Below are positions 1 to 64,000 of a stretch of DNA of 64,000 nt, piece after piece. The position numbers were made by a program, and so were the translations under genes. Numbering within the stretch: the first letter of the stretch is position 1; every line of letters begins with the position of its first letter. Below the pieces are notes generated by a model that was not told where the DNA came from, did not search any database, and was given only the letters and a program-made list of their open reading frames with translations. The DNA is from Alphaproteobacteria bacterium (GTDB taxonomy: Bacteria; Pseudomonadota; Alphaproteobacteria; CAAHEQ01; UBA3637): positions 408-64,407 of the forward strand of contig JAZOOQ010000006.1 in the NCBI GenBank assembly GCA_045655105.1. The letters are read 5' to 3'.

Positions 1-71
1 TGAGCTACAAGTGCTGAACTGTTGCTTTTTATAAGTTATTTTCTTGAAAAAAGCAACAAAATTCTCTTTTT

Positions 72-1337
72 CTATTGATTCATGCTTTCAAAGAATTCAT
101 CATTTGTTTTTGTTTGTTTTAATTTATCCATTAAGAATTCCATTGAATCTGTGACACCCATTGGCATTAAAATGCGGCGCAAAATCCAAACTTTTGGAAG
201 TTTGTTTTTATCCACAAGTAAGTCTTCATTTCTTGTGCCGGATTTAATGATATCAATAGCAGGGAAAATACGTTTGTCTGAAACTTTTCTATCAAGGATG
301 ATTTCGGAATTACCTGTTCCTTTAAATTCTTCAAAAATAACTTCATCCATTCTGGAACCCGTTTCAATTAATGCTGTTCCAAAAATTGTGAGCGAACCAC
401 CTTCTTCAACATTTCTGGCAGCACCAAAGAAGCGTTTAGGTTTTTGAAGAGCATTTGCATCAACACCGCCCGTTAAAACTTTACCAGAACTTGGGATAAC
501 AGTATTATATGCTCTTGATAAACGAGTGATAGAATCAAGCAAAATAATAACGTCTTTTTTATGTTCAACCAATCGTTTTGCTTTTTCAATAACCATTTCT
601 GCAACTTGAACATGGCGAACGGCTGGTTCATCAAAAGTTGAGCTAATCACTTCACCTTTAATTGATCGAATCATATCAGTTACTTCTTCAGGTCTTTCAT
701 CAATAAGTAACACAATTAAGTGTGCTTCAGGATGATTTTTTTCAATAGAATGTGCAATATTTTTTAACATAACGGTTTTACCCGTTCTTGGTGGAGCAAC
801 GATTAAGCAACGTTGTCCTTTACCTTGAGGACAAACTAAATCAATGATTCTTGGCGTTAAATCTTTTGAAGCTTTTGGATCAGAATCGCCATATTCCATT
901 ACAATTGGTTGATTTGGATAAAGTGGTGTTAAGTCATCAAAGTTAACGCGATAGCGCAATTCTTCAGGTTCTTGATAGTTTACAGTGTTAATTTTTGTAA
1001 GTGAAAAATATTTTTCGCCATTTTTAGGAGCAATAATTTCGCCAATAATTGTATCTCCAGTTCTTAAACCCCATTTTTTAATATGATGTGGTGCAACATA
1101 AATATCATCAGGACCAGCCAAATAATTGGCTTCTGCAGAACGTAAAAAACCAAAGCCATCAGCCATTACTTCCAAAACGCCTTCACCCATTAAAGAGGCT
1201 TCTGACTCTGAAAGTCTTTTTAAAATGGCATACATTAAGTCTTGAGTTCTTAAGGATGAAGCATTTTCAACTTCTAATTCTTCTGCATAGAGCAATAACT
1301 CGGCAGGAGTTTTCTTCTTTAAATCATTAAGTTGCAT
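72..1337 (-). CDS. rho: Transcription termination factor Rho
   Basis: Canonical Rho N-terminus ([15 protein letters not shown]), RNA-binding GFGFLR, Walker A PPRTGKT, conserved C-terminal half. The ORF track runs to 1409; start trimmed to ATG 1337. Confidence 0.95.
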
Positions 1338-1533
1338 GTGAACCTTATATAAAAAATGGGAAAATAAAAATTTAGGATAACTTGAATTGGCATAAGTAGA
1401 TGTGGCCAAATTTCATAATATATATTTTAGCTGAAAAAAGTTTATCTGTCAATGAAATAATTAAAAATAACTGGACTTTGATTAGTTTTTATGTGAAGAT
1501 ATAAAGACCAACGATTAGAAAAGGGGTGTAAAG

Positions 1534-2673
1534 ATGGAACTTTGCGAATATCAAAATAAAAGGTTGCTAAGAGAAAATAAAATCCCTGTTTTAAAAGGAG
1601 AAGTTGCTTATACGGTTGATGAGGCAGTTGAAATTGCAACTCGTATGGATGCAAAAAGTTATCGTTTACATGTGCAAATACCTCAAGGTGAAAAAATTAT
1701 AAAATATATTCCTGAAATTGAGGGAAATTTGGATGCTTATTCCATTAAAGAAGTTGAAAAATTGGCTCATGATTTATTTCAAACAAAAGTTATAACAATT
1801 TCTGGTAAAGAATATCCTGTTCAACGAATTTATGTGGAAGAATTATGTCAAATTGAAAAAAGATTAACATTTTCAATGCGTATTGATACACCAAAACAAA
1901 AAATTCTTTTTTCGCTTTTAGGTAAAAAAAAGAAAAGCATTGAGTGTGAAATTCCATTTAAAAAAACAAATGTTTTGTTTTGGTGTCGCATATTAAAAAT
2001 ATTTGAATTTCAAGGAATGCAAAGCGCCTCTTTGTTGCCAATTTTAAAAAATATGTATTCCTTTTTCATGAAATATAACGTTGTTTTTATTGAGTTTAAT
2101 CCATTGGTTTTAACAAAAGATGGAAAATGGGTTGTTCTTGATAGTCAAATTCAATTTGATGATGAGGCGTTGTTTCTTCATCCAGAAATTTCCAAATTAA
2201 GAGAAACACCCAAAGGAGAAGAATCACAAGAAAGAGCGCGTCTTTATAATTTTAGATATCAGCCATTTAATGGGAATATTGCCTGTTTGGTAAATGGCTC
2301 TGGATTGGGTGCGGCCACTATTGATATGGTGGTTGAACATGGTGGAAAACCAGCTTGCTTGCTTGATGTTGGAACTGAGCCAACAAAAGAATCTGTTTTT
2401 CAAGCATTAAAGTTGGCTTTGAGCGAGCCAAATGTTGAGGGTATTTTTGTGAATATTTTTGGAGGAATCACACGTTGTGACGTTATTGCGGATGGTTTAA
2501 TTTCAGCTTCGCAAGAAATATCTGTTGGAATGCCTTTGGTTGTTCGTATGGATGGAACAAATGCATTGGTTGGATCAAGACTTTTGTTTGATTCTCGCTT
2601 GCCATTGATTGTGATGAAAGATTTTGATGAAGCGGTTAAAACTGTTATCAAACAGGTGGAGGATTTGTTGTGA
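1534..2673 (+). CDS. Succinyl-CoA synthetase beta-subunit-like protein with degenerate ATP-grasp motifs
   Basis: C-terminal half is SucC-like (NGNIACLVNGSGLGAATIDM, NIFGGITRCDVIADG). The N-terminal ATP-grasp lacks the VKxQVhaGGRGKaGGV block, which reads RLHVQIPQGEKIIKYIP. RBS AAGGGG. Confidence 0.7.
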   Translation: MELCEYQNKRLLRENKIPVLKGEVAYTVDEAVEIATRMDAKSYRLHVQIPQGEKIIKYIPEIEGNLDAYSIKEVEKLAHDLFQTKVITISGKEYPVQRIYVEELCQIEKRLTFSMRIDTPKQKILFSLLGKKKKSIECEIPFKKTNVLFWCRILKIFEFQGMQSASLLPILKNMYSFFMKYNVVFIEFNPLVLTKDGKWVVLDSQIQFDDEALFLHPEISKLRETPKGEESQERARLYNFRYQPFNGNIACLVNGSGLGAATIDMVVEHGGKPACLLDVGTEPTKESVFQALKLALSEPNVEGIFVNIFGGITRCDVIADGLISASQEISVGMPLVVRMDGTNALVGSRLLFDSRLPLIVMKDFDEAVKTVIKQVEDLL

Positions 2674-3527
2674 CAATTAAATTTCCAAATAAAAAAACGC
2701 CAATTTTATATCAAGGGATAACGGCAAGTTCTGGCTCCATTCATGTTGAAAAAGCAATTTTTTATGGTTCTAATGTTGTCGCGGGCGTAAGTAAAGATAA
2801 ATCTGTTACTATGTTTCAAAATGTGCCCGTTTTTCAAACAGTGAAAGAGGCTGTTAAAAAAACAAAACCTCAAATTAGTGTTATTTTTTCAAGTCCGCAA
2901 CGAGCACTTCAAGATGTTGAAGAGGCTGCGAAAGCAAAGATACCGCTTATTATTTGCCCAACAAATCATGTTCCTTATAAAGATGTTTTAGAAATGAAAC
3001 AATTGGCTCTTAAATATAAAGTTGAGCTTATTGGGCCATCCGCTCCTGGGCTTGTGACACCAGAGCAGTCGGTTGCGGGAACGGTGCCAGCTCATTTGTT
3101 TTTAAAAGGCAATGTTGGGATTGTTTCAAGATCCAGTTCTTTAACATATGAAACAGTTCAACAATTGGCTAAATATGGGTTAGGAGTTTCTTCTTGTGCA
3201 GCAATTGGGTCTGCTGCTATTTTGGGAACGGGGTTTATTCCGGTTGTTTCAGCCTTTTTAAAAGATAATAAAACGAAAGCAATTTTGATTATTGGAAAAG
3301 CAACGGGTAATTTTGAATATGAATTAGCTGATTATTTGAAAAAGAAAAAATTTTCAAAAAAAATTGCTCTTTATATTCCGGGAAGATTTACAAAAAATGA
3401 TGAGATTTCTTTAAAGGAAAAAGCGCTTGAAAAAGTTGGGGCCCATATTATTCGGTCAGCTGGAAATATTGGGGAACAAATGGCTTATTTTTTAAAAAAG
3501 GAAATAAAAAATAATGACGTTGAATGA
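2670..3527 (+). CDS. Succinyl-CoA synthetase alpha-subunit-like protein lacking the phosphohistidine loop
   Basis: Collinear with SucD (ILYQGITASSG, PVFQTVKEAV, IGPSAPGLVTP, GIVSRSSSLTYE). The GKRMGHAGAI segment is absent. GTG start overlaps the upstream stop (GTGA); RBS GGTGGAGGA. Confidence 0.7.
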   Translation: MTIKFPNKKTPILYQGITASSGSIHVEKAIFYGSNVVAGVSKDKSVTMFQNVPVFQTVKEAVKKTKPQISVIFSSPQRALQDVEEAAKAKIPLIICPTNHVPYKDVLEMKQLALKYKVELIGPSAPGLVTPEQSVAGTVPAHLFLKGNVGIVSRSSSLTYETVQQLAKYGLGVSSCAAIGSAAILGTGFIPVVSAFLKDNKTKAILIIGKATGNFEYELADYLKKKKFSKKIALYIPGRFTKNDEISLKEKALEKVGAHIIRSAGNIGEQMAYFLKKEIKNNDVE

Positions 3528-4056
3528 AATTCTTGTTACTAAAATGAGTCATGATTTAGCTGGTGCTGCTGGCTCTTTAGATAATATGGCTGATTTAATT
3601 TTGATGGATGATTCGTTTATTAAAGAAGGTGCTCCATTATTGAAAAAAACAACGTTAACATTGATTTCGAGGTTGAAGTTCTTTAGGGCCCTTTTAGGAG
3701 TTGAAACGAAAATAGATTTTGAGTTGGCGGATAATTATTTAAAAACGCTTTCAAATCCGATTTTGCTTGAAGGTGATGTTTCTAAAAAATTGCATTTAAT
3801 GTTTGTGTTGTTGGCGGGAGAAATTTTAACTGATGGTGGTTCTTTGCAAGTAAACGATGAAGGGTTTGTTTGTATGGGAAATATAAGAATTTCTGAAGAA
3901 AAAAAATTTCTTTTGCTTAATCGTGTAACAGATTTAAGTATTGACAATGCTTTATGGATTTGGCTATCTGATTGGATGATTGAAAATAAACTTAAGGCAG
4001 ATATTTACCATGTTGATGATGTTTTTTCATTAAAGTTTTTATCTGAAGCTTTGTGA
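3514..4056 (+). CDS. chpT: ChpT-like histidine phosphotransferase
   Basis: N-terminal MSHDLAGAAGSLDNMADLIL matches the ChpT/HPTransfase phospho-His helix (CHDlxxPxxAixxxxeLL), followed by LKFFRALLG. Size is about 180 aa. Its start overlaps the end of the sucD-like gene. Confidence 0.7.
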   Translation: MTLNEILVTKMSHDLAGAAGSLDNMADLILMDDSFIKEGAPLLKKTTLTLISRLKFFRALLGVETKIDFELADNYLKTLSNPILLEGDVSKKLHLMFVLLAGEILTDGGSLQVNDEGFVCMGNIRISEEKKFLLLNRVTDLSIDNALWIWLSDWMIENKLKADIYHVDDVFSLKFLSEAL

Positions 4057-4218
4057 TTTAAAACACTTTGATTGATGTGTTCATTTTAAGTTTTTTCTTT
4101 TTGGTTTAAAATTTTCTTTAAAATCTCCTTTTTTGCTTGATTTTTTTAAGTTTTTTTGGCATAATTTCACCCTGATAAATACTGAAAATCATTTAGTTAT
4201 AAAGTAAGGAAAGAAAAT

Positions 4219-7200
4219 ATGTCACAACAAAAATATTATCCGCAGTTAAATTCGCGTATAAGTTTTCCTGAAATGGAAAAAGAAATAATCGCTTATTGGG
4301 AAAAAGAAAAAACGTTCCAAAAGTCGATTGATATTCGAAAAGAAGCCGAAGAATTTGTTTTTTATGATGGTCCTCCATTTGCCAATGGATTGCCACACTA
4401 TGGGCATATTATGATTTCCTATGTAAAAGATACAATTGCTCGTTTTCAAACAATGAACGGTAAACGCGTTGAGCGTCGTTTGGGTTGGGATTGTCATGGT
4501 CTTCCAGCTGAAATGGCTGCTGAAAAAGAATTAGGCGTTTCAGGGCATAAAGCAATTGAAGAATTTGGCATTCAAAAATTTAATGATTTTTGCCGAACAA
4601 ATGTTTTGAAATATTCAACAATTTGGACGGATATGTTCCGTAGAATTGGTCGTTGGGTTGATTTTGATAATGATTATAAAACAATGGATCTTCCTTTTAT
4701 GGAATCAATTATCAATAATTTTAAACAATTATACGATAAAGGTCTTGTATATGAAGATTATCGTGTTCAACCATATTCATGGTGCGCTCAAACACCAGTT
4801 TCAAATTTTGAAGTGAACTTGGGCTATCGCGATAAAACAGATACGGCGATTACTGTTTTATTTAAACTTGAAAATGGGATGAATGTTCTTGTTTGGACAA
4901 CAACCCCTTGGACACTTCCTTCAAACTTAATGTTGGCTGTTGGTGAAGAAATTGATTATGCCATTATGCAAGAAGGAGATGAAAAATATATTTTAGCAGA
5001 AGCGTTGCTTGGAAGATATAAACAACAATTGCAACATGCTGAACGTGTTGGAACAATGAAAGGTTCAGAGTTGGTTGGCCTTTCTTATACACCTATGTTC
5101 CCATATTTTAAAGACTTAAAAGAAAAGGGTTGTTTTAAAGTTTTAAAAGGCGAATTTGTTTCCGTTGAAGATGGTACTGGTGTTGTTCATATTGCCCCAG
5201 GGTTTGGTCAAGATGACTTTGATGCTTGCCGTTCATTGGATCCTGAATTCCCTGTTGTTTGCCCTGTGGATGAAGCTGGATGTTTCACAGCGGAAGTTCC
5301 TGATTATCAATCACGCCAAGTTTTTGATACAAACGAAGATATTATGGTTTGGTTGAAGGAAAACCGTCTTTTAGTTAAAAAAGAACAAATCACTCACTCT
5401 TATCCATATTGTTGGAGAACGGATACGCCACTTATTTATAAAGCTATGAGTGGTTGGTTTGTAAAAGTTTCTGATTTCAGAGATGAAATGGTTGCTTTAA
5501 ATGAACAAATTACTTGGACGCCAGATCACTTAAAGAGTGGTCGTTTTGGAAAATGGCTTGAAGGTGCCAGAGATTGGTCAATTTCAAGAAATCGTTTCTG
5601 GGGAACGCCAATTCCTGTTTGGAAGTCAGATAATCCGGAATTCCCAAGAATTGATGTTTTTGGATCTATTCAAGAAATTAAAGAAAAAACAGGAATTGAG
5701 GTAACGGATTTGCATCGTCCAATTATTGATGATGTTGTTTATAAAAACCCTGATGATCCATCAGGAAAAACAATGATGCGCCGTGTAACAGATGTTTTTG
5801 ACTGTTGGTTTGAATCTGGTTCTATGCCAGAAGGTCAACTTCATTATCCATTTGAAAATAAAAAATGGTTTGAAGATCATTTCCCAGCAGATTTCATTGT
5901 TGAAGCTATTGATCAAACACGTGGTTGGTTCTATACGCTTCATGTTTTGGGCACAGCGCTTCACCATAAACCAGCTTATAAAAACTGTTTGTGCACAGGT
6001 TTAATCATGGCTGAAGGAGGCGTAAAGCTTTCTAAAAAACTAAAGAATTATCCGGATCCATATGTTGTTTTAGATTCAATGGGATCTGATGCTTTACGTT
6101 GGTTCTTGGTTTCATCTCCTGTTATTAAAGGCGGTAATGTGATGATTGACCAAGAAGGTAAAGAAGTTGCAAAAGCTGCTCGTAAGGCTTTAATGCCACT
6201 TTGGAATGCTTTCTATTTCTTCTGTTTATATGCAAATGCAGAAGGAATTAGAGCAACTAAAACAGTTGGTTCTGATGATGTGTTAGATAGATATATTCTT
6301 TCAAAAGTGAAAGTTTTAGCTCAAGATGTTAAAAAATCAATGGAAGAATATGATATCAACCAAGCATGTGCAGATTGTGCTGAATTTTTGGATATTTTAA
6401 ATAACTGGTACATCCGTCGTTCACGCACGCGTTTTTGGGATGGAACTGATTTAACAGCCTTTAATGTTTTATACACTGTTTTAATCACAATTGCAAAAGT
6501 GATGGCTCCATTAATGCCAATGATGTGTGAATATGTTTATCGCTCATTAACAGAAAAAGAATCTGTTCACTTAAGATCATATCCAGATGTAAGCGCATTA
6601 ACAGATGATGTTGAATTAATGGAAAAAATGGATTTGGTTCGCACCATTTCTTCAACAGCTAAAGCTATTCGAGAAGAACATCGCTTGCGTAACCGTTTGC
6701 CATTGCGTTCAATGACAATTGCAGGAACAAGCGTTGAAAAACTTTATGAATTTGCTGAAGTTTTAAAAGAAGAAGTAAATGTTAAAGATATTGTTTTCAA
6801 AACAGATATCAATGAAGTTGCAGATACATTCCTTTATTTAAAAACGCCACTTATTGGAAAGAGATTAGGTCGTTTTATGAAAGATATTATGGCTGAATCA
6901 AAAGGAAATAATTGGAAGAAAAATGAAGATGGAACATTATCTATTGCTGGCCAAATTTTAACACAAGAAGAATACGAATTGCGTCTTGTTTTAAAAGAAG
7001 GTTTGCAAGGTCAAGCATTGCCAGATAATACAGCGGTGATCCAATTGGATACAGAAGTTGTTCCAGAACTTGAAAAAGAAGGTATTGCAAGAGATTTTGT
7101 TCGCATGATTCAATCATTAAGAAAAGAAAAAGGATTTGATGTTTCAGATCGCATTCAATTATCTTTTGCAACAGATTCTTCTTTGGTTAAAGAAGCAATT

Positions 7201-7326
7201 GCTGAACATGAAGCTTATATTAAAGATCAAGTTTTAGCAGTTGAAATTAAACAAACAACAAACTCTTTAATGAAACAAGAAGAATTAGGTGATTCAAATA
7301 TTTCATTTGATGTTGTGAAAAACTAA
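4219..7326 (+). CDS. ileS: Isoleucyl-tRNA synthetase, type 2 (eukaryote-like)
   Basis: 1,035 aa. HIGH-type motif PHYGHIM, KMSKS-type motif KLSKKLKN, CP1 editing region, and the long type-2 C-terminus without a zinc finger. Confidence 0.95.
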   Translation: MSQQKYYPQLNSRISFPEMEKEIIAYWEKEKTFQKSIDIRKEAEEFVFYDGPPFANGLPHYGHIMISYVKDTIARFQTMNGKRVERRLGWDCHGLPAEMAAEKELGVSGHKAIEEFGIQKFNDFCRTNVLKYSTIWTDMFRRIGRWVDFDNDYKTMDLPFMESIINNFKQLYDKGLVYEDYRVQPYSWCAQTPVSNFEVNLGYRDKTDTAITVLFKLENGMNVLVWTTTPWTLPSNLMLAVGEEIDYAIMQEGDEKYILAEALLGRYKQQLQHAERVGTMKGSELVGLSYTPMFPYFKDLKEKGCFKVLKGEFVSVEDGTGVVHIAPGFGQDDFDACRSLDPEFPVVCPVDEAGCFTAEVPDYQSRQVFDTNEDIMVWLKENRLLVKKEQITHSYPYCWRTDTPLIYKAMSGWFVKVSDFRDEMVALNEQITWTPDHLKSGRFGKWLEGARDWSISRNRFWGTPIPVWKSDNPEFPRIDVFGSIQEIKEKTGIEVTDLHRPIIDDVVYKNPDDPSGKTMMRRVTDVFDCWFESGSMPEGQLHYPFENKKWFEDHFPADFIVEAIDQTRGWFYTLHVLGTALHHKPAYKNCLCTGLIMAEGGVKLSKKLKNYPDPYVVLDSMGSDALRWFLVSSPVIKGGNVMIDQEGKEVAKAARKALMPLWNAFYFFCLYANAEGIRATKTVGSDDVLDRYILSKVKVLAQDVKKSMEEYDINQACADCAEFLDILNNWYIRRSRTRFWDGTDLTAFNVLYTVLITIAKVMAPLMPMMCEYVYRSLTEKESVHLRSYPDVSALTDDVELMEKMDLVRTISSTAKAIREEHRLRNRLPLRSMTIAGTSVEKLYEFAEVLKEEVNVKDIVFKTDINEVADTFLYLKTPLIGKRLGRFMKDIMAESKGNNWKKNEDGTLSIAGQILTQEEYELRLVLKEGLQGQALPDNTAVIQLDTEVVPELEKEGIARDFVRMIQSLRKEKGFDVSDRIQLSFATDSSLVKEAIAEHEAYIKDQVLAVEIKQTTNSLMKQEELGDSNISFDVVKN

Positions 7327-7345
7327 AATACTCTACTTTGTTTTT

Positions 7346-7381
7346 ATACTCTGCGCTTTTTAAGCGCAGAGTATTTTTTTA
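7346..7381 (+). terminator. Rho-independent terminator after ileS
   Basis: 11-bp perfect stem ATACTCTGCGC / GCGCAGAGTAT (7346-7356 and 7364-7374) followed by a T-run. Confidence 0.85.
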
Positions 7382-7429
7382 TAAAAAACTTTCTTTTTCT
7401 ATAAACTTCTTCTTGCATAAAAAATAAAA

Positions 7430-7444
7430 TTAACTTATTGTTAA
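7430..7444 (+). promoter_or_regulatory. TTAA-N7-TTAA motif (candidate CtrA box) upstream of ctrA
   Basis: TTAACTTATTGTTAA lies 37 nt upstream of the ctrA ATG. It matches the CtrA half-site spacing but is easily produced by chance in AT-rich DNA. Confidence 0.3.
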
Positions 7445-7480
7445 GAAAGGTTAATAAATTCTATCTAAAAAAGGGGCGAT

Positions 7481-8167
7481 ATGCGTATTTTACTTATCGA
7501 AGATGACAAAACGGTTAGTCAAAATATCTCATTGATTTTAAAAAGAGAAAATATAGTTGTTGATTGTTCTTTTAAAGCCGAAGATGGCCTTGAAGATGCG
7601 CGTCATTATGAATATGATTTAATTATTTTAGATTTAGGGTTGCCTGATATGGATGGTTGCGAAGCGGTTCGAAAACTGCGAGGGATGCAAATTGCAACAC
7701 CTGTTTTGGTTTTATCTGGAATGGCGGCAATTGATAAAAAAGTTAAAGCTTTGGCTTTTGGCTGTGATGATTATTTAACAAAACCATTTGATTCTCGTGA
7801 ACTTGTGGCAAGAATTAATGCACTTGTTCGTCGTTCAAAAGGTTATTCTGAAAATATTATCAGAACGGGCGGTATGGAAGTTAATTTAAATTCAAAAATT
7901 GTTACTATTACAGGAAAAACGTTGCACTTAACAAGCAAAGAATATGCGCTTTTTGAGTTGTTAGCTTTAAGAAAAGGTGCAACAATTAATAAAGAACAAT
8001 TTTTAAACCACCTTTATGGTGGAATGGATGAACCTGAAGGAAAAATTATTGATGTTTTCTTATGTAAAATCAGAAGAAAAATTGAAAAACTTTCTCCACA
8101 AGAAGATTATATTCAAACTGTTTGGGGCAGGGGATATATTTTAAAAGATTTACCGGTTCTTCAATAA
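7481..8167 (+). CDS. ctrA: Cell-cycle response regulator CtrA (OmpR family)
   Basis: Near-collinear with Caulobacter CtrA: MRILLIEDD, DLGLPDMDG, TKPF, LTSKEYALFELLALRKG, FLNHLYGGMDEPEGKIIDVFLCKIRRK, TVWGRGYIL. Confidence 0.92.
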   Translation: MRILLIEDDKTVSQNISLILKRENIVVDCSFKAEDGLEDARHYEYDLIILDLGLPDMDGCEAVRKLRGMQIATPVLVLSGMAAIDKKVKALAFGCDDYLTKPFDSRELVARINALVRRSKGYSENIIRTGGMEVNLNSKIVTITGKTLHLTSKEYALFELLALRKGATINKEQFLNHLYGGMDEPEGKIIDVFLCKIRRKIEKLSPQEDYIQTVWGRGYILKDLPVLQ

Positions 8168-8243
8168 AAAAATAATGAAAATTATATAGTTTAAAAAAAA
8201 TAGATTTTAGAAATATAATTTATTAGTTTAAGTTTATAACAAA

Positions 8244-8275
8244 AAACGCCTTCTTTTTTAGAAGGCGTTTTCGTT
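8244..8275. terminator. Bidirectional terminator between ctrA and the porin-like gene
   Basis: AAACGCCTTC / GAAGGCGTTT hairpin flanked by an A-run and a T-run. Confidence 0.8.
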
Positions 8276-8290
8276 TGAACTAAATTTAAA

Positions 8291-9121
8291 TTAGAAGCCA
8301 AGGCGTAATCTTAAACCGATTTGATTGCCATGAATATCTTCTTTATGTTCTTCACCATCAATGATGTATTTGCCGTAAGCACTTAAAGCAACATTTTTTG
8401 TGAAGTGATAAGCAGCTTCAATGCCATAGCTATATATGCGTTCTTCATCATATTCATCATACTCAACGCTCAATTGATGATCCATTGAAACTTTCATTTT
8501 TGGGCAATATGAATATAACCCTGCTGTTCCAGTATATTTGAGTTCATTGTCATCATCTTGGCTTTGGAAAACAGGAACTTCAACTGTACCAGCTAAATAT
8601 GGTGTCCAGTAACCTAATTTATAACCGACTTTTGCACCAACTTTAGCATATTTGTAAGTTCCACTAAAACCAGCATTGGGTTCTATAAGATTAATTAAAT
8701 CATCTGGGAAACCATAATATGAATGATTTTCTTCTTGTCCATAAGCTAAGAGTGATTGAACTTTTAAAGCACCATCTGAAACAAGATTGTATTTTGATGT
8801 GATTTCAAAATTAATGTTTCTATCTTTATTATCTGTTACGCTGTTGACATAGTCAGATAATGTTCCCTTTGCCCAAGCATTTGAAACTGTTGCACCTAAT
8901 GACCAAGCATTTGACAAACCATATTCTAAAGTTTGTGTTGCTGTATGTGCATAGGTTTTGAGACGGAGGTCGTCTTTATAAGTTCTTGTTGAATAATCAT
9001 AAGATGTTGTTGAAAGAATGCCCCCTTCAGCTGGAACATAGAATGGGTTTGTTGATTCAACAGCCATTGCTGATGTTGCAAGGCTCATAGCGCCTAACAA
9101 TAAAAATGTTTTTTTAAACAT
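8291..9121 (-). CDS. Outer-membrane beta-barrel (porin-like) protein
   Basis: Signal peptide MFKKTFLLLGAMSLATSAMA, alternating amphipathic beta-strand pattern rich in Y/G/T, C-terminal GLRLRLGF with terminal Phe. RBS AAGGAG. Confidence 0.6.
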   Translation of the reverse strand: MFKKTFLLLGAMSLATSAMAVESTNPFYVPAEGGILSTTSYDYSTRTYKDDLRLKTYAHTATQTLEYGLSNAWSLGATVSNAWAKGTLSDYVNSVTDNKDRNINFEITSKYNLVSDGALKVQSLLAYGQEENHSYYGFPDDLINLIEPNAGFSGTYKYAKVGAKVGYKLGYWTPYLAGTVEVPVFQSQDDDNELKYTGTAGLYSYCPKMKVSMDHQLSVEYDEYDEERIYSYGIEAAYHFTKNVALSAYGKYIIDGEEHKEDIHGNQIGLRLRLGF

Positions 9122-9225
9122 AATAACTCCTTATTAAAAAGTTTTTATTTATACGCAGGACCCTCCTGCTGATTATACTTTAGCTAATCATAATTAAATA
9201 TGCAACAAAAATGTAACGTTTCATC

Positions 9226-9280
9226 GAATCGCGATTCTTTTTTTATTAAATTATTATCGAATCGATTCAAATATTGATTC
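9226..9280. promoter_or_regulatory. Cluster of palindromes containing five GANTC sites
   Basis: GAATCGCGATTC (9226-9237, 12-bp palindrome), GAATCGATTC (9259-9268, 10-bp palindrome) and GATTC (9276-9280). Both palindromes are preceded by ATC. Confidence 0.4.
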
Positions 9281-9418
9281 TCTTTATAAACAAAGACTTT
9301 TAGTTTTTTTAACATTTTTTGGTCTTTTTTTTAGTCTAAAAACACTCTTTTTTTGTGTAGTTTAAAAAATGTGAAAATATTTATTTTTCAATATGATATA
9401 AAAAATTAAAAAAAGCTA

Positions 9419-9448
9419 TTGACAATCAAACTTCACTCTTTGTATGAA
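9419..9448 (+). promoter_or_regulatory. Sigma70-like promoter candidate for the nrdD-fragment gene
   Basis: TTGACA (9419-9424), 18-nt spacer, TATGAA (9443-9448) preceded by TG. Weak prediction in AT-rich DNA. Confidence 0.3.
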
Positions 9449-9521
9449 TAAATTATAAGGTGCACCTATGAATGGGTTAAGCAATAAAAAGTTTAAAACA
9501 AAAAGAGAAAGGAACTAAAAA

Positions 9522-9707
9522 ATGACAGATGCAGAAATCTTGAAAGCAAATGAAAATGAACGTCAATCTGTTGAATGTTGGACACGCGTAATGGGTTATT
9601 TCCGTCCATACAGTCATTTCAATAAAGGCAAAAAATCTGAATTTGAAGAAAGACAATGGTTTATTGAAGAAAAAGCTTGTTGTTCATGTGAAATTAAAGC
9701 AGCTTAG
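9522..9707 (+). CDS. Stand-alone NrdD-type glycyl-radical domain protein (61 aa)
   Basis: TRVMGYFRPYSHFNKGKKSEFEERQWF matches the C-terminal glycyl-radical signature of class III ribonucleotide reductases (R-[IV]-x-G-Y ... N-x-G-K-x-x-E-x-x-x-R). It has its own RBS and terminator. Confidence 0.6.
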   Translation: MTDAEILKANENERQSVECWTRVMGYFRPYSHFNKGKKSEFEERQWFIEEKACCSCEIKAA

Positions 9708-9723
9708 AAGTTCTCTCTTGATG

Positions 9724-9752
9724 AAAATGCCCTTTTAAAGGGCATTTTTTTA
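9724..9752 (+). terminator. Rho-independent terminator
   Basis: AAATGCCCTT / AAGGGCATTT hairpin followed by a T-run. Confidence 0.8.
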
Positions 9753-9801
9753 TTGTGAAAAATATAACTTTTTTATATCTTAAAATAAAGGAGTTTTGAT
9801 C

Positions 9802-10566
9802 ATGATTAGAATTATTGTATTTTTATTTTTAATATTATTAACCCCTCTTACTTCATTTGCCAATTATTCTGAAGCAGATTTAAGAGCCAAAAATGTTCCA
9901 GAACGTTATGAAAAAAGATTAGAGGATTTGGTGAAATATCTGATTGAGCCATACAAAAAAAATGATGAATTAAAAGCAAGAGTTATTTTCGCATGGATAG
10001 GATATCATGTTGAATATGATATGTTTAAATATGATGTGATTAGTGAAAAGAAAAAAGGGGCGCGTTATACAAAAAGAAAAATGCGAACTGGAGATGCCTT
10101 TAAAACAAGAGTTGGTGTTTGTGGTGATATTGCGGATTTATATGAACGCATGGCAAGACTTGCTGGTTTAGAAGTGGAATATATTACTGGATATGCTGGA
10201 AATAATTTAACAATGGATGATTTAGAAGATTCTGGGCATGCTTGGAATGCGGTTAAAATTAATAAAAAATGGCATTTCGTTGATGCAACATGGGGAATGA
10301 GTGGTGATTATACAGCATTTAACAATGTTGATTCATTGGCAGAACATAGAAAAGAAATTAGAAAAAGACGCAGAGGGGATGTTGATGTAAATGCAAACAG
10401 ATCATTGAATAGTGAGTGGTTTTTGGTATCTCCAGAAAAAATGATTAAAACGCATTTTCCTAAAAGAGATAAACATCAACATTTAAATCGTTCGGTTGAT
10501 ATGAAAAAAGTTTTTAGAGAAAATAAAAGACGTATGGAAAAAGAAAAAAGAGGTAACAAAAGATGA
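9802..10566 (+). CDS. Secreted transglutaminase-like cysteine protease-fold protein
   Basis: Signal peptide; Cys-His-Asp core (GVCGDIADLY, GHAWNAV, FVDATWG); basic C-terminal tail. ATG 9802 sits 8 nt after AAGGAG; the track starts at a TTG at 9796. Confidence 0.75.
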   Translation: MIRIIVFLFLILLTPLTSFANYSEADLRAKNVPERYEKRLEDLVKYLIEPYKKNDELKARVIFAWIGYHVEYDMFKYDVISEKKKGARYTKRKMRTGDAFKTRVGVCGDIADLYERMARLAGLEVEYITGYAGNNLTMDDLEDSGHAWNAVKINKKWHFVDATWGMSGDYTAFNNVDSLAEHRKEIRKRRRGDVDVNANRSLNSEWFLVSPEKMIKTHFPKRDKHQHLNRSVDMKKVFRENKRRMEKEKRGNKR

Positions 10567-11630
10567 TTTATTCTCAATCGGTTTTAACAATTGATTTAAA
10601 TGCATTAAAAGAAAATTATTTGTTTTTGAAAAAAACAGCCCCTAAAAGTATTTCTGCTGCGGTTGTTAAAAATAATGCATATGGGTTAGGGATTGAACGA
10701 GTTGTTCCTGCGTTGATGGATGTTGGGTGTAATGATTTTTTTGTTGCATTGGCATGTGAAGGTGAACGCGTTCGTAAAATGGCGCCTAACGCAAATATTT
10801 ATGTGTTACAAGGTATTGGAGACGATTCGTTAAATTTATTTCAAACCCAAAAATTAATACCAGTTATTTCAACACCAAATATGTTACATTTTTGGATGAA
10901 AAACAAAATTGAAGGAATTAAACCCATTTTAAACATTGAAACGGGTCTTAATCGTTTAGGGTTTAGAAAAAAAGATATTCTTAATTTAACTGAAGAAGAA
11001 AAAAAAGAATTTTCATTTCTTTTATCTCATCTTTCTTGCGCAGATGAACCGTATCATTTTATGAATAAACATCAAATTGAAAAATTTAATGAGATAAAAA
11101 AATTATTTCCAAATTTAAGATCAACTTTATCTGCTTCTGATGGTGTTTTTTTAGGAGAAAATTTTCAAAAAGATATGGTTCGTTTAGGAGCTGCTATGTA
11201 TGGGTTAAATACAGCTCCTGATAGGCAAAATAAAATGAAACCAGTTGTTTATTTAAAAGCGCCTGTTCTTCAGATCGTTGATGTGTCAGATGGAGAATAT
11301 GTTGGATATGGGGCTGCATATAAAGCTAAAAAGAAAATGAAAGTTGGTATAGTTTCTATTGGTTATGCAGATGGTCTTCCCCGCTCATTGATGGGAAGAG
11401 GGCGTGTGTTTTTTAATGGGCAGGAAATAAGACTTATTGGAAGATTATCTATGGATAATTTAATGTGTGATGTCACAGATGTAAAAGGTCTAGAAGAAGG
11501 ATTATTTGTTGATGTTTTAAATGAGCATTACACTGCGGATGATATGGGTTCTGATGCCGGAACAATTGGATATGAAATTTTGAATGGTATCTGTAAATCA
11601 GGACGAGTTCAAATAATTGAAAAAAAATAA
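10563..11630 (+). CDS. alr: Alanine racemase
   Basis: PLP-lysine motif AVVKNNAYGLG, later GYADGLPR and SMDNLMCDV. The ATGA overlap couples it to the upstream gene. Confidence 0.9.
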   Translation: MIYSQSVLTIDLNALKENYLFLKKTAPKSISAAVVKNNAYGLGIERVVPALMDVGCNDFFVALACEGERVRKMAPNANIYVLQGIGDDSLNLFQTQKLIPVISTPNMLHFWMKNKIEGIKPILNIETGLNRLGFRKKDILNLTEEEKKEFSFLLSHLSCADEPYHFMNKHQIEKFNEIKKLFPNLRSTLSASDGVFLGENFQKDMVRLGAAMYGLNTAPDRQNKMKPVVYLKAPVLQIVDVSDGEYVGYGAAYKAKKKMKVGIVSIGYADGLPRSLMGRGRVFFNGQEIRLIGRLSMDNLMCDVTDVKGLEEGLFVDVLNEHYTADDMGSDAGTIGYEILNGICKSGRVQIIEKK

Positions 11631-11631
11631 A

Positions 11632-11666
11632 TTAAACGGCACTTTTCAGTGCCGTTTAAAGTTTTT
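11632..11666. terminator. Bidirectional terminator between alr and the recombinase gene
   Basis: TTAAACGGCAC / GTGCCGTTTAA hairpin with flanking A and T runs. Confidence 0.8.
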
Positions 11667-12273
11667 AATATCCAGCATTTCTTAAATAATTATATACTGT
11701 TTTTGAACTAACGCCTAAACGTTTAGCAATTTTTGTTTTTGCTAATCCTTGTTGATAAAGATGAATAAGTTCTTTTTCTTTTCCATCAAGGATATGTGTT
11801 TTATTTTTAGATCCTTTTTTTCGACCTAATTTTTTTCCAACAGATTTTAACCGGGATAAAGCTTCTTTAGTTCGTTGACTAATCAAGTTTCTTTCAATTT
11901 CTGCTGAAAGCGAAAAAGCAAAAGCTAATACTTTACTTTGAATGTCGGATCCTAAACGATAATTATCTTTAATGGTCCATACTTTAATATTTCTTTGCAT
12001 GCAATAATTTAAAATAGTCATAACCTGAAAAAGGTTTCTTCCTAATCTTGAAATTTCGCTACAAATTAAAATATCTCCAGATTTTAATTTCTTAATGTAT
12101 TTTCCAAGTTTTCGATATTCAACATCTTTTGTTCCGCTAACTGTTTCAGTTATCCAAACAGAAACGAGAAGTTTTTCTTTTTTTGTAAATTCAATAATTT
12201 CAAATTCTTGATTTTCGAGAGTTTGTTTGTCTGTACTGACACGAATATACGCATAAATCACATGAATCTCCAT
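11665..12273 (-). CDS. Small serine recombinase (resolvase/invertase family), copy 1
   Basis: Catalytic motif YIRVSTDKQ, GDILICSEISRLGRN, SAEIERNLISQRTK, C-terminal HTH (KTKIAKRLGVSSKTVYNYL). Start trimmed to ATG 12273. Confidence 0.9.
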   Translation of the reverse strand: MEIHVIYAYIRVSTDKQTLENQEFEIIEFTKKEKLLVSVWITETVSGTKDVEYRKLGKYIKKLKSGDILICSEISRLGRNLFQVMTILNYCMQRNIKVWTIKDNYRLGSDIQSKVLAFAFSLSAEIERNLISQRTKEALSRLKSVGKKLGRKKGSKNKTHILDGKEKELIHLYQQGLAKTKIAKRLGVSSKTVYNYLRNAGY

Positions 12274-12295
12274 TTCTAAAAATGCCCAAAAAATC

Positions 12296-12311
12296 CTAAA
12301 CATATGTTTAG
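12296..12311. promoter_or_regulatory. 16-bp perfect palindrome upstream of recombinase copy 1
   Basis: CTAAACATATGTTTAG, centred on a TA/AT dinucleotide, 23 nt upstream of the recombinase ATG. Confidence 0.45.
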
Positions 12312-12393
12312 AGACAAAATAAAAGTATGCAAAATTTTTTAATTTTACATACCCTTATTATATGCATAATTTGTTATGAAATGAAGGAAGATT

Positions 12394-13350
12394 TTATTTA
12401 GAAGCAATTAATGCATTTCCGCAAGTGATTCGATCGCTATCTTCTTCTCTACTTGGAACAAAAACAATCACATCCCAACCTTTTTTAAGAAGGGGTTGTT
12501 CAAATTCTCTATAAACATCATAATCATCATAGCTTGTTGTTACATCAAATCCATTTTGAATGGCGGAATTTGTTTCATGAATAGGTGTGATTTTCACAAT
12601 AAACATTTTTGGATCAAAAAGTTCTGTTAAGCGATCTGCATCTAAAATTGTTTCTTTTGTAACAGCAAAGTTAAGCGTATATTTTCTTCCAACTGGTTGA
12701 GGTAATTCCTTTGCTAATGCAGAAATTTCTTCTAAACTTAAACTATTTGAATTAAATTGAGCATCTCTTTGTGCATTATCTGTTGAATTAATTGAAAATT
12801 GAAGACCTGCCTCGCCATTGTAATCAATATTTTTAATGTTGCACCAATCTAAAATAAATTGTTTTAACTTTTTATTTTTTTTAGGAAGCATTGTTGAAAC
12901 AACGGGATGAATTGTTTTTACTGAGATATATTTGTTTGTTAAATTTCTTAAATTATTTTTTGCAAACTCCAAAACATTTTCATTGAATGTTGGTTCTCCC
13001 ATTCTTGCGAAATGAACATTAAATCTATCTGTATAATTGATGGTTTCATTTTTTAAAATAGTTTCAATTTCATATGAAAGTTCATCAACGGTGGCATTTC
13101 CAAAAAAACCATATTTAGGGCAATCGCAAAACTGACATTTCATTGGACATCCTTTTTGAGTACTGATTGTTGCGACCCATTTTTTTGTTAAATCAACATC
13201 TTTGTGTTTAACTCCATTAATTTCGGTGTGCAATCCCAAAAAGTCTGCTTTAATATTATTTTCTTTCCCATAATCGCCAACAGTTAAAAATTCTAAACGG
13301 CGATCTTTATCAACATAAATTTTTCCGGTATGTGTATGAATGATTTCCAT
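12394..13350 (-). CDS. Radical SAM protein with RlmN/Cfr-like layout
   Basis: ISTQKGCPMKCQFCDC (CX3CX2C), ARMGEPTFN, LQFSINS, VKITPIHETN, C-terminal DSDRITCGNAL. These are collinear with the RlmN blocks SSQVGCxxxCxFC, MGMGEP, SLH, LIPWNP and DIDAACGQL. ATG 13350 is preceded by GGAGG. Confidence 0.8.
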   Translation of the reverse strand: MEIIHTHTGKIYVDKDRRLEFLTVGDYGKENNIKADFLGLHTEINGVKHKDVDLTKKWVATISTQKGCPMKCQFCDCPKYGFFGNATVDELSYEIETILKNETINYTDRFNVHFARMGEPTFNENVLEFAKNNLRNLTNKYISVKTIHPVVSTMLPKKNKKLKQFILDWCNIKNIDYNGEAGLQFSINSTDNAQRDAQFNSNSLSLEEISALAKELPQPVGRKYTLNFAVTKETILDADRLTELFDPKMFIVKITPIHETNSAIQNGFDVTTSYDDYDVYREFEQPLLKKGWDVIVFVPSREEDSDRITCGNALIASK

Positions 13351-13409
13351 AATTTTCCTCCATTTGATAGTCGTTTGTTTTGTGATTATAGCATAAAAAA
13401 GCAATTTAT

Positions 13410-13964
13410 TCACGTTTTTAATTTAAAAAGTCCAAAAAGTGTTTCATTATCTTTATCATCTTCAATGTTTTCATCAATTAAAAAAAGATTGTAAAATTCG
13501 CCAGCACCTCTTTTACAAATAACAGCATAGTTTTCCGGATATATACCTGTGGATAACTTTTTTGCTGAAATCGCAGTGTCTTCAGATTCAATTTCTTTAA
13601 TTGAGGGAAAATTTTTTCTTCTATATTCTTTTGTTTGATTTAATGCTTGAATATGAGAAGCGATAAAACCAATTTTTGAATTTTTATTTTTTTTGAATAA
13701 GGAATGATGGATTGGAAGATAAAGTGAATCTATAAGTTCAATGTTTTCTGTGAGTGCGTCTGTTGTTTCTTTAACAACTCCAGCAATTTTATTTTGAATT
13801 GCTAAAACTCCATAATCTATTTTTTTATTTATAAGGGCTGAGACAACATTTTGTGATGTGATGAGAGGAATAAATTGATTAGTTTTCAATCCATGTGTTT
13901 TTGCAAATTGAATAGCTGCTTCTTCTGAATTTGAAAATAAATCACCTTGAAACCCGATTTTCAT
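13410..13964 (-). CDS. Stand-alone prephenate dehydratase (PDT)-domain protein without ACT domain
   Basis: MKIGFQGDLFSNSEEAA matches the PDT N-terminus (kiayqGxxGsfSeeAa). About 184 aa, ending NETLFGLFKL where PDTs have NxTRF. RBS AAGGAG before ATG 13964. The longer track ORF (to 14315) overlaps the perM promoter and start and looks spurious. Confidence 0.7.
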   Translation of the reverse strand: MKIGFQGDLFSNSEEAAIQFAKTHGLKTNQFIPLITSQNVVSALINKKIDYGVLAIQNKIAGVVKETTDALTENIELIDSLYLPIHHSLFKKNKNSKIGFIASHIQALNQTKEYRRKNFPSIKEIESEDTAISAKKLSTGIYPENYAVICKRGAGEFYNLFLIDENIEDDKDNETLFGLFKLKT

Positions 13965-13995
13965 TTTTTGCTCCTTTATTGTTATTAATAATTTG

Positions 13996-14024
13996 TTATT
14001 AACATAAAGATAAAAAGTTGTCAA
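13996..14024 (-). promoter_or_regulatory. Sigma70-like promoter candidate for the PDT-like/radical SAM operon
   Basis: Minus strand TTGACA (14024-14019), 17-nt spacer, TAATAA (14001-13996). Confidence 0.3.
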
Positions 14025-14147
14025 GTTGTTTTTTAAGTGTTTTATTAAAACAATTTGTTTAAGAGTAAAACATCTTGACATTTTTAAAGAAATACTTCCA
14101 TATTGAAAAAAGAATATGATATTTTTTATCAGTAAAGGATTATTTTT

Positions 14148-15179
14148 ATGTTTAGTATTTCTGAATTTATTAAAGTGAATAGAGTTTATTTTATTTGGGC
14201 TGTTTTTTTGAGCACACTTTATTTGTTTAGAAGTATGTTTGGCCTTGTTTTCATGACCTTTATTATGTGTTTTATTTTTGCAAGTATTGGGCATAAAATT
14301 CGGCGTAAATATCATTGGAATAGAAGAATTATTGTTGTTTCTTTATATTTACTCTTTTTGCTTTTTGAAATTTTATTTGTTGCGGTTGTTCCCAGCAAGT
14401 TAATAAATGAAACAATTAGTTTTACTGAGCAATTACCAAAAACAATTTATTTCTTTAAAAATTGGATTGATACGCATACGCAAGACAATGAAATTCTTTC
14501 TATGATTGTTGATCAACTTTCAATGAATATTTCGCCGGATAAAGCATTAATGAGAGCTTGGAGTATGTCTTTATCATTTTTGCATGTTGGGATACATTAT
14601 ATCGGTTGGTTTTTCTTAGCAATGTTATTTAGTTTTCTGATTCTTTTAGATTTGCCAACTTTATCTTTAGGTATTAGAAAATTGCGTGATACAAAATTGG
14701 CAGAAACATATAAAGAAATTGCAGGAAGCGTTGTTTTATTTGCTAAAGTTGTTGGTGAAAATTTTAGAGCCCAATTAATTATTTCTGCGATTAATACTTG
14801 TTTAACAGCGATTGGTCTTTATGCCCTTGGAATAAATGCAATTGCTCTTTTATGCACAATTGTTTTTATTTGTGGATTAATTCCAGTTTTAGGTATGATT
14901 ATTTCATCTGTTCCAATTCTTTTAATGGCGGTAAATAGTGGAGGGATGATGTTGGGCTTGTGGGCTTTTATGATGATTGTTTTTATTCATATTTTAGAAG
15001 CATATGTATTAAATCCAAGAATAGTATCTTCCGTGATGCATATTAACCCTGTTATGACTCTTATTATTCTTTATATTGCACATAGTTTTTTAGGGATTTG
15101 GGGTATGCTTTTAGGTGTTCCAATCGCGGTTTATTTCTATCGTAAAATTAATGTGTTACCAATAAAGAATGCGGAGTGA
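14148..15179 (+). CDS. AI-2E family (PerM/YhhT-like) membrane transporter
   Basis: 343 aa, about 8 hydrophobic helices, with the family-typical long central loop and C-terminal helices (GLIPVLGMIISSVPILL). Confidence 0.7.
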   Translation: MFSISEFIKVNRVYFIWAVFLSTLYLFRSMFGLVFMTFIMCFIFASIGHKIRRKYHWNRRIIVVSLYLLFLLFEILFVAVVPSKLINETISFTEQLPKTIYFFKNWIDTHTQDNEILSMIVDQLSMNISPDKALMRAWSMSLSFLHVGIHYIGWFFLAMLFSFLILLDLPTLSLGIRKLRDTKLAETYKEIAGSVVLFAKVVGENFRAQLIISAINTCLTAIGLYALGINAIALLCTIVFICGLIPVLGMIISSVPILLMAVNSGGMMLGLWAFMMIVFIHILEAYVLNPRIVSSVMHINPVMTLIILYIAHSFLGIWGMLLGVPIAVYFYRKINVLPIKNAE

Positions 15180-15184
15180 AAATT

Positions 15185-15216
15185 AAAAAAAAGCGCTTAA
15201 AAGCGCTTTTTTATTT
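15185..15216. terminator. Bidirectional terminator (AAGCGCTT hairpin)
   Basis: AAAAGCGCTTAAAAGCGCTTTTTT between the transporter gene and the restriction-modification (RM) gene region. Confidence 0.75.
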
Positions 15217-15217
15217 T

Positions 15218-15274
15218 TGGCGATCCCACTGCGATAAATCTCGAACTTTTCCTTGTGCGTCAGACTATTACCAA
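15218..15274 (-). repeat. Short copy (B) of the RNA-like element found at 18509-18646
   Basis: Shares three ordered blocks with element A: TTGG(C/T)GATCCCA, TCGAACT and TCAGACTATT. It lacks the GC-rich core of A. Confidence 0.6.
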
Positions 15275-15320
15275 GCCACAATGGAACGATATGAAGAAAT
15301 ACGCATGTTCAATAAAAAAT

Positions 15321-18287
15321 TTAATCTGGTTTAATGCAATAACCTGTATAATACTCTGGCTTGTCTTTCAAAAATTCAGGTAATCCTGGTGAAAGTAATT
15401 TTATACCTTTTTCCTCTAATTCTGCACATTTGAGATTAAGATTATATAGCATTTCTAATATATCATCTGACCACAATGATTTTGGAACTCCAAATTTATA
15501 GCACTCTAAAACAGCCGCATTTAATTTATCTTGTAAATTTTTTAAATGGTTTTCGCCATGTTTTTCCATTGTCTGGTAAATATCTCTTAAAGATATTTTA
15601 CAAGTTCTACGAATTTCGTCACGTTTCAAGTAAAACTCTCTTGCACAAGTTACAACATTATCCACCAATTTTGTTATTTCTGCTTTATTTTCCTCTTTAT
15701 ATTTCTCAATATTCTTTGCAAAAGGTATTCCGAACTGAGGCCATACAAAACTATTATATGTAGTTGTGTTTGTGTATCTAGGATCTCCTTTTAGTGTAGA
15801 ACATCTTGCGGTAAACCATTTCCAATGAAAATAACTTGATAATATTCCAAAAGAGTAATCATCCTCAAATGTAAACACCATAAGTGCTGCATTAGGATGA
15901 ATTTTAGATGATACAAATTCAAATATTGGTCTTTTGGTTACTTGCCCACAAGCTATATACTTTCTAGAGACATTTATCTTATCCATAAGTGGTTTTCTAT
16001 CTCTCAAATATGTCCACCATTTATTATAATGATTGATTCTATCATATTTTTTTATATTATTTTCTTTATTTTTTTCTCTCTGTTCATCAGCAAGTTCTTT
16101 TACTTTAGGTAAAACTTTTTTTTCTATTATTTTAAACAATCTATCATATTTTTGAATTGCAAAAATATCAAGATTATTAAAATCTATAGCATATCTCCTA
16201 TACTTTGATTCTTTAGTTCCTAACAAATCATCTGCGATTAAATATGGAAACAAAACATCTTTATAGGATTCTTCTTTTTGTATAATAGATTCAGCTTCAT
16301 CCTTTGACAACAAAAAACCCTCTTGCCCGTGGATTTGGCCCTGAAAACAAGTTTTGTTATTTGTTTTTTCATTGTCATTAGTTTTTTTTAGGTCTTTTGC
16401 TTTTGATACATCAAAAATCGGTTTTAAAGAAGATGTAATACTCGCTGGATTGTACTCTGTAAAGGTTGCATTCTTCTTTTCCTCATTAGGAACAAGTAAT
16501 CTTGTTCGTTTGATTGGCTTTTTAGGCTCTTTTTGCCAATTTACAATAGATACATACACCGCAGCAGCTCCGCTCCATACTTGAGAAGATATAGCATCAA
16601 AAATTACCCCACCATGCTCTACAATATAATCTAACCCTCCAATTCTTGAATAATTTTGTGTTATGGTATTTGTTCCCACAAGTCCTGCTCGTCCATCTTT
16701 TTTCAATGTATCATGAGCTTTTCTAAACCACCATACACAATAATCTGCTCTTCCTGGAATTTCAGGATACGCAGCTCTTACTTGTGCTGTATAATCTATA
16801 CCCAGTTCCTTGTTCATATCATTATATGTAATATATGGAGGATTGCTTATTATTACGTCAGTTTCTTCCCAATCGTTAAATAATGCATCCTTGCAAACAA
16901 TATTATTATCCATATTATCGAAAGGTAGCGGATTATCAAAGGCTAAAGTCAATGATTTATCATTTCTACTCAAAAATTCATTAAAATCATCAGCCCCATA
17001 TTTTTTAGCAATAGACATCGTTACCTTTGCTATTTCAACTGCAAATTCATTTATATCCATACCAAAAAAATTTTTACTATTGATACCTGATACGAAAGTT
17101 TTTTTCAGTTTTTGAGAAGAAAACTTATCTAATATGGCTTGAAACACTTCTATTTCTAAATGTTTTAATTCTCTATAAGCTATATATAAAAAATTACCAC
17201 TACCACAAGCAGGATCCAAAACCTTAAAATTAGACAATTTTTTCAATATATTCTCATAATCTTTTTGTGTTTTTGCCTTTTCTATTTCTTCTCTGAAAGG
17301 TCTTAAAATAGTTGGTTCAACTATTCTCATAATGTCAGCTTCGGAAGTAAAGTGTGCGCCATATGCGTGACGAAGTCCTTTTTCCATGCTGTCTTCAAAA
17401 ATTGCACCTAAAATATATGGTTGGACCTTAGACCAATCCTTATCAGAAGCTTCTTTTAATGCTTGTAATTCCTCTCTATTCAATTCTATTGGATTTATTT
17501 CCTTAAATAAACCGCCATTAAAATATGAAATATTCTTAAATCTGCCACCAATTCGTTTTTGCGGATTATTCATAGATTGAAACAATTCATTAAATAAATC
17601 ATAAGATGAAGCCTTTTCTGACAAGCAATCTTCAATTATCTCCTTAAAAAAATCAGATTTAGGAAACAAATTTACATCTTCTGCAAAGAGTGCAATCAAA
17701 CATTGTAAAACAAACCTTTGAATTTGCGTCTTTTCTAGCTGTATTTCATTTTTCCGTTTAACCAAGCTATTGTATACAAAAACTAATTTATCTGCAACTT
17801 CTCTTGTAACTTCCTCTAGATCATTTCTAAATTTTGGTTTTTGTTCTTCTTTTAGGAGAAAATTAAAAGCTTCCCATCTTTGACTATCGGAAGCGAGTTC
17901 TTGTATTGAAATTTTATCAAGGGCTTCTTTTTGTATGTTCCAATTATAAATCCAGATTTCATCAAAATTAGATAGCATAATGTATGTTGGGCGTTTTGAA
18001 TACAACTCATCCCAATATTGTTTTGCTTGTCGCCAGTGATTTTCAAGATTCTCCCCACCACTCTTCATTTCAACAAGCACTTTTCCTTCTATCAGCATAT
18101 CAGAAAACTTCGTGGTTTTATCTATTTTAATTTGGTCTTCAAAATGTCCATTAGCATCATCAACATCCTTATAACCGAAAACTCGCCATAATTTGTTCAA
18201 AAAAGTCTGTCCTTCGCCTTTTTCATACTTTTTTGCTCGTTTTACGAAGTCAATAAAATCTTTAATCGCCTCTTTATCGAAATTCAT
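15321..18287 (-). CDS. MmeI-like type IIL/IIG restriction-modification enzyme (fused endonuclease, N6-adenine methyltransferase and target-recognition domain)
   Basis: N-terminal PD-ExK region like MmeI (DMLIEGKVLVEMKS ... YIMLSNFDEIWIY), SAM motif DPACGSGNFL, catalytic NPPY (IISNPPYITYN), long C-terminal target-recognition region. ATG 18287 follows AGAGGG. Confidence 0.85.
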   Translation of the reverse strand: MNFDKEAIKDFIDFVKRAKKYEKGEGQTFLNKLWRVFGYKDVDDANGHFEDQIKIDKTTKFSDMLIEGKVLVEMKSGGENLENHWRQAKQYWDELYSKRPTYIMLSNFDEIWIYNWNIQKEALDKISIQELASDSQRWEAFNFLLKEEQKPKFRNDLEEVTREVADKLVFVYNSLVKRKNEIQLEKTQIQRFVLQCLIALFAEDVNLFPKSDFFKEIIEDCLSEKASSYDLFNELFQSMNNPQKRIGGRFKNISYFNGGLFKEINPIELNREELQALKEASDKDWSKVQPYILGAIFEDSMEKGLRHAYGAHFTSEADIMRIVEPTILRPFREEIEKAKTQKDYENILKKLSNFKVLDPACGSGNFLYIAYRELKHLEIEVFQAILDKFSSQKLKKTFVSGINSKNFFGMDINEFAVEIAKVTMSIAKKYGADDFNEFLSRNDKSLTLAFDNPLPFDNMDNNIVCKDALFNDWEETDVIISNPPYITYNDMNKELGIDYTAQVRAAYPEIPGRADYCVWWFRKAHDTLKKDGRAGLVGTNTITQNYSRIGGLDYIVEHGGVIFDAISSQVWSGAAAVYVSIVNWQKEPKKPIKRTRLLVPNEEKKNATFTEYNPASITSSLKPIFDVSKAKDLKKTNDNEKTNNKTCFQGQIHGQEGFLLSKDEAESIIQKEESYKDVLFPYLIADDLLGTKESKYRRYAIDFNNLDIFAIQKYDRLFKIIEKKVLPKVKELADEQREKNKENNIKKYDRINHYNKWWTYLRDRKPLMDKINVSRKYIACGQVTKRPIFEFVSSKIHPNAALMVFTFEDDYSFGILSSYFHWKWFTARCSTLKGDPRYTNTTTYNSFVWPQFGIPFAKNIEKYKEENKAEITKLVDNVVTCAREFYLKRDEIRRTCKISLRDIYQTMEKHGENHLKNLQDKLNAAVLECYKFGVPKSLWSDDILEMLYNLNLKCAELEEKGIKLLSPGLPEFLKDKPEYYTGYCIKPD

Positions 18288-18474
18288 GGTATAACCCTCT
18301 GTAAGTTGATGATTACAAGCTCTTAATATTACCTTATACAGATAATTAATAATCAAGTCAAACATTTGATATTAAAAATACAGCATTTAAATTTTACTCT
18401 CGAACTTGCAAATTAAGGATAAGCATATCTCGTATAACCTTAGAAAACCCTTTGATTGATAGATTCTTTAAACG

Positions 18475-18501
18475 AAAAAACACCCCCGAAAACCGAGGGT
18501 G
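18475..18501 (-). terminator. Rho-independent terminator immediately after element A
   Basis: Minus strand CACCCTCGG-TTTT-CGGGGGTG followed by TTTTTT. Confidence 0.75.
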
Positions 18502-18508
18502 TTGCGAT

Positions 18509-18646
18509 TGGTGATCCCAACTCGATTGACCTCATTTCATTCGGTCGCACGGGCGCTCATTCGCTTCGCTCACCGGCGTTCTTCCGCCCGCCTCTCGCTT
18601 GTAGTCGAACTCTCTTTACAAGTTCAAATCTCTCAGACTATTCTAC
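18509..18646 (-). other. GC-rich structured element (A), possible small RNA of unknown class
   Basis: About 138 nt, much more GC-rich than its surroundings. Lies between the tRNA-Glu terminator and its own terminator. The minus-strand 3' end reads GGGATCACCA. The 5' GATTTGAACT can pair with the 3' AGTTGGGATC. Confidence 0.4.
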
Positions 18647-18651
18647 AAAAT

Positions 18652-18680
18652 AAAAAAGACACCTTTAGGTGCCTTTTTTA
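18652..18680 (-). terminator. Terminator after tRNA-Glu
   Basis: Minus strand GGCACC-TAAA-GGTGTC followed by a T-run. Confidence 0.7.
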
Positions 18681-18686
18681 CTTTGT

Positions 18687-18761
18687 TGGTGACCCTAACG
18701 GGACTCGAACCCGTGTACCAACCTTGAGAGGGTTGTATCCTAACCACTAGATGATAGGGTC
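18687..18761 (-). tRNA. tRNA-Glu (anticodon CUC), CCA encoded
   Basis: Hand-folded cloverleaf: acceptor GACCCTA/TAGGGTC, D-arm ATCT..GGAT, anticodon stem CAACC/GGTTG with loop CTCTCAA, 4-nt variable loop, T-arm ACGGG-TTCGAGT-CCCGT, discriminator A plus CCA. Confidence 0.85.
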
Positions 18762-18889
18762 TTTGTGTAGAAATATCTAACATATTTTTGGTTAAATTGC
18801 AATTAAAAAATAATCTAGAAAAGATAAGTGTTTTTATGAATAGAATTCAATTTATAAATTTAGAAAGTATTTTCGTTTAAAAATATAAC

Positions 18890-18921
18890 AAAAAAACAAC
18901 CCGAAATTTTCGGGTTGTTTT
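18890..18921 (-). terminator. Terminator after rne
   Basis: AACAACCCGAAA / TTTCGGGTTGTT hairpin with a T-run on the minus strand. Confidence 0.8.
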
Positions 18922-18939
18922 AAAAGTTTTTTAAAAAGA

Positions 18940-21273
18940 TTATTGGTTAACTAATTTATTCCACCAACCTTTTTTTCTTTCACCAGTTGGGTCTGTGTTA
19001 TTTTCTGTTTCTTGAGCTGGCTTCTTTGAGGGTTCAACATCTTTTTTTTCAGATTTTGGATTTGTTCTTTTTTTACTTGTTTGTGTTTTATCCTCTTTTT
19101 TTAAGACTGGTGTTTCTTTTTCTTTTTCTTTTTTAGAAGCTGATTTTGGTTCACTGTTATTTTTATTTTCTTTAGGCGCTTTTTGTTCTGGCTTGTTTTC
19201 TTTTTTAGGTGCCTTTTTTTTGCCTTTAGATGTTGAGTTTTGTTTTTGTTCTTTACCATCTATATTATTTTCAGGTAAAGATGTTTTTGTTTCTGGTTTT
19301 TCTTCAGCTTTAAATTCAGAAAAATCTTTTTGTTCAACAACAGTAAATTTTTCTTCTGTATTGAGAGGTTGATTTTCCATTTCTTCAGCAGCTTGGCGTT
19401 GTTTCATTCTGGCAAGCATACGTTTTTCTTTTCGTCTTTTTCTCCATTCGCTACGACGTTTATTTTTGTTTTTCTTTTCTGGATTTGTTTCTGTTTGTTC
19501 AACAACTTCAGGTTCCTTTACTTCTTTTTGAACTGGTTCTGTTGGTTGTTGTTTTTTATGATCTTTATCAAATGGTACACGTAAGAAATCTTGTTTCTTT
19601 TTTTCTTTTTGCTCATAACGAGCAGAAGCATGTAAATTTACGTGTAAACGTTCACCATCTTCACGGATTCTTTCTAATTTATAATCAGAAGAGCGCAATA
19701 ATGTTTCATCAGGGATGATTTGAATGTTGACGCTATATTTTGTTTCTAAAGCAACTAAGTGTGATCTTTTCACATTTAAAAGATATGTAGCAACATTTTG
19801 AGGTAAAGAAATTAAAAGTTTATTGCTACTATTTTTAAATGCTGCTTCTTCCAAAATATGTAAGGCATGCATGGCACAAGATTCAACAGAACGAATAACG
19901 CCTTTTCCACCACAATGCAGACATGGTTGATAGCTGCTTTCTAAAAAGCTTGAGTGTAAGCGTTGTCGAGACATTTCAACTAAGCCAAACCCAGACATTT
20001 TGCCAACTTGAATGCGGGCTCTGTCTTTTTTCAATGCTTCTTTTAAGCGGCGTTCAACAGCAGCATTGTTTTTAGCTTCTTCCATATCAATGAAATCGAT
20101 AACGATAAGGCCTGCCATATCGCGTAAGCGCAATTGTCTGGCAAGTTCATCGCAAGTTTCAAGATTTGTTCTTAATGCAGTTTCTTCAATATCGTGTTCT
20201 TTTGTTGCTCTACCTGAGTTAACATCAACAGCAACTAAAGCTTCTGTTTGATCAATAACCAAGTAACCGCCCGATTTAAGTTGAACAATATTGTTATGAA
20301 TGCTTTCAAGTTGTTGTTCAATTTGATGGGCAACAAAAATAGGTTCTACCCCCTTGTATTGTTTAATTTTTTTAGCTTGAGCAGGCATTAACATTTTCAT
20401 AAATTCTTTAGCGGATTTGAAAACAGCTTCACCTTCTACCCAAATTTCTTCAATATCTGGAGTGAAAACATCTCTTAATGAACGTTTAACAATATCTCCT
20501 TCTTCATGAATCAATTTTGGTGCTAAAGATTCAAGGGTTTCTTCTCTGATTTTCATCCATGTTTTGATTAAGTAATCATAATCACGTTTGATTTCTGTTT
20601 TTGTTTTTCCTTGGCCTGCTGTGCGGATAATAACGCTCATCCCTTCAGGAATTGAAAATTTATCAATAATTGTTCGTAAGGCTTTTCTATCTTTTACATT
20701 GGTGATTTTTCTTGAAATGCCACCACCTTTTCCGTTATTTGGCATTAAAACGCTAAAGCGCCCTGCAAGTGATAAATAAGTTGTAAGTGCAGCGCCTTTG
20801 TTCCCTCGTTCTTCTTTCACAACTTGAACAAGCATTACTTGTCCTTGACGGATCACTTCTTGAATTTTATATTTTTTAATGAAAGAAGGATAAACTCTTG
20901 TTCGAACATCATTTTCTGTTTCTGAAACAACTTCAACATCAGAAGTGTTTTCATTTTCTTCTGTTGGTTCAACTTCATCTTCTGCTGCTTTTTTGAGCAT
21001 TGCTTTTAATGCTTCTCTATCCGCAACAGGAATTTGATAATAATCAGGGTGAATTTCACTAAAAGCTAAAAATCCATGACGGTTTCCACCATAATCAACG
21101 AAAGCAGCTTGCAATGATGGTTCAACACGAACAACTTTTGCTAAATAAATATTTCCTTTAATTTGTTTTTTTGTGGAAGTGTCGACATCTAATTCCTCCA
21201 CTCTTGAGTTTTCTGACACAACAACGCGGGTTTCTTCGGGATGTGTCGCATCGATAAGCATCTTTTTTGACAT
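18940..21273 (-). CDS. rne: Ribonuclease E
   Basis: Canonical catalytic N-terminal half (MLIDATHPEETRVVV, GNIYLAKVVRVEPSLQAAFVDYG, VIDFIDM) and a long Lys/Glu-rich low-complexity C-terminal tail. Confidence 0.95.
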   Translation of the reverse strand: MSKKMLIDATHPEETRVVVSENSRVEELDVDTSTKKQIKGNIYLAKVVRVEPSLQAAFVDYGGNRHGFLAFSEIHPDYYQIPVADREALKAMLKKAAEDEVEPTEENENTSDVEVVSETENDVRTRVYPSFIKKYKIQEVIRQGQVMLVQVVKEERGNKGAALTTYLSLAGRFSVLMPNNGKGGGISRKITNVKDRKALRTIIDKFSIPEGMSVIIRTAGQGKTKTEIKRDYDYLIKTWMKIREETLESLAPKLIHEEGDIVKRSLRDVFTPDIEEIWVEGEAVFKSAKEFMKMLMPAQAKKIKQYKGVEPIFVAHQIEQQLESIHNNIVQLKSGGYLVIDQTEALVAVDVNSGRATKEHDIEETALRTNLETCDELARQLRLRDMAGLIVIDFIDMEEAKNNAAVERRLKEALKKDRARIQVGKMSGFGLVEMSRQRLHSSFLESSYQPCLHCGGKGVIRSVESCAMHALHILEEAAFKNSSNKLLISLPQNVATYLLNVKRSHLVALETKYSVNIQIIPDETLLRSSDYKLERIREDGERLHVNLHASARYEQKEKKKQDFLRVPFDKDHKKQQPTEPVQKEVKEPEVVEQTETNPEKKNKNKRRSEWRKRRKEKRMLARMKQRQAAEEMENQPLNTEEKFTVVEQKDFSEFKAEEKPETKTSLPENNIDGKEQKQNSTSKGKKKAPKKENKPEQKAPKENKNNSEPKSASKKEKEKETPVLKKEDKTQTSKKRTNPKSEKKDVEPSKKPAQETENNTDPTGERKKGWWNKLVNQ

Positions 21274-21521
21274 AAAATAAATTCCTTTGATAATCTAAAA
21301 TAACGCGCATTCTGTTTAATAAAGAATGGCATTGTGGCAAAACATAATCCGATGTCCATCAGATAAAAAACATTCTGAAAATAATTTGACGTTGTAAAAG
21401 CACTCATTGCTAACCCATCGGATTAAAAAATAACTCTTGAGCAATCATTTTTGATTGCATTTTTCATTATATAGGTATAAAAGAAAATAAGCAAGTTTTT
21501 TTATACAAAAAATAAGGTCAT

Positions 21522-22721
21522 ATGAAAATTAAAACGTTTTTATTCTTTGTTTTAAGTATATTATTTGTTGTGAGCAATGCTTTTGCTACCACGATTTCTG
21601 ACGTGCGTCTTTCCACGTTTTCTAATGGAACGGGAAGAATTGTTGTTGAATCGGCGCAAAAAATTGACCCAAAAATTTTCACACTTGAAAATCCAAAAAG
21701 GTTGGTTTTAGATATTCCGAAAACAAATATATTATCATCTGTTTCAAAAAAAGATTTTAAAACGGGGGCTGTTGTTTCCAAAATTAGATTTGGAAAACCG
21801 CAAAAAGATGTGTCGAGAATTGTGGTTGATTTGGGTGAAAATATTTCAGAAAGCCATTTTACATTACCTCCAGAAAATAATAAAGGAATTTGGCGTTTTG
21901 TTTTAGATTTGAAACCAAGTAATCCTGTAAAAGGAACGGGTTATCAATCAACGGCTGCTGCAAAGGTTTTGTCAGATGCTTCTAAAGTTCAAAAACAAAC
22001 AGACAAACCATCTTTAAAAACACAAAGTGGTTTGTTACCATTTGGCAAATCTAAAAAAGTGGTTGTTTTAGATGCGGGGCACGGAGGTCAAGATCCTGGC
22101 GCTATTTCAAAAAATGGACATTTTGAAAAAGATTTAACGCTTAAAATGGCAAAAGAAACAAAGGCTCTTTTAGAAAAAGCTGGCTATAAAGTTGTTTTAA
22201 CAAGAGATAGAGATATTTTTATCACTCTTCGTGGTCGTGTAAAAAAAGCGCATGAAGCGAAAGCTGATTTGTTTATTTCTATTCATGCGGATAGTGCAAG
22301 AAACACTAAAGCAAGAGGCTTGTCAATTTATACAATTTCTGAAAAAGCATCAGATAAAGAAGCTGCAGCTTTGGCGGAACGCGAAAACAAATCAGATATT
22401 TTACTTGGGATGGATTTAGATGATTATCAACAAGAAGTAAGTTCTGTTTTGATTGATTTGGCAAAGCAAGATACCATGAAAGAATCTCGTGTATATGCAG
22501 ATTTAGTTGTTAAAGAAATGCAAAGAACAGTTCAGTTATTACCAAATGCACATCGTTTTGCTGGATTTGCTGTTTTGAAATCGCCAAATATTCCATCAGT
22601 TTTACTTGAAATGGGGTATATGTCTAATCGCCATGAAGAACGCGAAATGCAAAAAGCGGCATATCGCAAAAAATTAGGTCAGGCATTGGTTCGCGCTGTG
22701 GATGCTTATTTTGGAAGGTAA
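21522..22721 (+). CDS. amiC: N-acetylmuramoyl-L-alanine amidase with AMIN domain (AmiC type)
   Basis: Signal peptide, AMIN-like N-domain (RIVVESAQ ... RLVLDIP), amidase_3 motifs VVLDAGHGGQDPGA, SIHADS and LLEMGYMSN. Confidence 0.9.
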   Translation: MKIKTFLFFVLSILFVVSNAFATTISDVRLSTFSNGTGRIVVESAQKIDPKIFTLENPKRLVLDIPKTNILSSVSKKDFKTGAVVSKIRFGKPQKDVSRIVVDLGENISESHFTLPPENNKGIWRFVLDLKPSNPVKGTGYQSTAAAKVLSDASKVQKQTDKPSLKTQSGLLPFGKSKKVVVLDAGHGGQDPGAISKNGHFEKDLTLKMAKETKALLEKAGYKVVLTRDRDIFITLRGRVKKAHEAKADLFISIHADSARNTKARGLSIYTISEKASDKEAAALAERENKSDILLGMDLDDYQQEVSSVLIDLAKQDTMKESRVYADLVVKEMQRTVQLLPNAHRFAGFAVLKSPNIPSVLLEMGYMSNRHEEREMQKAAYRKKLGQALVRAVDAYFGR

Positions 22722-22920
22722 CGCATAATTTTTGAAAAATAAAAACGACTGTTAAATTTTTTATCATAGAAAAATAGGAATCTCAAAATAGAAGCAAATG
22801 ATAAATTAAGAAAGAATAACAGAGGAAAAAAAGAACAGCAAGAACAATCAAATCCATCTGTTTCAGCATCATTAAGAGCACGCAATATGGGGCGATAAAT
22901 TAACAAAATTTCTGTTAATA

Positions 22921-22948
22921 AAAAGGCGGTTTTGGACCGCCTTTTTTG
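22921..22948. terminator. Bidirectional terminator between amiC and pgm
   Basis: AAGGCGGT-TTTGG-ACCGCCTT with flanking A and T runs. Confidence 0.8.
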
Positions 22949-22962
22949 ATGTATATTTTCTC

Positions 22963-24591
22963 TTAAGTTATCACATTTGGAGCATCTTTTCCGGTATACT
23001 CCTTAATTTGCAAAATTTCATTTGCAGCAGCAATAAAATCAGTTAAAGCTTCAGTGGCTGGTTTATCAAATTGGGTTTGATCATTTGTTTCGCAAGCATA
23101 ATACATGCGAAGTGTTGCGCCACTGCTTCCCGTTCCAGATAAGCGAGAGAAAATGCGGCCATCTTCAAATTGAATAATATAGCCTTGATTATTTGCTGTA
23201 TCACCCGTAACAGGATCAACATAATCAAAAATGCTTGTTTCAACTACTTTATGTCCAAAAAATGTTTGCCCAATTAAACTTTCAAGCTTTTCTTTCAGGG
23301 CACTCATCATTTTTTGAGTTGGTTCAGATTCAAGGCCTTCATAGCTTTGCGTTGATGTGAAAACACGTCCATATTTATGCCATAAATTATAATTTAATTC
23401 TTCAACTGATTTTCCCGTGATGGCAATAATATTAAGCCAGAATAAAATAGCCCAGATGCCGTCTTTTTCACACAAGTGAAATGATCCAGTGCCAAAACTT
23501 TCTTCCCCGCATAAAGAGATTTTTTTTGCATTTAAAAGTGAGCTGAAAAATTTCCATCCAGTTGGCGTTGCATAAACAGGCAAGCCTTTTTTATCCATCA
23601 CTTTATCAACAGCGGGTGCCGTTGGCATAGATCTTGCCACACCAAAGAAATGGTTTTTATAAAAAGGAATTTGTTGCATATATTCGGCAATGACAGCCAA
23701 GCTATCTGAAGGAGCAACAAAAAACTTTTTCCCTAAAATCATATATCTGTCACCATCACCATCAGAGGCAGCTCCAAAATCAGGCGCATCATCTTGATAC
23801 ATTTTGTCAACAAAATGTTTTGCATATGTTAAATTAGGTTCTGGATGAAGTCCGCCAAAATCAGGTAAAGGTGTTTTGTTTAACACTGTTCCTTCTTCGG
23901 CGCCCAAAAGTGTTTCAAAAATATAGGATGCATAAGGACCTGTAACGGCATTTAAAGCATCATAAGACATTTTAAATCCGTTTTTAAAAAGATTTGATAT
24001 GGCTTCAAAATCAAAAATTTCTTGCATATAAGAGGCATAATCTCTAACTGAATCAACAACTTCAATAATTGTTGATCCAACAACTTGCTCGCCTATTTCT
24101 GAAAGCTTTATATCCCCAATATCAGCCATCCAATAATGATCAATCATTTTGGTTTGTTCGGTTATTTTATCTGAAATATTTTGTGGAGCAGGGGCTCCAT
24201 CTGCTGTGTCAAACTTAATGCCAAAATCGCCATTTGGACCACCGGGATTATGGCTGGCTGATAAAATAATGCCGCCAAAAGCTTTGCGTTTTACAATTAA
24301 ATGAGAAGTTGCAGGCGTTGATAAAATGCCATTTTGCCCAATGATTAAACGCCCAAATTGATTAGCAATAGCAATTTTAATAATTTTTTGAATGGCGATA
24401 TTATTGAAATAACGCCCGTCACCACCGATGACAAGCGTTTTTCCTTCAAACCCTTCTAATGAATTGAAAATAGATTGAACAAAATTTTCAAGATAATTTT
24501 CTTGCTTAACAATTGAAATCTTTTTTCTTAACCCGCTTGTGCCACATGTTTGATCAGCATAAGGCGAAGTTTTGATAGATTGAATGTTCAT
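22963..24591 (-). CDS. pgm: Phosphoglucomutase (alpha-D-glucose phosphate-specific)
   Basis: 542 aa. Active-site SASHNPGGPNGDFGIK, metal loop ASDGDGDR, sugar loop GEESFG. Confidence 0.92.
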   Translation of the reverse strand: MNIQSIKTSPYADQTCGTSGLRKKISIVKQENYLENFVQSIFNSLEGFEGKTLVIGGDGRYFNNIAIQKIIKIAIANQFGRLIIGQNGILSTPATSHLIVKRKAFGGIILSASHNPGGPNGDFGIKFDTADGAPAPQNISDKITEQTKMIDHYWMADIGDIKLSEIGEQVVGSTIIEVVDSVRDYASYMQEIFDFEAISNLFKNGFKMSYDALNAVTGPYASYIFETLLGAEEGTVLNKTPLPDFGGLHPEPNLTYAKHFVDKMYQDDAPDFGAASDGDGDRYMILGKKFFVAPSDSLAVIAEYMQQIPFYKNHFFGVARSMPTAPAVDKVMDKKGLPVYATPTGWKFFSSLLNAKKISLCGEESFGTGSFHLCEKDGIWAILFWLNIIAITGKSVEELNYNLWHKYGRVFTSTQSYEGLESEPTQKMMSALKEKLESLIGQTFFGHKVVETSIFDYVDPVTGDTANNQGYIIQFEDGRIFSRLSGTGSSGATLRMYYACETNDQTQFDKPATEALTDFIAAANEILQIKEYTGKDAPNVIT

Positions 24592-24621
24592 TTAGTCTCC
24601 TTGCAAAATGAAAAAATGTTA

Positions 24622-25428
24622 TTAAACATTTATATCATTTGCAGGGGCTGTTTGCAAGTCTCTTTGAAAAATATTTTGAAGAACATTAATGATTTCTTGA
24701 CGTCCACTCAAAGCAGATGGAGAGGTGTGCATATTCAAACCATTTTCTTTTAAATCCATCATTGTTAACCCTTTTAAGAACAATTCTCTATAAATCACAC
24801 GATCAGAAACACCTGCAGATAATGTGTAATGAATACGTCTTGAAAGAGCATTTAAAAGTGTTGTCATTAATTGAGAGTTTTTGCTCTTTGTGTAGGTTAA
24901 ACGATTGCGAACAATCAACCAATGAAGAGGTGGTTTGCGTTCAATCATGCGTTGTTGACGAGTTGACCAAACTTTTTGAGAAAAGTGACTTGGGCCTTTA
25001 ATGCGTAATGAGCCCGTGTCCACTTGAGCCAAAACATCAAGGTCAATTAAACTATCATTTAATGGCGTGATAAGTGTATCTGCTAAAACCATAGCTTCTT
25101 GAGAGTAATCGTTGCTGCTACCTGGGGTATCAACGATAATGAAATCAGCAGTTTCTTTTGCCTTTTCAATTTGGCCGCGAATGGTATAAATTTTTGCCAT
25201 TTCATCTGTCCAGTGTGTATGAACAGGCATTGGAATTGGAGTGCCCATGTTTTTTAAGAATTGTTCTCTGTTTTCAAGGTAGTGAGTAAGAGATCCTTGT
25301 GGATAATCTAAATCAAAAGAAACAACTTTTTTTCCAAGGCGCAATAAAGCAACAATAATATGCATGGCAAGGGTTGATTTTCCTGTGCCGCCCTTTTCAT
25401 TTGCGAATACGATTACATGAGCAGTCAT
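24622..25428 (-). CDS. mipZ: Division-plane positioning ATPase MipZ (ParA-like)
   Basis: Collinear with Caulobacter MipZ: NEKGGTGKST, DTPGSSN, NDSLIDLDVL, WLIVRNRL, DRVIYRELF. Confidence 0.85.
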   Translation of the reverse strand: MTAHVIVFANEKGGTGKSTLAMHIIVALLRLGKKVVSFDLDYPQGSLTHYLENREQFLKNMGTPIPMPVHTHWTDEMAKIYTIRGQIEKAKETADFIIVDTPGSSNDYSQEAMVLADTLITPLNDSLIDLDVLAQVDTGSLRIKGPSHFSQKVWSTRQQRMIERKPPLHWLIVRNRLTYTKSKNSQLMTTLLNALSRRIHYTLSAGVSDRVIYRELFLKGLTMMDLKENGLNMHTSPSALSGRQEIINVLQNIFQRDLQTAPANDINV

Positions 25429-25645
25429 TTTTTCTTTCCTTAAAATAAAGTGAACGAAATAAGCAATTGTTTATTAAAGTTAAAAAAAATGTTTTCCACA
25501 ATAAAGAAAACAATCGCTTATAACAATTTTTTTCAAATTTTTGTTATAAATATCATAATTTTTATTAAAAGTCAACAAGGATATTGAAAAAAGAAATAAC
25601 TTGTGATATGCACGAAAAAAAGAAGAAATAAGTTTTTGATAGCTT

Positions 25646-25673
25646 CTTGAATTTTAAATAAAACTGCTTATAT
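25646..25673 (+). promoter_or_regulatory. RpoH (sigma32)-type heat-shock promoter candidate for htpG
   Basis: CTTGAA (25646-25651) and CTTATAT (25667-25673). This fits the alphaproteobacterial CTTG-N17-CYTATNT pattern, about 30 nt upstream of the htpG ATG. Confidence 0.45.
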
Positions 25674-25701
25674 ATGTATGTATCAGATGAAAGGAAAAAA
25701 A

Positions 25702-27558
25702 ATGACAGAAGAAAAAATAGAATTTAAGGCCGAGGTTAGTAAGGTTTTAGATATTGTGATTCACTCTTTGTATTCGAATAAAGAGATTTTTTTAAGAGAA
25801 TTAATTTCAAATGCATCTGATGCTTCCGATAAGTTAAGATATGCCTTATTATTGCATCCTGAATTAGCATCAAAAACAGGTGAATTTAAAATTATTTTAT
25901 CCCCTGATAAATTGAATAAAACCTTAACAATTACCGATAATGGAATCGGTATGAATAAAGAAGATTTAATCAATCATTTGGGAACAATTGCAAGATCTGG
26001 TTCTGCTGAATTTATTAAATCATTAACAGGCAATAAACAAAAAGATATGGCGCTTATTGGCCAATTTGGTGTGGGATTTTATTCTGCCTTTATGGTTGCT
26101 GATAAAGTTACTGTTAAAACAAAAAAAGCAGGAGATGATAAAGGATACATTTGGGTGTCATCTGGTGCTGAGTCTTTTACAATTGAAGAAGATGATTCTT
26201 TGCCGATTGGAACAAGCATTATTCTTTCATTAAAACCAGATGATGAAGAGTTTTTAGAACCTATTCGTTTACGCCATTTGGTTCGTCAATATTCAGATCA
26301 TATTTCAATTCCAATTATTTTGAAAGAAGGCGCAAAAGAAGAAACAATTAACTCTGCAAGTGCTCTTTGGACGCGTTCAAAATCTGAAATTACAACAGAG
26401 CAATATAAAGATTTTTATCAATCTGTTTCTCATGCCTTTGATGAGCCATGGATGACAATGCATTATAAAGCAGAAGGAACGATTGATTATACAGCATTAT
26501 TATTTGTTCCAACAAAGCCTCCATTTAATCTTTTTCAACCTGACAGAAAATCAAATATTCAACTTTATGTGAATAGAGTTTTTATTTCTGATGATTTGCC
26601 AGAATTAATGCCATTTTTCTTAAGATTTATGACTGGTGTGATTGATACAAATGATTTGCCATTAAATGTATCTAGAGAAATGCTTCAAAAAACACCTGTG
26701 ATGCAAAAAATTAAAAAAGGCATTGTTAAACGTATTTTAAACGAGCTTAAAAAACGATCTGAAAATAAAGAAGATTATAAAAAGTTTTGGGATTCATTTG
26801 GTATTGTTTTTAAAGAAGGTTTGTATGAACCAATTGATGAAAGATTAGAAGTGGCGGATCTTTGCCGTTTTAATCAAACAAAAGGTGATGAATTAACAAG
26901 TTTTGATGAATATGTTTCTTCGATGAAAGAGGGCCAAGAAAATATTTATTATTTAACTGGAACAAATATTGAAGCTTTAAAAAATAATCCACAATTAGAA
27001 GGTTTTGCAGCACGCGGTATTAATGTTTTATTGCTTACAGATCCTATTGATGAATTTTGGATTCAAACATATACGGAACATAAAGGCAAAAAGATTGTTT
27101 CTGTTATGCATGCAGGGGCTGATATTGAAAAAATTAAATTAGAAAATGAACCAACAGAACAAGCTCTAGATAAAAGTAAAGAAAAGGAATTAATTAATCG
27201 AATTAAAGAAACTCTTAAAGAAAGCGTTAAAGATGTTCAAGTAACAGATCGATTAACAAAAAGCCCATTTGCGTTGATTACACCTGCAGGGGTTATGAGT
27301 TTGAATCTTGAACGTTTAATGAAAGCGCATGGGCAACAAATTGCTATGAATAGTGATCGTATTTTGGAAATTAATCCGCGTCATGAAGTGATTCATAAAT
27401 TGGCCGATATGTTGGATAAAAAAGAGATGGATGATAAAATAAATGATGCTATCTTAGTTTTATTTGATCAAACATTAATTGCTGAGGGTGAACCACTTAA
27501 AGATCCTGCGGCGTTTTCAAGAAGATTAACTTCATTTGTTTTAAGTGGTTTGGTTTAA
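25702..27558 (+). CDS. htpG: Molecular chaperone HtpG (Hsp90)
   Basis: HSLYSNKEIFLRELISNASDA, GQFGVGFYSAF, and full-length Hsp90 middle and C-terminal domains. Start trimmed to ATG 25702. Confidence 0.95.
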   Translation: MTEEKIEFKAEVSKVLDIVIHSLYSNKEIFLRELISNASDASDKLRYALLLHPELASKTGEFKIILSPDKLNKTLTITDNGIGMNKEDLINHLGTIARSGSAEFIKSLTGNKQKDMALIGQFGVGFYSAFMVADKVTVKTKKAGDDKGYIWVSSGAESFTIEEDDSLPIGTSIILSLKPDDEEFLEPIRLRHLVRQYSDHISIPIILKEGAKEETINSASALWTRSKSEITTEQYKDFYQSVSHAFDEPWMTMHYKAEGTIDYTALLFVPTKPPFNLFQPDRKSNIQLYVNRVFISDDLPELMPFFLRFMTGVIDTNDLPLNVSREMLQKTPVMQKIKKGIVKRILNELKKRSENKEDYKKFWDSFGIVFKEGLYEPIDERLEVADLCRFNQTKGDELTSFDEYVSSMKEGQENIYYLTGTNIEALKNNPQLEGFAARGINVLLLTDPIDEFWIQTYTEHKGKKIVSVMHAGADIEKIKLENEPTEQALDKSKEKELINRIKETLKESVKDVQVTDRLTKSPFALITPAGVMSLNLERLMKAHGQQIAMNSDRILEINPRHEVIHKLADMLDKKEMDDKINDAILVLFDQTLIAEGEPLKDPAAFSRRLTSFVLSGLV

Positions 27559-27565
27559 AAAATTG

Positions 27566-27594
27566 AGGCGCTTTAAAAAGCGCCTCTTTTTTTT
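27566..27594. terminator. Bidirectional terminator between htpG and recombinase copy 2
   Basis: GAGGCGCTTT / AAAGCGCCTC hairpin followed by T8. Confidence 0.8.
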
Positions 27595-27597
27595 ATC

Positions 27598-28200
27598 CTA
27601 ATTTAAATTTTCTCGTTTAAGAAAGTATCGAAGAGTTGTGCGTTCAACATTAAACTCCTTGGCAATTTTAGTTTTTGAAACACCTTGTTCTAAAAGTTGT
27701 TTAATTTTATTTGCATGGTCTGAAAGTTTTAATTTTTTATTTTTAGATGAAAAGGGGCGCCCTAGTTTTTTTCCGCTGGCTTTTAAGTTTTCTAAGGATG
27801 CCTTTGTTCTTTCAGAAATAAGATTGCGCTCAATTTCAGCAGAAACACCAAATGTAAAAGCAATAACTTTTGATTGTATATCATCTCCTAATCTATATTT
27901 TTCTTTGATTGTCCAAATTTGGCATCCTTTATTTAAACAGTTTTCTAGAATTTTAAAAATTTCTAAAATCGATCGACCAAGACGAGATATTTCGCAAGAA
28001 ATTAAAATATCGCCTGGTTTCATATTAGTAAGAACTTTAAAAAGTTTTCTTTGTGTTAAATGTTTTCTAGAAGAAATGGTTTCTTCCACCCATTGCTGAA
28101 TGTCAATATTATTGTTTTTTGCAAATTTTTGTATTTCATGTTTTTGGTGAGAAACAGTTTGTTTTTCTGATGAAACACGAATATATCCGATAATAGCCAT
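27598..28200 (-). CDS. Small serine recombinase (invertase/resolvase family), copy 2
   Basis: YIRVSSEKQ, GDILISCEISRLGRS, SAEIERNLISERTK, C-terminal HTH. Clear paralogue of the 11665-12273 gene. Confidence 0.9.
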   Translation of the reverse strand: MAIIGYIRVSSEKQTVSHQKHEIQKFAKNNNIDIQQWVEETISSRKHLTQRKLFKVLTNMKPGDILISCEISRLGRSILEIFKILENCLNKGCQIWTIKEKYRLGDDIQSKVIAFTFGVSAEIERNLISERTKASLENLKASGKKLGRPFSSKNKKLKLSDHANKIKQLLEQGVSKTKIAKEFNVERTTLRYFLKRENLN

Positions 28201-28243
28201 AAAAAACTCCTTTGATAAATTTAAATGAACTGCGATTTATTTT

Positions 28244-28381
28244 AAGGAACGTTTAAATCAAACACTTTTTTTTATTAAATGGTTTAAAAACATTTTTTTT
28301 CAATCTTTGATTTTAAAAGGATTTTCTTTTAAATTAGCTCAAATAAAGATCAAAAATAAATGGTGAGAATAAACGTTCCTT
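28244..28381. promoter_or_regulatory. 12-bp inverted repeats bracketing a promoter-like segment (candidate invertible switch)
   Basis: AAGGAACGTTTA (28244-28255) and its exact reverse complement TAAACGTTCCTT (28370-28381). Between them lie TTGATT (28307-28312), a 17-nt spacer and TAAATT (28330-28335), pointing at the autotransporter gene. Confidence 0.4.
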
Positions 28382-28429
28382 TATGCTATCCAGTTAAACA
28401 TAGAATAATATGCATTTTTAGGGGGAATT

Positions 28430-31273
28430 ATGAAAAAATTATATGCAACACTTTTAACAACAAGTTTCCTTTTTTCTTTAAATACTTATGCAACAACTGT
28501 TTCTTCATTTCAAGGGTTAACAGATGCTTTAGGATCAGCTGATGCAAATGTTGTTTTTGATGCTTCTTCTGTTATAAATGTTGATGGATGGCTGACAGTA
28601 AAAGAAGGTCAATCTGTTGCACTTCAAAATATTGCCTCTTGGACAAACATGAATCAAACTTTTAAAATTTCTAATAATGAATATGTTGCAGGAACAATAC
28701 CAAGCCTTGGAAACAGCAATACATTTGGCATTGGAAAAGAAAGATTAATTATGAATTCAGGTGAGTTGAAAATTAATAGCGTTGTTGTTCAAAATAATGA
28801 CTTGTTAACTTCTTCAAGACCTAATAATCAGTATGCTTTGTGGGGATCTGCATTTATTCAAAATAAAGGGATTATTACAGAAATATCCGATTTGATAGTA
28901 AAAAATAATGATGTTAACACCTTAAAGGGGCATGATTTATGGGGTGGGTTAGTTGGAAATCTTGATGGTGGCCAAATTAAAAGCATTAAAAATACTGTTT
29001 TTGAAAACAATTCATTTTTAACACAACAAAGCTCTCCTCATGGAGCTGTTATTTATAATGGATCAAATACAGCAGGTTCTCCTTCAGTTATTGAACTTAT
29101 TGAAGAAACAGAATTCAAAAATAATCATATGTTTGCTAGCGAGAATAATAGTGGAGGTGGTCACGGTGGCGTTATTGATAACAATCAAAGAGGTGTTGTT
29201 AATAAGATACATAAAACAAAATTTATCAATAACAGCTCACAAAAACCTGGCTCAGAAGCATCAGGACATGCTTCTGGTGGAGCAATAGATAATTATCATA
29301 TTATTAAAGAAATTTCAGAGAGCGAATTTCACGGAAATTTTGTTTTTACTGAATCAAGGGATGCTCTTGTAATGGGTGGGGCAATTAAAAACCTGTATGT
29401 AAGCGCATCTCTAGATGCAGCTGGGCGTATTGATAATATTGTGGATGTAGATTTTATTGGAAATTATGCCAAAAATACTGCGGGCGAAGCCTATGGTGGT
29501 GCATTTGCAACTGGGGATGGGGCTCGTGGAGCAGCAATAACTGAAAAAATGATTAATGTGTTATTCAAAAAAAATTATGCACAAGGAGATGGGCTTGAAG
29601 ATGGTTCTGGTGGTGCATTTGGTGGTGCAATGTATAACACAGGAACAATCAAAACATTAAACGGGAAGTTTATCGAGAACTATGCTATTAGTAAATGTGG
29701 CAAAGCTCAAGGTGGTGCAATTTGGAATAAAGGCACAATTGAAAGCATTAAGGATTCAGAATTTACAGGCAACTATGCAACAGGTGGATCTGAATCATTG
29801 GGTGGTGCAATATATAATGAGGGCACAATTGGATTTGAAGGAACAAATATCTTTAAAGGCAATAAAACAGGCAATAAACTTAATGATATTTATAACACAG
29901 GAACAATCACCGTTTCAGGAGATTTAACGCTTGATGGCGGTATTACTGGAACAGGAGCTGTTACTTTTAAAGACGGCGCTTCTTTAAATGCCACATTAAA
30001 TCAAACAACAATTTTGGCAGATAGTGTTACATTTGAAGGAAATAATAAATTAAGTTTTGTGATCGGTGGAGATATTGAATCAAAAACATATGACTTCATT
30101 GAAGCTTCTTTAACAGGAAGCGAAAATGTTTCAATCAGAGAAAATGCATTATATGATTTATCCTTAACAGATGAAGGTGATATTACTGTTGGTAAAAAAA
30201 GCTCTGATGAAATTCAAAAGACTCTTGAACAAAATATGGATAAAAAATCAGCAGAAATTATCACAGCTGTTTTAAATTCGAAAGGCAGTGAAAAATTAGC
30301 TGAATTATCATCAGAATTTTCAACAATTGTTCAAGAAGGAAGTTTTGAAAAAGCAACAAAAGGGGCCAAAGAATTAGCGCCAACAGATTCAGCCGTTGTT
30401 GGGCAAGTTGCGCAATCAACAAATACATTATTGTTAAATACAATAGGAAATAGAGTTGAAAGCACAGGTCGTTCAGGTGGTGATGCATTTAAAAATTCAA
30501 GCCTTTGGATGAAAGCACTTTATTCTAATGCAGAACAAGAATCTTCCTCTTCAAGTGAAGGGTTTGAAGCAGATACAAAAGGATTTGTATTGGGAGTTGA
30601 TGGCAAAGCAACAGAAGATTTAACAATTGGGGTTGGTTATGCATATACACAAAGCGAAATTGATGCAGGATCAAGAGAAATGGATGTAGATGGCCATAAT
30701 GCTTTTGCTTATGCTCATTATCAACCAAATAAATGGTATGTAAATGGGGTTGTGTCATATGGTCAAAGTAAATATAAAGAAACCAAAACACCACTTGGAA
30801 TGGCTTTAAGAAGCGAATATGATGTTAAAACATATGGTGCAACACTTATGAGTGGATATAACCTTGAAAATGGTATTACTCCAGAAGTTGGACTTCGTTA
30901 TTTAATTGTTGATCAAGAAAGTTATAATGATGGGGTTCAAACAATTGAAACAGGTAAAACAGATTATTTAACGGCAGTTGTTGGAGCTAAGTTTAATGTA
31001 ACCACACAAATTAATGATTGGGTTGTTGAACCAAATGCCAGAATTTATGCCACATATGATTTAATCAGTGATGATACCATTGCAACAGTATCATTCGCAG
31101 AAGGAGCCGGTTCTCAAGTTAAGGGAGAAAGTTTAGATCGTTTTGGAATTGAAACGGGGTTGGGTGTTTCTGCAACACTTGACAGCATTGAGTTGAGTTT
31201 GGATTATTTAGGTGGATTTAAAAAAGATTATCAAAATCACTCTGGTATAATCAAAGCTAAATATCATTTCTAA
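28430..31273 (+). CDS. Autotransporter with Pmp-type (FxxN / GGAI) passenger repeats
   Basis: Signal peptide. At least 8 passenger units of the form F-x-x-N ... GGAIxN (for example FIENYAISKCGKAQGGAIWN, FTGNYATGGSESLGGAIYN). C-terminal beta-barrel domain from about 30500 (SLWMKALYS ...) ending KAKYHF. Confidence 0.85.
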   Translation: MKKLYATLLTTSFLFSLNTYATTVSSFQGLTDALGSADANVVFDASSVINVDGWLTVKEGQSVALQNIASWTNMNQTFKISNNEYVAGTIPSLGNSNTFGIGKERLIMNSGELKINSVVVQNNDLLTSSRPNNQYALWGSAFIQNKGIITEISDLIVKNNDVNTLKGHDLWGGLVGNLDGGQIKSIKNTVFENNSFLTQQSSPHGAVIYNGSNTAGSPSVIELIEETEFKNNHMFASENNSGGGHGGVIDNNQRGVVNKIHKTKFINNSSQKPGSEASGHASGGAIDNYHIIKEISESEFHGNFVFTESRDALVMGGAIKNLYVSASLDAAGRIDNIVDVDFIGNYAKNTAGEAYGGAFATGDGARGAAITEKMINVLFKKNYAQGDGLEDGSGGAFGGAMYNTGTIKTLNGKFIENYAISKCGKAQGGAIWNKGTIESIKDSEFTGNYATGGSESLGGAIYNEGTIGFEGTNIFKGNKTGNKLNDIYNTGTITVSGDLTLDGGITGTGAVTFKDGASLNATLNQTTILADSVTFEGNNKLSFVIGGDIESKTYDFIEASLTGSENVSIRENALYDLSLTDEGDITVGKKSSDEIQKTLEQNMDKKSAEIITAVLNSKGSEKLAELSSEFSTIVQEGSFEKATKGAKELAPTDSAVVGQVAQSTNTLLLNTIGNRVESTGRSGGDAFKNSSLWMKALYSNAEQESSSSSEGFEADTKGFVLGVDGKATEDLTIGVGYAYTQSEIDAGSREMDVDGHNAFAYAHYQPNKWYVNGVVSYGQSKYKETKTPLGMALRSEYDVKTYGATLMSGYNLENGITPEVGLRYLIVDQESYNDGVQTIETGKTDYLTAVVGAKFNVTTQINDWVVEPNARIYATYDLISDDTIATVSFAEGAGSQVKGESLDRFGIETGLGVSATLDSIELSLDYLGGFKKDYQNHSGIIKAKYHF

Positions 31274-31292
31274 TGATTATGAAAAAAGGAAA

Positions 31293-31321
31293 AAACGAGG
31301 TGAAATCACCTCGTTTTTTTA
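31293..31321 (+). terminator. Rho-independent terminator after the autotransporter gene
   Basis: ACGAGGTG / CACCTCGT hairpin followed by T7. Confidence 0.8.
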
Positions 31322-31383
31322 TTCAAAAGTTTGGGTTGAGGGGGAATTTATAAATGCTTATTTAAATAAAAAAGGAGGCATTT

Positions 31384-32109
31384 ATGAGCGAGGAAAAAAA
31401 TCAAAAAGAAGGGTGTTTAAGAATAGGGGACAAAGCTCCAGCTTTTGAAGCGGATTCAACAATGGGAAAAATTTCTTTTCCTGTTGATTTTGAAGGGAAG
31501 TGGGTTATCTTTTTTTCTCATCCATCTGACTTTAGCGCTGTTTGCACAACAGAATTTATTTTTTTTGCAAATATGATGAATGAATTTGAAAATTTAAATA
31601 CAAAACTTCTTGGTTTATCTGTTGATGGATTAGCAAGTCATTTAGAGTGGCTTTATAAAATAGAAACAGAAATTTCTTTTCATGGGATAGTAAAAACAAA
31701 AATTAAATTTCCTTTGATTGCGGATTTATCTGGAGAAATTGCCAATCAATATGGCATGATTCATCCAAATGCTTCTATGGTAAAAGCTGTTCGTAGTGTT
31801 TTTTTTATTGATCCAACGGGAATTATTAGATCTATTTTATTTTACCCTTTTTCAACGGGTAGGAATTTTGATGAAATAAAGCGAATTTTGATAAGTTTGC
31901 AACTTTCCGATAAATTAAATATTTCAACACCAGCAAATTGGCAGCCTGGTGATGAAGTTGTTTCAAAAGCGCCAAATAATATCAATGATCTTGAACATCT
32001 TTCAAGAGAGACCATCAATAAATCTGGCGCTTGGTTTTTATCATTAGAAGAGCTTTCAAAAGAAGATATTGATATCGCCCTTTTAATAAAAAAGAATAGA
32101 CTTAATTAA
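31384..32109 (+). CDS. Peroxiredoxin (Prx6 / 1-Cys-like)
   Basis: Peroxidatic Cys motif FFSHPSDFSAVCTTEF; AhpC/TSA fold length plus the C-terminal extension typical of 1-Cys Prx. RBS AGGAGG. Confidence 0.85.
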   Translation: MSEEKNQKEGCLRIGDKAPAFEADSTMGKISFPVDFEGKWVIFFSHPSDFSAVCTTEFIFFANMMNEFENLNTKLLGLSVDGLASHLEWLYKIETEISFHGIVKTKIKFPLIADLSGEIANQYGMIHPNASMVKAVRSVFFIDPTGIIRSILFYPFSTGRNFDEIKRILISLQLSDKLNISTPANWQPGDEVVSKAPNNINDLEHLSRETINKSGAWFLSLEELSKEDIDIALLIKKNRLN

Positions 32110-32389
32110 TTATTTTTCGCTTATATGGATTACCATAACTTAATCCAACAGGTGCATTTTCACTAATCATACAATCAAAAAGAAAATAAGGATCAGCTTG
32201 CCCTGCAAAAAGCTCATCTAAATAATATTTTATTTCTTCTTCAACTGATTGTTCTAATTCCCTTGCAGGGATTTTGTGAAGTGGACATTTAAAATCAATC
32301 ATTAAATCATCTTGAATGCGTTGTAATCTTTTTTGAATGCCGCGTTCAATAATTTCATATCGTTTAGCTTTTTCTTCTAGTGTTAACAT
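32102..32389 (-). CDS. Hypothetical 95-aa protein
   Basis: Strong RBS AAGGAGG, own promoter-like region, separated from virB11 by a terminator. No recognisable motif. Confidence 0.5.
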   Translation of the reverse strand: MLTLEEKAKRYEIIERGIQKRLQRIQDDLMIDFKCPLHKIPARELEQSVEEEIKYYLDELFAGQADPYFLFDCMISENAPVGLSYGNPYKRKIIN

Positions 32390-32465
32390 TTGGCCTCCTT
32401 AAATTGTTTGTTGTTATATATTATACATATAATACATAATTTAAACAAGTCAAGAGAAAAATGTA

Positions 32466-32502
32466 TAAAAAAAAGAGGGTTTATAAAAAATATAAAACCT
32501 CT
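32466..32502 (-). terminator. Terminator after virB11
   Basis: Minus strand AGAGGTTTTATA-TTTTT-TATAAACCCTCT (one bulge) followed by a T-run. Confidence 0.55.
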
Positions 32503-32525
32503 AGATAATTTATCAAAAAATAAAA

Positions 32526-33515
32526 TTATGTTACTTCTGTAACCGCTCGGATATTTCCATCACGATTAATTTGCACAACGCGTAATTTTTCTTTCATCTC
32601 TCGGTATGTTTTTTCACGATCAGTTGTTGGATAGGAATGCAAAATTCGCCCAATAAACGCTTTATAAGCAGCATCTGGGCTTTCTGCGTGAATTGTTGCA
32701 AAACAGTTTTCATGACCTGATCCCATTAATTCCCATAGGGCCCCAGCATTTGAAGTTGAAATTTCACCGCCAATAATAGCATCTGGAGTAAAACGAACAG
32801 CAAGGTCGATTACTTTTTTATAATCAAAGTTATTTGTTAATTCTGTACGCGGTAAAACAATATGAACACGATTTTTGTGTGGCACAATAAGTTCCCGAGT
32901 ATCTTCAATTGTTAAAATACGTTTATGTGGATCTAAAACTTTAATTAAATTGTTTAAAAACGTTGTTTTACCCGTTGCTGTTGCGCCAGAAATTAAAACA
33001 TGGTCGCCTCTTTTTATTGAAAGCATTAAACGTTCAAAAGGATCATCAGGATCTTCTACTTGTTTTAATCTATTTAGTGGGCGTAATCTTTCTCCAACAC
33101 TAAGACCAAAATCACTCATAGAGATACTTACATCTTCTTTATAAACACGAATCGCCATGGCAATGCCACCAGTTAAGTCATTGTTATCATACATTACATT
33201 TCGACCTGCAATGCCCGTAAAACGATGACCACCAGGAAGTGTGGCATAAACTGTTGGAGTTCCTTGTGTTGGATCAAACGCATAATCATAAGAATTTGCA
33301 ATAATATACATAATATTATTGAGGTATTCACGTGTTAATTTTGGATCTTCATAATAATGCCATGGATGTGCATGTCGTCCGCGTAATCTAAGCCAGATTC
33401 CTCCTGGAGAATCAACAGCAACTTCTTCAACATTATCTTGATTATACCAATAGGATAAGGGTCTTAGAGCTGATTCTAAAACCCGATAGGTATCTGCAAT
33501 AGATAATTCCCCCAT
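32526..33515 (-). CDS. virB11: Type IV secretion ATPase VirB11
   Basis: Walker A GATATGKTT, ILTIEDTRELI, RFTPDAIIGGEIS, His-box ATIHA. Lies directly downstream of virB10. Confidence 0.9.
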   Translation of the reverse strand: MGELSIADTYRVLESALRPLSYWYNQDNVEEVAVDSPGGIWLRLRGRHAHPWHYYEDPKLTREYLNNIMYIIANSYDYAFDPTQGTPTVYATLPGGHRFTGIAGRNVMYDNNDLTGGIAMAIRVYKEDVSISMSDFGLSVGERLRPLNRLKQVEDPDDPFERLMLSIKRGDHVLISGATATGKTTFLNNLIKVLDPHKRILTIEDTRELIVPHKNRVHIVLPRTELTNNFDYKKVIDLAVRFTPDAIIGGEISTSNAGALWELMGSGHENCFATIHAESPDAAYKAFIGRILHSYPTTDREKTYREMKEKLRVVQINRDGNIRAVTEVT

Positions 33516-33529
33516 TTTTTTTATCCTTT

Positions 33530-36500
33530 TTAAAATAATCTATCAGACGAACCTGTTTTAGGAAGAACAGGAGTTACCTTTCTTTCTGATATAGGTTGTT
33601 TTTCAACGCTGTCGCCAGTATAAATAGCTTCATTTTGAGATTCATCTGATTCTTCTTCGCTATTATATTTATCTGAAGGTTTATAATATTTGCTATCATC
33701 AACATCAGAAGATTCCTCATCTTCTTCAGACTCTTCAGATTCTTCCTCATCTTCCTCATTTTCTTCATCTGTTGTTTCTTTTTGTGTATTTCTTGTTTCA
33801 ATCCATGAAGATGTGTCTGGTTTTTGAGCTTCTGTTGAAATTTCTTCTGCTTCAGAAATATCATCTTCTTCAGATCTTAACCATAAATCTTCGTTCGGGA
33901 ACACGGTTAAACGTGTGCCTGATGGAACATAAATAACAACAGGAATATTTGCTGAATCTTCAATAAGTTGATCAAAGATTGTTTGCATAGATTCGATAAA
34001 GTTTTCACGAGCATCATTTGCAGCTTCTGTTTTTGATGAAGTGATTGTATTTCCATACATATCTTGATACATATCATCATTTGTTGCCATCATATATGAA
34101 ATAGCTGAAGTGACAACGCTTGTCATAATTGGTTTACCGAATTTTTTAACCAATTCATCATCAAGATAAGCAGCAACACCACCACGGCCTTGAGCATCGC
34201 CTGAAGTTCCTTCAAATGAGAAGGCACCACCATCTGGACGAATAAGTCTTTGCCATGTGATTTCAAGTTTGGCTGCACGTTTGTCATTTCCTTGTTCACC
34301 AGCAAATGTTCCGATTAATCTTGAACCTGCTGGAATGATGATATTTCTACCTTTTTCTGAATAGATATGTCTTTCAACGATAGCTGTAACAGGCATTTCA
34401 GCATATCTTGAATCGATTGATCTTGTTAAGACGGCAGGGATTGCTTTATCTTTTAAGATCATGCGAGACATGTCAACAGGATAAGATGAAACAATTTTGT
34501 TAACACCAATAGATTTCCAGTCAGAATCTGCTTTTTTGCGAGCCATAGCCTTAATTTTAGAATTTGGTGTAATTAAACCTCTTGAACCCATTCCTGCTTT
34601 CATGCTTTCTCTTTTTTGAGAAAGAATTTCTTGCATTTGTTGAATTTGTTCAGGGGTTGGTTTCATCTTTTTGTTCCCAAAGTTCGGACGGATTCTACCA
34701 TGTTCATCACCATCTGGACTTAATGGACGACCATCTAAAGTCATTGGTCTTCCTTCTTGCATGAAACCAACGATTTCATTTTTATCATCTAAAATTGAAC
34801 CATCTGGTGTTACTTGATATAATTTATTACCAAAGGAAATTTTGCGAGAACCTGCTTGACCAGCTCCACCTTGAGCATTTCTTAAAGCTTCTAATTCTTC
34901 TTCTGAAAGAGACTTAATACCGCATTTATCCAAACGCAAATCAATGCCTTTGATTTGACCCATGTTGTTTCCATCTTTATCTTGCAATGTTCCGTTTTCA
35001 TGAATGGTAGCAAAAAGTTCTCCATTTAAACCAATGATAGATCCATTTGGTGTGATAGATGCGATTTTTTCATTTTGAAGATTGAAAACATCGCAACCTG
35101 AAATTTTACCAAAGACGTTTCCATTTGCATCTACAAGTAAACCGCTTTCGATATCGCTTGGAAGTTCTCCATTGTCACCTAATTGACCAATCACGTTACC
35201 ATTTTTATCAACAATTTCACCTGTTGGTAAAACTTGAGCAATGAAGTTTCCTTCGGCATCTTTAATCACCCCATCGGATCCGAAAGTTCCTTTGATATTA
35301 CCATTTTCATCATATAATATCTCTTCATCTCTTGAAACATTGCGGCCAATGATTTCTCCATTTGCGTTGACAACATTTCCATCTGCACGTAATGTGCCGA
35401 TTACTTCACCATTTTTGTTGACTACAGAACCATTTAATTTAACACGACCAATTGGTTTACCATCTTTTCCTAAAACAAGGCCACGTTCATGTGTTGCCCC
35501 AATGATTTCACCTGTTTTATGATCAACAACTGTGCCATCATTTTTGCTACAACCAATATTGATTCCATTGACATCAACAACCGTTGAGTCAGGCATTGTG
35601 CGTCCGATATATTTACCTTCTGGAGACATTACAATACCATTTCTTGTCAAGCGACCAATTTTTTCGCCAGAAGTGTTAACAGCCCACTTATCTGGCAATA
35701 TACGTCCAACAACGGTTCCTTTGGCATCAATTACTTGACCATTAAAGCCTGTTTGTCCAACAACTTTACAATCATTTGTAACTAAAGCAGATGATACCAA
35801 TGCTCCTGTGATTTTATAGGTGCCTTCTTTAACAGTTCCATTAACTGCAATTTTGCCTTTTAATTCACCAGAAGGAGACATGATTTGACCATTATGAATC
35901 AATGTTCCCATAAATGATCCATCTTGAGCAATAGCTGTGTGGAACGGTAAAATTGCGCCTGCTAATGGTTCATCTTTTCCTAAGATTGTTCCGTCATCTA
36001 AAATGCGAAGAGTTTTACTATCTGTGGCATCTAAAATATCACCAGAAAGGGTTGTTCGTCCTAAAACATCACCACGATAGCCAAATGGCAAACCTTGTTG
36101 AACAAGTCCACCTTTTTGAGGCATTGTGTTATATAAAGAACGATCTTGAATATCAGCAACAGATCCATCGCTAAGAGCTCTAGCCGTCATTTGATTATCT
36201 TTACCAATAACTGCACCATCTGCAGCAACTGTTCCAAGGATTTTTGCATCATCATCAACAGCTACACCGAATGGCGCTTTACCACCAGCCCAAAGATTAT
36301 CTTGTGTTAATGCAAAACCAAATGGCATTTGAACAGCAACAGTTTTTTCATCTTGATTCGTTATAGTTGCTGCTGTTTGTGTTTGACCGATTAAAAGACC
36401 TGATTTACCAACAAATGCTGTAACAGGTAAAGTCGTGCCACGAATATTTCCTTTATCATTATAAAGAGCTCTAATACCTGAAGCAGTGGATTCTTTTTTT

Positions 36501-39500
36501 CCTCTTAAGAAAATAGTTCCATTTAAACTTTCGCGACCAACGGTATTTAAAGCATTTGAAACTGCTGGACCTGCGTGTAAGACATTTCCTTGGATTTGTT
36601 TGATTAAATTTGAAGCCAAACCATTTGTCATGATAGAGCCAACAGGTTTTGATCCGCCAATTGTTAAAACACTACCATTTGTTGATACAATACCCATTGT
36701 TTTTGAAGCGCTATTTTCAGCAACAAATAAATCTTTATCAACTAATCTTGCAACAAAGTTCCCATCTTTTGTAATTGTTTCTGGAGCAATAACAAGACCT
36801 TTAATTTTACCTTGCGTATCAATTGCTTCACCATATTCATTAATCAAATATGTTGTTTGATTGTTATCCGTATATCCAACGGAATTTAAAGGAATAAATG
36901 TGCCTGTAATATCACCTTTTGCATTTGCAATACGGTTATCAGATAAAACATGCCCAAGTTGGGTTTTGCCAAGACCAACTCTGCCATCAGAATGAAGAAT
37001 TCCTGCAAATTTGCCAGAGTTATCAACAGCAATACCTTGCGGTAAAACTCTGCCAATTACTTCATCCATGTTGTTATAAATAAAGTCTGAAGCATAAAGA
37101 TATCCAGTATCTTTTTCAGTGCTAATGGTATTGTTAATTGCCATATAGCCAAGTAATTTCCCATTCGATTTAACAGCTAAACCTGTTTTTACAAGATATC
37201 CAATTTGAGTTCCTGCCTTATCAAGAGCAATACCATTTGACATTAATCTTCCAATTGATCTTGCATTTTTACCCAATAAATCAGCATCAAAACTTGTCCA
37301 ACCAATCAGTTCATTTTTTGTGTTAACATAAACACCAAATGGAAGCATTCTGCCGATAACACCTTCTTCGTTAATAACCAGACCAAATGGTGTTGCTTGA
37401 CCAACAATGTTGCCATTTTTATCCAAAATAGAACCTGTTACATTTGGATATCCAATTAATTCTTCTGGTGTAAATGCAACGCTTAAGCGTTTAAATACAC
37501 CACCTATAATTTTTTCATCTTGTGAAACTGCAATGCCATTCGCAAGGATTTTTCCAATAACTGTTTTCTTTAATGATACAACTTCACCTTTTGGTGTGAT
37601 TGATCCGATTTCTTTACCCAATATTGATAAAACCTTACCATGAGGCATTTCAAAACCAATAACTTTTCCATCTTTATCAGTTACTGTTTTGTTAGCTCTA
37701 ATGGCTCCAATGATATCGCCATCTGAATTTTTTAATGTGCCATCTACACTCATCGTGGCAAGATAGTTATTATCTAAATCAAGGAATGCAGTCTTGTCTG
37801 GGATTAAGGTACCAATGATTTGTTGAGTATCACCACTAACAGCCGTTAAATTTGGTAAAACACGAGCAAATCTTTCTCCTTCTTGATTAAGACCAAAACC
37901 AATTTTTGAGTTATAACGACCAAGAATTAAACCATCAGGTGAAACAATAACCCCATCAGGAGGAATCACACCTAAAAATTTTCCATTTGTAGCGGAAACA
38001 ATACCATCTTGATCAATAGTTCCAATTTCATTTCCATTGGCATCATAAACTTTATCACCCATCACAGTCCAACTGGTTGGATTTCCATTTGCATCTAAAA
38101 CAACGCCAGTAGGAGTGCCTGATTGACCATTATCACCAATAACAGTTCCTAAAATTTCTTTACCATCAATAGAAATTACAGATCCGTCTTCTTGAAGGCA
38201 GCCAATAACTTTTCCTTTTAAGTCCATTACTTTGCCGTCTAAGCGAACGCGACCAATCACAACTCCTTCGTTGTTTTTGACAATTCCTTTAATTGCTAAT
38301 GCACCAATAACTTTCCCAGCATTGTCAACAACTGTTTTATCTGGGGTAATACATCCAAAAGGTTCATTATTGGCATCTGTTAAATCGCCACCAAGAGTAA
38401 CAAGTCCTAATAAACGACAGCCATCCGCAATTGCAGATGCTCTTGGAACAACAACACCGATAATTCTATTTTGATCGTTACGGACATAACTATCCGTCAT
38501 GACTTTTCCAACTTGTTCAAGTGAATCATTAATGGCAATTCCGTTTGGGAAAACAGATCCAATTTGTTGACATCCAAATCCAATAACGCGTCCTTTGGGT
38601 AATACTGATCCAACTGTTTTTTTGCCAGCAGTTATTGATCCATCTGGATTAACGCAACCAATAACAGCTCCTTGTGGACCAACAGCTTTTCCTTCGGAGT
38701 TGATAAATCCAATAGGATTGCCTTTTTCATTAATAACAAGACCTAACTGAATAGCGCCACCAATATCTGTTCCTTCAGAATTTATTACACTACCATCAAT
38801 CAATGTTTTTCCAACAGTTTGATTATATGCATCACGCACTTCGCCATTTTGCATGATTTTCCCTGTTAATTGGCAACCTGGTGCAACAGCAACACCTTGA
38901 GGGATTGTACCCCCAATAAGATCATTTGTGTTATTTGTTACCAATCCGTTTGGTTTAACTGTTCCAAGAACGGAGTTTGCAGCATCCATAACAGATCCAT
39001 CAGGAATAATACCCCCGATAACATTACCAGTTAAGTCTGCAACCAAACCCCATGGTCTTAAAACACCCATTACGCGGTTATTTAAATTTGCAACAGCTCC
39101 ATTTGCAAGAGGTTTACCAATAACGGATCCTTTTTCGTTTACAACAGTTCCGTCTTTTAATAATTTACCGATAACATTTCCGGTCATATCCATTACAGAA
39201 ACAATTGGAATAGCTGCACCTAAAACATTTAATTCTGCATCCACAATGGTGTCATCACCTAATAAACGACCCAATTTATCTCCGTTTTCATTAATTACAT
39301 CCCCATTTGGCGCAATTTTACCCATGAGCTCATTTTTAAGGTTAAGAGGTAATTTTTCTGGAGTGGCAATTGCAACGATTTTACCATCTTTGTTAATATA
39401 TAATCCATTTTCAGTTGGTTTAATGACTTCACCATCGATAACGATAGAACCATCTTCCACAATAGGGTGCAACTTTCCATCAAGACCCATGGCGTATTTT

Positions 39501-40132
39501 TGTTCTTGAGCAGCATCATCTTTTGATGCGGTTTCACAAATAACACAATCTTTGGAATCAGTAGATTGAGCTTTTACTTGAACAGTTGTTTTCTTTTCTC
39601 TATCGGAAAAACCAGCAGCGGTTGCAGAATCTTCTTCCCATTGAATGGTTAAAACATTTTGAATTTGTCTTAAAGAAACAGGATTCCACAAAACTTTAAT
39701 TAAACATTCTTGTCCACTTGCTAAAGATTCATTTTCTTTACAAGTTGTTTCCATTGAAAATCCATCTTGTTGATTTTCAAGGAAAGTAGCTCCTTTATAA
39801 AGAACAGAACCATTTTCTGCTGTGAGTTTTATTAAAGCTTCAACTTGAGAACCAATAACAACGTTATTCATATCAATTTGTTCAGGAACAACTTTTAAAG
39901 AGACATCGCCCCTATCAAATCCTTGGAATTGACCTCCTTGAGCATCATTTTTAGTTTCATATTCATCGTCCCAGTCGATATTTTCCGTTGGAGTTTGAAC
40001 AGGCGCTTTTTCAGAAATAAAGGAAAGCGCTACAAAAAATACAATAAGAAGAAATAATCCACCAAACAAAAGTTTTCTGTTACTTTTTTTTACATATTGC
40101 TCACTTGAGCTTAATCCTCTGTTTTCTTTCAT
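33530..40132 (-). CDS. virB10: Giant VirB10-family protein (2,200 aa): TM anchor, beta-sandwich-like module, about 1,500 aa of 17-residue repeats, VirB10/TrbI domain, acidic tail
   Basis: C-terminal VirB10 domain at about nt 33880-34500 (AIPAVLTRSIDS, IIPAGSRLIG, RLIRPDG, DAQGRGGVAAYLDDELVKKFG). N-terminal TM helix LLFGGLFLLIVFFVALSFI. Lies between virB9 and virB11. Confidence 0.85.
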   Translation of the reverse strand: MKENRGLSSSEQYVKKSNRKLLFGGLFLLIVFFVALSFISEKAPVQTPTENIDWDDEYETKNDAQGGQFQGFDRGDVSLKVVPEQIDMNNVVIGSQVEALIKLTAENGSVLYKGATFLENQQDGFSMETTCKENESLASGQECLIKVLWNPVSLRQIQNVLTIQWEEDSATAAGFSDREKKTTVQVKAQSTDSKDCVICETASKDDAAQEQKYAMGLDGKLHPIVEDGSIVIDGEVIKPTENGLYINKDGKIVAIATPEKLPLNLKNELMGKIAPNGDVINENGDKLGRLLGDDTIVDAELNVLGAAIPIVSVMDMTGNVIGKLLKDGTVVNEKGSVIGKPLANGAVANLNNRVMGVLRPWGLVADLTGNVIGGIIPDGSVMDAANSVLGTVKPNGLVTNNTNDLIGGTIPQGVAVAPGCQLTGKIMQNGEVRDAYNQTVGKTLIDGSVINSEGTDIGGAIQLGLVINEKGNPIGFINSEGKAVGPQGAVIGCVNPDGSITAGKKTVGSVLPKGRVIGFGCQQIGSVFPNGIAINDSLEQVGKVMTDSYVRNDQNRIIGVVVPRASAIADGCRLLGLVTLGGDLTDANNEPFGCITPDKTVVDNAGKVIGALAIKGIVKNNEGVVIGRVRLDGKVMDLKGKVIGCLQEDGSVISIDGKEILGTVIGDNGQSGTPTGVVLDANGNPTSWTVMGDKVYDANGNEIGTIDQDGIVSATNGKFLGVIPPDGVIVSPDGLILGRYNSKIGFGLNQEGERFARVLPNLTAVSGDTQQIIGTLIPDKTAFLDLDNNYLATMSVDGTLKNSDGDIIGAIRANKTVTDKDGKVIGFEMPHGKVLSILGKEIGSITPKGEVVSLKKTVIGKILANGIAVSQDEKIIGGVFKRLSVAFTPEELIGYPNVTGSILDKNGNIVGQATPFGLVINEEGVIGRMLPFGVYVNTKNELIGWTSFDADLLGKNARSIGRLMSNGIALDKAGTQIGYLVKTGLAVKSNGKLLGYMAINNTISTEKDTGYLYASDFIYNNMDEVIGRVLPQGIAVDNSGKFAGILHSDGRVGLGKTQLGHVLSDNRIANAKGDITGTFIPLNSVGYTDNNQTTYLINEYGEAIDTQGKIKGLVIAPETITKDGNFVARLVDKDLFVAENSASKTMGIVSTNGSVLTIGGSKPVGSIMTNGLASNLIKQIQGNVLHAGPAVSNALNTVGRESLNGTIFLRGKKESTASGIRALYNDKGNIRGTTLPVTAFVGKSGLLIGQTQTAATITNQDEKTVAVQMPFGFALTQDNLWAGGKAPFGVAVDDDAKILGTVAADGAVIGKDNQMTARALSDGSVADIQDRSLYNTMPQKGGLVQQGLPFGYRGDVLGRTTLSGDILDATDSKTLRILDDGTILGKDEPLAGAILPFHTAIAQDGSFMGTLIHNGQIMSPSGELKGKIAVNGTVKEGTYKITGALVSSALVTNDCKVVGQTGFNGQVIDAKGTVVGRILPDKWAVNTSGEKIGRLTRNGIVMSPEGKYIGRTMPDSTVVDVNGINIGCSKNDGTVVDHKTGEIIGATHERGLVLGKDGKPIGRVKLNGSVVNKNGEVIGTLRADGNVVNANGEIIGRNVSRDEEILYDENGNIKGTFGSDGVIKDAEGNFIAQVLPTGEIVDKNGNVIGQLGDNGELPSDIESGLLVDANGNVFGKISGCDVFNLQNEKIASITPNGSIIGLNGELFATIHENGTLQDKDGNNMGQIKGIDLRLDKCGIKSLSEEELEALRNAQGGAGQAGSRKISFGNKLYQVTPDGSILDDKNEIVGFMQEGRPMTLDGRPLSPDGDEHGRIRPNFGNKKMKPTPEQIQQMQEILSQKRESMKAGMGSRGLITPNSKIKAMARKKADSDWKSIGVNKIVSSYPVDMSRMILKDKAIPAVLTRSIDSRYAEMPVTAIVERHIYSEKGRNIIIPAGSRLIGTFAGEQGNDKRAAKLEITWQRLIRPDGGAFSFEGTSGDAQGRGGVAAYLDDELVKKFGKPIMTSVVTSAISYMMATNDDMYQDMYGNTITSSKTEAANDARENFIESMQTIFDQLIEDSANIPVVIYVPSGTRLTVFPNEDLWLRSEEDDISEAEEISTEAQKPDTSSWIETRNTQKETTDEENEEDEEESEESEEDEESSDVDDSKYYKPSDKYNSEEESDESQNEAIYTGDSVEKQPISERKVTPVLPKTGSSDRLF
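34960..39490 (-). repeat. In-frame tandem array of a degenerate 17-aa (51-nt) coding repeat inside virB10
   Basis: Consecutive units parsed by hand include KLLKDGTVVNEKGSVIG, KPLANGAVANLNNRVMG, VLRPWGLVADLTGNVIG, GIIPDGSVMDAANSVLG and TVKPNGLVTNNTNDLIG. Consensus: x-h-x-P-[DN]-G-x-V-x-[DN]-x-x-G-x-h-I-G. Confidence 0.85.
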
Positions 40133-40187
40133 TGCTAACCCATTTCTTTACTGTCGGAACAAATACTTAAATGATTTTCAAAGAATT

Positions 40188-41924
40188 TTATTGAACGCGA
40201 ACAACTGAGCATCCAAATCCACGACGACCCAATCTTTTGCATAATTTATCTGCCAAAGTAATATCTTTAATTGGACCGACGCGTAAGCGGAATAATTCAC
40301 GCATATTGCTGTCTGCTGTTGTATCAACAGAATAATAAGGTTCATAACCGCTTAAAACATCTGCATTCTTATCAAGAATTTTTTCCCAAATTCCTTCAAG
40401 TTCAGTAATATCTGCATGTGTACCAAGTTCAATAGAAATTGTTTCGCTTGTGGCTAAACCGGAATTTCTTTGTGCTGAAATTGGCATTTGACTCATTACA
40501 CCAACAATCCCTGCAGATGCTTTTGGAGAGTTCACAACATTAGCTGGAATTGATTGAATCGGAGCCATGTTTGATGTATATACTGAACTGTTTGGTTGAA
40601 CATATCCCGGCATATAATTTTCAGTATATGTATCATACATTGATTCAACAGGATACATACCGTTTGTTTGTGGCATATATGTGTTTTGTTGATACATATC
40701 CATCATTTGAGGTCTTGGTGCTAATGGACTTTTTGTGATTTGTTTTTCTTCTGAATCAGCACCTAAAGTTGGATCATAAGCCGGAGCTTCTTTACTCATT
40801 ACGCTTGGTCGACCTGTATATGGAGAAACAGTCATATTTTCAGAACCGCTATAATCTGTATATTCAAGACCTGCACTTGGATCTCTTCTAAGTTTTAAAC
40901 AGATAAGTTTTTTACCATTTCTTAAAACCAAATCCCCAATAGCTTCAACAACAATTAAACGGCTATTTGGTCCCGTTGTTCTAAAACCAACAGGAACTTC
41001 TGTTTCTTGAACTAAAAGACTGACAACAGGGCGTTGAGTCATTGTTAAAGCTTTCGGTCCCAAATCAATGTATGTAAAAATATTATCGCGCCATACATTA
41101 TCTGGGGCAATATCCACATCTGATGGATTTGGAATATAAATATCAATATCAAAACGAATGTTTTCTGGATCTACAGGAATGCTTTGCAACCAATTTTTTG
41201 GGCCAGTTGAGGCGGTATTAATACCCAATTGGGGATTTTGACCACCACTTCTGCCAATTGCCCATCCTGGTGCTTTATTGGAGTTTAAAAACCCATTTCC
41301 AACTGCTCTATTTGTTGCACCATTCATACCACCTAAGCGGCCTCCATTTTCAACAGGAGTGTATCGTGGTCCAACTAATACATCAACAACAGATTGAGAA
41401 ATCTTTTCCGCATTATATGTTTCGCTTCTTAAATAGAAAACATATCGGTTACCTGAACGACCAAAAATAATCATATTGCTATCAACACCAATGTATGATG
41501 GGTCAGCATATAAAAGAAGAGAGTTTGGTGCTGCAATTTCACCACCAAAAGATTCTGGAGAACCGATATGAACTTTTTCAATTAACTCCCATGTTGGCAA
41601 GTTAATCAGAGTCATCATTCCTTCTCTTAAACGGATTGGTAAAATAACATCAGGTGACCAAGCATATTTTGAATATCCTGGTTTTGATTGACCTTCCCCT
41701 AAATGAGCCATTGGGTCATTCCATGCTTTTTGTTGCATGCCAAGAGAATGTAAATAATTTGGGTTAACAGATTCGTAATCGCCATTTGTTTGCGCAATAG
41801 CGTCGCTTAAACGTTCACTTTCAGCATCTGTAGGCAACCCCTCTGAATGTGCAACAACAGAAAATAAAACAAAAACAGCAGCTGTTGCCAGCCAACCTTG
41901 TCTGTGAAGTTTGTGTTTGAACAT
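40188..41924 (-). CDS. virB9: VirB9-family protein with Met/Tyr/Pro/Gln-rich linker and C-terminal SPOR domain
   Basis: Signal peptide (AAVFVLFSVVAHS). VirB9-like blocks (RYVFYLRS; NIFTYIDLGP ... PVVSLLV ... LIVVEAIGDLVLRNGKKLICLKLR). C-terminal 83 aa are SPOR-like (FRLRVGPIKDITLADKLCKRLGRRGFGCSVV). ATG 41924 is preceded by GAGGAG. Confidence 0.8.
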   Translation of the reverse strand: MFKHKLHRQGWLATAAVFVLFSVVAHSEGLPTDAESERLSDAIAQTNGDYESVNPNYLHSLGMQQKAWNDPMAHLGEGQSKPGYSKYAWSPDVILPIRLREGMMTLINLPTWELIEKVHIGSPESFGGEIAAPNSLLLYADPSYIGVDSNMIIFGRSGNRYVFYLRSETYNAEKISQSVVDVLVGPRYTPVENGGRLGGMNGATNRAVGNGFLNSNKAPGWAIGRSGGQNPQLGINTASTGPKNWLQSIPVDPENIRFDIDIYIPNPSDVDIAPDNVWRDNIFTYIDLGPKALTMTQRPVVSLLVQETEVPVGFRTTGPNSRLIVVEAIGDLVLRNGKKLICLKLRRDPSAGLEYTDYSGSENMTVSPYTGRPSVMSKEAPAYDPTLGADSEEKQITKSPLAPRPQMMDMYQQNTYMPQTNGMYPVESMYDTYTENYMPGYVQPNSSVYTSNMAPIQSIPANVVNSPKASAGIVGVMSQMPISAQRNSGLATSETISIELGTHADITELEGIWEKILDKNADVLSGYEPYYSVDTTADSNMRELFRLRVGPIKDITLADKLCKRLGRRGFGCSVVRVQ

Positions 41925-42081
41925 TGAATCTCTCCTCTTTATTTTTGTAATATATTTACACAATAAAACAAAAATATTTAAAAAGTCTAGCAAAAAATGA
42001 AAAAAGATGTGTTTTTAATAGAAAAAATTTTTCAAGGTTTTTTTTAGAAGTTTTTTAAGAGGGATTTTTTTGAAAAAATTA

Positions 42082-42780
42082 TTATGAATCAGCTTTTTTT
42101 ATCCCAAGTTGAATAACTGTAAATCCAAGTGGATTTTTTAGTCTTTCTTCCCAAGTTAAACCTTCTCTTGTGGGTCTAAAAGCAACATCCATTGTAACAA
42201 CCCATCTGGATTTTTGAGGTTCACTTGATAAGTGTTTCATTTCTGTAAATTCAACTTCTGTACGCCAAATGTTTTCATTTCTACTTGAGCGATAAGGGTT
42301 AACGACTAAAATTTTAACATTACGGGTCAACCCTTCTTCTTTAGCTTGTTTAATCCAATCTTCTGCATATTCAATAAATTTTGAATAAACGGTGCTTTCG
42401 CTCATCCAGTTAATTTCGCCATCAATCCCAGTGCGTCGTTCAAGTTCTTGAATGTTTGATCCAACGCTAAAATAGGAAAGCAAATACTGTCTTATAAAAG
42501 ATTCAGTCAGTGTTTGCATATTCATTTGGCTGAAGTTTGGGCGAACAACATTAATAACTTGTTCATTCTTATTAAGTGTTGTTAAGAAAAATGGTTGCAC
42601 TCTTACAATAGGCATTAATGAAACAAGAGCGCTAATAAGCATAATTGTTGTTAATGAAGAAACAACTAAAACAAGCGCAAAAGTGCGCGCCATCCAAAGA
42701 TAACGCCTTTCTTTAACGGCTTCTTCGGATAAATCTTGACCTTGTTTCTTTTTAACAGGTATTTGCTCGTTCATTGTCAT
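42082..42780 (-). CDS. virB8: VirB8-family protein (copy b)
   Basis: Short cytoplasmic N-terminus, one TM helix, periplasmic domain ending with the VirB8 signature NPLGFTV. Confidence 0.8.
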   Translation of the reverse strand: MTMNEQIPVKKKQGQDLSEEAVKERRYLWMARTFALVLVVSSLTTIMLISALVSLMPIVRVQPFFLTTLNKNEQVINVVRPNFSQMNMQTLTESFIRQYLLSYFSVGSNIQELERRTGIDGEINWMSESTVYSKFIEYAEDWIKQAKEEGLTRNVKILVVNPYRSSRNENIWRTEVEFTEMKHLSSEPQKSRWVVTMDVAFRPTREGLTWEERLKNPLGFTVIQLGIKKADS

Positions 42781-42798
42781 AAGAATAAATTTTTGTTA

Positions 42799-42978
42799 TT
42801 AAGATAACCATTCAGGAAGGGCAGGTGCTTTTTCAAGTTCAATGCATGCACATGGAGATTTTTTAAGTTCAGAATAATCTGGACCAATTCCAACTGGTTC
42901 TTTTTCATAAACACTGCCACAAGCAGCAGCTAAAGCAGCGATACCTAAAACAAATAAAATAACAAAATATTTTTTCAT
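42799..42978 (-). CDS. virB7: VirB7-like small lipoprotein (59 aa), absent from the supplied ORF track
   Basis: Hand translation: MKKYFVILFVLGIAALAAACGSVYEKEPVGIGPDYSELKKSPCACIELEKAPALPEWLS. Lipobox LAAAC. Located between the two virB8 genes, as rvhB7 is in Rickettsiales. Confidence 0.65.
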   Translation of the reverse strand: MKKYFVILFVLGIAALAAACGSVYEKEPVGIGPDYSELKKSPCACIELEKAPALPEWLS

Positions 42979-43066
42979 TTTTCCCTCTTATTTTTGTGAA
43001 TCACGAATTCAGTTTATCTAAAGAAAAATAATTAATCAACCAAAAAAAACATTATTTTAAAATATT

Positions 43067-43744
43067 TTATTTTTTAACGGCCTCATCATATTTTTGAATG
43101 TAAAAGCCAAAAGGATTTGAAAAAGTTTGAGAATAAATATGTCTATTTGGATAATGACCAATTGTAAGGGTTGCTACACGTTGTTGTACCAGAGGTTTAA
43201 CAATTGGATCATATGGGTTGTAAAGAAAAACATCAAACTCAACAGTATAGGTATTTCCTAATTTTGAAATATTATTAATTTCAACACTTTGAGTTTCTTT
43301 TCCAGCGGCAATTTTCTTAATTTTTTCTTGAATATTTTTGGCAAATTTAGAGTATACAGTCGGTGAAGACAATCGTCTAATTTCCCCAGAACCACCCCAT
43401 CTAGCAGTCATTTCATCTTTATCAGCAAAATATGAAATTCTTCTATCAATATAATATCTGATTAACATTTCATCTAATAATTCGCGATTGGCTCGATTGC
43501 TATGTGATGTTGAATTCATTAATCTTTTTGCGGGTAATGTGTCAATCTGAATATGATCTAAGGTATGCATAGGGGAGGGTAAAATTTGAGCTACCACTTT
43601 TAGTTTTGGAGCCATTTGAACCAATGTTAAAACAATAAATAAATTGATAGCAATAGAAACAGCGGCTAAAGTCATCCAAAATTTAGCTAAATAAATGGCA
43701 ATTTTTCCACGTTTTTTTTGATCTTTAATAAAATAAGAAATCAC
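43067..43744 (-). CDS. virB8: VirB8-family protein (copy a)
   Basis: One TM helix; C-terminal NPFGFYI signature. GTG start directly abuts the upstream stop (TAAGTG), with GGAGG 8 nt upstream. Confidence 0.75.
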   Translation of the reverse strand: MISYFIKDQKKRGKIAIYLAKFWMTLAAVSIAINLFIVLTLVQMAPKLKVVAQILPSPMHTLDHIQIDTLPAKRLMNSTSHSNRANRELLDEMLIRYYIDRRISYFADKDEMTARWGGSGEIRRLSSPTVYSKFAKNIQEKIKKIAAGKETQSVEINNISKLGNTYTVEFDVFLYNPYDPIVKPLVQQRVATLTIGHYPNRHIYSQTFSNPFGFYIQKYDEAVKK

Positions 43745-45289
43745 TTAAAGACCTCCATTTAAACAGCTTTTGCTAATTTTTTTATTATAATGTTTTTTAA
43801 TATCCACGTTATTCTTTTTTTCAAGTTCTTCATAAAGAGCAATTTCTGCTTTTTTTTGTTTTAAAAGATGATCAATTTCTTGAGCATTAACCACTGTAAA
43901 ATTAACATCTCCATTTATGTCTTTTTCAAGAGCGTTAACATAATTAAAATCTTGATAAGCTTGAGATGAATAGATGATTTGTTTAAGCTGTCTATATTCT
44001 TCTGTATCTTTTGGGATTTTATTTAAAGCATTTAATTGTTCAACATAAGACATTTTTAAATAAAGTTTAAAGGATTCAGTTTTGTTTTTTGTATCAACAA
44101 CATCTGAATGTGTTCTTGTGATTTTTTCACGAACAATTTTAATATTTTTATTTTTAAGATTTAATAATTCTTCTTCTAAAGCCATAATAGAATCAACATT
44201 ATCACCTTTAATTTCATTTGTGACGCCAAGATTTTTTAAACGTTGATTTAATTCGTTTATAGTTGTTTCTTTTTTGTTTGTTATAAGATTTAAAATGTTT
44301 TCGGAGTTTGTTTTTTCTTTTTTGATAGCTTGGTAAACGTTTAACCGATTGTTTTGTTCCTGAATATCTTTATGTCTAGCTTCTTCATTTAAAACAAGTG
44401 TTTTCGAAAAAAATATTTTTGACATTTCTCCATTGGGGTTATATGTATTAAATCCACTTTGAATAAATTCTTTCCATGGTTTTGGCCATTCTGGAAAAAC
44501 GGATTTTGTTTTTGCTGGATCATCATTAAACCACATAATTTCATGAGCTGGAGGTAAAGCTTTTGGTGGTTTAGGAAAGTTTTTTTGACTTTCAGATAAT
44601 CTTTGTGCTTGGTCTGGTGTTAGTGTGGATAAAAATGATTTATATGCCAATTCATTTTTTTCAAAATCATTTTCAGCACTAATTCCTGCAATTCGGCCTG
44701 TTCGTCCTAAAATTTTATTTATGTTCATTAAAAAAGAATTAACTTCTTCTTGGTAAGAATATTTTTGATCTTCCCATAATTCGAAAGACTTACCTTCTTT
44801 TACTTGACCATATTTTGATGGATTAGCATAAACGTCTGTTAAAATTTCTCTGCCCAAATACCAGTTAGCAAAAAGTTCTGCCTGAGCATCTTCTCCTGTG
44901 CTTGTTTTTTTCGGAACACTGTTTAAAATATCAACTGTTAATTTTAATTCTTGTTCATCATAAGCCTGAGTGATATTTTGCCAAGCAGCTTTTGGATTTT
45001 CATAAACATCAGCAAGTAAATTAATATTGCATTCTTCCATCGCGTTATATTTTTGGTTAATTAAATCAACGCGCAGTTTTTCATGCTCTTCTTCTTTATA
45101 TTTTTCTTTTAATTTTTTAAGTTTGAGTTGCATAGCATGAAGTTGCTCAAGATAGATAATTTCAGTTGTGTAATCATCTGTTTCAATCACTGCTTGAGAT
45201 TCATTTTCAACTGGCGCATTTGCTTGAGTTAAACTGATAAATGAAAAAAATGAAATACCTGTTAATGCAAATAATAGAAAATGTTTCAT
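43745..45289 (-). CDS. Secreted coiled-coil protein P6 (514 aa), T4SS-linked, unknown function
   Basis: Signal peptide MKHFLLFALTGISFFSFISLTQA. Lys/Glu-rich heptad-like segments. Its stop abuts the virB8a start. Confidence 0.6.
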   Translation of the reverse strand: MKHFLLFALTGISFFSFISLTQANAPVENESQAVIETDDYTTEIIYLEQLHAMQLKLKKLKEKYKEEEHEKLRVDLINQKYNAMEECNINLLADVYENPKAAWQNITQAYDEQELKLTVDILNSVPKKTSTGEDAQAELFANWYLGREILTDVYANPSKYGQVKEGKSFELWEDQKYSYQEEVNSFLMNINKILGRTGRIAGISAENDFEKNELAYKSFLSTLTPDQAQRLSESQKNFPKPPKALPPAHEIMWFNDDPAKTKSVFPEWPKPWKEFIQSGFNTYNPNGEMSKIFFSKTLVLNEEARHKDIQEQNNRLNVYQAIKKEKTNSENILNLITNKKETTINELNQRLKNLGVTNEIKGDNVDSIMALEEELLNLKNKNIKIVREKITRTHSDVVDTKNKTESFKLYLKMSYVEQLNALNKIPKDTEEYRQLKQIIYSSQAYQDFNYVNALEKDINGDVNFTVVNAQEIDHLLKQKKAEIALYEELEKKNNVDIKKHYNKKISKSCLNGGL

Positions 45290-45291
45290 TA

Positions 45292-46071
45292 TTAATTTTC
45301 CTCCGGCAACTCTTCTTCAGGGTTCCAATATGTTTTATGTCTTTTTGCGGTTGCAAGTCCAAGTAGCGCATTATATTGTAATTGAGCGGCTCTTAATTGT
45401 TTTTGAATCATAAGTAATTTAATCCAAGCAATTTTTGCAGCAGCAGTTCTTAATAAGAGCTTTGGTTTGTTTTCGTTGTTTTCTAAAGAATTTTGATTTG
45501 ACGCTTGTCTTGATGAGTTATCGATATCCTTTTCCATTTCATCAATGATATCAAATATTTTTTTGGTTTGATGTTTTAAAACCAATATTCTTGCCATCAT
45601 CTGAATATTGGCTTGTTGACGAATATATTGTCTTTTTTTAACAAAATTATAATCACCTTCATGATCAGCAAAAGGCATATCAGCATAAATTTTCATATTG
45701 CTTTTCATAAGGGTTTCAACTTTTGATGAGGCAGGATCTGGATATTCAACAACAATATCTTTTGGCGGTTCTTTTCCTTCAACAAAATCGCCAGGATTTG
45801 CAGAATCGTTATTTCCTAAAACCGAAGATGGATTTGGAAGGTCAGAGATTGTTTGATTGACAAGAGCATTTCCTTGTTCGGTTATATAATTAAATTGTTT
45901 GTTAGCTTCAGCTGCGCCTCTTGAAATCGTATCAGCAGTGCTTCCTGGTTCTAAAACTGGACCACCAACACCAGCAATCCAACATGGATCACAAGGCATG
46001 CATACTGAGGAATATGCTGACAGAGGAGTTGTGGTCAAAAATATGAAAAGAATATAAGGTGTTATTTTCAT
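45292..46071 (-). CDS. Secreted protein P5 (259 aa), T4SS-linked, unknown function
   Basis: Signal peptide, Cys-rich mature N-terminus (SVCMPCDPCW), helical C-terminal half. Its start overlaps the P4 stop (ATGA). Confidence 0.6.
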   Translation of the reverse strand: MKITPYILFIFLTTTPLSAYSSVCMPCDPCWIAGVGGPVLEPGSTADTISRGAAEANKQFNYITEQGNALVNQTISDLPNPSSVLGNNDSANPGDFVEGKEPPKDIVVEYPDPASSKVETLMKSNMKIYADMPFADHEGDYNFVKKRQYIRQQANIQMMARILVLKHQTKKIFDIIDEMEKDIDNSSRQASNQNSLENNENKPKLLLRTAAAKIAWIKLLMIQKQLRAAQLQYNALLGLATAKRHKTYWNPEEELPEEN

Positions 46072-46787
46072 TTTGAACCTCCTTGTGTTGTTACGCTAGG
46101 ATCGTTTGGTTTAAGTTCTAAAATGGTCGGTGATTCTTTAATAAATTGTTGAACAACATCAGATTCCATTTGAACAATTTGAATAATAATTTGAGATGCA
46201 AGTATTTTCATTTGAGCTTTGATATTGCGGTTCATCATGGCATTACTTTGTGTTTGATTGCATCCTTTTGCAGACGCACCATGAAGGGATTGCAAATCTT
46301 CAATATAAAGTGGGCGCAATTGTTGAGATAAAGCATAGGATTCAGCTGCAATTTCTGCAGCGAACGCCATTCTGTTTTGAAGCTTTGTTTTTGCTGATTC
46401 TTTATCATCTTTAGATACAAAAAACTTTTCTTTCAACATCTTAACAGCATCATCAAACTTTTCTTGCGGTGAGATGTATACTGATTTAAACATATTCATA
46501 ATATTATCTTTCAGATAATCATAAGTTTTTGATGAGAGTTCTGTTTTTTCATTTGAAGGGGCGTTGCTGCAATTGGCATTCCCAGATCTGGTTTCATTTG
46601 CGGTTTCTTCTTGTGCAACAACTTCATTACTTAAAGAGGCTGTTAATTGTGTTGCCATGTTGCTGCCAGCAAGCATTGGAATATTGCTTACATCGGTAAC
46701 CGGGCAAACTTGACCAAGGGCGGTATGACATAATAACCCAGCGAATAAAAAAGAAGAAAATAGATGTATTTTAAAGTTTTTTTTCAT
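46068..46787 (-). CDS. Secreted protein P4 (239 aa), tentatively VirB5/TrbJ-like
   Basis: Signal peptide then QVCPVTDVSNI, resembling the Q-[IL]-P-V-[TI]-D mature N-terminus of VirB5/TrbJ. Helical; typical VirB5 size. Confidence 0.5.
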   Translation of the reverse strand: MKKNFKIHLFSSFLFAGLLCHTALGQVCPVTDVSNIPMLAGSNMATQLTASLSNEVVAQEETANETRSGNANCSNAPSNEKTELSSKTYDYLKDNIMNMFKSVYISPQEKFDDAVKMLKEKFFVSKDDKESAKTKLQNRMAFAAEIAAESYALSQQLRPLYIEDLQSLHGASAKGCNQTQSNAMMNRNIKAQMKILASQIIIQIVQMESDVVQQFIKESPTILELKPNDPSVTTQGGSK

Positions 46788-46798
46788 TTTTTTCTCCT

Positions 46799-47557
46799 TT
46801 ATTTTTCTTCAATAATAGATCTTTGTCTATCTTGCATCATCAGCGTGCTGTTAATTTCTAAAATAGAAGATTCAACAACCAAAAGTTCGTTAAGTTGAGT
46901 TGCAATTTCTTTATCTAAAATTGATAATCCATTTTCAAGACTTTTAATTTCAGTGCGTGATTTGACGTTTGATGCCATTCTTTCAAGTTCTTCTTTTTGT
47001 TTTTCCGAGAGGGCTAAAATCTTTTCAGAAATTGCAAGCCCATGATGAAGAGAAAGATACCTTTTATGTTGAATAAATTCTTGAGTGTTTGGAAATGAGG
47101 CATCTGCTAATGGATCAATTTTCACAATAGCATCACTATCAAGATCAATTTTATCTCTTTCATTTAATGAATTTTGAGCTTTATAATCAACCAGATATGT
47201 GCTCTTTACAATTTGATGCATTTTTGAAAGATTTGGTTTTTCTTGGCGAAGTTCCGTTAAAAACATTTGTGTGAATGTTTTATCCGTATAAAAAGCAACA
47301 TCATCACCCGTGAGCAGTGGTGAATTATCAGTCGTGATACGTTCACGTCTGGTAATCCCTGGTTGGCCATAATTTGTGTTCGTTTTTTTTTGAAACTTAG
47401 ATATATATTTTGAAACAGTGGCAGAGGCTTGTTGAACGATTGCTTGGGCTTGAGCAAGCGGATACATTAAAATACTGGTGGTCATTCCTGCTTGTACTTG
47501 TGTATTTAAACAAGAAAGTATGATAACAGTTGGTAAGATTAATTTTATTTTTAACAT
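46799..47557 (-). CDS. Secreted helical protein P3 (252 aa), T4SS-linked, unknown function
   Basis: Signal peptide ending QVQA, coiled-coil-like C-terminal half. RBS AGGAGGA. Confidence 0.6.
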   Translation of the reverse strand: MLKIKLILPTVIILSCLNTQVQAGMTTSILMYPLAQAQAIVQQASATVSKYISKFQKKTNTNYGQPGITRRERITTDNSPLLTGDDVAFYTDKTFTQMFLTELRQEKPNLSKMHQIVKSTYLVDYKAQNSLNERDKIDLDSDAIVKIDPLADASFPNTQEFIQHKRYLSLHHGLAISEKILALSEKQKEELERMASNVKSRTEIKSLENGLSILDKEIATQLNELLVVESSILEINSTLMMQDRQRSIIEEK

Positions 47558-47566
47558 GTTATCCTC

Positions 47567-48340
47567 CTAATCAAAAAATGAACCGAGCATACTGCCAGCC
47601 GCTTGTATGGCCATACCCGCAACAACTTCTTTGAAAGATACGTTTGTGTTTGTAACATAATCTGCAGAGCTGATGGCTGTGATCATATTATTGGTTGCGG
47701 CTGTTAAAACAATGGCATTATAAATTTGAGCACTGCTCATTTTAACACTGGTATTATTTGAAACACTGGAACTATAATTTTTTGTTTGATTTGTTTGATC
47801 TTGAACTTGGGTATCAATTTTTGTTTTGCCAACTAAATTATTGCTCGCAAGTTCTTTATTTGTGGCTGCTAAAGCATATCCAAAAGTGGCAACTTCAACC
47901 AAAGCACGTTCTCTTTTTTCTTTTGATTTTGCAGTATTTGCAATACCGGCTTCTTCAGTTCTGTCTTTACCATCTTGATTTGTGGGAGGTAAAAGTGTTT
48001 CTCTAAAAAATTCACTGCCGTTAACACCTTCTGGAATTGTTTCAGATGAACTTGATCCTTCAGGAGAAAGAGAACCAGACACCCCCTCAGTTGCTGATTG
48101 AGGATTAATAAATTCAAGAGTGCTATTTGTGAAATCATTAATACCACCAATCATTCTGTTTTTTAAAGAGGTTTCGCCTTGAGAGTTTTGTTTTTCATCT
48201 TGCACATCTTCATCAGCTTGTTGTTGCTTTTTTTGGCCAGATCTATATTGCCCTGTGTCACTAACTGGAATACCAGCAAAAGCATTTTGAAGAGTTAAAG
48301 AATAGAGTGCAAAAAGAAGAATAAGTGTTATTTTTTTCAT
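47567..48340 (-). CDS. Secreted protein P2 (257 aa), tentatively VirB5/TrbJ-like
   Basis: Signal peptide ending NAFA, then GIPVSDTGQY (VirB5/TrbJ-like mature N-terminus). Low-complexity middle and helical C-terminal part. TGATG overlap with P1. Confidence 0.5.
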   Translation of the reverse strand: MKKITLILLFALYSLTLQNAFAGIPVSDTGQYRSGQKKQQQADEDVQDEKQNSQGETSLKNRMIGGINDFTNSTLEFINPQSATEGVSGSLSPEGSSSSETIPEGVNGSEFFRETLLPPTNQDGKDRTEEAGIANTAKSKEKRERALVEVATFGYALAATNKELASNNLVGKTKIDTQVQDQTNQTKNYSSSVSNNTSVKMSSAQIYNAIVLTAATNNMITAISSADYVTNTNVSFKEVVAGMAIQAAGSMLGSFFD

Positions 48341-49287
48341 CAGAAGCCTCCATCCGTTTTAACAGAATTGATTGTTGAATATATGCTTAAAGAATTTAAT
48401 TCAAGTGTTGATAAGCCTAGCCCTAAATAAGCACTGCCGATAACATTAAATATTAAATCCGATTCAGCACGTTTTGTTAATGTTTCAGAAACAGTTGTTG
48501 GGTTTTCTTCATTCACATCTTCTTGAACATCAGTAAAATCTGCAGTTGCATTAACAATGGCAGCAGAATCTGCATATAGATTTGAAATCCCATTAAATTG
48601 CGCTTGAGTAACATGTTGATGAATATCACCAACATCCATAATGCCGGGATCTTGCTCATTATCAATATAAAAACAAGTTTTAACGCCATCAATTGTTTTT
48701 AAATTATCGCAAATTTTTTTATCTTTTTCTCTTGTTGTTAAACGTTCTAGAGGGTTTAAGTCGTTAATTTTATTAACAACATTAGATCCGCTTTTGTTTT
48801 GAGCTACGAAACCTTTCCCCGCTTTTTCGCCACCCTCTTCGGATGAAAACATATCGCCAACATAATCTACTCCTTGATCAACCCAATTACCAACGGTTCC
48901 TGTAGCGCTATCAATAGCGCCAGACACAGCGCCTGTCACTTTATCTGTTGCAGCACCAGCAATAGTTGTGGCTGACCCAATAACAGCATCAGCTGTTCCC
49001 ATAACAGTGCTTTCAACGTTATCAATAACACCAGCTGCTTTGTTGACAAATTGCCCAATGGCTGATTGGTTAAAATAATTTGGAAATCCATTAAGAGAAT
49101 TTTGAAGTTGCATAAGTCCATTTATGTTTCCTTCAGTGGTGGCGTGTTCAAGAGTTGCCTTCATGTTTGGCATATAGTCAAGGTTTGTGTATTTAACAGG
49201 AAGAGCAAAACCTTCTTGCTGAAAGGATAGGCAAGAACAAAAAGAAATTAAAAATAAACCTAATTTTGAAAAATTCAGACGAAACAT
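48340..49287 (-). CDS. Secreted Gly/Ala/Thr-rich protein P1, first gene of the T4SS-linked array
   Basis: Signal peptide MFRLNFSKLGLFLISFCSCLSF. Contains the segment TVMGTADAVIGSATTIAGAATDKVTGAVSGAIDSATGTVG. ATG 49287 is preferred because GGGGGG lies upstream; the track starts at 49299. Confidence 0.55.
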   Translation of the reverse strand: MFRLNFSKLGLFLISFCSCLSFQQEGFALPVKYTNLDYMPNMKATLEHATTEGNINGLMQLQNSLNGFPNYFNQSAIGQFVNKAAGVIDNVESTVMGTADAVIGSATTIAGAATDKVTGAVSGAIDSATGTVGNWVDQGVDYVGDMFSSEEGGEKAGKGFVAQNKSGSNVVNKINDLNPLERLTTREKDKKICDNLKTIDGVKTCFYIDNEQDPGIMDVGDIHQHVTQAQFNGISNLYADSAAIVNATADFTDVQEDVNEENPTTVSETLTKRAESDLIFNVIGSAYLGLGLSTLELNSLSIYSTINSVKTDGGF

Positions 49288-49339
49288 TAGGCCCCCCATG
49301 CATATGTTTTATTGATTAGTATATATATTCTATTTTACA

Positions 49340-50194
49340 CTATTTTGGGGATTTTGCAAGATTTTTTTTATATGCAATCAATAGGTTAACAAATAGCATT
49401 GTAACAGTCATTGGGCCAACACCACCTGGAACAGGGGTAATAAATCCTGCAACATCTTTTATTTCTTCAAAATCTAAATCTCCAATAATTTTGTTATCAT
49501 CTAAACGTGTGATCCCAACATCAATAACAACAGAACCTTTTTTAATAAATGAAGGATCAATTAAATGAGGTTTCCCCGTTGCAGCAATAAGAATATCCGC
49601 CATATTGCAAAGTTCTTTCATATTTGTTGTTTTAGAATGGGCTTGAATAACGGTTGCATTTTGTTTGAGTAACATTTGGGCTAATGGCTTTCCAACCAAT
49701 CGAGATCGGCCAATAATAAGAGCCGTTTTTCCTTCGATCTTTGGGCAGACAGATTGAATAAGTTCCATGCATGCCAATGGTGTGCATGGCTTTAAATCTG
49801 TATCAGATAAAAATAAATCCCCTAAATTTTTAGGATGTAATCCATCAACATCTTTTTCTGGTGAAAGTGCTTCTAACACTTTGTTTTCATTAAAGTGTTT
49901 GGGTAATGGCAACTGAACTAAAATGCCATCAATTTCTTTATTTTGATTCAATTCTTCAATAAAAGAAATTAAAGCATCTTCTGTCATTACAGGAGAAAGT
50001 TGAAAGACTTCTGTGTCTGCGCCAATTCTTTCACCAACTTTTTTCTTATGGCCAACATAAATTAAACTTGCAGGATTATCCCCAACCAAAATAACAGCAA
50101 GTTTTGGTTTTCTATCTAAAGAGGAAATTTCTGTTTTTAGGGCATCTTGAATTTTTGATGCCATTTCTTTTCCGTTTATAATTATGCCAGTCAT
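49340..50194 (-). CDS. folD: Bifunctional methylenetetrahydrofolate dehydrogenase/cyclohydrolase
   Basis: LAVILVGDNPAS, YVGHKKK, VQLPLP, IIGRSRLVGKPLA, PVPGGVGPMT. Confidence 0.95.
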   Translation of the reverse strand: MTGIIINGKEMASKIQDALKTEISSLDRKPKLAVILVGDNPASLIYVGHKKKVGERIGADTEVFQLSPVMTEDALISFIEELNQNKEIDGILVQLPLPKHFNENKVLEALSPEKDVDGLHPKNLGDLFLSDTDLKPCTPLACMELIQSVCPKIEGKTALIIGRSRLVGKPLAQMLLKQNATVIQAHSKTTNMKELCNMADILIAATGKPHLIDPSFIKKGSVVIDVGITRLDDNKIIGDLDFEEIKDVAGFITPVPGGVGPMTVTMLFVNLLIAYKKNLAKSPK

Positions 50195-50209
50195 CCATTT
50201 CTCCCTTTT

Positions 50210-51385
50210 TTAAATTTTCATTTCAACAACACTAAATCTTTTTGCATTTTTGAGCAAACGTTCAGAGAGTTGTTCCATTTTTTCTGCTTCAAGTCGCATT
50301 CTTAATTCTTCATCACTAGGAATAACTTTTTTGTTTGTTATCTTGCATTTCATGAAAAATAAATCCGAATCTGGTGTTTGGATTGGTCCAATAACTTTTT
50401 TTGTTGGAGCATCTTTTAAAAGATCTTTTAATTCGCGTGGTAATTGTTCTGGAGAAATCATACCTGATTTAACGGATTCTTTAATAGCATTTTCTTTTGC
50501 AAAATCTTTGAAAGAATCGCAAGAGTTTAATTTATTAATTTTATCCCCAAAAGCTGCTGTATGGTTTGCACTTAAAGCCATTTGAGAAACTTCCCAAATT
50601 GGAACGGTGTCGGTATGAATAGGGTATTTCCTATCTAAAACAAGTAAAATAAGATAACCGTTTTTAGTTTTTAATGGTGTTGAAAGTTCACCACTTGACA
50701 TGACTCTTAAAGCATCTGTAATTTCTTTTTGATAATGTTTTCCATCAATCCAACCAAGTTCACCACCTTTTGAAGCAGAAGGAGCTATGGAATATTTTTT
50801 TGCAAGCTCAGGAAATGGTTTTCCTTGATGGAGTTCTTTATAGCAATGTTCAGCTTCTTTTTGATCCTTAATCAACATTTCTGCCACATAAAATCCTTCT
50901 GTTTTTAATTCGTTTCGAATGTTATTTTTTAAAGCAGAAATTTCTTTTTCAGAAGGAGGTAATAAAGATTTTTTATTTTGTTGAATAACTTGAAGCCACA
51001 TGAGGTCAGCTTTGATTTGGTTTTTTAAAATATGTAATGGAATTTGATTTTTTTTCAGCATACTTTCCATGCTTCCTTTTTTCATCCCATTTTGGGATTC
51101 TAAATGAAAAATAGCTTCTTCAATTTCTTTTTCAGAAACACTAAATCCTTTTTTTTCTGCTTCAGAAATTTTTATATGATCATTGATTAAAGCATCTAAT
51201 GCTGCTTTTACATATTCTTTTTTTTTCGCTGTGGTGATGGGACTTGAATTTTGAATAGAAATAAGTTTAGCACGAGCCTCTGCGTCAAATGAAGAAATTG
51301 GTTGATCATTAACAGTGGCAACAATTTGCCCCGCATTTGCAGATAAACTTAATAAAATTAAAGCAATAAAAAGAAGTGATCTCAT
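50210..51385 (-). CDS. surA: SurA-like periplasmic chaperone / parvulin PPIase
   Basis: Signal peptide, SurA N-domain, parvulin domain (GGELGWI ... TKNGYLILLV). Conserved position downstream of lptD; ATGA overlap with it. Confidence 0.8.
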   Translation of the reverse strand: MRSLLFIALILLSLSANAGQIVATVNDQPISSFDAEARAKLISIQNSSPITTAKKKEYVKAALDALINDHIKISEAEKKGFSVSEKEIEEAIFHLESQNGMKKGSMESMLKKNQIPLHILKNQIKADLMWLQVIQQNKKSLLPPSEKEISALKNNIRNELKTEGFYVAEMLIKDQKEAEHCYKELHQGKPFPELAKKYSIAPSASKGGELGWIDGKHYQKEITDALRVMSSGELSTPLKTKNGYLILLVLDRKYPIHTDTVPIWEVSQMALSANHTAAFGDKINKLNSCDSFKDFAKENAIKESVKSGMISPEQLPRELKDLLKDAPTKKVIGPIQTPDSDLFFMKCKITNKKVIPSDEELRMRLEAEKMEQLSERLLKNAKRFSVVEMKI

Positions 51386-54300
51386 TCCATTCCCCCTAAG
51401 GTTTTAAGAATAAATTTTACCATAAAAGATGTGTCTCCTTCATAGTCTCTGTCATAAGTGAAAGATTTATCCAATTCAAAAGCAATGATTGTGCAATCAT
51501 TTTCGTATTGAGCAATTAAACCTGATTCAACTGGGCCACGTTGGGATGATTTTTTTTCTAAATTATATCTATAATATCCAGATAAAGACCAGTTTTTTGT
51601 TAATTGAGATGATCCAAAGAATAATATTTCTTCGCGGTTTTTATAATAAGAAAATTCATCTGATTTCGTGTCATCTTTAATTTTGATATAATCGATACCA
51701 ACGCGTAAAGGTGCTTTTCCAACAGTAAAAGTAATTTCATTTTTAACTGGTTTAAAATCATCTTTATTTAACCGAAAACGATAAGCTAATGAGAAGATAT
51801 CAAAATTTGTTTGAAGTCTACCAACATAGTCAGAATAATTTGATTCATATCCTAAAGCTTTTTCCATCACTTCATCTCCAGAGAAGCGATATGATTGACC
51901 GAATAAAAATGATGATGACATATTTTTATTGCCATAAACTGAATATTCAATACCATAATTTGCTCTTGTGCCTGTTTCAACTCGGTCATACCCAATAAAT
52001 CTATTTTCAGAGAATAAGTTGGTATCATCAAAATCAATGTCAAGACTATCGACATTAGGGATTTTATCTTTATTGCCACTAACTGGTGATGAAACAAGCA
52101 TTAAAATTGGAGAAATAACCTGTGTATAATTTTCGCTTGCTTTTGCAAATGGATAACTTATTTTGCTTGAAAATACAGGATAAAATCTGCCAGTTGAATA
52201 ACTATCATCTGTTTTTAAACCGTTAAAAGAATATTTTCCTGTATCAATGCTATAACCATCTATGCGAACACTTGCTTTAGTGTCAATATTAATGCCTAAA
52301 TTTGAGATATAGGGTAGATGTAAACCTTGGGTTACAGAGGCTCTGTTTGATTTAAATCTTTGGCGGTTATTATAAGCAACGCCATTAATTTTTGAAAACG
52401 CATAAAGTCCACTGTTATTTAATGCTTCTGTGTTATACACATAATTCATTGTTGGAATGAAAACAGGGATGGATTTTTGATTAACTCTACCATGTTGGTT
52501 TTGAAAAGAAAGTCCTTTGAAATGGAAATAATTTCTTTCGCCAAATCTTTCAGCTGAAATATTTGATTCCAAGTATTGATCAGATGTATCAACATCTGGC
52601 AATGAGTATCGTCTAAAATATGTATCTGAAGAAACGCGATAATATTGTCCACTTAAACGCCATTTATCTGAAATATCTGCCCTCATATGAGCTTTGATGT
52701 GGCCTTGATTTTTATCATCATTATCTCTTGTTCCACTGGCTTGTAATTTTAAGTATCCACGTGTAAATGTTCCTTCATAATCCATAAATCCTAATGGGTC
52801 ATGACTAGTGGATAGTGTTGGAATAAGAGTTAAGTTTTGATTATCTGCAATATCAACAAAAAATGGGATGTTAATACCTTGTTTCATTTCATTACTATGA
52901 GCAAAACTTGGCGCTAAAAAACCTGTTTTTCTTTTAACGGTAAAATCTGGTATATTTAAATATGGAAAATAAAAAACAGGAACATCTTTAACCTTTAAAA
53001 AAGAATGAGTAAATGACATTTCTTTTTCTGGTTTATTGTGTTTAATTGTTCTAGCTGTTAATTTCCACAGAGGAGATTCTCCTTTGCAAAAAGTGCAAGG
53101 AGTATATGTAGCTTTTTTTAAATAAGTAATATCTCCATTCTCTTTTCTTTTATATCTAGCTGCAGACATATATGATCCTTCATATAAGTCCATTTCAACA
53201 ACGTTACTAACTGCCATTTTAAGAGCAGGAGTCAAAATAGTATCGGCTGTATATGTAACAGTTCCATCTGGTGTTGTTGTTTTAGAGGAGTGCGGGATAA
53301 TAATTTGCCCATTTTTTTTATCGTAAACAAATTTATCTGTTTGGATAATGGTATTGTTTTGTTCAATAACAACGTTGCCTTGAGCGGTAACAGATTCATC
53401 TTGATGATTATAAAAAATTTCATCAGCTTCAAAATTAACAGGTTTTTCTTTTTCAAATTTAACTTGTGGGTCTAATTTAATTTGAGAGTGAGCCGTGTTT
53501 GCTGAGATGCAAAATGTTGCGATTAATAATAATTTGAATGAATTTTTCATGACGTTTTTGATTTGAGGTTTTTGAATGGGTTTCATTGCAAGATAATAAA
53601 CAATCAAAACAGGAACAAAAAGATTTAAAAACATAAGAGGGGCAAACCAAAGATTTTTAGCAGTTAAGTTTTCAAAAGCTAAAGCAAGAGATTGCACTAA
53701 AATAGTTGTTAGAATAATGATATTCATACGACCCATCTGCCCCCGACGATTATAAAATGGTGATAAAATAGCAAACATTGCTAAAAACATAAATGAGATA
53801 TTATAAATTGGTTTTGTTAAGCGTTTTAAAATTTCTGTTTTATATTTACGATATTGAATTTCATTGCCAACATCTTCTTTTGTTGCAGAAAGCAAATAAG
53901 AAAGTGAATAATCTGATTCATCTAATTTTCGTGAGCTATCAGCATTTTTTTTGTCACTAAAAAACATTTTATATTTATCAAAATTTAAAATTGAAAACTT
54001 TTTTGTTTCAGGATTATATTCTTGTCTACTCCCATTTTGAAATACAAGATCAAATCCTTCATCATTTTGGAAAATAAATCCTTTTTCAGCAATTAAAACA
54101 GAAATATTTTTTGGATTTTTGGCATCATATGCTAAAACACCTTTAACAGAACCATCTTCAGATCTTTCTTTTACATAAAGAGTTAAGCGATTATTTAACG
54201 TATTAAATTGACCTTCTTGAAGCAATAAATGGGATAAATCATTTCTTACTCGCCATTTAAGTTCACCAAGTTCTCTATGAGAAGCAGGAATGATGTTGAG

Positions 54301-54654
54301 TGTTAATAAATAACCAATAATGGTGAGTGCAACGGCTAAAATAAATGCTGGTTTCATAATGCTTTTATTAGACATGCCAATTGCTTGCATGACCATAACT
54401 TCTTTATCCGCTTGCATTCTAGAAAAAATAAATAAAATCACAGCAAATAAGGCAATAGGTGATAAAATTTGGATAAAGTTAGGTAAAACCAACAATGTCA
54501 TTTCTAAAAACATGCTAACAGGAATACCTTTTGTAACAATCATATCAATCATGCGCAACGATTGTGTAAGCCACACAAGTGTTGTCATTCCTAATAAAAT
54601 CAATAAAAAGCTGATGACCAGCTGTTTTAAAATATATGATGTTAAAATCTTCAT
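51382..54654 (-). CDS. lptD: Single 1,090-codon frame joining an LptF/LptG-family permease (about aa 1-368) to LptD (from internal Met at nt 53550)
   Basis: The N-terminus (MKILTSYILKQLVISFLL ...) has six hydrophobic helices of the YjgP/YjgQ type. An internal MKNSFKLLLIATFCISANTAHS signal peptide follows, then an OstA N-domain (FEADEIFYNHQDESVTAQGNVVI) and the LptD beta-barrel. There is no stop codon between the parts. Confidence 0.75.
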   Translation of the reverse strand: MKILTSYILKQLVISFLLILLGMTTLVWLTQSLRMIDMIVTKGIPVSMFLEMTLLVLPNFIQILSPIALFAVILFIFSRMQADKEVMVMQAIGMSNKSIMKPAFILAVALTIIGYLLTLNIIPASHRELGELKWRVRNDLSHLLLQEGQFNTLNNRLTLYVKERSEDGSVKGVLAYDAKNPKNISVLIAEKGFIFQNDEGFDLVFQNGSRQEYNPETKKFSILNFDKYKMFFSDKKNADSSRKLDESDYSLSYLLSATKEDVGNEIQYRKYKTEILKRLTKPIYNISFMFLAMFAILSPFYNRRGQMGRMNIIILTTILVQSLALAFENLTAKNLWFAPLMFLNLFVPVLIVYYLAMKPIQKPQIKNVMKNSFKLLLIATFCISANTAHSQIKLDPQVKFEKEKPVNFEADEIFYNHQDESVTAQGNVVIEQNNTIIQTDKFVYDKKNGQIIIPHSSKTTTPDGTVTYTADTILTPALKMAVSNVVEMDLYEGSYMSAARYKRKENGDITYLKKATYTPCTFCKGESPLWKLTARTIKHNKPEKEMSFTHSFLKVKDVPVFYFPYLNIPDFTVKRKTGFLAPSFAHSNEMKQGINIPFFVDIADNQNLTLIPTLSTSHDPLGFMDYEGTFTRGYLKLQASGTRDNDDKNQGHIKAHMRADISDKWRLSGQYYRVSSDTYFRRYSLPDVDTSDQYLESNISAERFGERNYFHFKGLSFQNQHGRVNQKSIPVFIPTMNYVYNTEALNNSGLYAFSKINGVAYNNRQRFKSNRASVTQGLHLPYISNLGINIDTKASVRIDGYSIDTGKYSFNGLKTDDSYSTGRFYPVFSSKISYPFAKASENYTQVISPILMLVSSPVSGNKDKIPNVDSLDIDFDDTNLFSENRFIGYDRVETGTRANYGIEYSVYGNKNMSSSFLFGQSYRFSGDEVMEKALGYESNYSDYVGRLQTNFDIFSLAYRFRLNKDDFKPVKNEITFTVGKAPLRVGIDYIKIKDDTKSDEFSYYKNREEILFFGSSQLTKNWSLSGYYRYNLEKKSSQRGPVESGLIAQYENDCTIIAFELDKSFTYDRDYEGDTSFMVKFILKTLGGME

Positions 54655-55560
54655 TTAAAATCCTTCTTGCTTACTATACGCTAAAGGATGAGAATTTTCA
54701 ACAGTCTTTTTTAATCTATCTTGCAAAATATGTGTATAAATTTCTGTTGTTGTGATATCTGCATGACCTAACATTTTTTGAACAGAACGTAAATCCGCAT
54801 CATGTTGAATAAGATGGCTGGCAAAAGAATGCCTAAAAACATGGGGCGAAACACGATGAGGAGAGATGCCTTTTTCGATGGCAATTTTTTTTAATGCTTT
54901 AAAAAAGCCGTCACGGGTTAAATGCCCTGTTTTTGAGGAAGATGGAAATAACCATTTAGACGGTTTATTTTTAGGAAGTAGTGTTTCTCTTTCAATCAAC
55001 CATTGTTCTAAAGCAATACGAGTATTGTCATTTAAAGGTACAATACGTTCTTTATTGCCTTTACCGACAATTGTTAATGTGGATAAATCATGTGTAATAA
55101 CCGTAAGTGGAAGATTAACAATCTCACTGACACGCATTCCTGAAGCATATAGCATTTCAAGAAGAACATATATTCTTGTATTTTTTTCTTTGGCTCCACT
55201 AATTAATAAATCCACTTCTTCTTCAGTAAGGTATTTAGGAAGAGATTTTTTTATTTTGGGGGATTGAATATAATCAGATGGATTTTTTTTAATAATGTCT
55301 TCTGAATATAAAAAACGATAGAATTCACGCATAGCACATAAGCGCCTAGCTTGTGTTTTTGCACTTAAACGTGTGGATAGTAAAAATTCAATATAATCTT
55401 GTAAATCTTCTTTTTTTGCATTTTGAAGTTTAACTTTTTTTGAAAATAAAAAATTATAAAGTTCTTTTAAATCACGACGATAAGCTGTAATGGTGTTAAG
55501 TGCAGCACCTCGTTCAGCTAATAGCATTTCCAAAAAAGAATCAATTAATTTTAAGCTCAT
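54655..55560 (-). CDS. xerD: Tyrosine recombinase XerD
   Basis: N-terminal FLEMLLAERGAALNTITAYRRDL. Catalytic region ASGMRVSE, HVFRHSFASHL, LGHADITTTEIYTHI. Confidence 0.88.
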   Translation of the reverse strand: MSLKLIDSFLEMLLAERGAALNTITAYRRDLKELYNFLFSKKVKLQNAKKEDLQDYIEFLLSTRLSAKTQARRLCAMREFYRFLYSEDIIKKNPSDYIQSPKIKKSLPKYLTEEEVDLLISGAKEKNTRIYVLLEMLYASGMRVSEIVNLPLTVITHDLSTLTIVGKGNKERIVPLNDNTRIALEQWLIERETLLPKNKPSKWLFPSSSKTGHLTRDGFFKALKKIAIEKGISPHRVSPHVFRHSFASHLIQHDADLRSVQKMLGHADITTTEIYTHILQDRLKKTVENSHPLAYSKQEGF

Positions 55561-57071
55561 TGATAAAGTGTTCCTTCAAGTTCAAGTGGTAAAGAAACAT
55601 CTTGAGGATAATTTTGCTTAATGAAAAATATTAAAGAATGTTTGTCAGAGATATTTTCATCATTTAAATCAAAGATAGCCCTGATTAAATTTTCACCTGT
55701 TTTTCCTTGATGCTCTTGATTTAAATATTCAAAAATCATAAGAGGAGGGTGATTTGGTTTTTGAGTGTTTAGCGTTTCATAAAATTCTTGAGATGCTTTT
55801 TGCCAAAATTTTGAGCAGTTTTCTTCTTTTATGTCAGTGCAAAAATAATTTAAAAGAGACTCTGTTTCTTGAGGAATTCCAGCTCCTATCTTTTGAAGGC
55901 CAGGAATTAACAATAATCTTTCTTTTTGATAAGTATCTTCTTTTTCATTTTTTAAAATTTGATACCATTCATTTGCTTTTTCTAAATTGTTTTGCAAGAT
56001 ATAAATTTGAGCTGCATAAAAAGAAAGATCTTTTAATTCTTGTTGTGGTAAAATGGTGTTTAATTCTTGTTCAATAAGTGGCGCTATATAAAGACCTAAT
56101 TTATCTTGAAATGCAATTTTTATGAATGTTTTAATCCATTGAGCTTTTGTAAAATTATCTGTTTCAGATTTAATTTTTTGATAAATTTCAGCTCGTTTTA
56201 AATGATTTGGTTCAATTTTTAGATCAAAAAGTGGCAATTTATAAATGCTTTCAAGTTCTTGAGCATTTAAAGATGTTTTTTCAGCATAATAAATGCGATC
56301 ACTGATGTTCGATACTGGTAAATTGATAAAGATTTTTTGAATGCCTTCAAATTGATTATTTAATGAAAAAGAGTGGGCTTTTAATCTTGAAAATAGATAA
56401 ATATGCTCAATATTTAATGGCAAATCATTTGGTAGTTCTGTTTCTAATTCCAGAAGAATGTTTTCAGCTAAAGCATAGAAAAGAGGGTTTTCACCTTTTT
56501 GATTTTCTCTATATATTTCATAAGATAAAATAGCTTTGTTTTTTTCTTCTTTTTCTAAGAAAAAATTAATCCGAGCTTCATCAGTTTTAAATGAGGGCGA
56601 TAAATTTTCAAATTCTTTTTCTGCTTCTTCAAATTTTCCTTGTGCAATAAGAATATTTGTTTTTAAAAGAGCGATGTTTTGATTTATCTTTTGTGCAGGA
56701 ATTAGGTTAATCAATTTTAATGCTTCGTCAAAGGCGCCTAAACGGGTTAAAGCTTCAAGTCTTTTTGTTAAAAAAATATCTTCTTTTTGATTTTTAAGTT
56801 CGTAACCTGTTGTATCTTGTGTTAACAAGAGAATAAGCGCTTTTTTTGAAGCGGGAGAAAGTTTTTTTGTTCCAATTTGATCGATAAGTTTAAACAAAGT
56901 ATCTGTATCGCTTTCTTGCCATAAGTCTTTTTTAAACTTGTCATGTGAGCCAAGTGTGTTCAGTGAAAAGGGTGAAAGATCACTTATTACAACGCCAGAA
57001 TCAATTAATGATGCTGATGAGTTATAACAAAAAAGGAGTGAACAACAAAATAAAAGAAGAGTTTTTTTCAT
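55557..57071 (-). CDS. Secreted helical-repeat (TPR-like) protein, unknown function
   Basis: Signal peptide MKKTLLLFCCSLLFCYNSSAS, all-helical repeat-like composition. Its stop overlaps the xerD start (ATGA). Confidence 0.55.
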   Translation of the reverse strand: MKKTLLLFCCSLLFCYNSSASLIDSGVVISDLSPFSLNTLGSHDKFKKDLWQESDTDTLFKLIDQIGTKKLSPASKKALILLLTQDTTGYELKNQKEDIFLTKRLEALTRLGAFDEALKLINLIPAQKINQNIALLKTNILIAQGKFEEAEKEFENLSPSFKTDEARINFFLEKEEKNKAILSYEIYRENQKGENPLFYALAENILLELETELPNDLPLNIEHIYLFSRLKAHSFSLNNQFEGIQKIFINLPVSNISDRIYYAEKTSLNAQELESIYKLPLFDLKIEPNHLKRAEIYQKIKSETDNFTKAQWIKTFIKIAFQDKLGLYIAPLIEQELNTILPQQELKDLSFYAAQIYILQNNLEKANEWYQILKNEKEDTYQKERLLLIPGLQKIGAGIPQETESLLNYFCTDIKEENCSKFWQKASQEFYETLNTQKPNHPPLMIFEYLNQEHQGKTGENLIRAIFDLNDENISDKHSLIFFIKQNYPQDVSLPLELEGTLYQ

Positions 57072-57214
57072 TAATTTAATGGAGTTTGAATTTCTTTTTC
57101 AATGTGGGTAATTTCTGCTTTAGGTTCAATAAATGCCAAAACAATAAAAAAAGCAGCTACTAAAAGGATGGTTATTTTAAGAAAAATATGTTTTTTTTCC
57201 TCTTTGTGAATCAT
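57071..57214 (-). CDS. Small single-TM protein (47 aa), absent from the supplied ORF track
   Basis: Hand translation: MIHKEEKKHIFLKITILLVAAFFIVLAFIEPKAEITHIEKEIQTPLN. AGGAG 8 nt upstream; its stop overlaps the next start (TAATG). Confidence 0.45.
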   Translation of the reverse strand: MIHKEEKKHIFLKITILLVAAFFIVLAFIEPKAEITHIEKEIQTPLN

Positions 57215-57304
57215 TTTATACTCCTTTATACTGGACAGATTAAATAAATCTTGCTATGATATTCAGTAATACTATATTTATTTAAGAATTGTCAAGAAAA
57301 GAAC

Positions 57305-57922
57305 ATGAAACAAAAATTATTAGAACCTAAAATTATTTTGCTTGTTGGAATGATGGGTGTTGGTAAAACGAGTTTAGGTCGAATTTTATCTAAAAAGTTG
57401 CAATTGCCATTTTATGATAGTGATAAAGAAATTGAAAGATCAACAGGTTTTTTGATTAATGAATTATTTTCAAAATGCGGAATGGAAGAATTTCGTTTAG
57501 GTGAAGAACGAGTTATGCAAAGACTGCTTAATGGCGAACCTTGTGTGCTTTCTTCAGGAGGGGGTGCTTTTTTATCTGAAAAAACAAGAAAACTTGCTTC
57601 TGAAAAAGCTATTTCCATTTGGATCAAAGCATCAAGTGATGTTATTTCAAGAAGAACTCAAGGTCGCACGCATAGACCATTGGTTCCTGCTGCTGATAAT
57701 CATAAAACGATTGAACGTTTAGTTCATGAAAGGTATCCTGTTTATTCTGAGGCGGATATTATGGTTGAATCTTTTAAAGAGTCACCATATCGAACAGTAA
57801 GTCGTCTTTTAAAAGAGCTGGAAAAAAGAAATATCATTGAGAATGTTGAAGATAAAAATCAGGCGCCCTTCCCAAGGTATAAGAAAAAAAAGCGCTTGCC
57901 CAAACCATTAAGGAAAAAATAA
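57305..57922 (+). CDS. aroK: Shikimate kinase with basic C-terminal tail
   Basis: P-loop GMMGVGKTS, FYDSDKEIE, SSGGGAF. The additional C-terminal end is Lys/Arg-rich. Confidence 0.88.
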   Translation: MKQKLLEPKIILLVGMMGVGKTSLGRILSKKLQLPFYDSDKEIERSTGFLINELFSKCGMEEFRLGEERVMQRLLNGEPCVLSSGGGAFLSEKTRKLASEKAISIWIKASSDVISRRTQGRTHRPLVPAADNHKTIERLVHERYPVYSEADIMVESFKESPYRTVSRLLKELEKRNIIENVEDKNQAPFPRYKKKKRLPKPLRKK

Positions 57923-57925
57923 AAA

Positions 57926-59188
57926 ATGATTGATTGTTTTTTGATCTTCTTTTTGTTGTTGCTTTCATTTTATTTTTCAGGAACAGAAACAGCTATGACT
58001 GCTGTTTCTATGCCGCAACTTTATGAATTAGGAAAAAAAGGAAATTGGCGAGCGCAACAAATTTTGTTGTTGAAAAAAGATTCATCCAAGCTTTTGGGTA
58101 CATTATTATTCGGAAACAATATCGTTAATATTGCTTTAACTGCTTTATCAACAGCTCTTATGATTGAATTTTTTGGTGAAGAATATGGTGTTTTAATTGC
58201 AACATTTGGTGTGAGTGTTGTTGTTCTTTTGTTTTCAGAAATTATGCCAAAAACGTATGCTTTGAATAACCCTTTGGCATTTTCAATGGTTAGTGTTCCG
58301 CTTTTAACGTTTTTTGTTTTTTGTTTTTCTCCAATTGTAAAGGCATTTGGTGTTTTTTCTCAGATACTGATCAAATTTTTGCCCAAAGGAGAACAACACG
58401 TTGATGCTGAAACTGTAAAGGCTGAAATTCGAGGAACTATTTTAATGCCATCAGAAGATGATGCAATTATTAGCCAAGAAAAGGTTATGTTAAAAAGCGT
58501 GTTGGATTTAAGTGATGTGACTGTGGAAGATATTATGGTTCATAGAAGTCAGGTTGTTTCATTAAATGCGGCATTGCCTTTGACAGAAATTTTTGAATTT
58601 TTAAGTCGTTCGCCTTATAGTCGTATTCCACTTTGGAAGGGTGAGCCAGATAATATCATTGGTGTTTTGCATGCAAAAGCGTTGCTCAAATTAATGAATG
58701 CTTATTATCGAGGAAAAGTAAAGGTTTCTGTTGCTGATTATTTAACAAAACCTTGGTTTGTTTTGAATACAACTTCTTTGTTAGATCAGCTCCATGCTTT
58801 TAAAAGAAGAAGAGAACACTTTGCCCTTGTTGTTGATGAATATGGTGTGATTGAAGGGTTGGTTACATTAGAGGATATTTTAGAAGAAATTGTTGGTGAT
58901 ATTTCTGATGAAAATGATGTTCCAACCGAATCGAATTTGCAAGTTGTAAAAACAGATGCGGGTGGTTTTCGTTTGGATGGCCAAACAACTTTGCGTGATA
59001 TTAATCGTCATTTTAAATGGGAATTATCTGATGATAAAGCTTCAACTTTGGCTGGATATATTCTTTATGAAGTTGAAAGAATTCCATCCGTTGGAGAAAC
59101 ATTTGTGATTGATGGATTTTCATTTACAATTGTTTCTAAAAATAAAAACAGATTGGCTGTTATTGAAATTTTGCCACCAGCTTCTTAA
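57926..59188 (+). CDS. tlyC: HlyC/CorC-family (TlyC-like) membrane protein: DUF21, CBS pair and CorC_HlyC domains
   Basis: Four N-terminal TM helices, CBS-pair region (VEDIMVHRSQV ... IPLWKGEPDNIIGVLH), C-terminal transporter-associated domain. Confidence 0.85.
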   Translation: MIDCFLIFFLLLLSFYFSGTETAMTAVSMPQLYELGKKGNWRAQQILLLKKDSSKLLGTLLFGNNIVNIALTALSTALMIEFFGEEYGVLIATFGVSVVVLLFSEIMPKTYALNNPLAFSMVSVPLLTFFVFCFSPIVKAFGVFSQILIKFLPKGEQHVDAETVKAEIRGTILMPSEDDAIISQEKVMLKSVLDLSDVTVEDIMVHRSQVVSLNAALPLTEIFEFLSRSPYSRIPLWKGEPDNIIGVLHAKALLKLMNAYYRGKVKVSVADYLTKPWFVLNTTSLLDQLHAFKRRREHFALVVDEYGVIEGLVTLEDILEEIVGDISDENDVPTESNLQVVKTDAGGFRLDGQTTLRDINRHFKWELSDDKASTLAGYILYEVERIPSVGETFVIDGFSFTIVSKNKNRLAVIEILPPAS

Positions 59189-59760
59189 TTGGTATAACGT
59201 GTTAAAACAATAATATTTTGAACGCTAATTGTGTTTTTAATAACAGCTAAAACTTTTTTAAGTTCTTCTTCATTTTCGCTGATTCCCATCAAATAGATGG
59301 TCCCATTTTCCATAGTTATTTTGTAATTGACAGAAGAGATTTCTTTAGTGATAGAAAGCTCATATCGAATTTTGGCAGAGATTGCTGCATCTTCATTAAC
59401 AACCCCAATATCCACGGGATCATCTAATCGAATATAATTGTAAACTTTTTTAACACCAGTTGTATTCCAAACAATTTCATTTACTTCATCAATAAGAGAT
59501 GTTTGTGGCAAAGCTCCATTTAATAAAACACATCCTTCAAAAACTGTGATTTCAATATCTAAAAAATATTTGATATCTTTTTGAGCTAAGTTTTTGCGGA
59601 TAGAAAGATTAATTTTAGTGTCATTATAATCATCTTTTAAAGATCTGTCATCTAAAATTAAAGAAGTAACCTTATGGCCTGCATTATAAATTGTTCCGAT
59701 AAATTGACATCCAGTAAGAAATAAACAAAAAAAAGAGCAATATATAAGCCTTTTTTTCAT
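59185..59760 (-). CDS. BON-domain lipoprotein (DolP/YraP-like)
   Basis: Lipobox FLTGC, two BON-like modules. ATGA overlap with yraN. Synteny with rsmI/yraN as in the E. coli yra cluster. Confidence 0.7.
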   Translation of the reverse strand: MKKRLIYCSFFCLFLTGCQFIGTIYNAGHKVTSLILDDRSLKDDYNDTKINLSIRKNLAQKDIKYFLDIEITVFEGCVLLNGALPQTSLIDEVNEIVWNTTGVKKVYNYIRLDDPVDIGVVNEDAAISAKIRYELSITKEISSVNYKITMENGTIYLMGISENEEELKKVLAVIKNTISVQNIIVLTRYTN

Positions 59761-60122
59761 AAAACTCTCCAGGCATCTTTTAAGTGTTTGGGCCAAAAAC
59801 TTTTGTCTTTAAATAAAATGGCATCGTATCGAACATTCAAATTTTGCAAATTAGGGTGTTTTTTTAAAAAAACAGCTGAAGATTTAACAACGCGAAGCTG
59901 ATTATTCATATCGATAGCTTCAGCGGCTCTTAAATATGTTTTTCGTTTTTTAACCTCAATAAAAACAAGGTTTTTCCCTTTTTTCATTATTAAATCAATT
60001 TCACCGGCGCCTGTGCCGTTTTTAACGATGAAATTTTTTTTGAGCAATCGATATCCTTTGCATCTCAAATAAAAAAGAGCGATACTTTCGCTTATATGAG
60101 TGTTTTTAAACTTTTTTCCCAT
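59757..60122 (-). CDS. yraN: YraN-family (UPF0102) endonuclease-fold protein
   Basis: GYRLLKKNF ... GEIDLIMKKGKNLVFIEVKKRK. Start trimmed to ATG 60122. Confidence 0.75.
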   Translation of the reverse strand: MGKKFKNTHISESIALFYLRCKGYRLLKKNFIVKNGTGAGEIDLIMKKGKNLVFIEVKKRKTYLRAAEAIDMNNQLRVVKSSAVFLKKHPNLQNLNVRYDAILFKDKSFWPKHLKDAWRVL

Positions 60123-60933
60123 TTTTAAGATCCAGTGCTTTCTTGTAAATTTCTTTTTTTTGATATCCACTAATTTTTGAAACAATTTCAGCCGTGTCTT
60201 TTACAGAAGAAGTTTCTAATGTTTTTAAAATAAGCTCTTCAATATTAATTTCTTCAATGCTTTCTCTTTTTCTATCGATTACTAAAACGATTTCCCCCTT
60301 AGGCTGATCATTTTCTTCATAATATGCAATAAGATCCGAAACAAAACCAGATTTTGTCTCCTCAAATTTTTTAGTAATTTCTCGAACAACAGCCATTTCT
60401 CTGTTTCCTAAAATATCTAAAATATCTTTTAAAGAATCAATAAGTCGATTCGCGGTTTCATAAAAAATAAGTGTTGCTGGAACTGATTTAAAGGTGGATA
60501 AATGATTTTTTCTGGCACTTTGTTTGTGTGGCAAAAATCCAGCAAATAAAAAGGCATCTGAAGGAAGACCGGAAAGTTGCAAAGCTGATAAAACGGCATT
60601 AGCGCCTGGAACTGTTGAAACTTCGTGACCTTTTTGACGACATTCTCTTACAAGGCGATATCCGGGATCTGAAATAAGAGGAGTGCCCGCATCACTAACA
60701 AGAGCAACAAGAAGTCCTTTTTCTAAATAAGATATAATTTTAGGACGAATTTCATCTGCGTTATGTTCATGATAAGGAATAAGTTTTTTGGCTTTTATAC
60801 CAACAAGTGAAAATAAAGAGGAGCTTGTTCTTGTATCTTCACACGCAATAATATCTGCGTTGTTCAAAGTTTCAATCGCTCTTTTTGAAATGTCAGACAA
60901 ATTACCGATTGGAGTGGATACCAAAATAAGCAT
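60106..60933 (-). CDS. rsmI: 16S rRNA (cytidine1402-2'-O)-methyltransferase RsmI
   Basis: MLILVSTPIGNLSDIS ... IIACEDTR, SDAGTPLISDPG (tetrapyrrole-methylase fold). Confidence 0.9.
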   Translation of the reverse strand: MLILVSTPIGNLSDISKRAIETLNNADIIACEDTRTSSSLFSLVGIKAKKLIPYHEHNADEIRPKIISYLEKGLLVALVSDAGTPLISDPGYRLVRECRQKGHEVSTVPGANAVLSALQLSGLPSDAFLFAGFLPHKQSARKNHLSTFKSVPATLIFYETANRLIDSLKDILDILGNREMAVVREITKKFEETKSGFVSDLIAYYEENDQPKGEIVLVIDRKRESIEEINIEELILKTLETSSVKDTAEIVSKISGYQKKEIYKKALDLKNGKKV

Positions 60934-61015
60934 AAGAACCTCATTAATAATACTTGAAAATTTTTAATATTTTCAGTATACCAAATAAAAAGAAAGAAGA
61001 AAAGGAAATAATTTT

Positions 61016-62194
61016 ATGTTAAAAAAAATACTCATGGCAACATTATCTCTTGCTTTGGCGGGATGTGCTTTAAAAACAAATAAAACAAGTCCATTTGATG
61101 ATGGCGTTTTTGATGAAGTGCAAAAAGAAAAAACAAAAACAGCAGTGTTTTTGCCTTTATCAGGGGATTCTGCAGCGCTTGGTGATGCTTTTCGTAATGC
61201 TATTTTAATGGCGCAGTTAGATCGATCAACAGATGAAGTAACAGAAGTTGATTTTTATGATACAAAAGGAACGCCTCAAGGGGCAGAAGAAGCTTATTTA
61301 AAAGCGCAAAAAAATAATGCAGATATTATTTTAGGGCCAGTTTTTTCAAACAGTGTTGCTGCAATTAAAAATTTAGATCCAGATATTCCAGTTCTTTCTT
61401 TTACATCTGATACATCAGTTTTGGGTGATAATGTTTATTCAATGGCCTTGTTAATTGAAGAACAAATTAAAAGAATTGTTAAATTTGCTTGTGAGAAAGG
61501 GCAGTTTCGTATAGCTTTATTGGGCCCAAATGATAAAACAGGGGCTATGGTTTTAAAATCATTTGAAGAAGCGATAACTAATTGTCCTGGTATGCAGTTA
61601 TCACATATTTCTTTGTACGATTCTCAAAATCCAGATTTAATGGCTGCAGTTCAAAAAATTGCGCCGCCACTTATTGATTTAAAAGATAAAGAGCTTACAG
61701 AAGAAGAAAAACAATTGGCTCAAAATCCAACGGCAGATCGAATTGAATTTGATGCATTATTTGTTTTTGAACAAGGAGTGAAATTGCAACAATTAATTTC
61801 TCTTCTTTCCTATTATGATGTAACACCTAATTTAGTTGCATTTTATGGATTGGCTACATTGCGTGGACAAGGTTCAAGAGAGCTTGCTGGCGCTTATTTT
61901 GCGGATTTGCCTCAAAATCATTTAAATATATATCAAAAGAATTATCAAGAGGCATTTTTTACAAAGCCAATTTCAGTTTCTGCTTTAGGGTATGATGGTA
62001 TTTCTTTGATTAGTTATTTATCTCAAAAAGAAATGTTAAATAAAAAAGCATTACTAAGTGAAGATGGATTTGTTGGGTTAAATGGACGGTTTAGATTTAA
62101 TAAGGATGGAACAAATGATCGTTTGCTTGAAATGTTTCAAATTCGAGGGAAAAATTATATCATTAAGGTTTCTCCAGCAGATAGCTCTTTTTAA
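61016..62194 (+). CDS. LpoA/LppC-like lipoprotein (penicillin-binding protein activator family, tentative)
   Basis: Lipobox LALAGC, type-1 periplasmic-binding-fold-like sequence. Divergent from rsmI, as lpoA is in other proteobacteria. Confidence 0.55.
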   Translation: MLKKILMATLSLALAGCALKTNKTSPFDDGVFDEVQKEKTKTAVFLPLSGDSAALGDAFRNAILMAQLDRSTDEVTEVDFYDTKGTPQGAEEAYLKAQKNNADIILGPVFSNSVAAIKNLDPDIPVLSFTSDTSVLGDNVYSMALLIEEQIKRIVKFACEKGQFRIALLGPNDKTGAMVLKSFEEAITNCPGMQLSHISLYDSQNPDLMAAVQKIAPPLIDLKDKELTEEEKQLAQNPTADRIEFDALFVFEQGVKLQQLISLLSYYDVTPNLVAFYGLATLRGQGSRELAGAYFADLPQNHLNIYQKNYQEAFFTKPISVSALGYDGISLISYLSQKEMLNKKALLSEDGFVGLNGRFRFNKDGTNDRLLEMFQIRGKNYIIKVSPADSSF

Positions 62195-63279
62195 TCGGAT
62201 AACAGTAAAATAAGTTTATTTAATAAAAGGCGTCCTTTAAGCGTTGTATATATTTTATCCTTTTGAAGAATAATCCAATTGTTTTTTAAGGCAATTTGAA
62301 TTTTGTCAGGATTAATATTTGTTATAGGATAACCTTTATTAATCAGTCTTAATCCCATTAAAAGTTTTTCTTCTTCGCGTTCTTTTGTGGTTAGTTTTGT
62401 GAATGTTAATCCATTGGAAAGCCATTGGAGTGGATTTTTATAATTTTGAGTGGCGACAAGATTTATTCGGCCATGTGCAGCAGGGCCAATTCCCATATAA
62501 TCATTGCCTTCCCAATAAAGAAGATTGTGTTTGCATTCTTCATTTTTTGAGGCATGATTTGAAATTTCATAGGCAGGTATTCCAGCGCTTTGCATAATTT
62601 CTTGTGTTAAACAATATAATCGAGTGGCTTGGATTTCTGAAATTTGCGGAATACCCATTTTGTAAAATGGGGTTCCTTCTTCTAATGTAAGTTGATATAA
62701 AGAATAATGTTTTAAACCAAGAGAAAGAGCACTTGTTAATTCTTTTTCCCAGCATTTTAAAGATTGACGTGGTCTAGCATAAATTAAATCAATATTAATG
62801 CGTTTAAAGATATTTTTTGCCTCATCAATTCGTTGAAGTGCTGTTTTTAAAGAATGTTTTCTTCCTAGAAAAAGTAAATCTTTTTCATTTAAAGATTGAA
62901 TGCCCAAAGAAAGGCGATTTAATCCCGAATCTGAAAAGTTTTTCATTTTTTCTTTTGTAATTGCATCAGGATTGGCTTCTAAAGAAATTTCAATATTGTT
63001 TGATAGTTTAAAATTTTTTACAATTTCATTTAACAAAGTATCAAATAATTTTTCGCTCATTAAAGAGGGGGTTCCACCACCAAAAAATATAGAGGTTATC
63101 TCTTTTTGAATATTAAATTTTTCTTTAAAAACAATAAGGTCTCTAAGATATCCTTTTAATAGCATATCTTCATCTATTTTTTTTGAAACACTGCTTGCAA
63201 AATCACAATATGGGCACTTACTTAAACAGTAAGGCCAGTGTATATATAATCCAAAAGGTTCTTTTTTAGGTTGTGTCAT
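62191..63279 (-). CDS. hemW: Radical SAM heme chaperone HemW (HemN-like)
   Basis: YIHWPYCLSKCPYCDF, FFGGGTPS, HemN C-terminal domain. Confidence 0.88.
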   Translation of the reverse strand: MTQPKKEPFGLYIHWPYCLSKCPYCDFASSVSKKIDEDMLLKGYLRDLIVFKEKFNIQKEITSIFFGGGTPSLMSEKLFDTLLNEIVKNFKLSNNIEISLEANPDAITKEKMKNFSDSGLNRLSLGIQSLNEKDLLFLGRKHSLKTALQRIDEAKNIFKRINIDLIYARPRQSLKCWEKELTSALSLGLKHYSLYQLTLEEGTPFYKMGIPQISEIQATRLYCLTQEIMQSAGIPAYEISNHASKNEECKHNLLYWEGNDYMGIGPAAHGRINLVATQNYKNPLQWLSNGLTFTKLTTKEREEEKLLMGLRLINKGYPITNINPDKIQIALKNNWIILQKDKIYTTLKGRLLLNKLILLLSD

Positions 63280-63357
63280 TCTCTTCTTGACATTTTCTTG
63301 AAAAAGCGATAATGTGAAACTCGTATAGGTTTAATTATTAACAGGAAAGAAAAGACA

Positions 63358-63897
63358 ATGCAAATATTAATTTCCGGACAACAAATTAATTTAGGTGATA
63401 ATTTCAGAGTTTATGCTGAAGGCGCAATTGATGCTTCTGTTTCAAAATACTTTGAAGAAGCTGTTAGCGCTGATATTCGTGTAACAAGAGATGGAAGCGA
63501 AATTAAAACAGAATTAACAGTTCATCCAAAAACAGGTGCTGTAATTCGTTCTTCTGCAACATCAGCAGATGCTTATGCTTCTCTTGATGGTGCTGTTTCA
63601 AGATTGTCTCGCCAATTGCGCAAATATAAACACAAATTGGTTGAACATAAAAACGTTGTTGAAATGGCAGATATGTCAGTTATTGAGGCTGTTGCTGAAT
63701 CTGATGAAGCAGTTGATGCCCCTGTAATTATTGCTGAAATGCAAACTGAAATTCCAGTTTGTACAGTGAGTGAAGCTGTTATGCGTATGGATTTGGAAAA
63801 TTTGCCTGCTTTATTGTTTAAAAACACAGCACATGGCGGATTAAACATGGTTTATCGTCGTTCTGATGGTAATATTGGTTGGGTTGATCCGAAATAA
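63358..63897 (+). CDS. hpf: Ribosome hibernation promoting factor (long HPF)
   Basis: N-terminal S30AE-fold sequence (MQILISGQQINLGDNFRVYAE), C-terminal dimerisation domain (LFKNTAHGGLNMVYRRSDGNIGWV). Confidence 0.85.
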   Translation: MQILISGQQINLGDNFRVYAEGAIDASVSKYFEEAVSADIRVTRDGSEIKTELTVHPKTGAVIRSSATSADAYASLDGAVSRLSRQLRKYKHKLVEHKNVVEMADMSVIEAVAESDEAVDAPVIIAEMQTEIPVCTVSEAVMRMDLENLPALLFKNTAHGGLNMVYRRSDGNIGWVDPK

Positions 63898-63908
63898 TAA
63901 TAGGATTT

Positions 63909-64000
63909 ATGATGAAAATTACAGATATTCTGTCTAAAGAAAGTGTGATTGCAGACTTAACAGCAGACAGTAAGAAGAATTTGCTTGAAGAGTTGGCTGA
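63909..64000 (+). CDS. ptsN: PTS IIA-Ntr (PtsN), 5' fragment truncated by the window end
   Basis: MMKITDILSKESVIADLTADSKKNLLEELA is the typical PtsN N-terminus; conserved hpf-ptsN adjacency. Confidence 0.7.
   Translation, partial: MMKITDILSKESVIADLTADSKKNLLEELA

Follow-up and report, generated by a model that had tools for sequence, protein, structure and literature searches.

The window analysed here, a stretch of 64,000 nt of DNA from an uncultured gut alphaproteobacterium, encodes at 40188–41924 on the reverse strand a secreted protein of 578 amino acids in which a signal peptide and a VirB9 core are followed by a disordered linker and, at the C terminus, a SPOR-fold domain. Far from being a peculiarity of this protein, the fusion defines an old VirB9 subfamily, conjugative plasmids included. 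The explanation we favour, with modest confidence, is that the protein is a core subunit of a type IV secretion system (T4SS) whose tethered SPOR-fold domain would act as a multivalent, low-affinity tether of the outer core to peptidoglycan. The residue with which other SPOR domains grip bare glycan is changed in the tail, from Gln to Glu, which makes this putative wall anchor probably a weak or non-standard one.

Architecture of the VirB9 protein and its operon

Flanked by virB8 and virB10, the gene belongs to a T4SS operon that also contains virB11; VirB4 is encoded elsewhere in the genome, away from this locus. A Shine–Dalgarno sequence (GAGGAG) stands 7 nt upstream of the ATG, and the start methionine is common to homologues. 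The features of the protein and its neighbours are as follows.

42082–42780, reverse strand: VirB8, the upstream neighbour (Pfam VirB8, 52.8 bits)
41844–41924, reverse strand: predicted Sec signal peptide of VirB9 (residues 1–27, MFKHKLHRQGWLATAAVFVLFSVVAHS), from the hydrophobic core and AHS/EG cleavage-type site in the sequence
40851–41747, reverse strand: VirB9 core (residues 60–358) with predicted N- and C-terminal beta-sandwich domains (Pfam CagX, PF03524)
41190–41324, reverse strand: variable insertion, rich in Gly and Asn, that separates the two VirB9 domains (residues 201–245), 25–52 aa long and with a mean identity of 38% among species
40446–40850, reverse strand: disordered Met/Tyr/Pro/Gln/Ser-rich linker (residues 359–493, 135 aa; pLDDT <50)
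40485–40556, reverse strand: short conserved motif within the linker (residues 457–480, QSIPANVVNSPKASAGIVGVMSQM), with P460, V463 and I473 nearly invariant in A1
40191–40445, reverse strand: C-terminal SPOR-fold domain (residues 494–578, 85 aa; Pfam SPOR, AF2, Foldseek)
33530–40132, reverse strand: VirB10, the downstream neighbour, 2,200 aa with beta-flower repeats (Pfam TrbI, 115 bits; Bflower_2, 212 bits)
32526–33515, reverse strand: VirB11 ATPase, the last gene of the operon (Pfam T2SSE, 68 bits)

An earlier note on this DNA had described a VirB9 of about twice the usual length, joined to a SPOR domain through a Met/Tyr/Pro/Gln-rich linker. The domain assignments and the disordered linker agree with that description, and the length is borne out by comparison with the NCBIfam equivalog model for VirB9 (TIGR02781), which has 248 positions. 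The search with the Pfam CagX/VirB9 model that the note had proposed aligns residues 85–343 to model positions 4–195 of 198 with 46.7 bits, over the cut-off of 34.2 (48.8 bits in the genome scan). The TIGR02781 score, 29.4 bits, is far under that model's cut-off of 217.7; judged by these scores, the window protein is a member of a divergent subfamily and no equivalog of the Agrobacterium-type VirB9.

Core identity among 78 species is 80–82%. AF2 left the core of the window protein unmodelled (pLDDT <50) when only 26 close homologues were aligned. With a more diverse alignment its homologue from Microvirga (P0164, 38% identical) models as two beta-sandwiches, the segment matching the Gly/Asn-rich insertion being disordered, and the best Foldseek matches of this model are TrwF/VirB9, Xanthomonas citri VirB9, TraO and CagX; the PDB entries 8rt6_B, 6gyb_B, 3jqo_B and 2ofq are among its matches. 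By homology with P0164, the window protein would have the same two-sandwich fold. It resembles canonical VirB9, TrbG, TraO of pKM101, TrwF of R388 and X. citri VirB9 in its signal peptide, its predicted pair of beta-sandwiches and the position of its gene, and departs from them in length and in having the variable insertion, the linker and the SPOR-fold domain. CagX of the Helicobacter pylori Cag T4SS is also a VirB9 enlarged by lineage-specific additions beside a giant VirB10, CagY (PMC13417560); its additions do not appear to include a tethered SPOR domain at the C terminus.

Methionine makes up 8.9% of the linker against 1.9% of the remaining protein, and proline, glutamine, serine and tyrosine are enriched as well. 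Its low-complexity stretch (PRPQMM...QPNSS; residues 403–447) spans nt 40584–40718, close to the approximate bounds of nt 40545–40725 given in the earlier note. Residues 359–455 vary in length between 34 and 121 aa among species with a mean identity of 14%, and within the conserved motif a weak helix is predicted for residues 461–477. Identity rises to 63% in the tail, which by this comparison is under purifying selection. SPOR proteins as a rule have their SPOR domain at the C terminus, behind a disordered linker (PMC6895207).

A SPOR-fold tail that defines a VirB9 subfamily

The last 83 residues (nt 40191–40439) had been read as SPOR-like, and profile and structure comparisons uphold this. 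Pfam SPOR (PF05036; cut-off 21 bits) matches residues 525–576 with 29.1 bits, or 33.1 when the whole genome was scanned, in an alignment limited to the second half of the domain (model positions 25/26–76). A relative from another family (G002) matches model positions 4–76 with 27.6 bits, and an HMM of the tail aligns over its full length with the FtsN-like SPOR domain of the same genome (37.8 bits). AF2 models the tail as beta-alpha-beta-beta-alpha-beta with pLDDT 76–88. The first Foldseek match is the SPOR domain of CwlC (1x60; TM 0.79, r.m.s.d. 2.4) and the second that of RlpA (6i09; TM 0.73), whereas other ferredoxin-like folds reach TM values of 0.3–0.4. Sequence searches of the PDB, whether with the isolated tail or with a profile of the family, returned no SPOR or VirB9 entry; the family has diverged too far, which called for comparison of structures.

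Of 80 gut or rumen alphaproteobacterial genomes, each standing for a species, at least 77 encode the fusion as one frame. In a tree of VirB9 cores all 46 tail-bearing representatives fall within one supported clade, to which conjugative plasmids from cultured Microvirga (pMVF16-3) and Sphingosinicella (p1) also belong. Within this subfamily the tail arose a single time and was then kept. A misjoining of two genes through faulty sequencing or assembly can be dismissed with near certainty, as can a spurious Pfam match, since independent assemblies and closed plasmids of cultured bacteria carry the continuous frame and the structural matches agree with a Pfam score over cut-off; the separate downstream ORF envisaged in the earlier note is thereby ruled out.

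Pfam does not detect the tail in the Microvirga and Sphingosinicella plasmid members, nor in most of the subfamily, and the annotation 'TrbG/VirB9 family protein' consequently hides it. Homology of these divergent tails is supported by hhalign (95.4%, E 1.8e-8), by their shared topology and by the Cys pair; a Foldseek search with the Microvirga model gave no independent SPOR match for the tail, the list being swamped by VirB9 and Ig-like matches. The plasmid systems also dispose of the idea that the tail is tied to a giant VirB10, as their VirB10 proteins are only moderately enlarged (548–590 aa).

The earlier note knew of no described VirB9–SPOR fusion, and our literature search found no such description either. 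Among the papers listed on SPOR together with type IV secretion and peptidoglycan none was relevant, and nothing on RF32 together with T4SS; a 2025 review of T4SS diversity mentions neither SPOR nor a wall-binding core subunit.

Conserved residues and candidate ligands of the tail

In canonical SPOR domains a glutamine in strand 1 (RlpA Q270, FtsN Q251) contacts MurNAc and GlcNAc, and the Arg-x-Arg basic patch of RlpA binds the lactyl carboxylate of MurNAc (PMC6895207). The tail retains the patch: Arg546 is present in 77 of 78 species and both Arg548 and Arg/Lys576 in all 78, with Arg546 and Arg548 corresponding by motif to R309 and R311 of RlpA. The glutamine position, identified by alignment with the Gln of the FtsN-like SPOR domain from the same genome, is occupied in the tail by Glu499, a glutamate in 78/78 species. 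Across the detectable tails, distant clades of the subfamily included, 41 of 43 have Glu or Asp here, whereas control SPOR domains of alphaproteobacteria have Gln in 28 of 30 cases and Glu in none. The aromatic residue four positions after the Gln (HMM position 12) is not conserved in the tail. Four residues of helix 1 (L509, E510, W513 and N520) are invariant, and so, in 78 species, is the Cys562/Cys572 pair, which joins helix 2 to strand 4; the disulfide of FtsN lies elsewhere (C252, beside the Gln, and C312).

SPOR ligands are both produced and used in this organism, whose genome encodes one AmiC-type amidase along with three further SPOR proteins (FtsN-like, PBP5-SPOR and RlpA), each with the canonical Gln and each counted among the Gln-bearing controls. 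Nearest to the tail in sequence is the FtsN-like protein, a bitopic SPOR protein (G000:C43, 423-aa frame) with which it shares the helix-1 Trp, an F/Y-R-L-x-V-G motif and the Cys pair, and which is probably its donor lineage. Unlike the tail, the FtsN-like and PBP5/DacC-SPOR proteins keep VQLFAS and IQVGAF with the canonical Gln. The tail has the RNP-type fold after a disordered linker and the strand-3 Arg-x-Arg in common with the SPOR domains of proteobacterial FtsN, DamX, DedD and RlpA and of CwlC from B. subtilis; unlike them it sits on a subunit of a secretion machine and not on a division protein or wall enzyme.

We propose that VirB9 of this chromosomal VirB-type T4SS is exported by Sec, and that its beta-sandwich domains, like those of its counterparts in other T4SSs, would join VirB7 and VirB10 in forming the outer-membrane core complex. 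A disordered tether of ~135 residues would extend from the end of this core into the periplasm, bearing the disulfide-stabilized SPOR-fold domain, whose exposed sheet face (Glu499, Arg546 and Arg548) may contact the glycan strands of peptidoglycan. Parts of the C-terminal domain of VirB9/TraO have been reported to lie exposed on the surface, and a periplasmic tail is therefore an assumption. A T4SS core complex holds ~14–16 copies of VirB9, and many weak contacts would add up to fasten the machine to the sacculus. With Glu in place of Gln, each domain probably binds denuded glycan less tightly. The tail would then serve as a general and dynamic tether to the wall instead of a strong signal for septal targeting. 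No VirB1-type lytic transglycosylase was detectable in three loci of the tail-bearing subfamily, which fits a machine that depends on a wall interaction.

The earlier note took the tail for a SPOR domain, of a kind that binds denuded glycan at septa, and expected it to tether the machine to peptidoglycan or bias it to septal or polar sites. With classical SPOR function the tail would bind glycan that septal amidases have denuded and so recruit or retain T4SS assembly at division sites and new poles, in a manner resembling the placement of type IVa pili through the AMIN domains of PilQ. The SPOR fold, the Pfam score and the preserved Arg-x-Arg stand behind this reading, and the AmiC-type amidase would supply the ligand; with no VirB1 found at the locus, assembly at a septal wall under remodelling would make sense. 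Other evidence counts against it. A glutamate without exception, where all housekeeping SPOR domains of the genome have glutamine, is an argument that selection has favoured departure from classical specificity, and the lost aromatic and the half-domain Pfam alignment also weigh against septal targeting. In FtsN the equivalent substitution, Q251E, reduces denuded-glycan binding and septal localization about two-fold (bioRxiv 10.1101/2024.05.13.594014); since localization is only halved, 14–16 copies could still bias a machine to the septum. We regard classical septal targeting as unlikely.

The fixed acidic residue lends itself to another interpretation, in which Glu/Asp together with Arg-x-Arg reads some other mark on the wall, such as chain ends or glycan that has been de-N-acetylated or modified in another way, and so positions or licenses the T4SS. 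The recurrence of the acidic residue in distant clades speaks for this, and a canonical SPOR domain cannot bind N-deacetylated glycan, the hydrogen bond from Gln to the N-acetyl group being lost (PMC6895207). Deacetylases acting on denuded strands and on anhydroMurNAc exist (PMC12440217, PMC10838918), and the Legionella Dot/Icm system is reportedly controlled by peptidoglycan deacetylation, as cited in PMC10838918. Neither an SddA/YibQ-type (PF04748) nor a NodB-type (PF01522) deacetylase was detectable in the 97%-complete genome, however, which lowers the standing of de-N-acetylated glycan as the mark. A switch of specificity that positions or licenses the machine seems to us improbable. The broader and rather speculative proposal that the VirB9 tails form a distinct 'acidic' SPOR-like class, recognizing some feature of the wall that is not ordinary denuded glycan and allowing an old subfamily, found on conjugative plasmids of soil Alphaproteobacteria and in the chromosomal T4SS of their gut counterparts, to place and fasten its machine without a dedicated VirB1 transglycosylase, is a shade less doubtful.

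The tail might instead be a protein–protein module that does not bind the wall, self-associating into a ring or docking on the giant VirB10 or on VirB5-like proteins. Glycan-independent self-interaction between SPOR domains has been proposed for FtsN (bioRxiv 10.1101/2024.05.13.594014), and loss of the glycan-contacting Gln and the invariant residues of helix 1 would suit such a role. Several of these helix residues, however, recur in the FtsN-like SPOR domain of the genome and probably belong to the domain core; the glycan-binding patch, Arg-x-Arg on the face of the sheet, is invariant, and plasmid systems with far smaller VirB10 proteins have the tail. We consider a purely protein-binding tail very unlikely.

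Possible wall attachment of T4SS core complexes

The multivalent peptidoglycan tether that we favour has relatives in logic among other envelope machines. The secretin PilQ, through its AMIN domains, is likewise an outer-membrane channel part with a peptidoglycan-binding domain, of a different fold, by which the machine is fixed or positioned, and in the Dot/Icm core the OmpA-like DotK is a wall-binding module. Secretins of type II secretion have the GspB/OutB and GspA-type anchors (PMC9239104). None of these is a SPOR domain on a VirB9. The relation of the VirB-type T4SS outer-membrane complex to peptidoglycan is largely discussed in terms of VirB1-type hydrolases only. A core subunit with its own tethered domain of a wall-binding type, maintained throughout a VirB9 subfamily, would be a direct structural link from the channel to the sacculus. 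The plasmid-borne members from cultured Microvirga and Sphingosinicella make the idea testable by ordinary genetics, and the naturally fixed change from Gln to Glu would offer a ready-made probe of SPOR ligand specificity.

The VirB9 gene and its reading frame

VirB9 is encoded by a minus-strand ORF (40188..41924; 578 aa). Its start is the ATG at 41924, which has GAGGAG at −7 and is common to homologues; the longer alternative, a 601-aa TTG frame, is not needed. A signal peptide, the VirB9 core, a spacer and a SPOR-fold domain follow one another. Two Pfam models score above their cut-offs, CagX/VirB9 at residues 85–343 (46.7 bits versus 34.2) and SPOR at the C terminus, residues 525–576 (29.1 bits versus 21), with the SPOR alignment restricted to model positions 26–76. 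Although the Pfam cut-off is passed, the score for the TIGR02781 VirB9 equivalog falls far under its cut-off; judged by sequence, the core is a divergent VirB9.

On the minus strand the operon encodes, in this order, six secreted helical proteins, a VirB8-like protein, VirB8, VirB9, a 2,200-aa VirB10 and VirB11. Its setting is chromosomal, among folD, surA, lptFG-lptD and xerD-like genes, and VirB4 lies on a different contig of the genome (assembly of 1.58 Mb, 97% complete, ~32% G+C). Elsewhere in the window, an LptF/LptG permease and a complete LptD are joined in one 1,090-aa frame (51382–54654, minus strand; Pfam).

A word-indexed search with VirB9 returned 1,365 homologues, the top 120 of which all have lengths of 510–617 aa and, with few exceptions, span the query end to end; those that bear a name are called only 'TrbG/VirB9 family ... 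[Alphaproteobacteria bacterium]'. When species-representative genomes were scanned, 123 relatives were recovered, and almost all of the best 80 are MAGs from the gut, rumen or faeces of sheep, yak, deer, rabbit, horse and humans. In 77 of the 80 a single frame reads on past the tail's FRLRxG motif as far as the stop codon; the other three are accounted for by a contig end, a masked region and a sequence variant. Such retention across species-level assemblies excludes an assembly artefact, whose probability is negligible, and together with the two Pfam matches it bears out the VirB9–SPOR fusion proposed in the earlier note. This alphaproteobacterial VirB9 also occurs on contigs L026, L052 and L066, which are titled 'uncultured Lactobacillales' or 'Holdemanella biformis'; mis-binning or mislabelling of these MAG contigs is the probable reason.

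Mean identity to the window across 78 species is 82% for the VirB9 N-terminal domain, 80% for its C-terminal domain and 63% for the tail, against 14% for the linker. From this difference between tail and linker, the tail is under purifying selection. The linker comprises 135 residues (359–493) enriched in Met, Pro, Gln, Ser and Tyr, and contains the low-complexity stretch noticed earlier (residues 403–447, nt 40584–40718). Because its residues 359–455 combine low identity with variable length (34–121 aa), the alignments mark it as a spacer. Two segments of the protein stand out:

40485–40556, minus strand: short conserved motif QSIPANVVNSPKASAGIVGVMSQM within the otherwise hypervariable linker
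41190–41324, minus strand: Gly/Asn-rich variable insertion of 25–52 aa between the two VirB9 β-sandwich domains

The motif, in which P460, V463 and I473 hardly vary, has a weak predicted helix and may act as a docking peptide. The insertion has a mean identity of 38% (78 species), and its counterpart in the modelled homologue is disordered.

Fold and putative glycan-contact residues of the tail

AlphaFold2, run on the family alignment, predicts residues 491–578 with pLDDT 76–88 as strand 495–503, helix 506–524, strands 529–534 and 544–552, helix 555–567 and strand 573–577. The first two Foldseek matches in the PDB are SPOR domains, those of CwlC (1x60; E 2.6e-4, TM 0.79, r.m.s.d. 2.4 Å) and of RlpA with denuded glycan (6i09; TM 0.73); that of DedD ranks seventh, whereas other ferredoxin-like folds reach TM 0.3–0.4 only. 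Three further SPOR proteins occur in the genome, RlpA and two encoded outside the window:

G000:C43:29721–29957: FtsN-like bitopic protein, Cys pair (helix 2/strand 4) as in the VirB9 tail
G000:C47:2329–2535: PBP5/DacC-type carboxypeptidase with SPOR, same Cys pair

The VirB9-tail HMM aligns over its full length with the FtsN-like SPOR (37.8 bits), the nearest relative of the tail; the two have in common a helix-1 Trp, an F/Y-R-L-x-V-G strand and the Cys pair, which in VirB9 (Cys562 and Cys572) is invariant across the 78 species. Pfam score, predicted topology, Foldseek matches and this alignment together assign the tail to the SPOR family of Pfam and to its fold. The alphaproteobacterial SPOR lineage of the FtsN-like protein is its probable source.

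RlpA–glycan structures reveal three elements of recognition: a highly conserved strand-1 Gln (RlpA Q270, FtsN Q251), an aromatic residue four positions later and a basic patch (RlpA R302, R309 and R311) (PMC6895207). The strand-1 motif of the tail is I-E-L-G-T-H, and Glu499, present in 78/78 species, aligns with the Gln of the FtsN-like SPOR ('leLgs' versus 'VQLFAS'). Of the 43 tails that the clade HMM detects, 41 have Glu or Asp here, one Gln and one Val, whereas 30 control SPOR domains outside VirB9, from 13 alphaproteobacterial genomes, have Gln in 28 and Glu in none. The aromatic position is variable (H, N, S, D or G); the Arg-x-Arg of the basic patch is retained (Arg546 in 77/78 species, Arg548 in 78/78). 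The tail thus fails one functional hallmark of the family, the Gln, and by its sequence is an atypical SPOR. The single tail with Gln among these 43 belongs to P0128, a 493-aa cluster representative; its Gln may reflect natural reversion or retention of the ancestral state, and the protein would make a useful comparison for this position.

In FtsN, Q251E lowers denuded-glycan binding and septal localization about two-fold (bioRxiv 10.1101/2024.05.13.594014). Since VirB9 carries the equivalent Glu, septal denuded-glycan binding, as suggested by the earlier note, is not transferable unchanged: the fusion stands, its functional interpretation only in part. True septal targeting by the tail is accordingly unlikely. 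A switch in ligand specificity is more doubtful still. In one version of it de-N-acetylated glycan would present an amine to Glu; neither SddA/YibQ-type nor NodB-type deacetylases were found in a search of the genome, which leaves this version unsupported here.

Distribution of the tail-bearing subfamily

Searched exhaustively with phmmer, 1.84 billion cluster representatives yielded 566 matches. Among the matches listed, 89 representatives are at least 380 aa; the HMM finds the tail in 22, and 25 more end in a more divergent ~85-aa domain that shares the C-x(8-12)-C pair. Profile–profile comparison relates the two sets (probability 95.4%, E 1.8e-8). In a maximum-likelihood tree built from just the VirB9 core (107 rows), all 46 tail-bearing rows fall in one 55-row clade (SH-aLRT 96), where the few tail-less rows are mostly fragments or frameshifted-looking; none of the 48 rows on the other side has a tail, nor has the Azospirillum plasmid VirB9 examined from the sister group. 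The fusion defines a VirB9 subfamily on this phylogeny, and its simplest history is that the tail was gained once and then kept, although a quick tree with one support measure is indicative, not definitive.

Members include proteins of cultured Microvirga spp. (WP_262266973.1 and relatives) and of a cultured Sphingosinicella. On the 731-kb Microvirga plasmid pMVF16-3 the gene sits in a full MobA/MobL, virB2–virB11, virD4 locus, and the same layout recurs on plasmid p1 of Sphingosinicella sp. BN140058, whose VirB9 has 430 aa and a tail scoring 57 bits to the clade HMM. Pfam SPOR does not match either plasmid tail, which makes the architecture inconspicuous in annotation. The Microvirga model has two VirB9 β-sandwiches, a disordered linker and a confident β-α-β-β-α-β tail, and the matches to its core are TrwF/VirB9, X. 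citri VirB9, TraO and CagX. VirB10 is also enlarged in plasmid members (590 aa, contig L088 13665–15437; 548 aa, contig L090 10211–11857), but far less than in the window.

A candidate peptidoglycan tether

The tail is rather more probably than otherwise a multivalent peptidoglycan tether of the T4SS core complex. It would remain periplasmic, the spacer would let it reach the peptidoglycan layer from the O-layer, and there it would bind glycan strands. Core complexes contain 14–16 VirB9 copies, a number known from the structures of R388, pKM101 and Cag, and with that many copies weak single contacts would sum to a firm yet exchangeable anchor. Conserved surface residues lie on the sheet face of the tail. 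The cell encodes RlpA, another reader of denuded glycan, and a single AmiC-type amidase:

21522–22721, plus strand: AmiC-type amidase, the only one in the genome (Pfam Amidase_3, 172.7 bits)

No SLT/VirB1 domain was detected in the operon or the two plasmid loci, and the genome's single SLT protein is encoded away from the operon; absence from three loci is weakly suggestive of a machine relying on housekeeping wall remodelling. A purely protein–protein role of the tail has little probability.

The principle of a wall-bound machine is not new, since wall-binding modules on outer-membrane parts are well known from PilQ (AMIN), T2SS (GspA/GspB) and DotK. For VirB9, our literature search turned up no account of a SPOR or other wall-binding domain, and in a 2025 review of T4SS diversity peptidoglycan comes up only with hydrolases and Gram-positive systems. 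We infer the function of the tail; the general logic it would follow is familiar from those machines. The VirB9–SPOR design itself is real, widespread and unannotated, and its cultured members make testing possible.

Follow-up and report, generated by a model that had tools for sequence, protein, structure and literature searches.

What are six genes for secreted proteins doing at the head of a type IV secretion system (T4SS) operon? In the window, the 64,000-nucleotide (64-kb) stretch of DNA analysed here, a block of six minus-strand open reading frames (43745-49299) reads directly into virB8a, the first recognisable T4SS gene of the string. The reading argued for below, and considered likely, is that the block forms the head of a VirB-type (rvh-like) operon, in which O1 to O5 would descend from VirB5 and O6 would be an accessory. 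The frames are O1 (48340-49299, 319 aa), O2 (47567-48340, 257 aa), O3 (46799-47557, 252 aa), O4 (46068-46787, 239 aa), O5 (45292-46071, 259 aa) and O6 (43745-45289, 514 aa), with coordinates and lengths as given in the initial annotation. From O1 through virB8a the junctions are -1, 9, 11, -4, 2 and 0 nt, exactly the overlaps and gaps of at most 11 nt described there, and the stop codon of O6 abuts the start of virB8a (TAAGTG). Strong Shine-Dalgarno sequences (GGAGG, AGGAGG or AAGGAG) precede O2 to O6 and virB8a, as first reported for the junctions; none was found before the O1 ATG at 49299. Since GGGGG precedes the ATG at 49287 and the orthologue in locus L002 begins at the same position, the latter is probably the true O1 start, giving a protein of 315 aa.

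All six proteins carry a signal-peptide-like N-terminal segment that is kept in their orthologues, and no further hydrophobic segment was found in any of them on a Kyte-Doolittle scale, in agreement with the signal peptides and the lack of other transmembrane helices first reported. No canonical lipobox was seen in O1 to O6 on inspection by eye. The composition of the block proteins is helical and rich in Q/E/K, and the expectation that they are mostly helical is borne out by AlphaFold2, which returned all-helical models for both proteins modelled (O4 and O6). In addition, all six genes are intact in a relative of about 95% identity.

Downstream, virB8a (43067..43744, minus strand; Pfam VirB8, E 1.4e-9) begins with a GTG straight after the O6 stop codon, and is followed by a gene for a VirB7-like lipoprotein of 59 aa with the lipobox LAAAC (42799..42978, minus strand). 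The latter lies between virB8a and virB8b, an rvh-type position, and by ORF tiling it is present and nearly invariant in 12 of the 12 loci that cover this interval. Then come virB8b, virB9, a giant virB10 and virB11 (32526..42780, minus strand; Pfam and NCBIfam matches), in an order kept in all relatives whose contigs reach so far; virB9 carries a C-terminal SPOR domain and virB10 encodes 2200 aa. None of VirB2, VirB6, VirB4 and VirD4 is encoded in the window, which therefore reveals no pilus or stalk partner.

A consensus scan revealed a sigma-70-like promoter (49332..49359, minus strand; -35 TTGCAA, a 16-nt spacer ending in TG, -10 TAAAAT) that overlaps the stop codon of folD and lies some 33-45 nt 5' of the O1 start. 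Of 15 related loci, 13 have an equivalent promoter 50-96 nt before their first block gene, compared with 2.5% of random 159-nt windows. The 13 include L004, whose neighbour is not folD. No such promoter was found 5' of virB7, virB9, virB11, O4 or O6 in any locus scanned. The block is predicted to be the promoter-proximal part of the operon, co-transcribed with the T4SS genes.

The same arrangement, with the block directly 5' of virB8a-virB7-virB8b-virB9-giant virB10, is found in all 21 related loci compared (VirB9 identity 55-97%; O6 matches down to E 1e-13), whose carriers are a clade of uncultured, gut-associated Alphaproteobacteria. What was first described as a fusion to the front of the T4SS operon is a conserved part of the locus: the six-gene block region, whose phyletic distribution the initial annotation had singled out, recurs in every one of these giant-VirB10 relatives, and the confident matches to housekeeping periplasmic families that would have counted against the proposal did not appear. 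L004 and L019 have a gene other than folD upstream of the block, which is still joined to virB8a there; it travels with virB8a, not with folD. The number of block genes differs among relatives, from three to six. All six genes are under purifying selection, with dN/dS of 0.26 for O1, 0.27 for O2, 0.37 for O3, 0.22 for O4, 0.31 for O5 and 0.095 for O6, against 0.05-0.09 for the core components VirB8 and VirB9. O1 to O5 evolve about 4-6 times faster than this core, and at 75% VirB9 identity their orthologues share just 23-33%.

Profile comparisons with hhalign, used without secondary-structure scoring, place O3 and O4 beside VirB5. The two family profiles matched each other at 97.6% (E 2.9e-12, 149 columns), and the merged O3+O4 profile matched that of VirB5 (TrwJ and others) end to end at 94.3% (E 1.1e-7, 200 co-linear columns), the alignments being small and hand-built (34 O3/O4 sequences and nine bona fide VirB5 sequences). 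By comparison, the reversed VirB5 profile scored 0.2%, 40 column shuffles of it at most 1.6%, and control N-terminal segments of SurA, VirB9 and VirB7 at most 2.3%. The match stood at 76% (E 2e-5) after removal of the signal peptides and at E 8e-4 after removal of the entire N-terminus, and O3 alone matched the C-terminal helices of VirB5 at 53.9% (E 1.3e-4). When an HMM of the VirB5 N-terminus was run over 476 ORFs of the loci, the top five hits were block proteins from five families. O4, which is conserved more widely than any other small protein of the block, has the mature N-terminus QVCPVTD, in which D32 is invariant, and a model of low confidence (pLDDT 57) with helices at 36-68, 87-99, 111-122, 132-170 and 178-217. 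Among its top Foldseek matches, none of them significant, CagL chains recur and ClyA appears, both of which are structural neighbours of VirB5 according to the R388 T4SS cryo-EM study (Macé et al. 2022; PMC9259494). On profile similarity, O3 and O4 are clearly VirB5 homologues and paralogues of one another.

This kinship extends to the general architecture of a signal peptide followed by some 240-260 aa with long N- and C-terminal helices flanking a variable middle. Members of the VirB5/TrbJ/TrwJ/TraC family (PF07996) likewise have a Sec signal peptide, then a (G)IPVxD-type motif and a long helix, and are mostly helical proteins of about 230-260 aa with two long C-terminal helices, encoded within a virB operon. 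The block differs from that family in its five tandem divergent copies in place of one, in lying 5' of virB8 and not between virB4 and virB6, and in the Cys-rich N-termini, G/V/S repeats and Gly-rich tails that some of its proteins add. Moreover, 98 block proteins were run against the Pfam and NCBIfam VirB5/TrbJ models without a single hit, although E values up to 5-10 were allowed, and sequence and profile searches of Pfam, NCBIfam and the PDB with block proteins returned nothing. VirB5 relatives may defy sequence recognition, as exemplified by TraH of the F plasmid (bioRxiv 10.64898/2026.07.31.741991).

For O2 and O5, the links to VirB5 are short and partly motif-driven. O2 has a VirB5-type N-terminus (FA followed by GIPVSD), and its family profile matched VirB5 (74.6%, E 2.6e-5) over 51 columns at the N-terminus, the signal peptide included; with only the last three signal-peptide residues kept, the N-terminal segment scored 51.7% (E 1.5e-4, z 12.8 against shuffles). 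O5 has a Cys-rich N-terminus (CxxCxxC) and then a GGPVxE/D motif, its orthologues bearing G(I/W)PV(I/L/F)D(I/V)TS. The N-terminal segment of a more distant O5 orthologue subfamily matched VirB5 (E 8.6e-4, z 8), and O5 matched O3/O4 at 80.5%, yet over 19 columns only; it is a probable VirB5-like paralogue. O1, with orthologues in seven of the related loci, begins in its mature form with an IPVxY-type sequence, carries 11-mer repeats rich in G/A/T/V and ends in a helical domain. Its profile had no direct match to VirB5, and a match to the superfamily profile of O3/O4 (54.5%, E 1.2e-4) covers its C-terminal 105 columns, making O1 a candidate for a distant VirB5-like paralogue.

The initial annotation had seen a diverged paralogue family joined by a similar helical segment in four of the proteins. 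In O3 and O4 this segment falls within the significant paralogous domain, the O2-O4 similarity is weak (E 0.007, z 5.5), and nothing was detected for O5; the features shared across the family are instead the VirB5-type N-terminal PVxD motif and the C-terminal two-helix domain. The family itself holds firmly for O3 and O4 and less so for O1, O2 and O5, and O6 is not detectably a member. O1 to O5 would include at least two, and probably five, fast-evolving and hard-to-recognise copies of VirB5.

O6 stands apart, as its profile scored 11-15% against VirB5 and O3/O4, with no detectable kinship. It adjoins virB8a upstream in every related locus that has this junction on a contig, is found only in this giant-VirB10 type of locus, and matches just 55 clusters among 1.84 billion representatives. 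Its AlphaFold2 model is all-alpha (pLDDT 87, pTM 0.77), with no fold match in the PDB by Foldseek (best E 0.08, TM at most 0.17) and no match in PDB sequence and Pfam searches, and two cysteines, C87 and C509, are almost invariant. By these comparisons O6 is a conserved, lineage-specific T4SS-linked protein without a known relative. It most likely serves this machine in particular, as a structural accessory located in the periplasm or outside the cell.

The initial annotation offered three guesses for the block, among them extra core-complex parts. Under this explanation, O1 to O6 would enlarge an outer-membrane or periplasmic ring round the giant VirB10, as do Cag3/CagM/CagT in Helicobacter or DotC/D/K and the Dis proteins in Legionella. 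The CagY-sized VirB10 of 2200 aa and the VirB9-SPOR fusion make an expanded architecture plausible, and O6, with its novel fold, constant coupling to virB8a and core-like dN/dS, would suit it. However, the rapid evolution of O1 to O5 and their varying number and identity among relatives are unexpected for stoichiometric ring subunits. Cag3, CagM and CagT are rich in beta structure, whereas the O4 and O6 models are helical; no canonical lipobox was seen, and the similarity of O2 and O3/O4 is to VirB5 instead, leaving the Cag3/CagM/CagT analogy with no positive evidence for O1 to O5 and the ring explanation unlikely. A helical and compositional artefact among unrelated envelope proteins merely lying between folD and virB8a is more improbable still. 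The silent curated models and a Q/E/K-rich helical composition, which can inflate profile scores, would fit it; against it are the invariant linkage to virB8a in 21 loci, even without folD, the conserved promoter arrangement, the abutment of O6 on virB8a, the gap between reversed or shuffled profiles and the real one, and the low scores of the likewise helical O6 against the same targets.

Somewhat less probable than the core ring is the guess that the block encodes co-transcribed substrates, which would be Sec-dependent cargo assembled in the periplasm and expelled through the outer-membrane channel. The model is Bordetella ptx-ptl, in which five pertussis-toxin subunit genes lie directly 5' of ptl and are co-transcribed with it (PMC12857230). 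The block resembles it in its several signal-peptide genes heading a T4SS operon behind one promoter, with co-transcription predicted here; virD4 is lacking from the locus and the window, and fast evolution also suits host-interacting effectors. On the other hand, virD4 may be encoded at another genomic site, as it is in rvh systems, and no toxin or enzyme domain was found in any of the 98 members, whereas pertussis-toxin subunits have toxin folds rather than a helical VirB5-like one. The full-length similarity of O3/O4 to VirB5 speaks for a subunit of the machine or pilus and disfavours substrates. The two ideas overlap, since the status of a VirB5 analogue has been suggested for pertussis toxin itself (PMC12857230).

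The third guess, pilus-tip or adhesin variants, fits best, given the controlled full-length VirB5 match of O3/O4, and systems with related features are known. Helicobacter Cag pairs a giant VirB10 (CagY) with CagL, a VirB5 orthologue accompanied by CagI and CagH, and is similar in having several secreted helical pilus-associated proteins, one of them a cryptic VirB5, beside that VirB10. However, no sequence or significant structural match was found between the block and CagL, CagI, CagH, Cag3, CagM or CagT, and Cag has no rvh-type pair of virB8 copies flanking virB7. In Bartonella Trw, the copies are recent, recognisable duplicates amplified with trwI and trwH. These tandem, sequence-variable copies of trwJ/VirB5 and trwL/VirB2 are read as variant surface or pilus structures that bind the partner cell (PMC12857230). 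The block likewise holds multiple variable VirB5-like copies in a single T4SS locus. It differs from Trw in that no VirB2 or VirB6 is amplified in its locus and in the age of its copies, which keep a fixed positional orthology over a wide clade and appear ancient, since pairwise BLAST among the block proteins finds nothing.

VirB5 forms a pentamer that docks on the VirB6 platform and nucleates a pilus, at whose tip it finally serves as a contact or adhesin element. We infer localisation, stoichiometry and function of the block proteins along these lines. O1 to O5 would be Sec-exported, mostly helical descendants of VirB5 (TrbJ/TrwJ/CagL-type) whose PVxD helix and C-terminal helices, after signal-peptide cleavage, may form a VirB5-like bundle engaging VirB6 and the pilus base. 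Their variable middles, gene number and high substitution rate may result from exposure to the surface of a partner or host; therefore, several alternative or hetero-oligomeric tip subunits may be displayed, and O1 to O5 may be an array of variable, VirB5-like subunits of the pilus tip or stalk. O6, disulfide-capable and translationally coupled to virB8a, could be, for example, a scaffold between the VirB5-like proteins and either the VirB8 arches or the giant VirB10.

The locus shares with the rvh T4SS a virB8 duplicated around a small VirB7 lipoprotein gene, then virB9-virB10-virB11, and virB3, virB4 and virB6 genes evidently sited elsewhere in the genome. Other rvh hallmarks are the duplication of VirB4 and VirB9 and a multicopy VirB6. 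The five-gene VirB5-like array with O6, the VirB9-SPOR fusion and the 2200-aa VirB10 set this locus apart. Having 'no VirB5 analog' is part of what defines the rvh class (PMC11077975), and this rvh-like locus appears to carry an array of VirB5-like genes.

The six minus-strand ORFs listed in the initial annotation are all present with identical coordinates and lengths, and make up the block at the front of the T4SS locus: O1 (48340-49299, 319 aa), O2 (47567-48340, 257 aa), O3 (46799-47557, 252 aa), O4 (46068-46787, 239 aa), O5 (45292-46071, 259 aa) and O6 (43745-45289, 514 aa). The junction gaps from O1 through to virB8a are -1, 9, 11, -4, 2 and 0 nt. Strong Shine-Dalgarno sites had been ascribed to the whole series; they were found, as GGAGG-type sequences, in front of O2 to O6 and of the GTG start of virB8a, but not in front of O1 at 49299. 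Judged by sequence, the true start of O1 is probably 49287, which is preceded by GGGGG and is also where the orthologue in the related locus L002 begins. As described earlier, each of the six proteins has an N-terminal signal-peptide-like segment, which is kept in the orthologues, and none has a further hydrophobic segment. Assignments of O1, O4 and O5 as lipoproteins (no canonical lipobox in any, by eye) and of O2 as a VirB2 pilin (no second hydrophobic helix) were considered and rejected.

A sigma-70-like promoter on the minus strand (-35 at 49359-49354, -10 at 49337-49332) overlaps the stop codon of folD. A comparison of 15 loci places a sigma-70-like element 50-96 nt ahead of the first block gene in 13 of them, compared with a background of 2.5% of random 159-nt windows, and it takes the form TTGCAA or TTGACA, then 16-17 nt, then a TG-extended TAnAAT. 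The 13 loci include L004, in which folD is missing. In the same cross-locus scan, no such element was seen upstream of virB7, virB9, virB11, O4 or O6 in any locus. A generic promoter and terminator scan was overall not above chance, and the usable signal comes from the cross-locus comparison only. Together, the conserved promoter and the tight junctions suggest that the block is the promoter-proximal part of one operon and would be co-transcribed with it.

Related loci were located by three routes: VirB9, a scan of metagenomes with an O6 profile, and the most remote of the O6 homologues. With VirB9 as query, 1294 matches reached E 1e-5 or better, and the best 120 of these are relatives with 54-97% identity, mostly metagenomic proteins. 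In every locus retrieved, three to six unannotated genes together with an O6 homologue directly precede virB8a, and the order then continues with the small lipoprotein gene, virB8b, virB9 and a giant virB10; the number of block genes thus differs among relatives. The phyletic distribution agrees with the earlier proposal of a block joined to the front of the T4SS operon, as the block is kept in all retrieved giant-virB10 loci. In L004 and L019 the upstream neighbor is a gene other than folD, indicating that the block is linked to virB8a and moves together with the virB genes.

The same block, with all six ORFs intact, occurs at ~95% protein identity in a MAG that serves as a GTDB species representative. 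Relative to this genome, dN/dS is 0.22-0.37 for O1-O5 and 0.095 for O6, compared with 0.05-0.09 for VirB8a, VirB8b and VirB9, and 0.02-0.05 for FolD, SurA and the LptFG-LptD fusion. At the divergence where VirB9 is 75% identical, the O1-O5 orthologues share 23-33% identity and O6 shares 43%. The LptFG-LptD fusion used in this comparison is a single 1090-aa ORF (51382-54654, minus strand) that joins an LptF/LptG-type inner-membrane permease domain (PF03739) to an outer-membrane LptD domain (PF04453), an unusual case of LPS-transport components of both membranes being combined in a single polypeptide; the fusion is conserved in relatives. Elsewhere, the window encodes an MmeI-type restriction-modification enzyme of 1014 aa (15321-18365, minus strand) and a 947-aa autotransporter (28430-31273, plus strand), the latter a further candidate surface protein of this genome.

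Individual block genes vary in architecture among relatives. An O4 orthologue of 431 aa (L017:4249-5544) has two PxxD motifs with tandem V/G/S-rich, O1-like repeats between them, a pattern suggesting that block genes have swapped modules or fused with one another. The O5 orthologue is in two pieces in L002 (5753-6639, 105 + 190 aa) and L006 (4344-4661), which could reflect a frameshift, a pseudogene or an assembly error. Additionally, Gly-rich tails or GG[LFV] C-termini occur in 27 of the 98 block ORFs pooled from the window and L001-L019, versus 4 of 84 non-block ORFs; they are spread over several families, including O6 (CLNGGL), and may represent an element used in common for assembly or sorting.

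The mature N-termini provided the lead to VirB5. In most block families, the predicted cleavage site is followed immediately by an [IVC]P[VI]x[DY] motif and then a Q-rich helix. TrwJ, the VirB5 of plasmid R388, begins its mature part as AQ/GIPVFDGTRALDFVQQ (the slash marks the start of the mature protein). The corresponding sequences are FA/GIPVSD in O2, QVCPVTD in O4, GWPVFDVMRTAEFAVQ in one O4 orthologue, GIPVLDITS in O5 orthologues and A/IPVQY in O1 orthologues. The arrangement expected of the VirB5 family, a Sec signal peptide followed directly by a (G)IPVxD motif and helix alpha-1, is therefore present. With only the last three signal-peptide residues kept, the N-terminal segment of O2 reaches a z of 12.8 against shuffles, and when an HMM of the VirB5 N-terminus was run against 476 locus ORFs, the top five were block proteins of five different families. 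In tblastn searches against plasmids, an O4 orthologue found nothing and an O2 orthologue found two matches, one of them on the N-terminus of TrbJ at E = 1, which is suggestive only.

Profile-profile tests with hhalign extended this similarity over most of the length of two families. The VirB5 set comprised nine sequences, TrwJ and eight annotated plasmid VirB5 proteins; the alignments were small and hand-assembled, hhalign was run without secondary-structure scoring, and signal peptides were kept unless stated. O3 and O4 match each other (97.6%, E 2.9e-12, 149 columns), and their merged profile of 34 sequences matches VirB5 at 94.3% (E 1.1e-7) over 200 co-linear columns, aligning O4 6-220 with TrwJ 2-207. 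The match falls to 76% (E 2e-5, 78 columns) without signal peptides and to 25% (E 8e-4, 77 columns) without the first 45-50 residues. A reversed VirB5 alignment gave 0.2% and 40 column shuffles gave at most 1.6%; both protein ends thus add independently to the match. Control N-terminal segments of SurA, VirB9 and VirB7 gave at most 2.3%. A first full-length comparison of the families with VirB5, from which 28 N-terminal residues had been removed (cutting into the motif) and in which O3 and O4 were unmerged, had given no more than 20%.

The remaining families are connected to this core to different degrees. O2 matches VirB5 at its N-terminus only (74.6%, E 2.6e-5, 51 columns). O5 matches O3/O4 over 19 columns (80.5%, E 1.3e-5) and VirB5 over the 14 columns of the motif (19.6%, E 0.0012). 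O1 aligns with the C-terminal part of O3/O4 (54.5%, E 1.2e-4, 105 columns) and has no direct match to VirB5 (0.2%, E 0.25, 11 columns). For O6, the alignments with VirB5 (14.7%, E 0.0018, 41 columns) and with O3/O4 (11%, E 0.0027, 24 columns, signal peptide only) were counted as no match. The initial annotation had taken shared helical segments as the mark of a paralogue family; this holds for the O3/O4 pair, in which the segments lie inside the profile match, but the links of O1, O2 and O5 are weak or short. BLAST and two-sequence hhalign among the block proteins detected no paralogy, which became visible only with family profiles.

Curated libraries are silent on these proteins and provide no confident match to an unrelated housekeeping periplasmic family, the possibility that had been raised against the earlier reading. 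The six window proteins have no Pfam or NCBIfam match, the curated VirB5/TrbJ models (PF07996, TIGR02791, TIGR02780) among them, for which the curated threshold is not reached. Across the 98 block proteins no match is consistent at E up to 5-10, and even there VirB5/TrbJ is not among the most frequently matched families. Pfam matches to FliD_C, ApoLp-III and Perilipin, each in one to four of the 98 members, were dismissed as compositional. The lone FliD_C (flagellar filament cap) match (1 of 98, E 2.7e-5), curious for a putative tip protein, is in an O1 orthologue (L003:2602-3378) and is probably compositional. On their sequence profiles, O3 and O4 are VirB5 homologues, better described as divergent VirB5-like proteins than as annotated members of the family.

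The VirB5 fold (TraC 1R8I, CagL, TrwJ) is a three-helix bundle with an appendage. The AF2 model of O4, built from a 16-sequence alignment, is of low confidence (pLDDT 57) and predicts helices at 36-68, 87-99, 111-122, 132-170 and 178-217, a pattern compatible with a VirB5-like layout. A Foldseek search with this model gave nothing significant; its best 50 matches include CagL seven times (E 1-3, TM 0.25-0.35) and ClyA once. CagL and ClyA are structural neighbors of TrwJ in the cryo-EM study of the R388 T4SS (Macé et al. 2022; PMC9259494). PDB profile searches with O4 and O6 were empty.

O6 differs from O1-O5 in its evolutionary rate and is modeled with confidence as an all-alpha protein (32 sequences, pLDDT 87, pTM 0.77). 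Foldseek against the PDB found no match to its fold (best E 0.08, TM at most 0.17), and the entries returned, generic coiled-coil proteins, were rejected as meaningless. The family shares several Trp/Pro-rich motifs and two cysteines, C87 and C509, that are nearly invariant. Searched exhaustively with HMMER, 1.84 billion representatives yielded no more than 55 clusters, and the two distant clusters that were inspected have the same genomic place; to judge from these sequences, O6 appears confined to this T4SS context. An exact-sequence look-up of O6 found no record, probably because the recorded gene call starts at another codon.

Downstream of O6, on the minus strand, follow in order virB8a, a gene for a 59-aa VirB7-like lipoprotein, virB8b, virB9, virB10 and virB11. 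The lipoprotein (MKKYFVILFVLGIAALAAAC..., lipobox LAAAC, 42799-42978) is nearly invariant throughout the clade and, standing between the two virB8 copies, is presumably VirB7. VirB9 (40188-41993), for which an ATG yielding a 578-aa product is the likelier start, ends in a SPOR (peptidoglycan-binding) domain that is found again in many relatives. VirB10 (33530-40132) has 2200 aa, its gene alone spanning 6.6 kb, and its TrbI/VirB10 domain is restricted to residues ~1887-2087; in relatives, weak Bflower and DUF3659 Pfam matches are repeated along the N-terminal part, and in L018 the protein is broken into two ORFs of 589 and 1598 aa. Just downstream of virB11 lies a conserved, acidic 95-aa ORF (32102-32389, minus strand) with no signal peptide and no Pfam match, ~88% identical to its copy in L003, where VirB9 is just 75% identical; it could be a T4SS-associated cytoplasmic factor.

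Two VirB8 ORFs with the 59-aa lipoprotein between them, followed by VirB9, VirB10 and VirB11, constitute a backbone of the rvh (Rickettsiales vir homologue) type. Further hallmarks of rvh systems are duplicated VirB4 and VirB9 and a multicopy VirB6; VirB4 and VirB6 genes are absent from the 64-kb window. The definition of rvh also includes the lack of a VirB5 analogue (PMC11077975). With O3 and O4 recognized as VirB5 homologues by profile comparison, the locus shares the duplicated VirB8 with VirB7 between the copies and departs from the definition on this point. Multiple variable VirB5 copies are likewise carried by Bartonella Trw (PMC12857230). Cryptic VirB5 proteins are a topic of present research, exemplified by the F-plasmid protein TraH (bioRxiv 10.64898/2026.07.31.741991). 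What is new is the combination of five ancient, positionally conserved paralogues at the operon head with O6 and its unmatched fold. In the Cag system, CagL, CagI and CagH stand beside a giant VirB10.

The Cag system also offers a different identity for the block, as ring proteins resembling Cag3, CagM or CagT. This is possible for O6 and unlikely for O1-O5, whose fast rate, variable number, lack of a canonical lipobox and VirB5 similarity point elsewhere; no Pfam or PDB sequence match of this kind was obtained, and the 50 best Foldseek matches listed for each of the O6 and O4 models contain no Cag3, CagM or CagT chain. Alternatively, the proteins could be Sec-dependent cargo similar to a ptx-ptl set, with which the gene layout and the lack of virD4 in the locus agree; on the other side, the searches turned up no toxin domains, and homology to VirB5 speaks for subunits of the machine. 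Given that pertussis toxin itself has been proposed as a VirB5 stand-in (PMC12857230), the cargo and VirB5 ideas partly overlap and are not fully exclusive. An origin as chance neighbors or a compositional artefact is argued against by the linkage in 21 loci and by the profile controls.

Among T4SS subunits, VirB5 is the least conserved and is the one in contact with the target cell. As a pentamer on the VirB6 platform of VirB-type systems, it starts pilus growth, is carried to the tip and contacts the target (PMC12857230, PMC9259494). On the most probable reading, O1-O5 would be an ancient array of diverged VirB5-like subunits, docking by way of the PVxD helix and C-terminal helices at their conserved ends, with their fast-evolving, indel-rich middles turned toward the partner surface. 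The added modules, namely the Cys-rich N-termini of O5, the G/A/T/V repeats of O1 and the Gly-rich tails, would likewise face the partner. O6, with its core-like rate and coupling to virB8a, is probably a lineage-specific structural accessory. Clues to the host are a GC content of 32% and sample names pointing to ruminant and other gut metagenomes; placing the clade in Rs-D84, a reduced-genome order (PMC12306168), or in RF32 is a guess. Tentatively, and with doubt prevailing, the clade, perhaps partner-dependent Rs-D84 with genomes of <1 Mb, might possess a new T4SS whose contact tip is built from five ancient VirB5 paralogues, hetero-oligomeric or interchangeable, in which O6, with a previously unseen fold, is a new core or stalk component tying these paralogues to the arches of VirB8 and to the giant VirB10, and which is used to attach to another cell or to exchange material with it, not for conjugation.

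VirB5 is frequently said to be missing, for example from rvh, the F plasmid, Ptl and ComB. The present locus indicates that an rvh-like system can hold cryptic VirB5 homologues unseen by curated models, suggesting that statements of 'no VirB5 analogue' for related systems are worth rechecking with family profiles. Two targets for multimer modeling and structural work emerge: five ancient paralogues, a natural series in which the docking ends are conserved and the middles hypervariable, and O6, a confidently modeled protein of 514 aa without a structural relative, found only beside virB8a. If the hosts are reduced-genome gut lineages suspected of partner-cell dependence, this operon would be a leading candidate for their contact apparatus.
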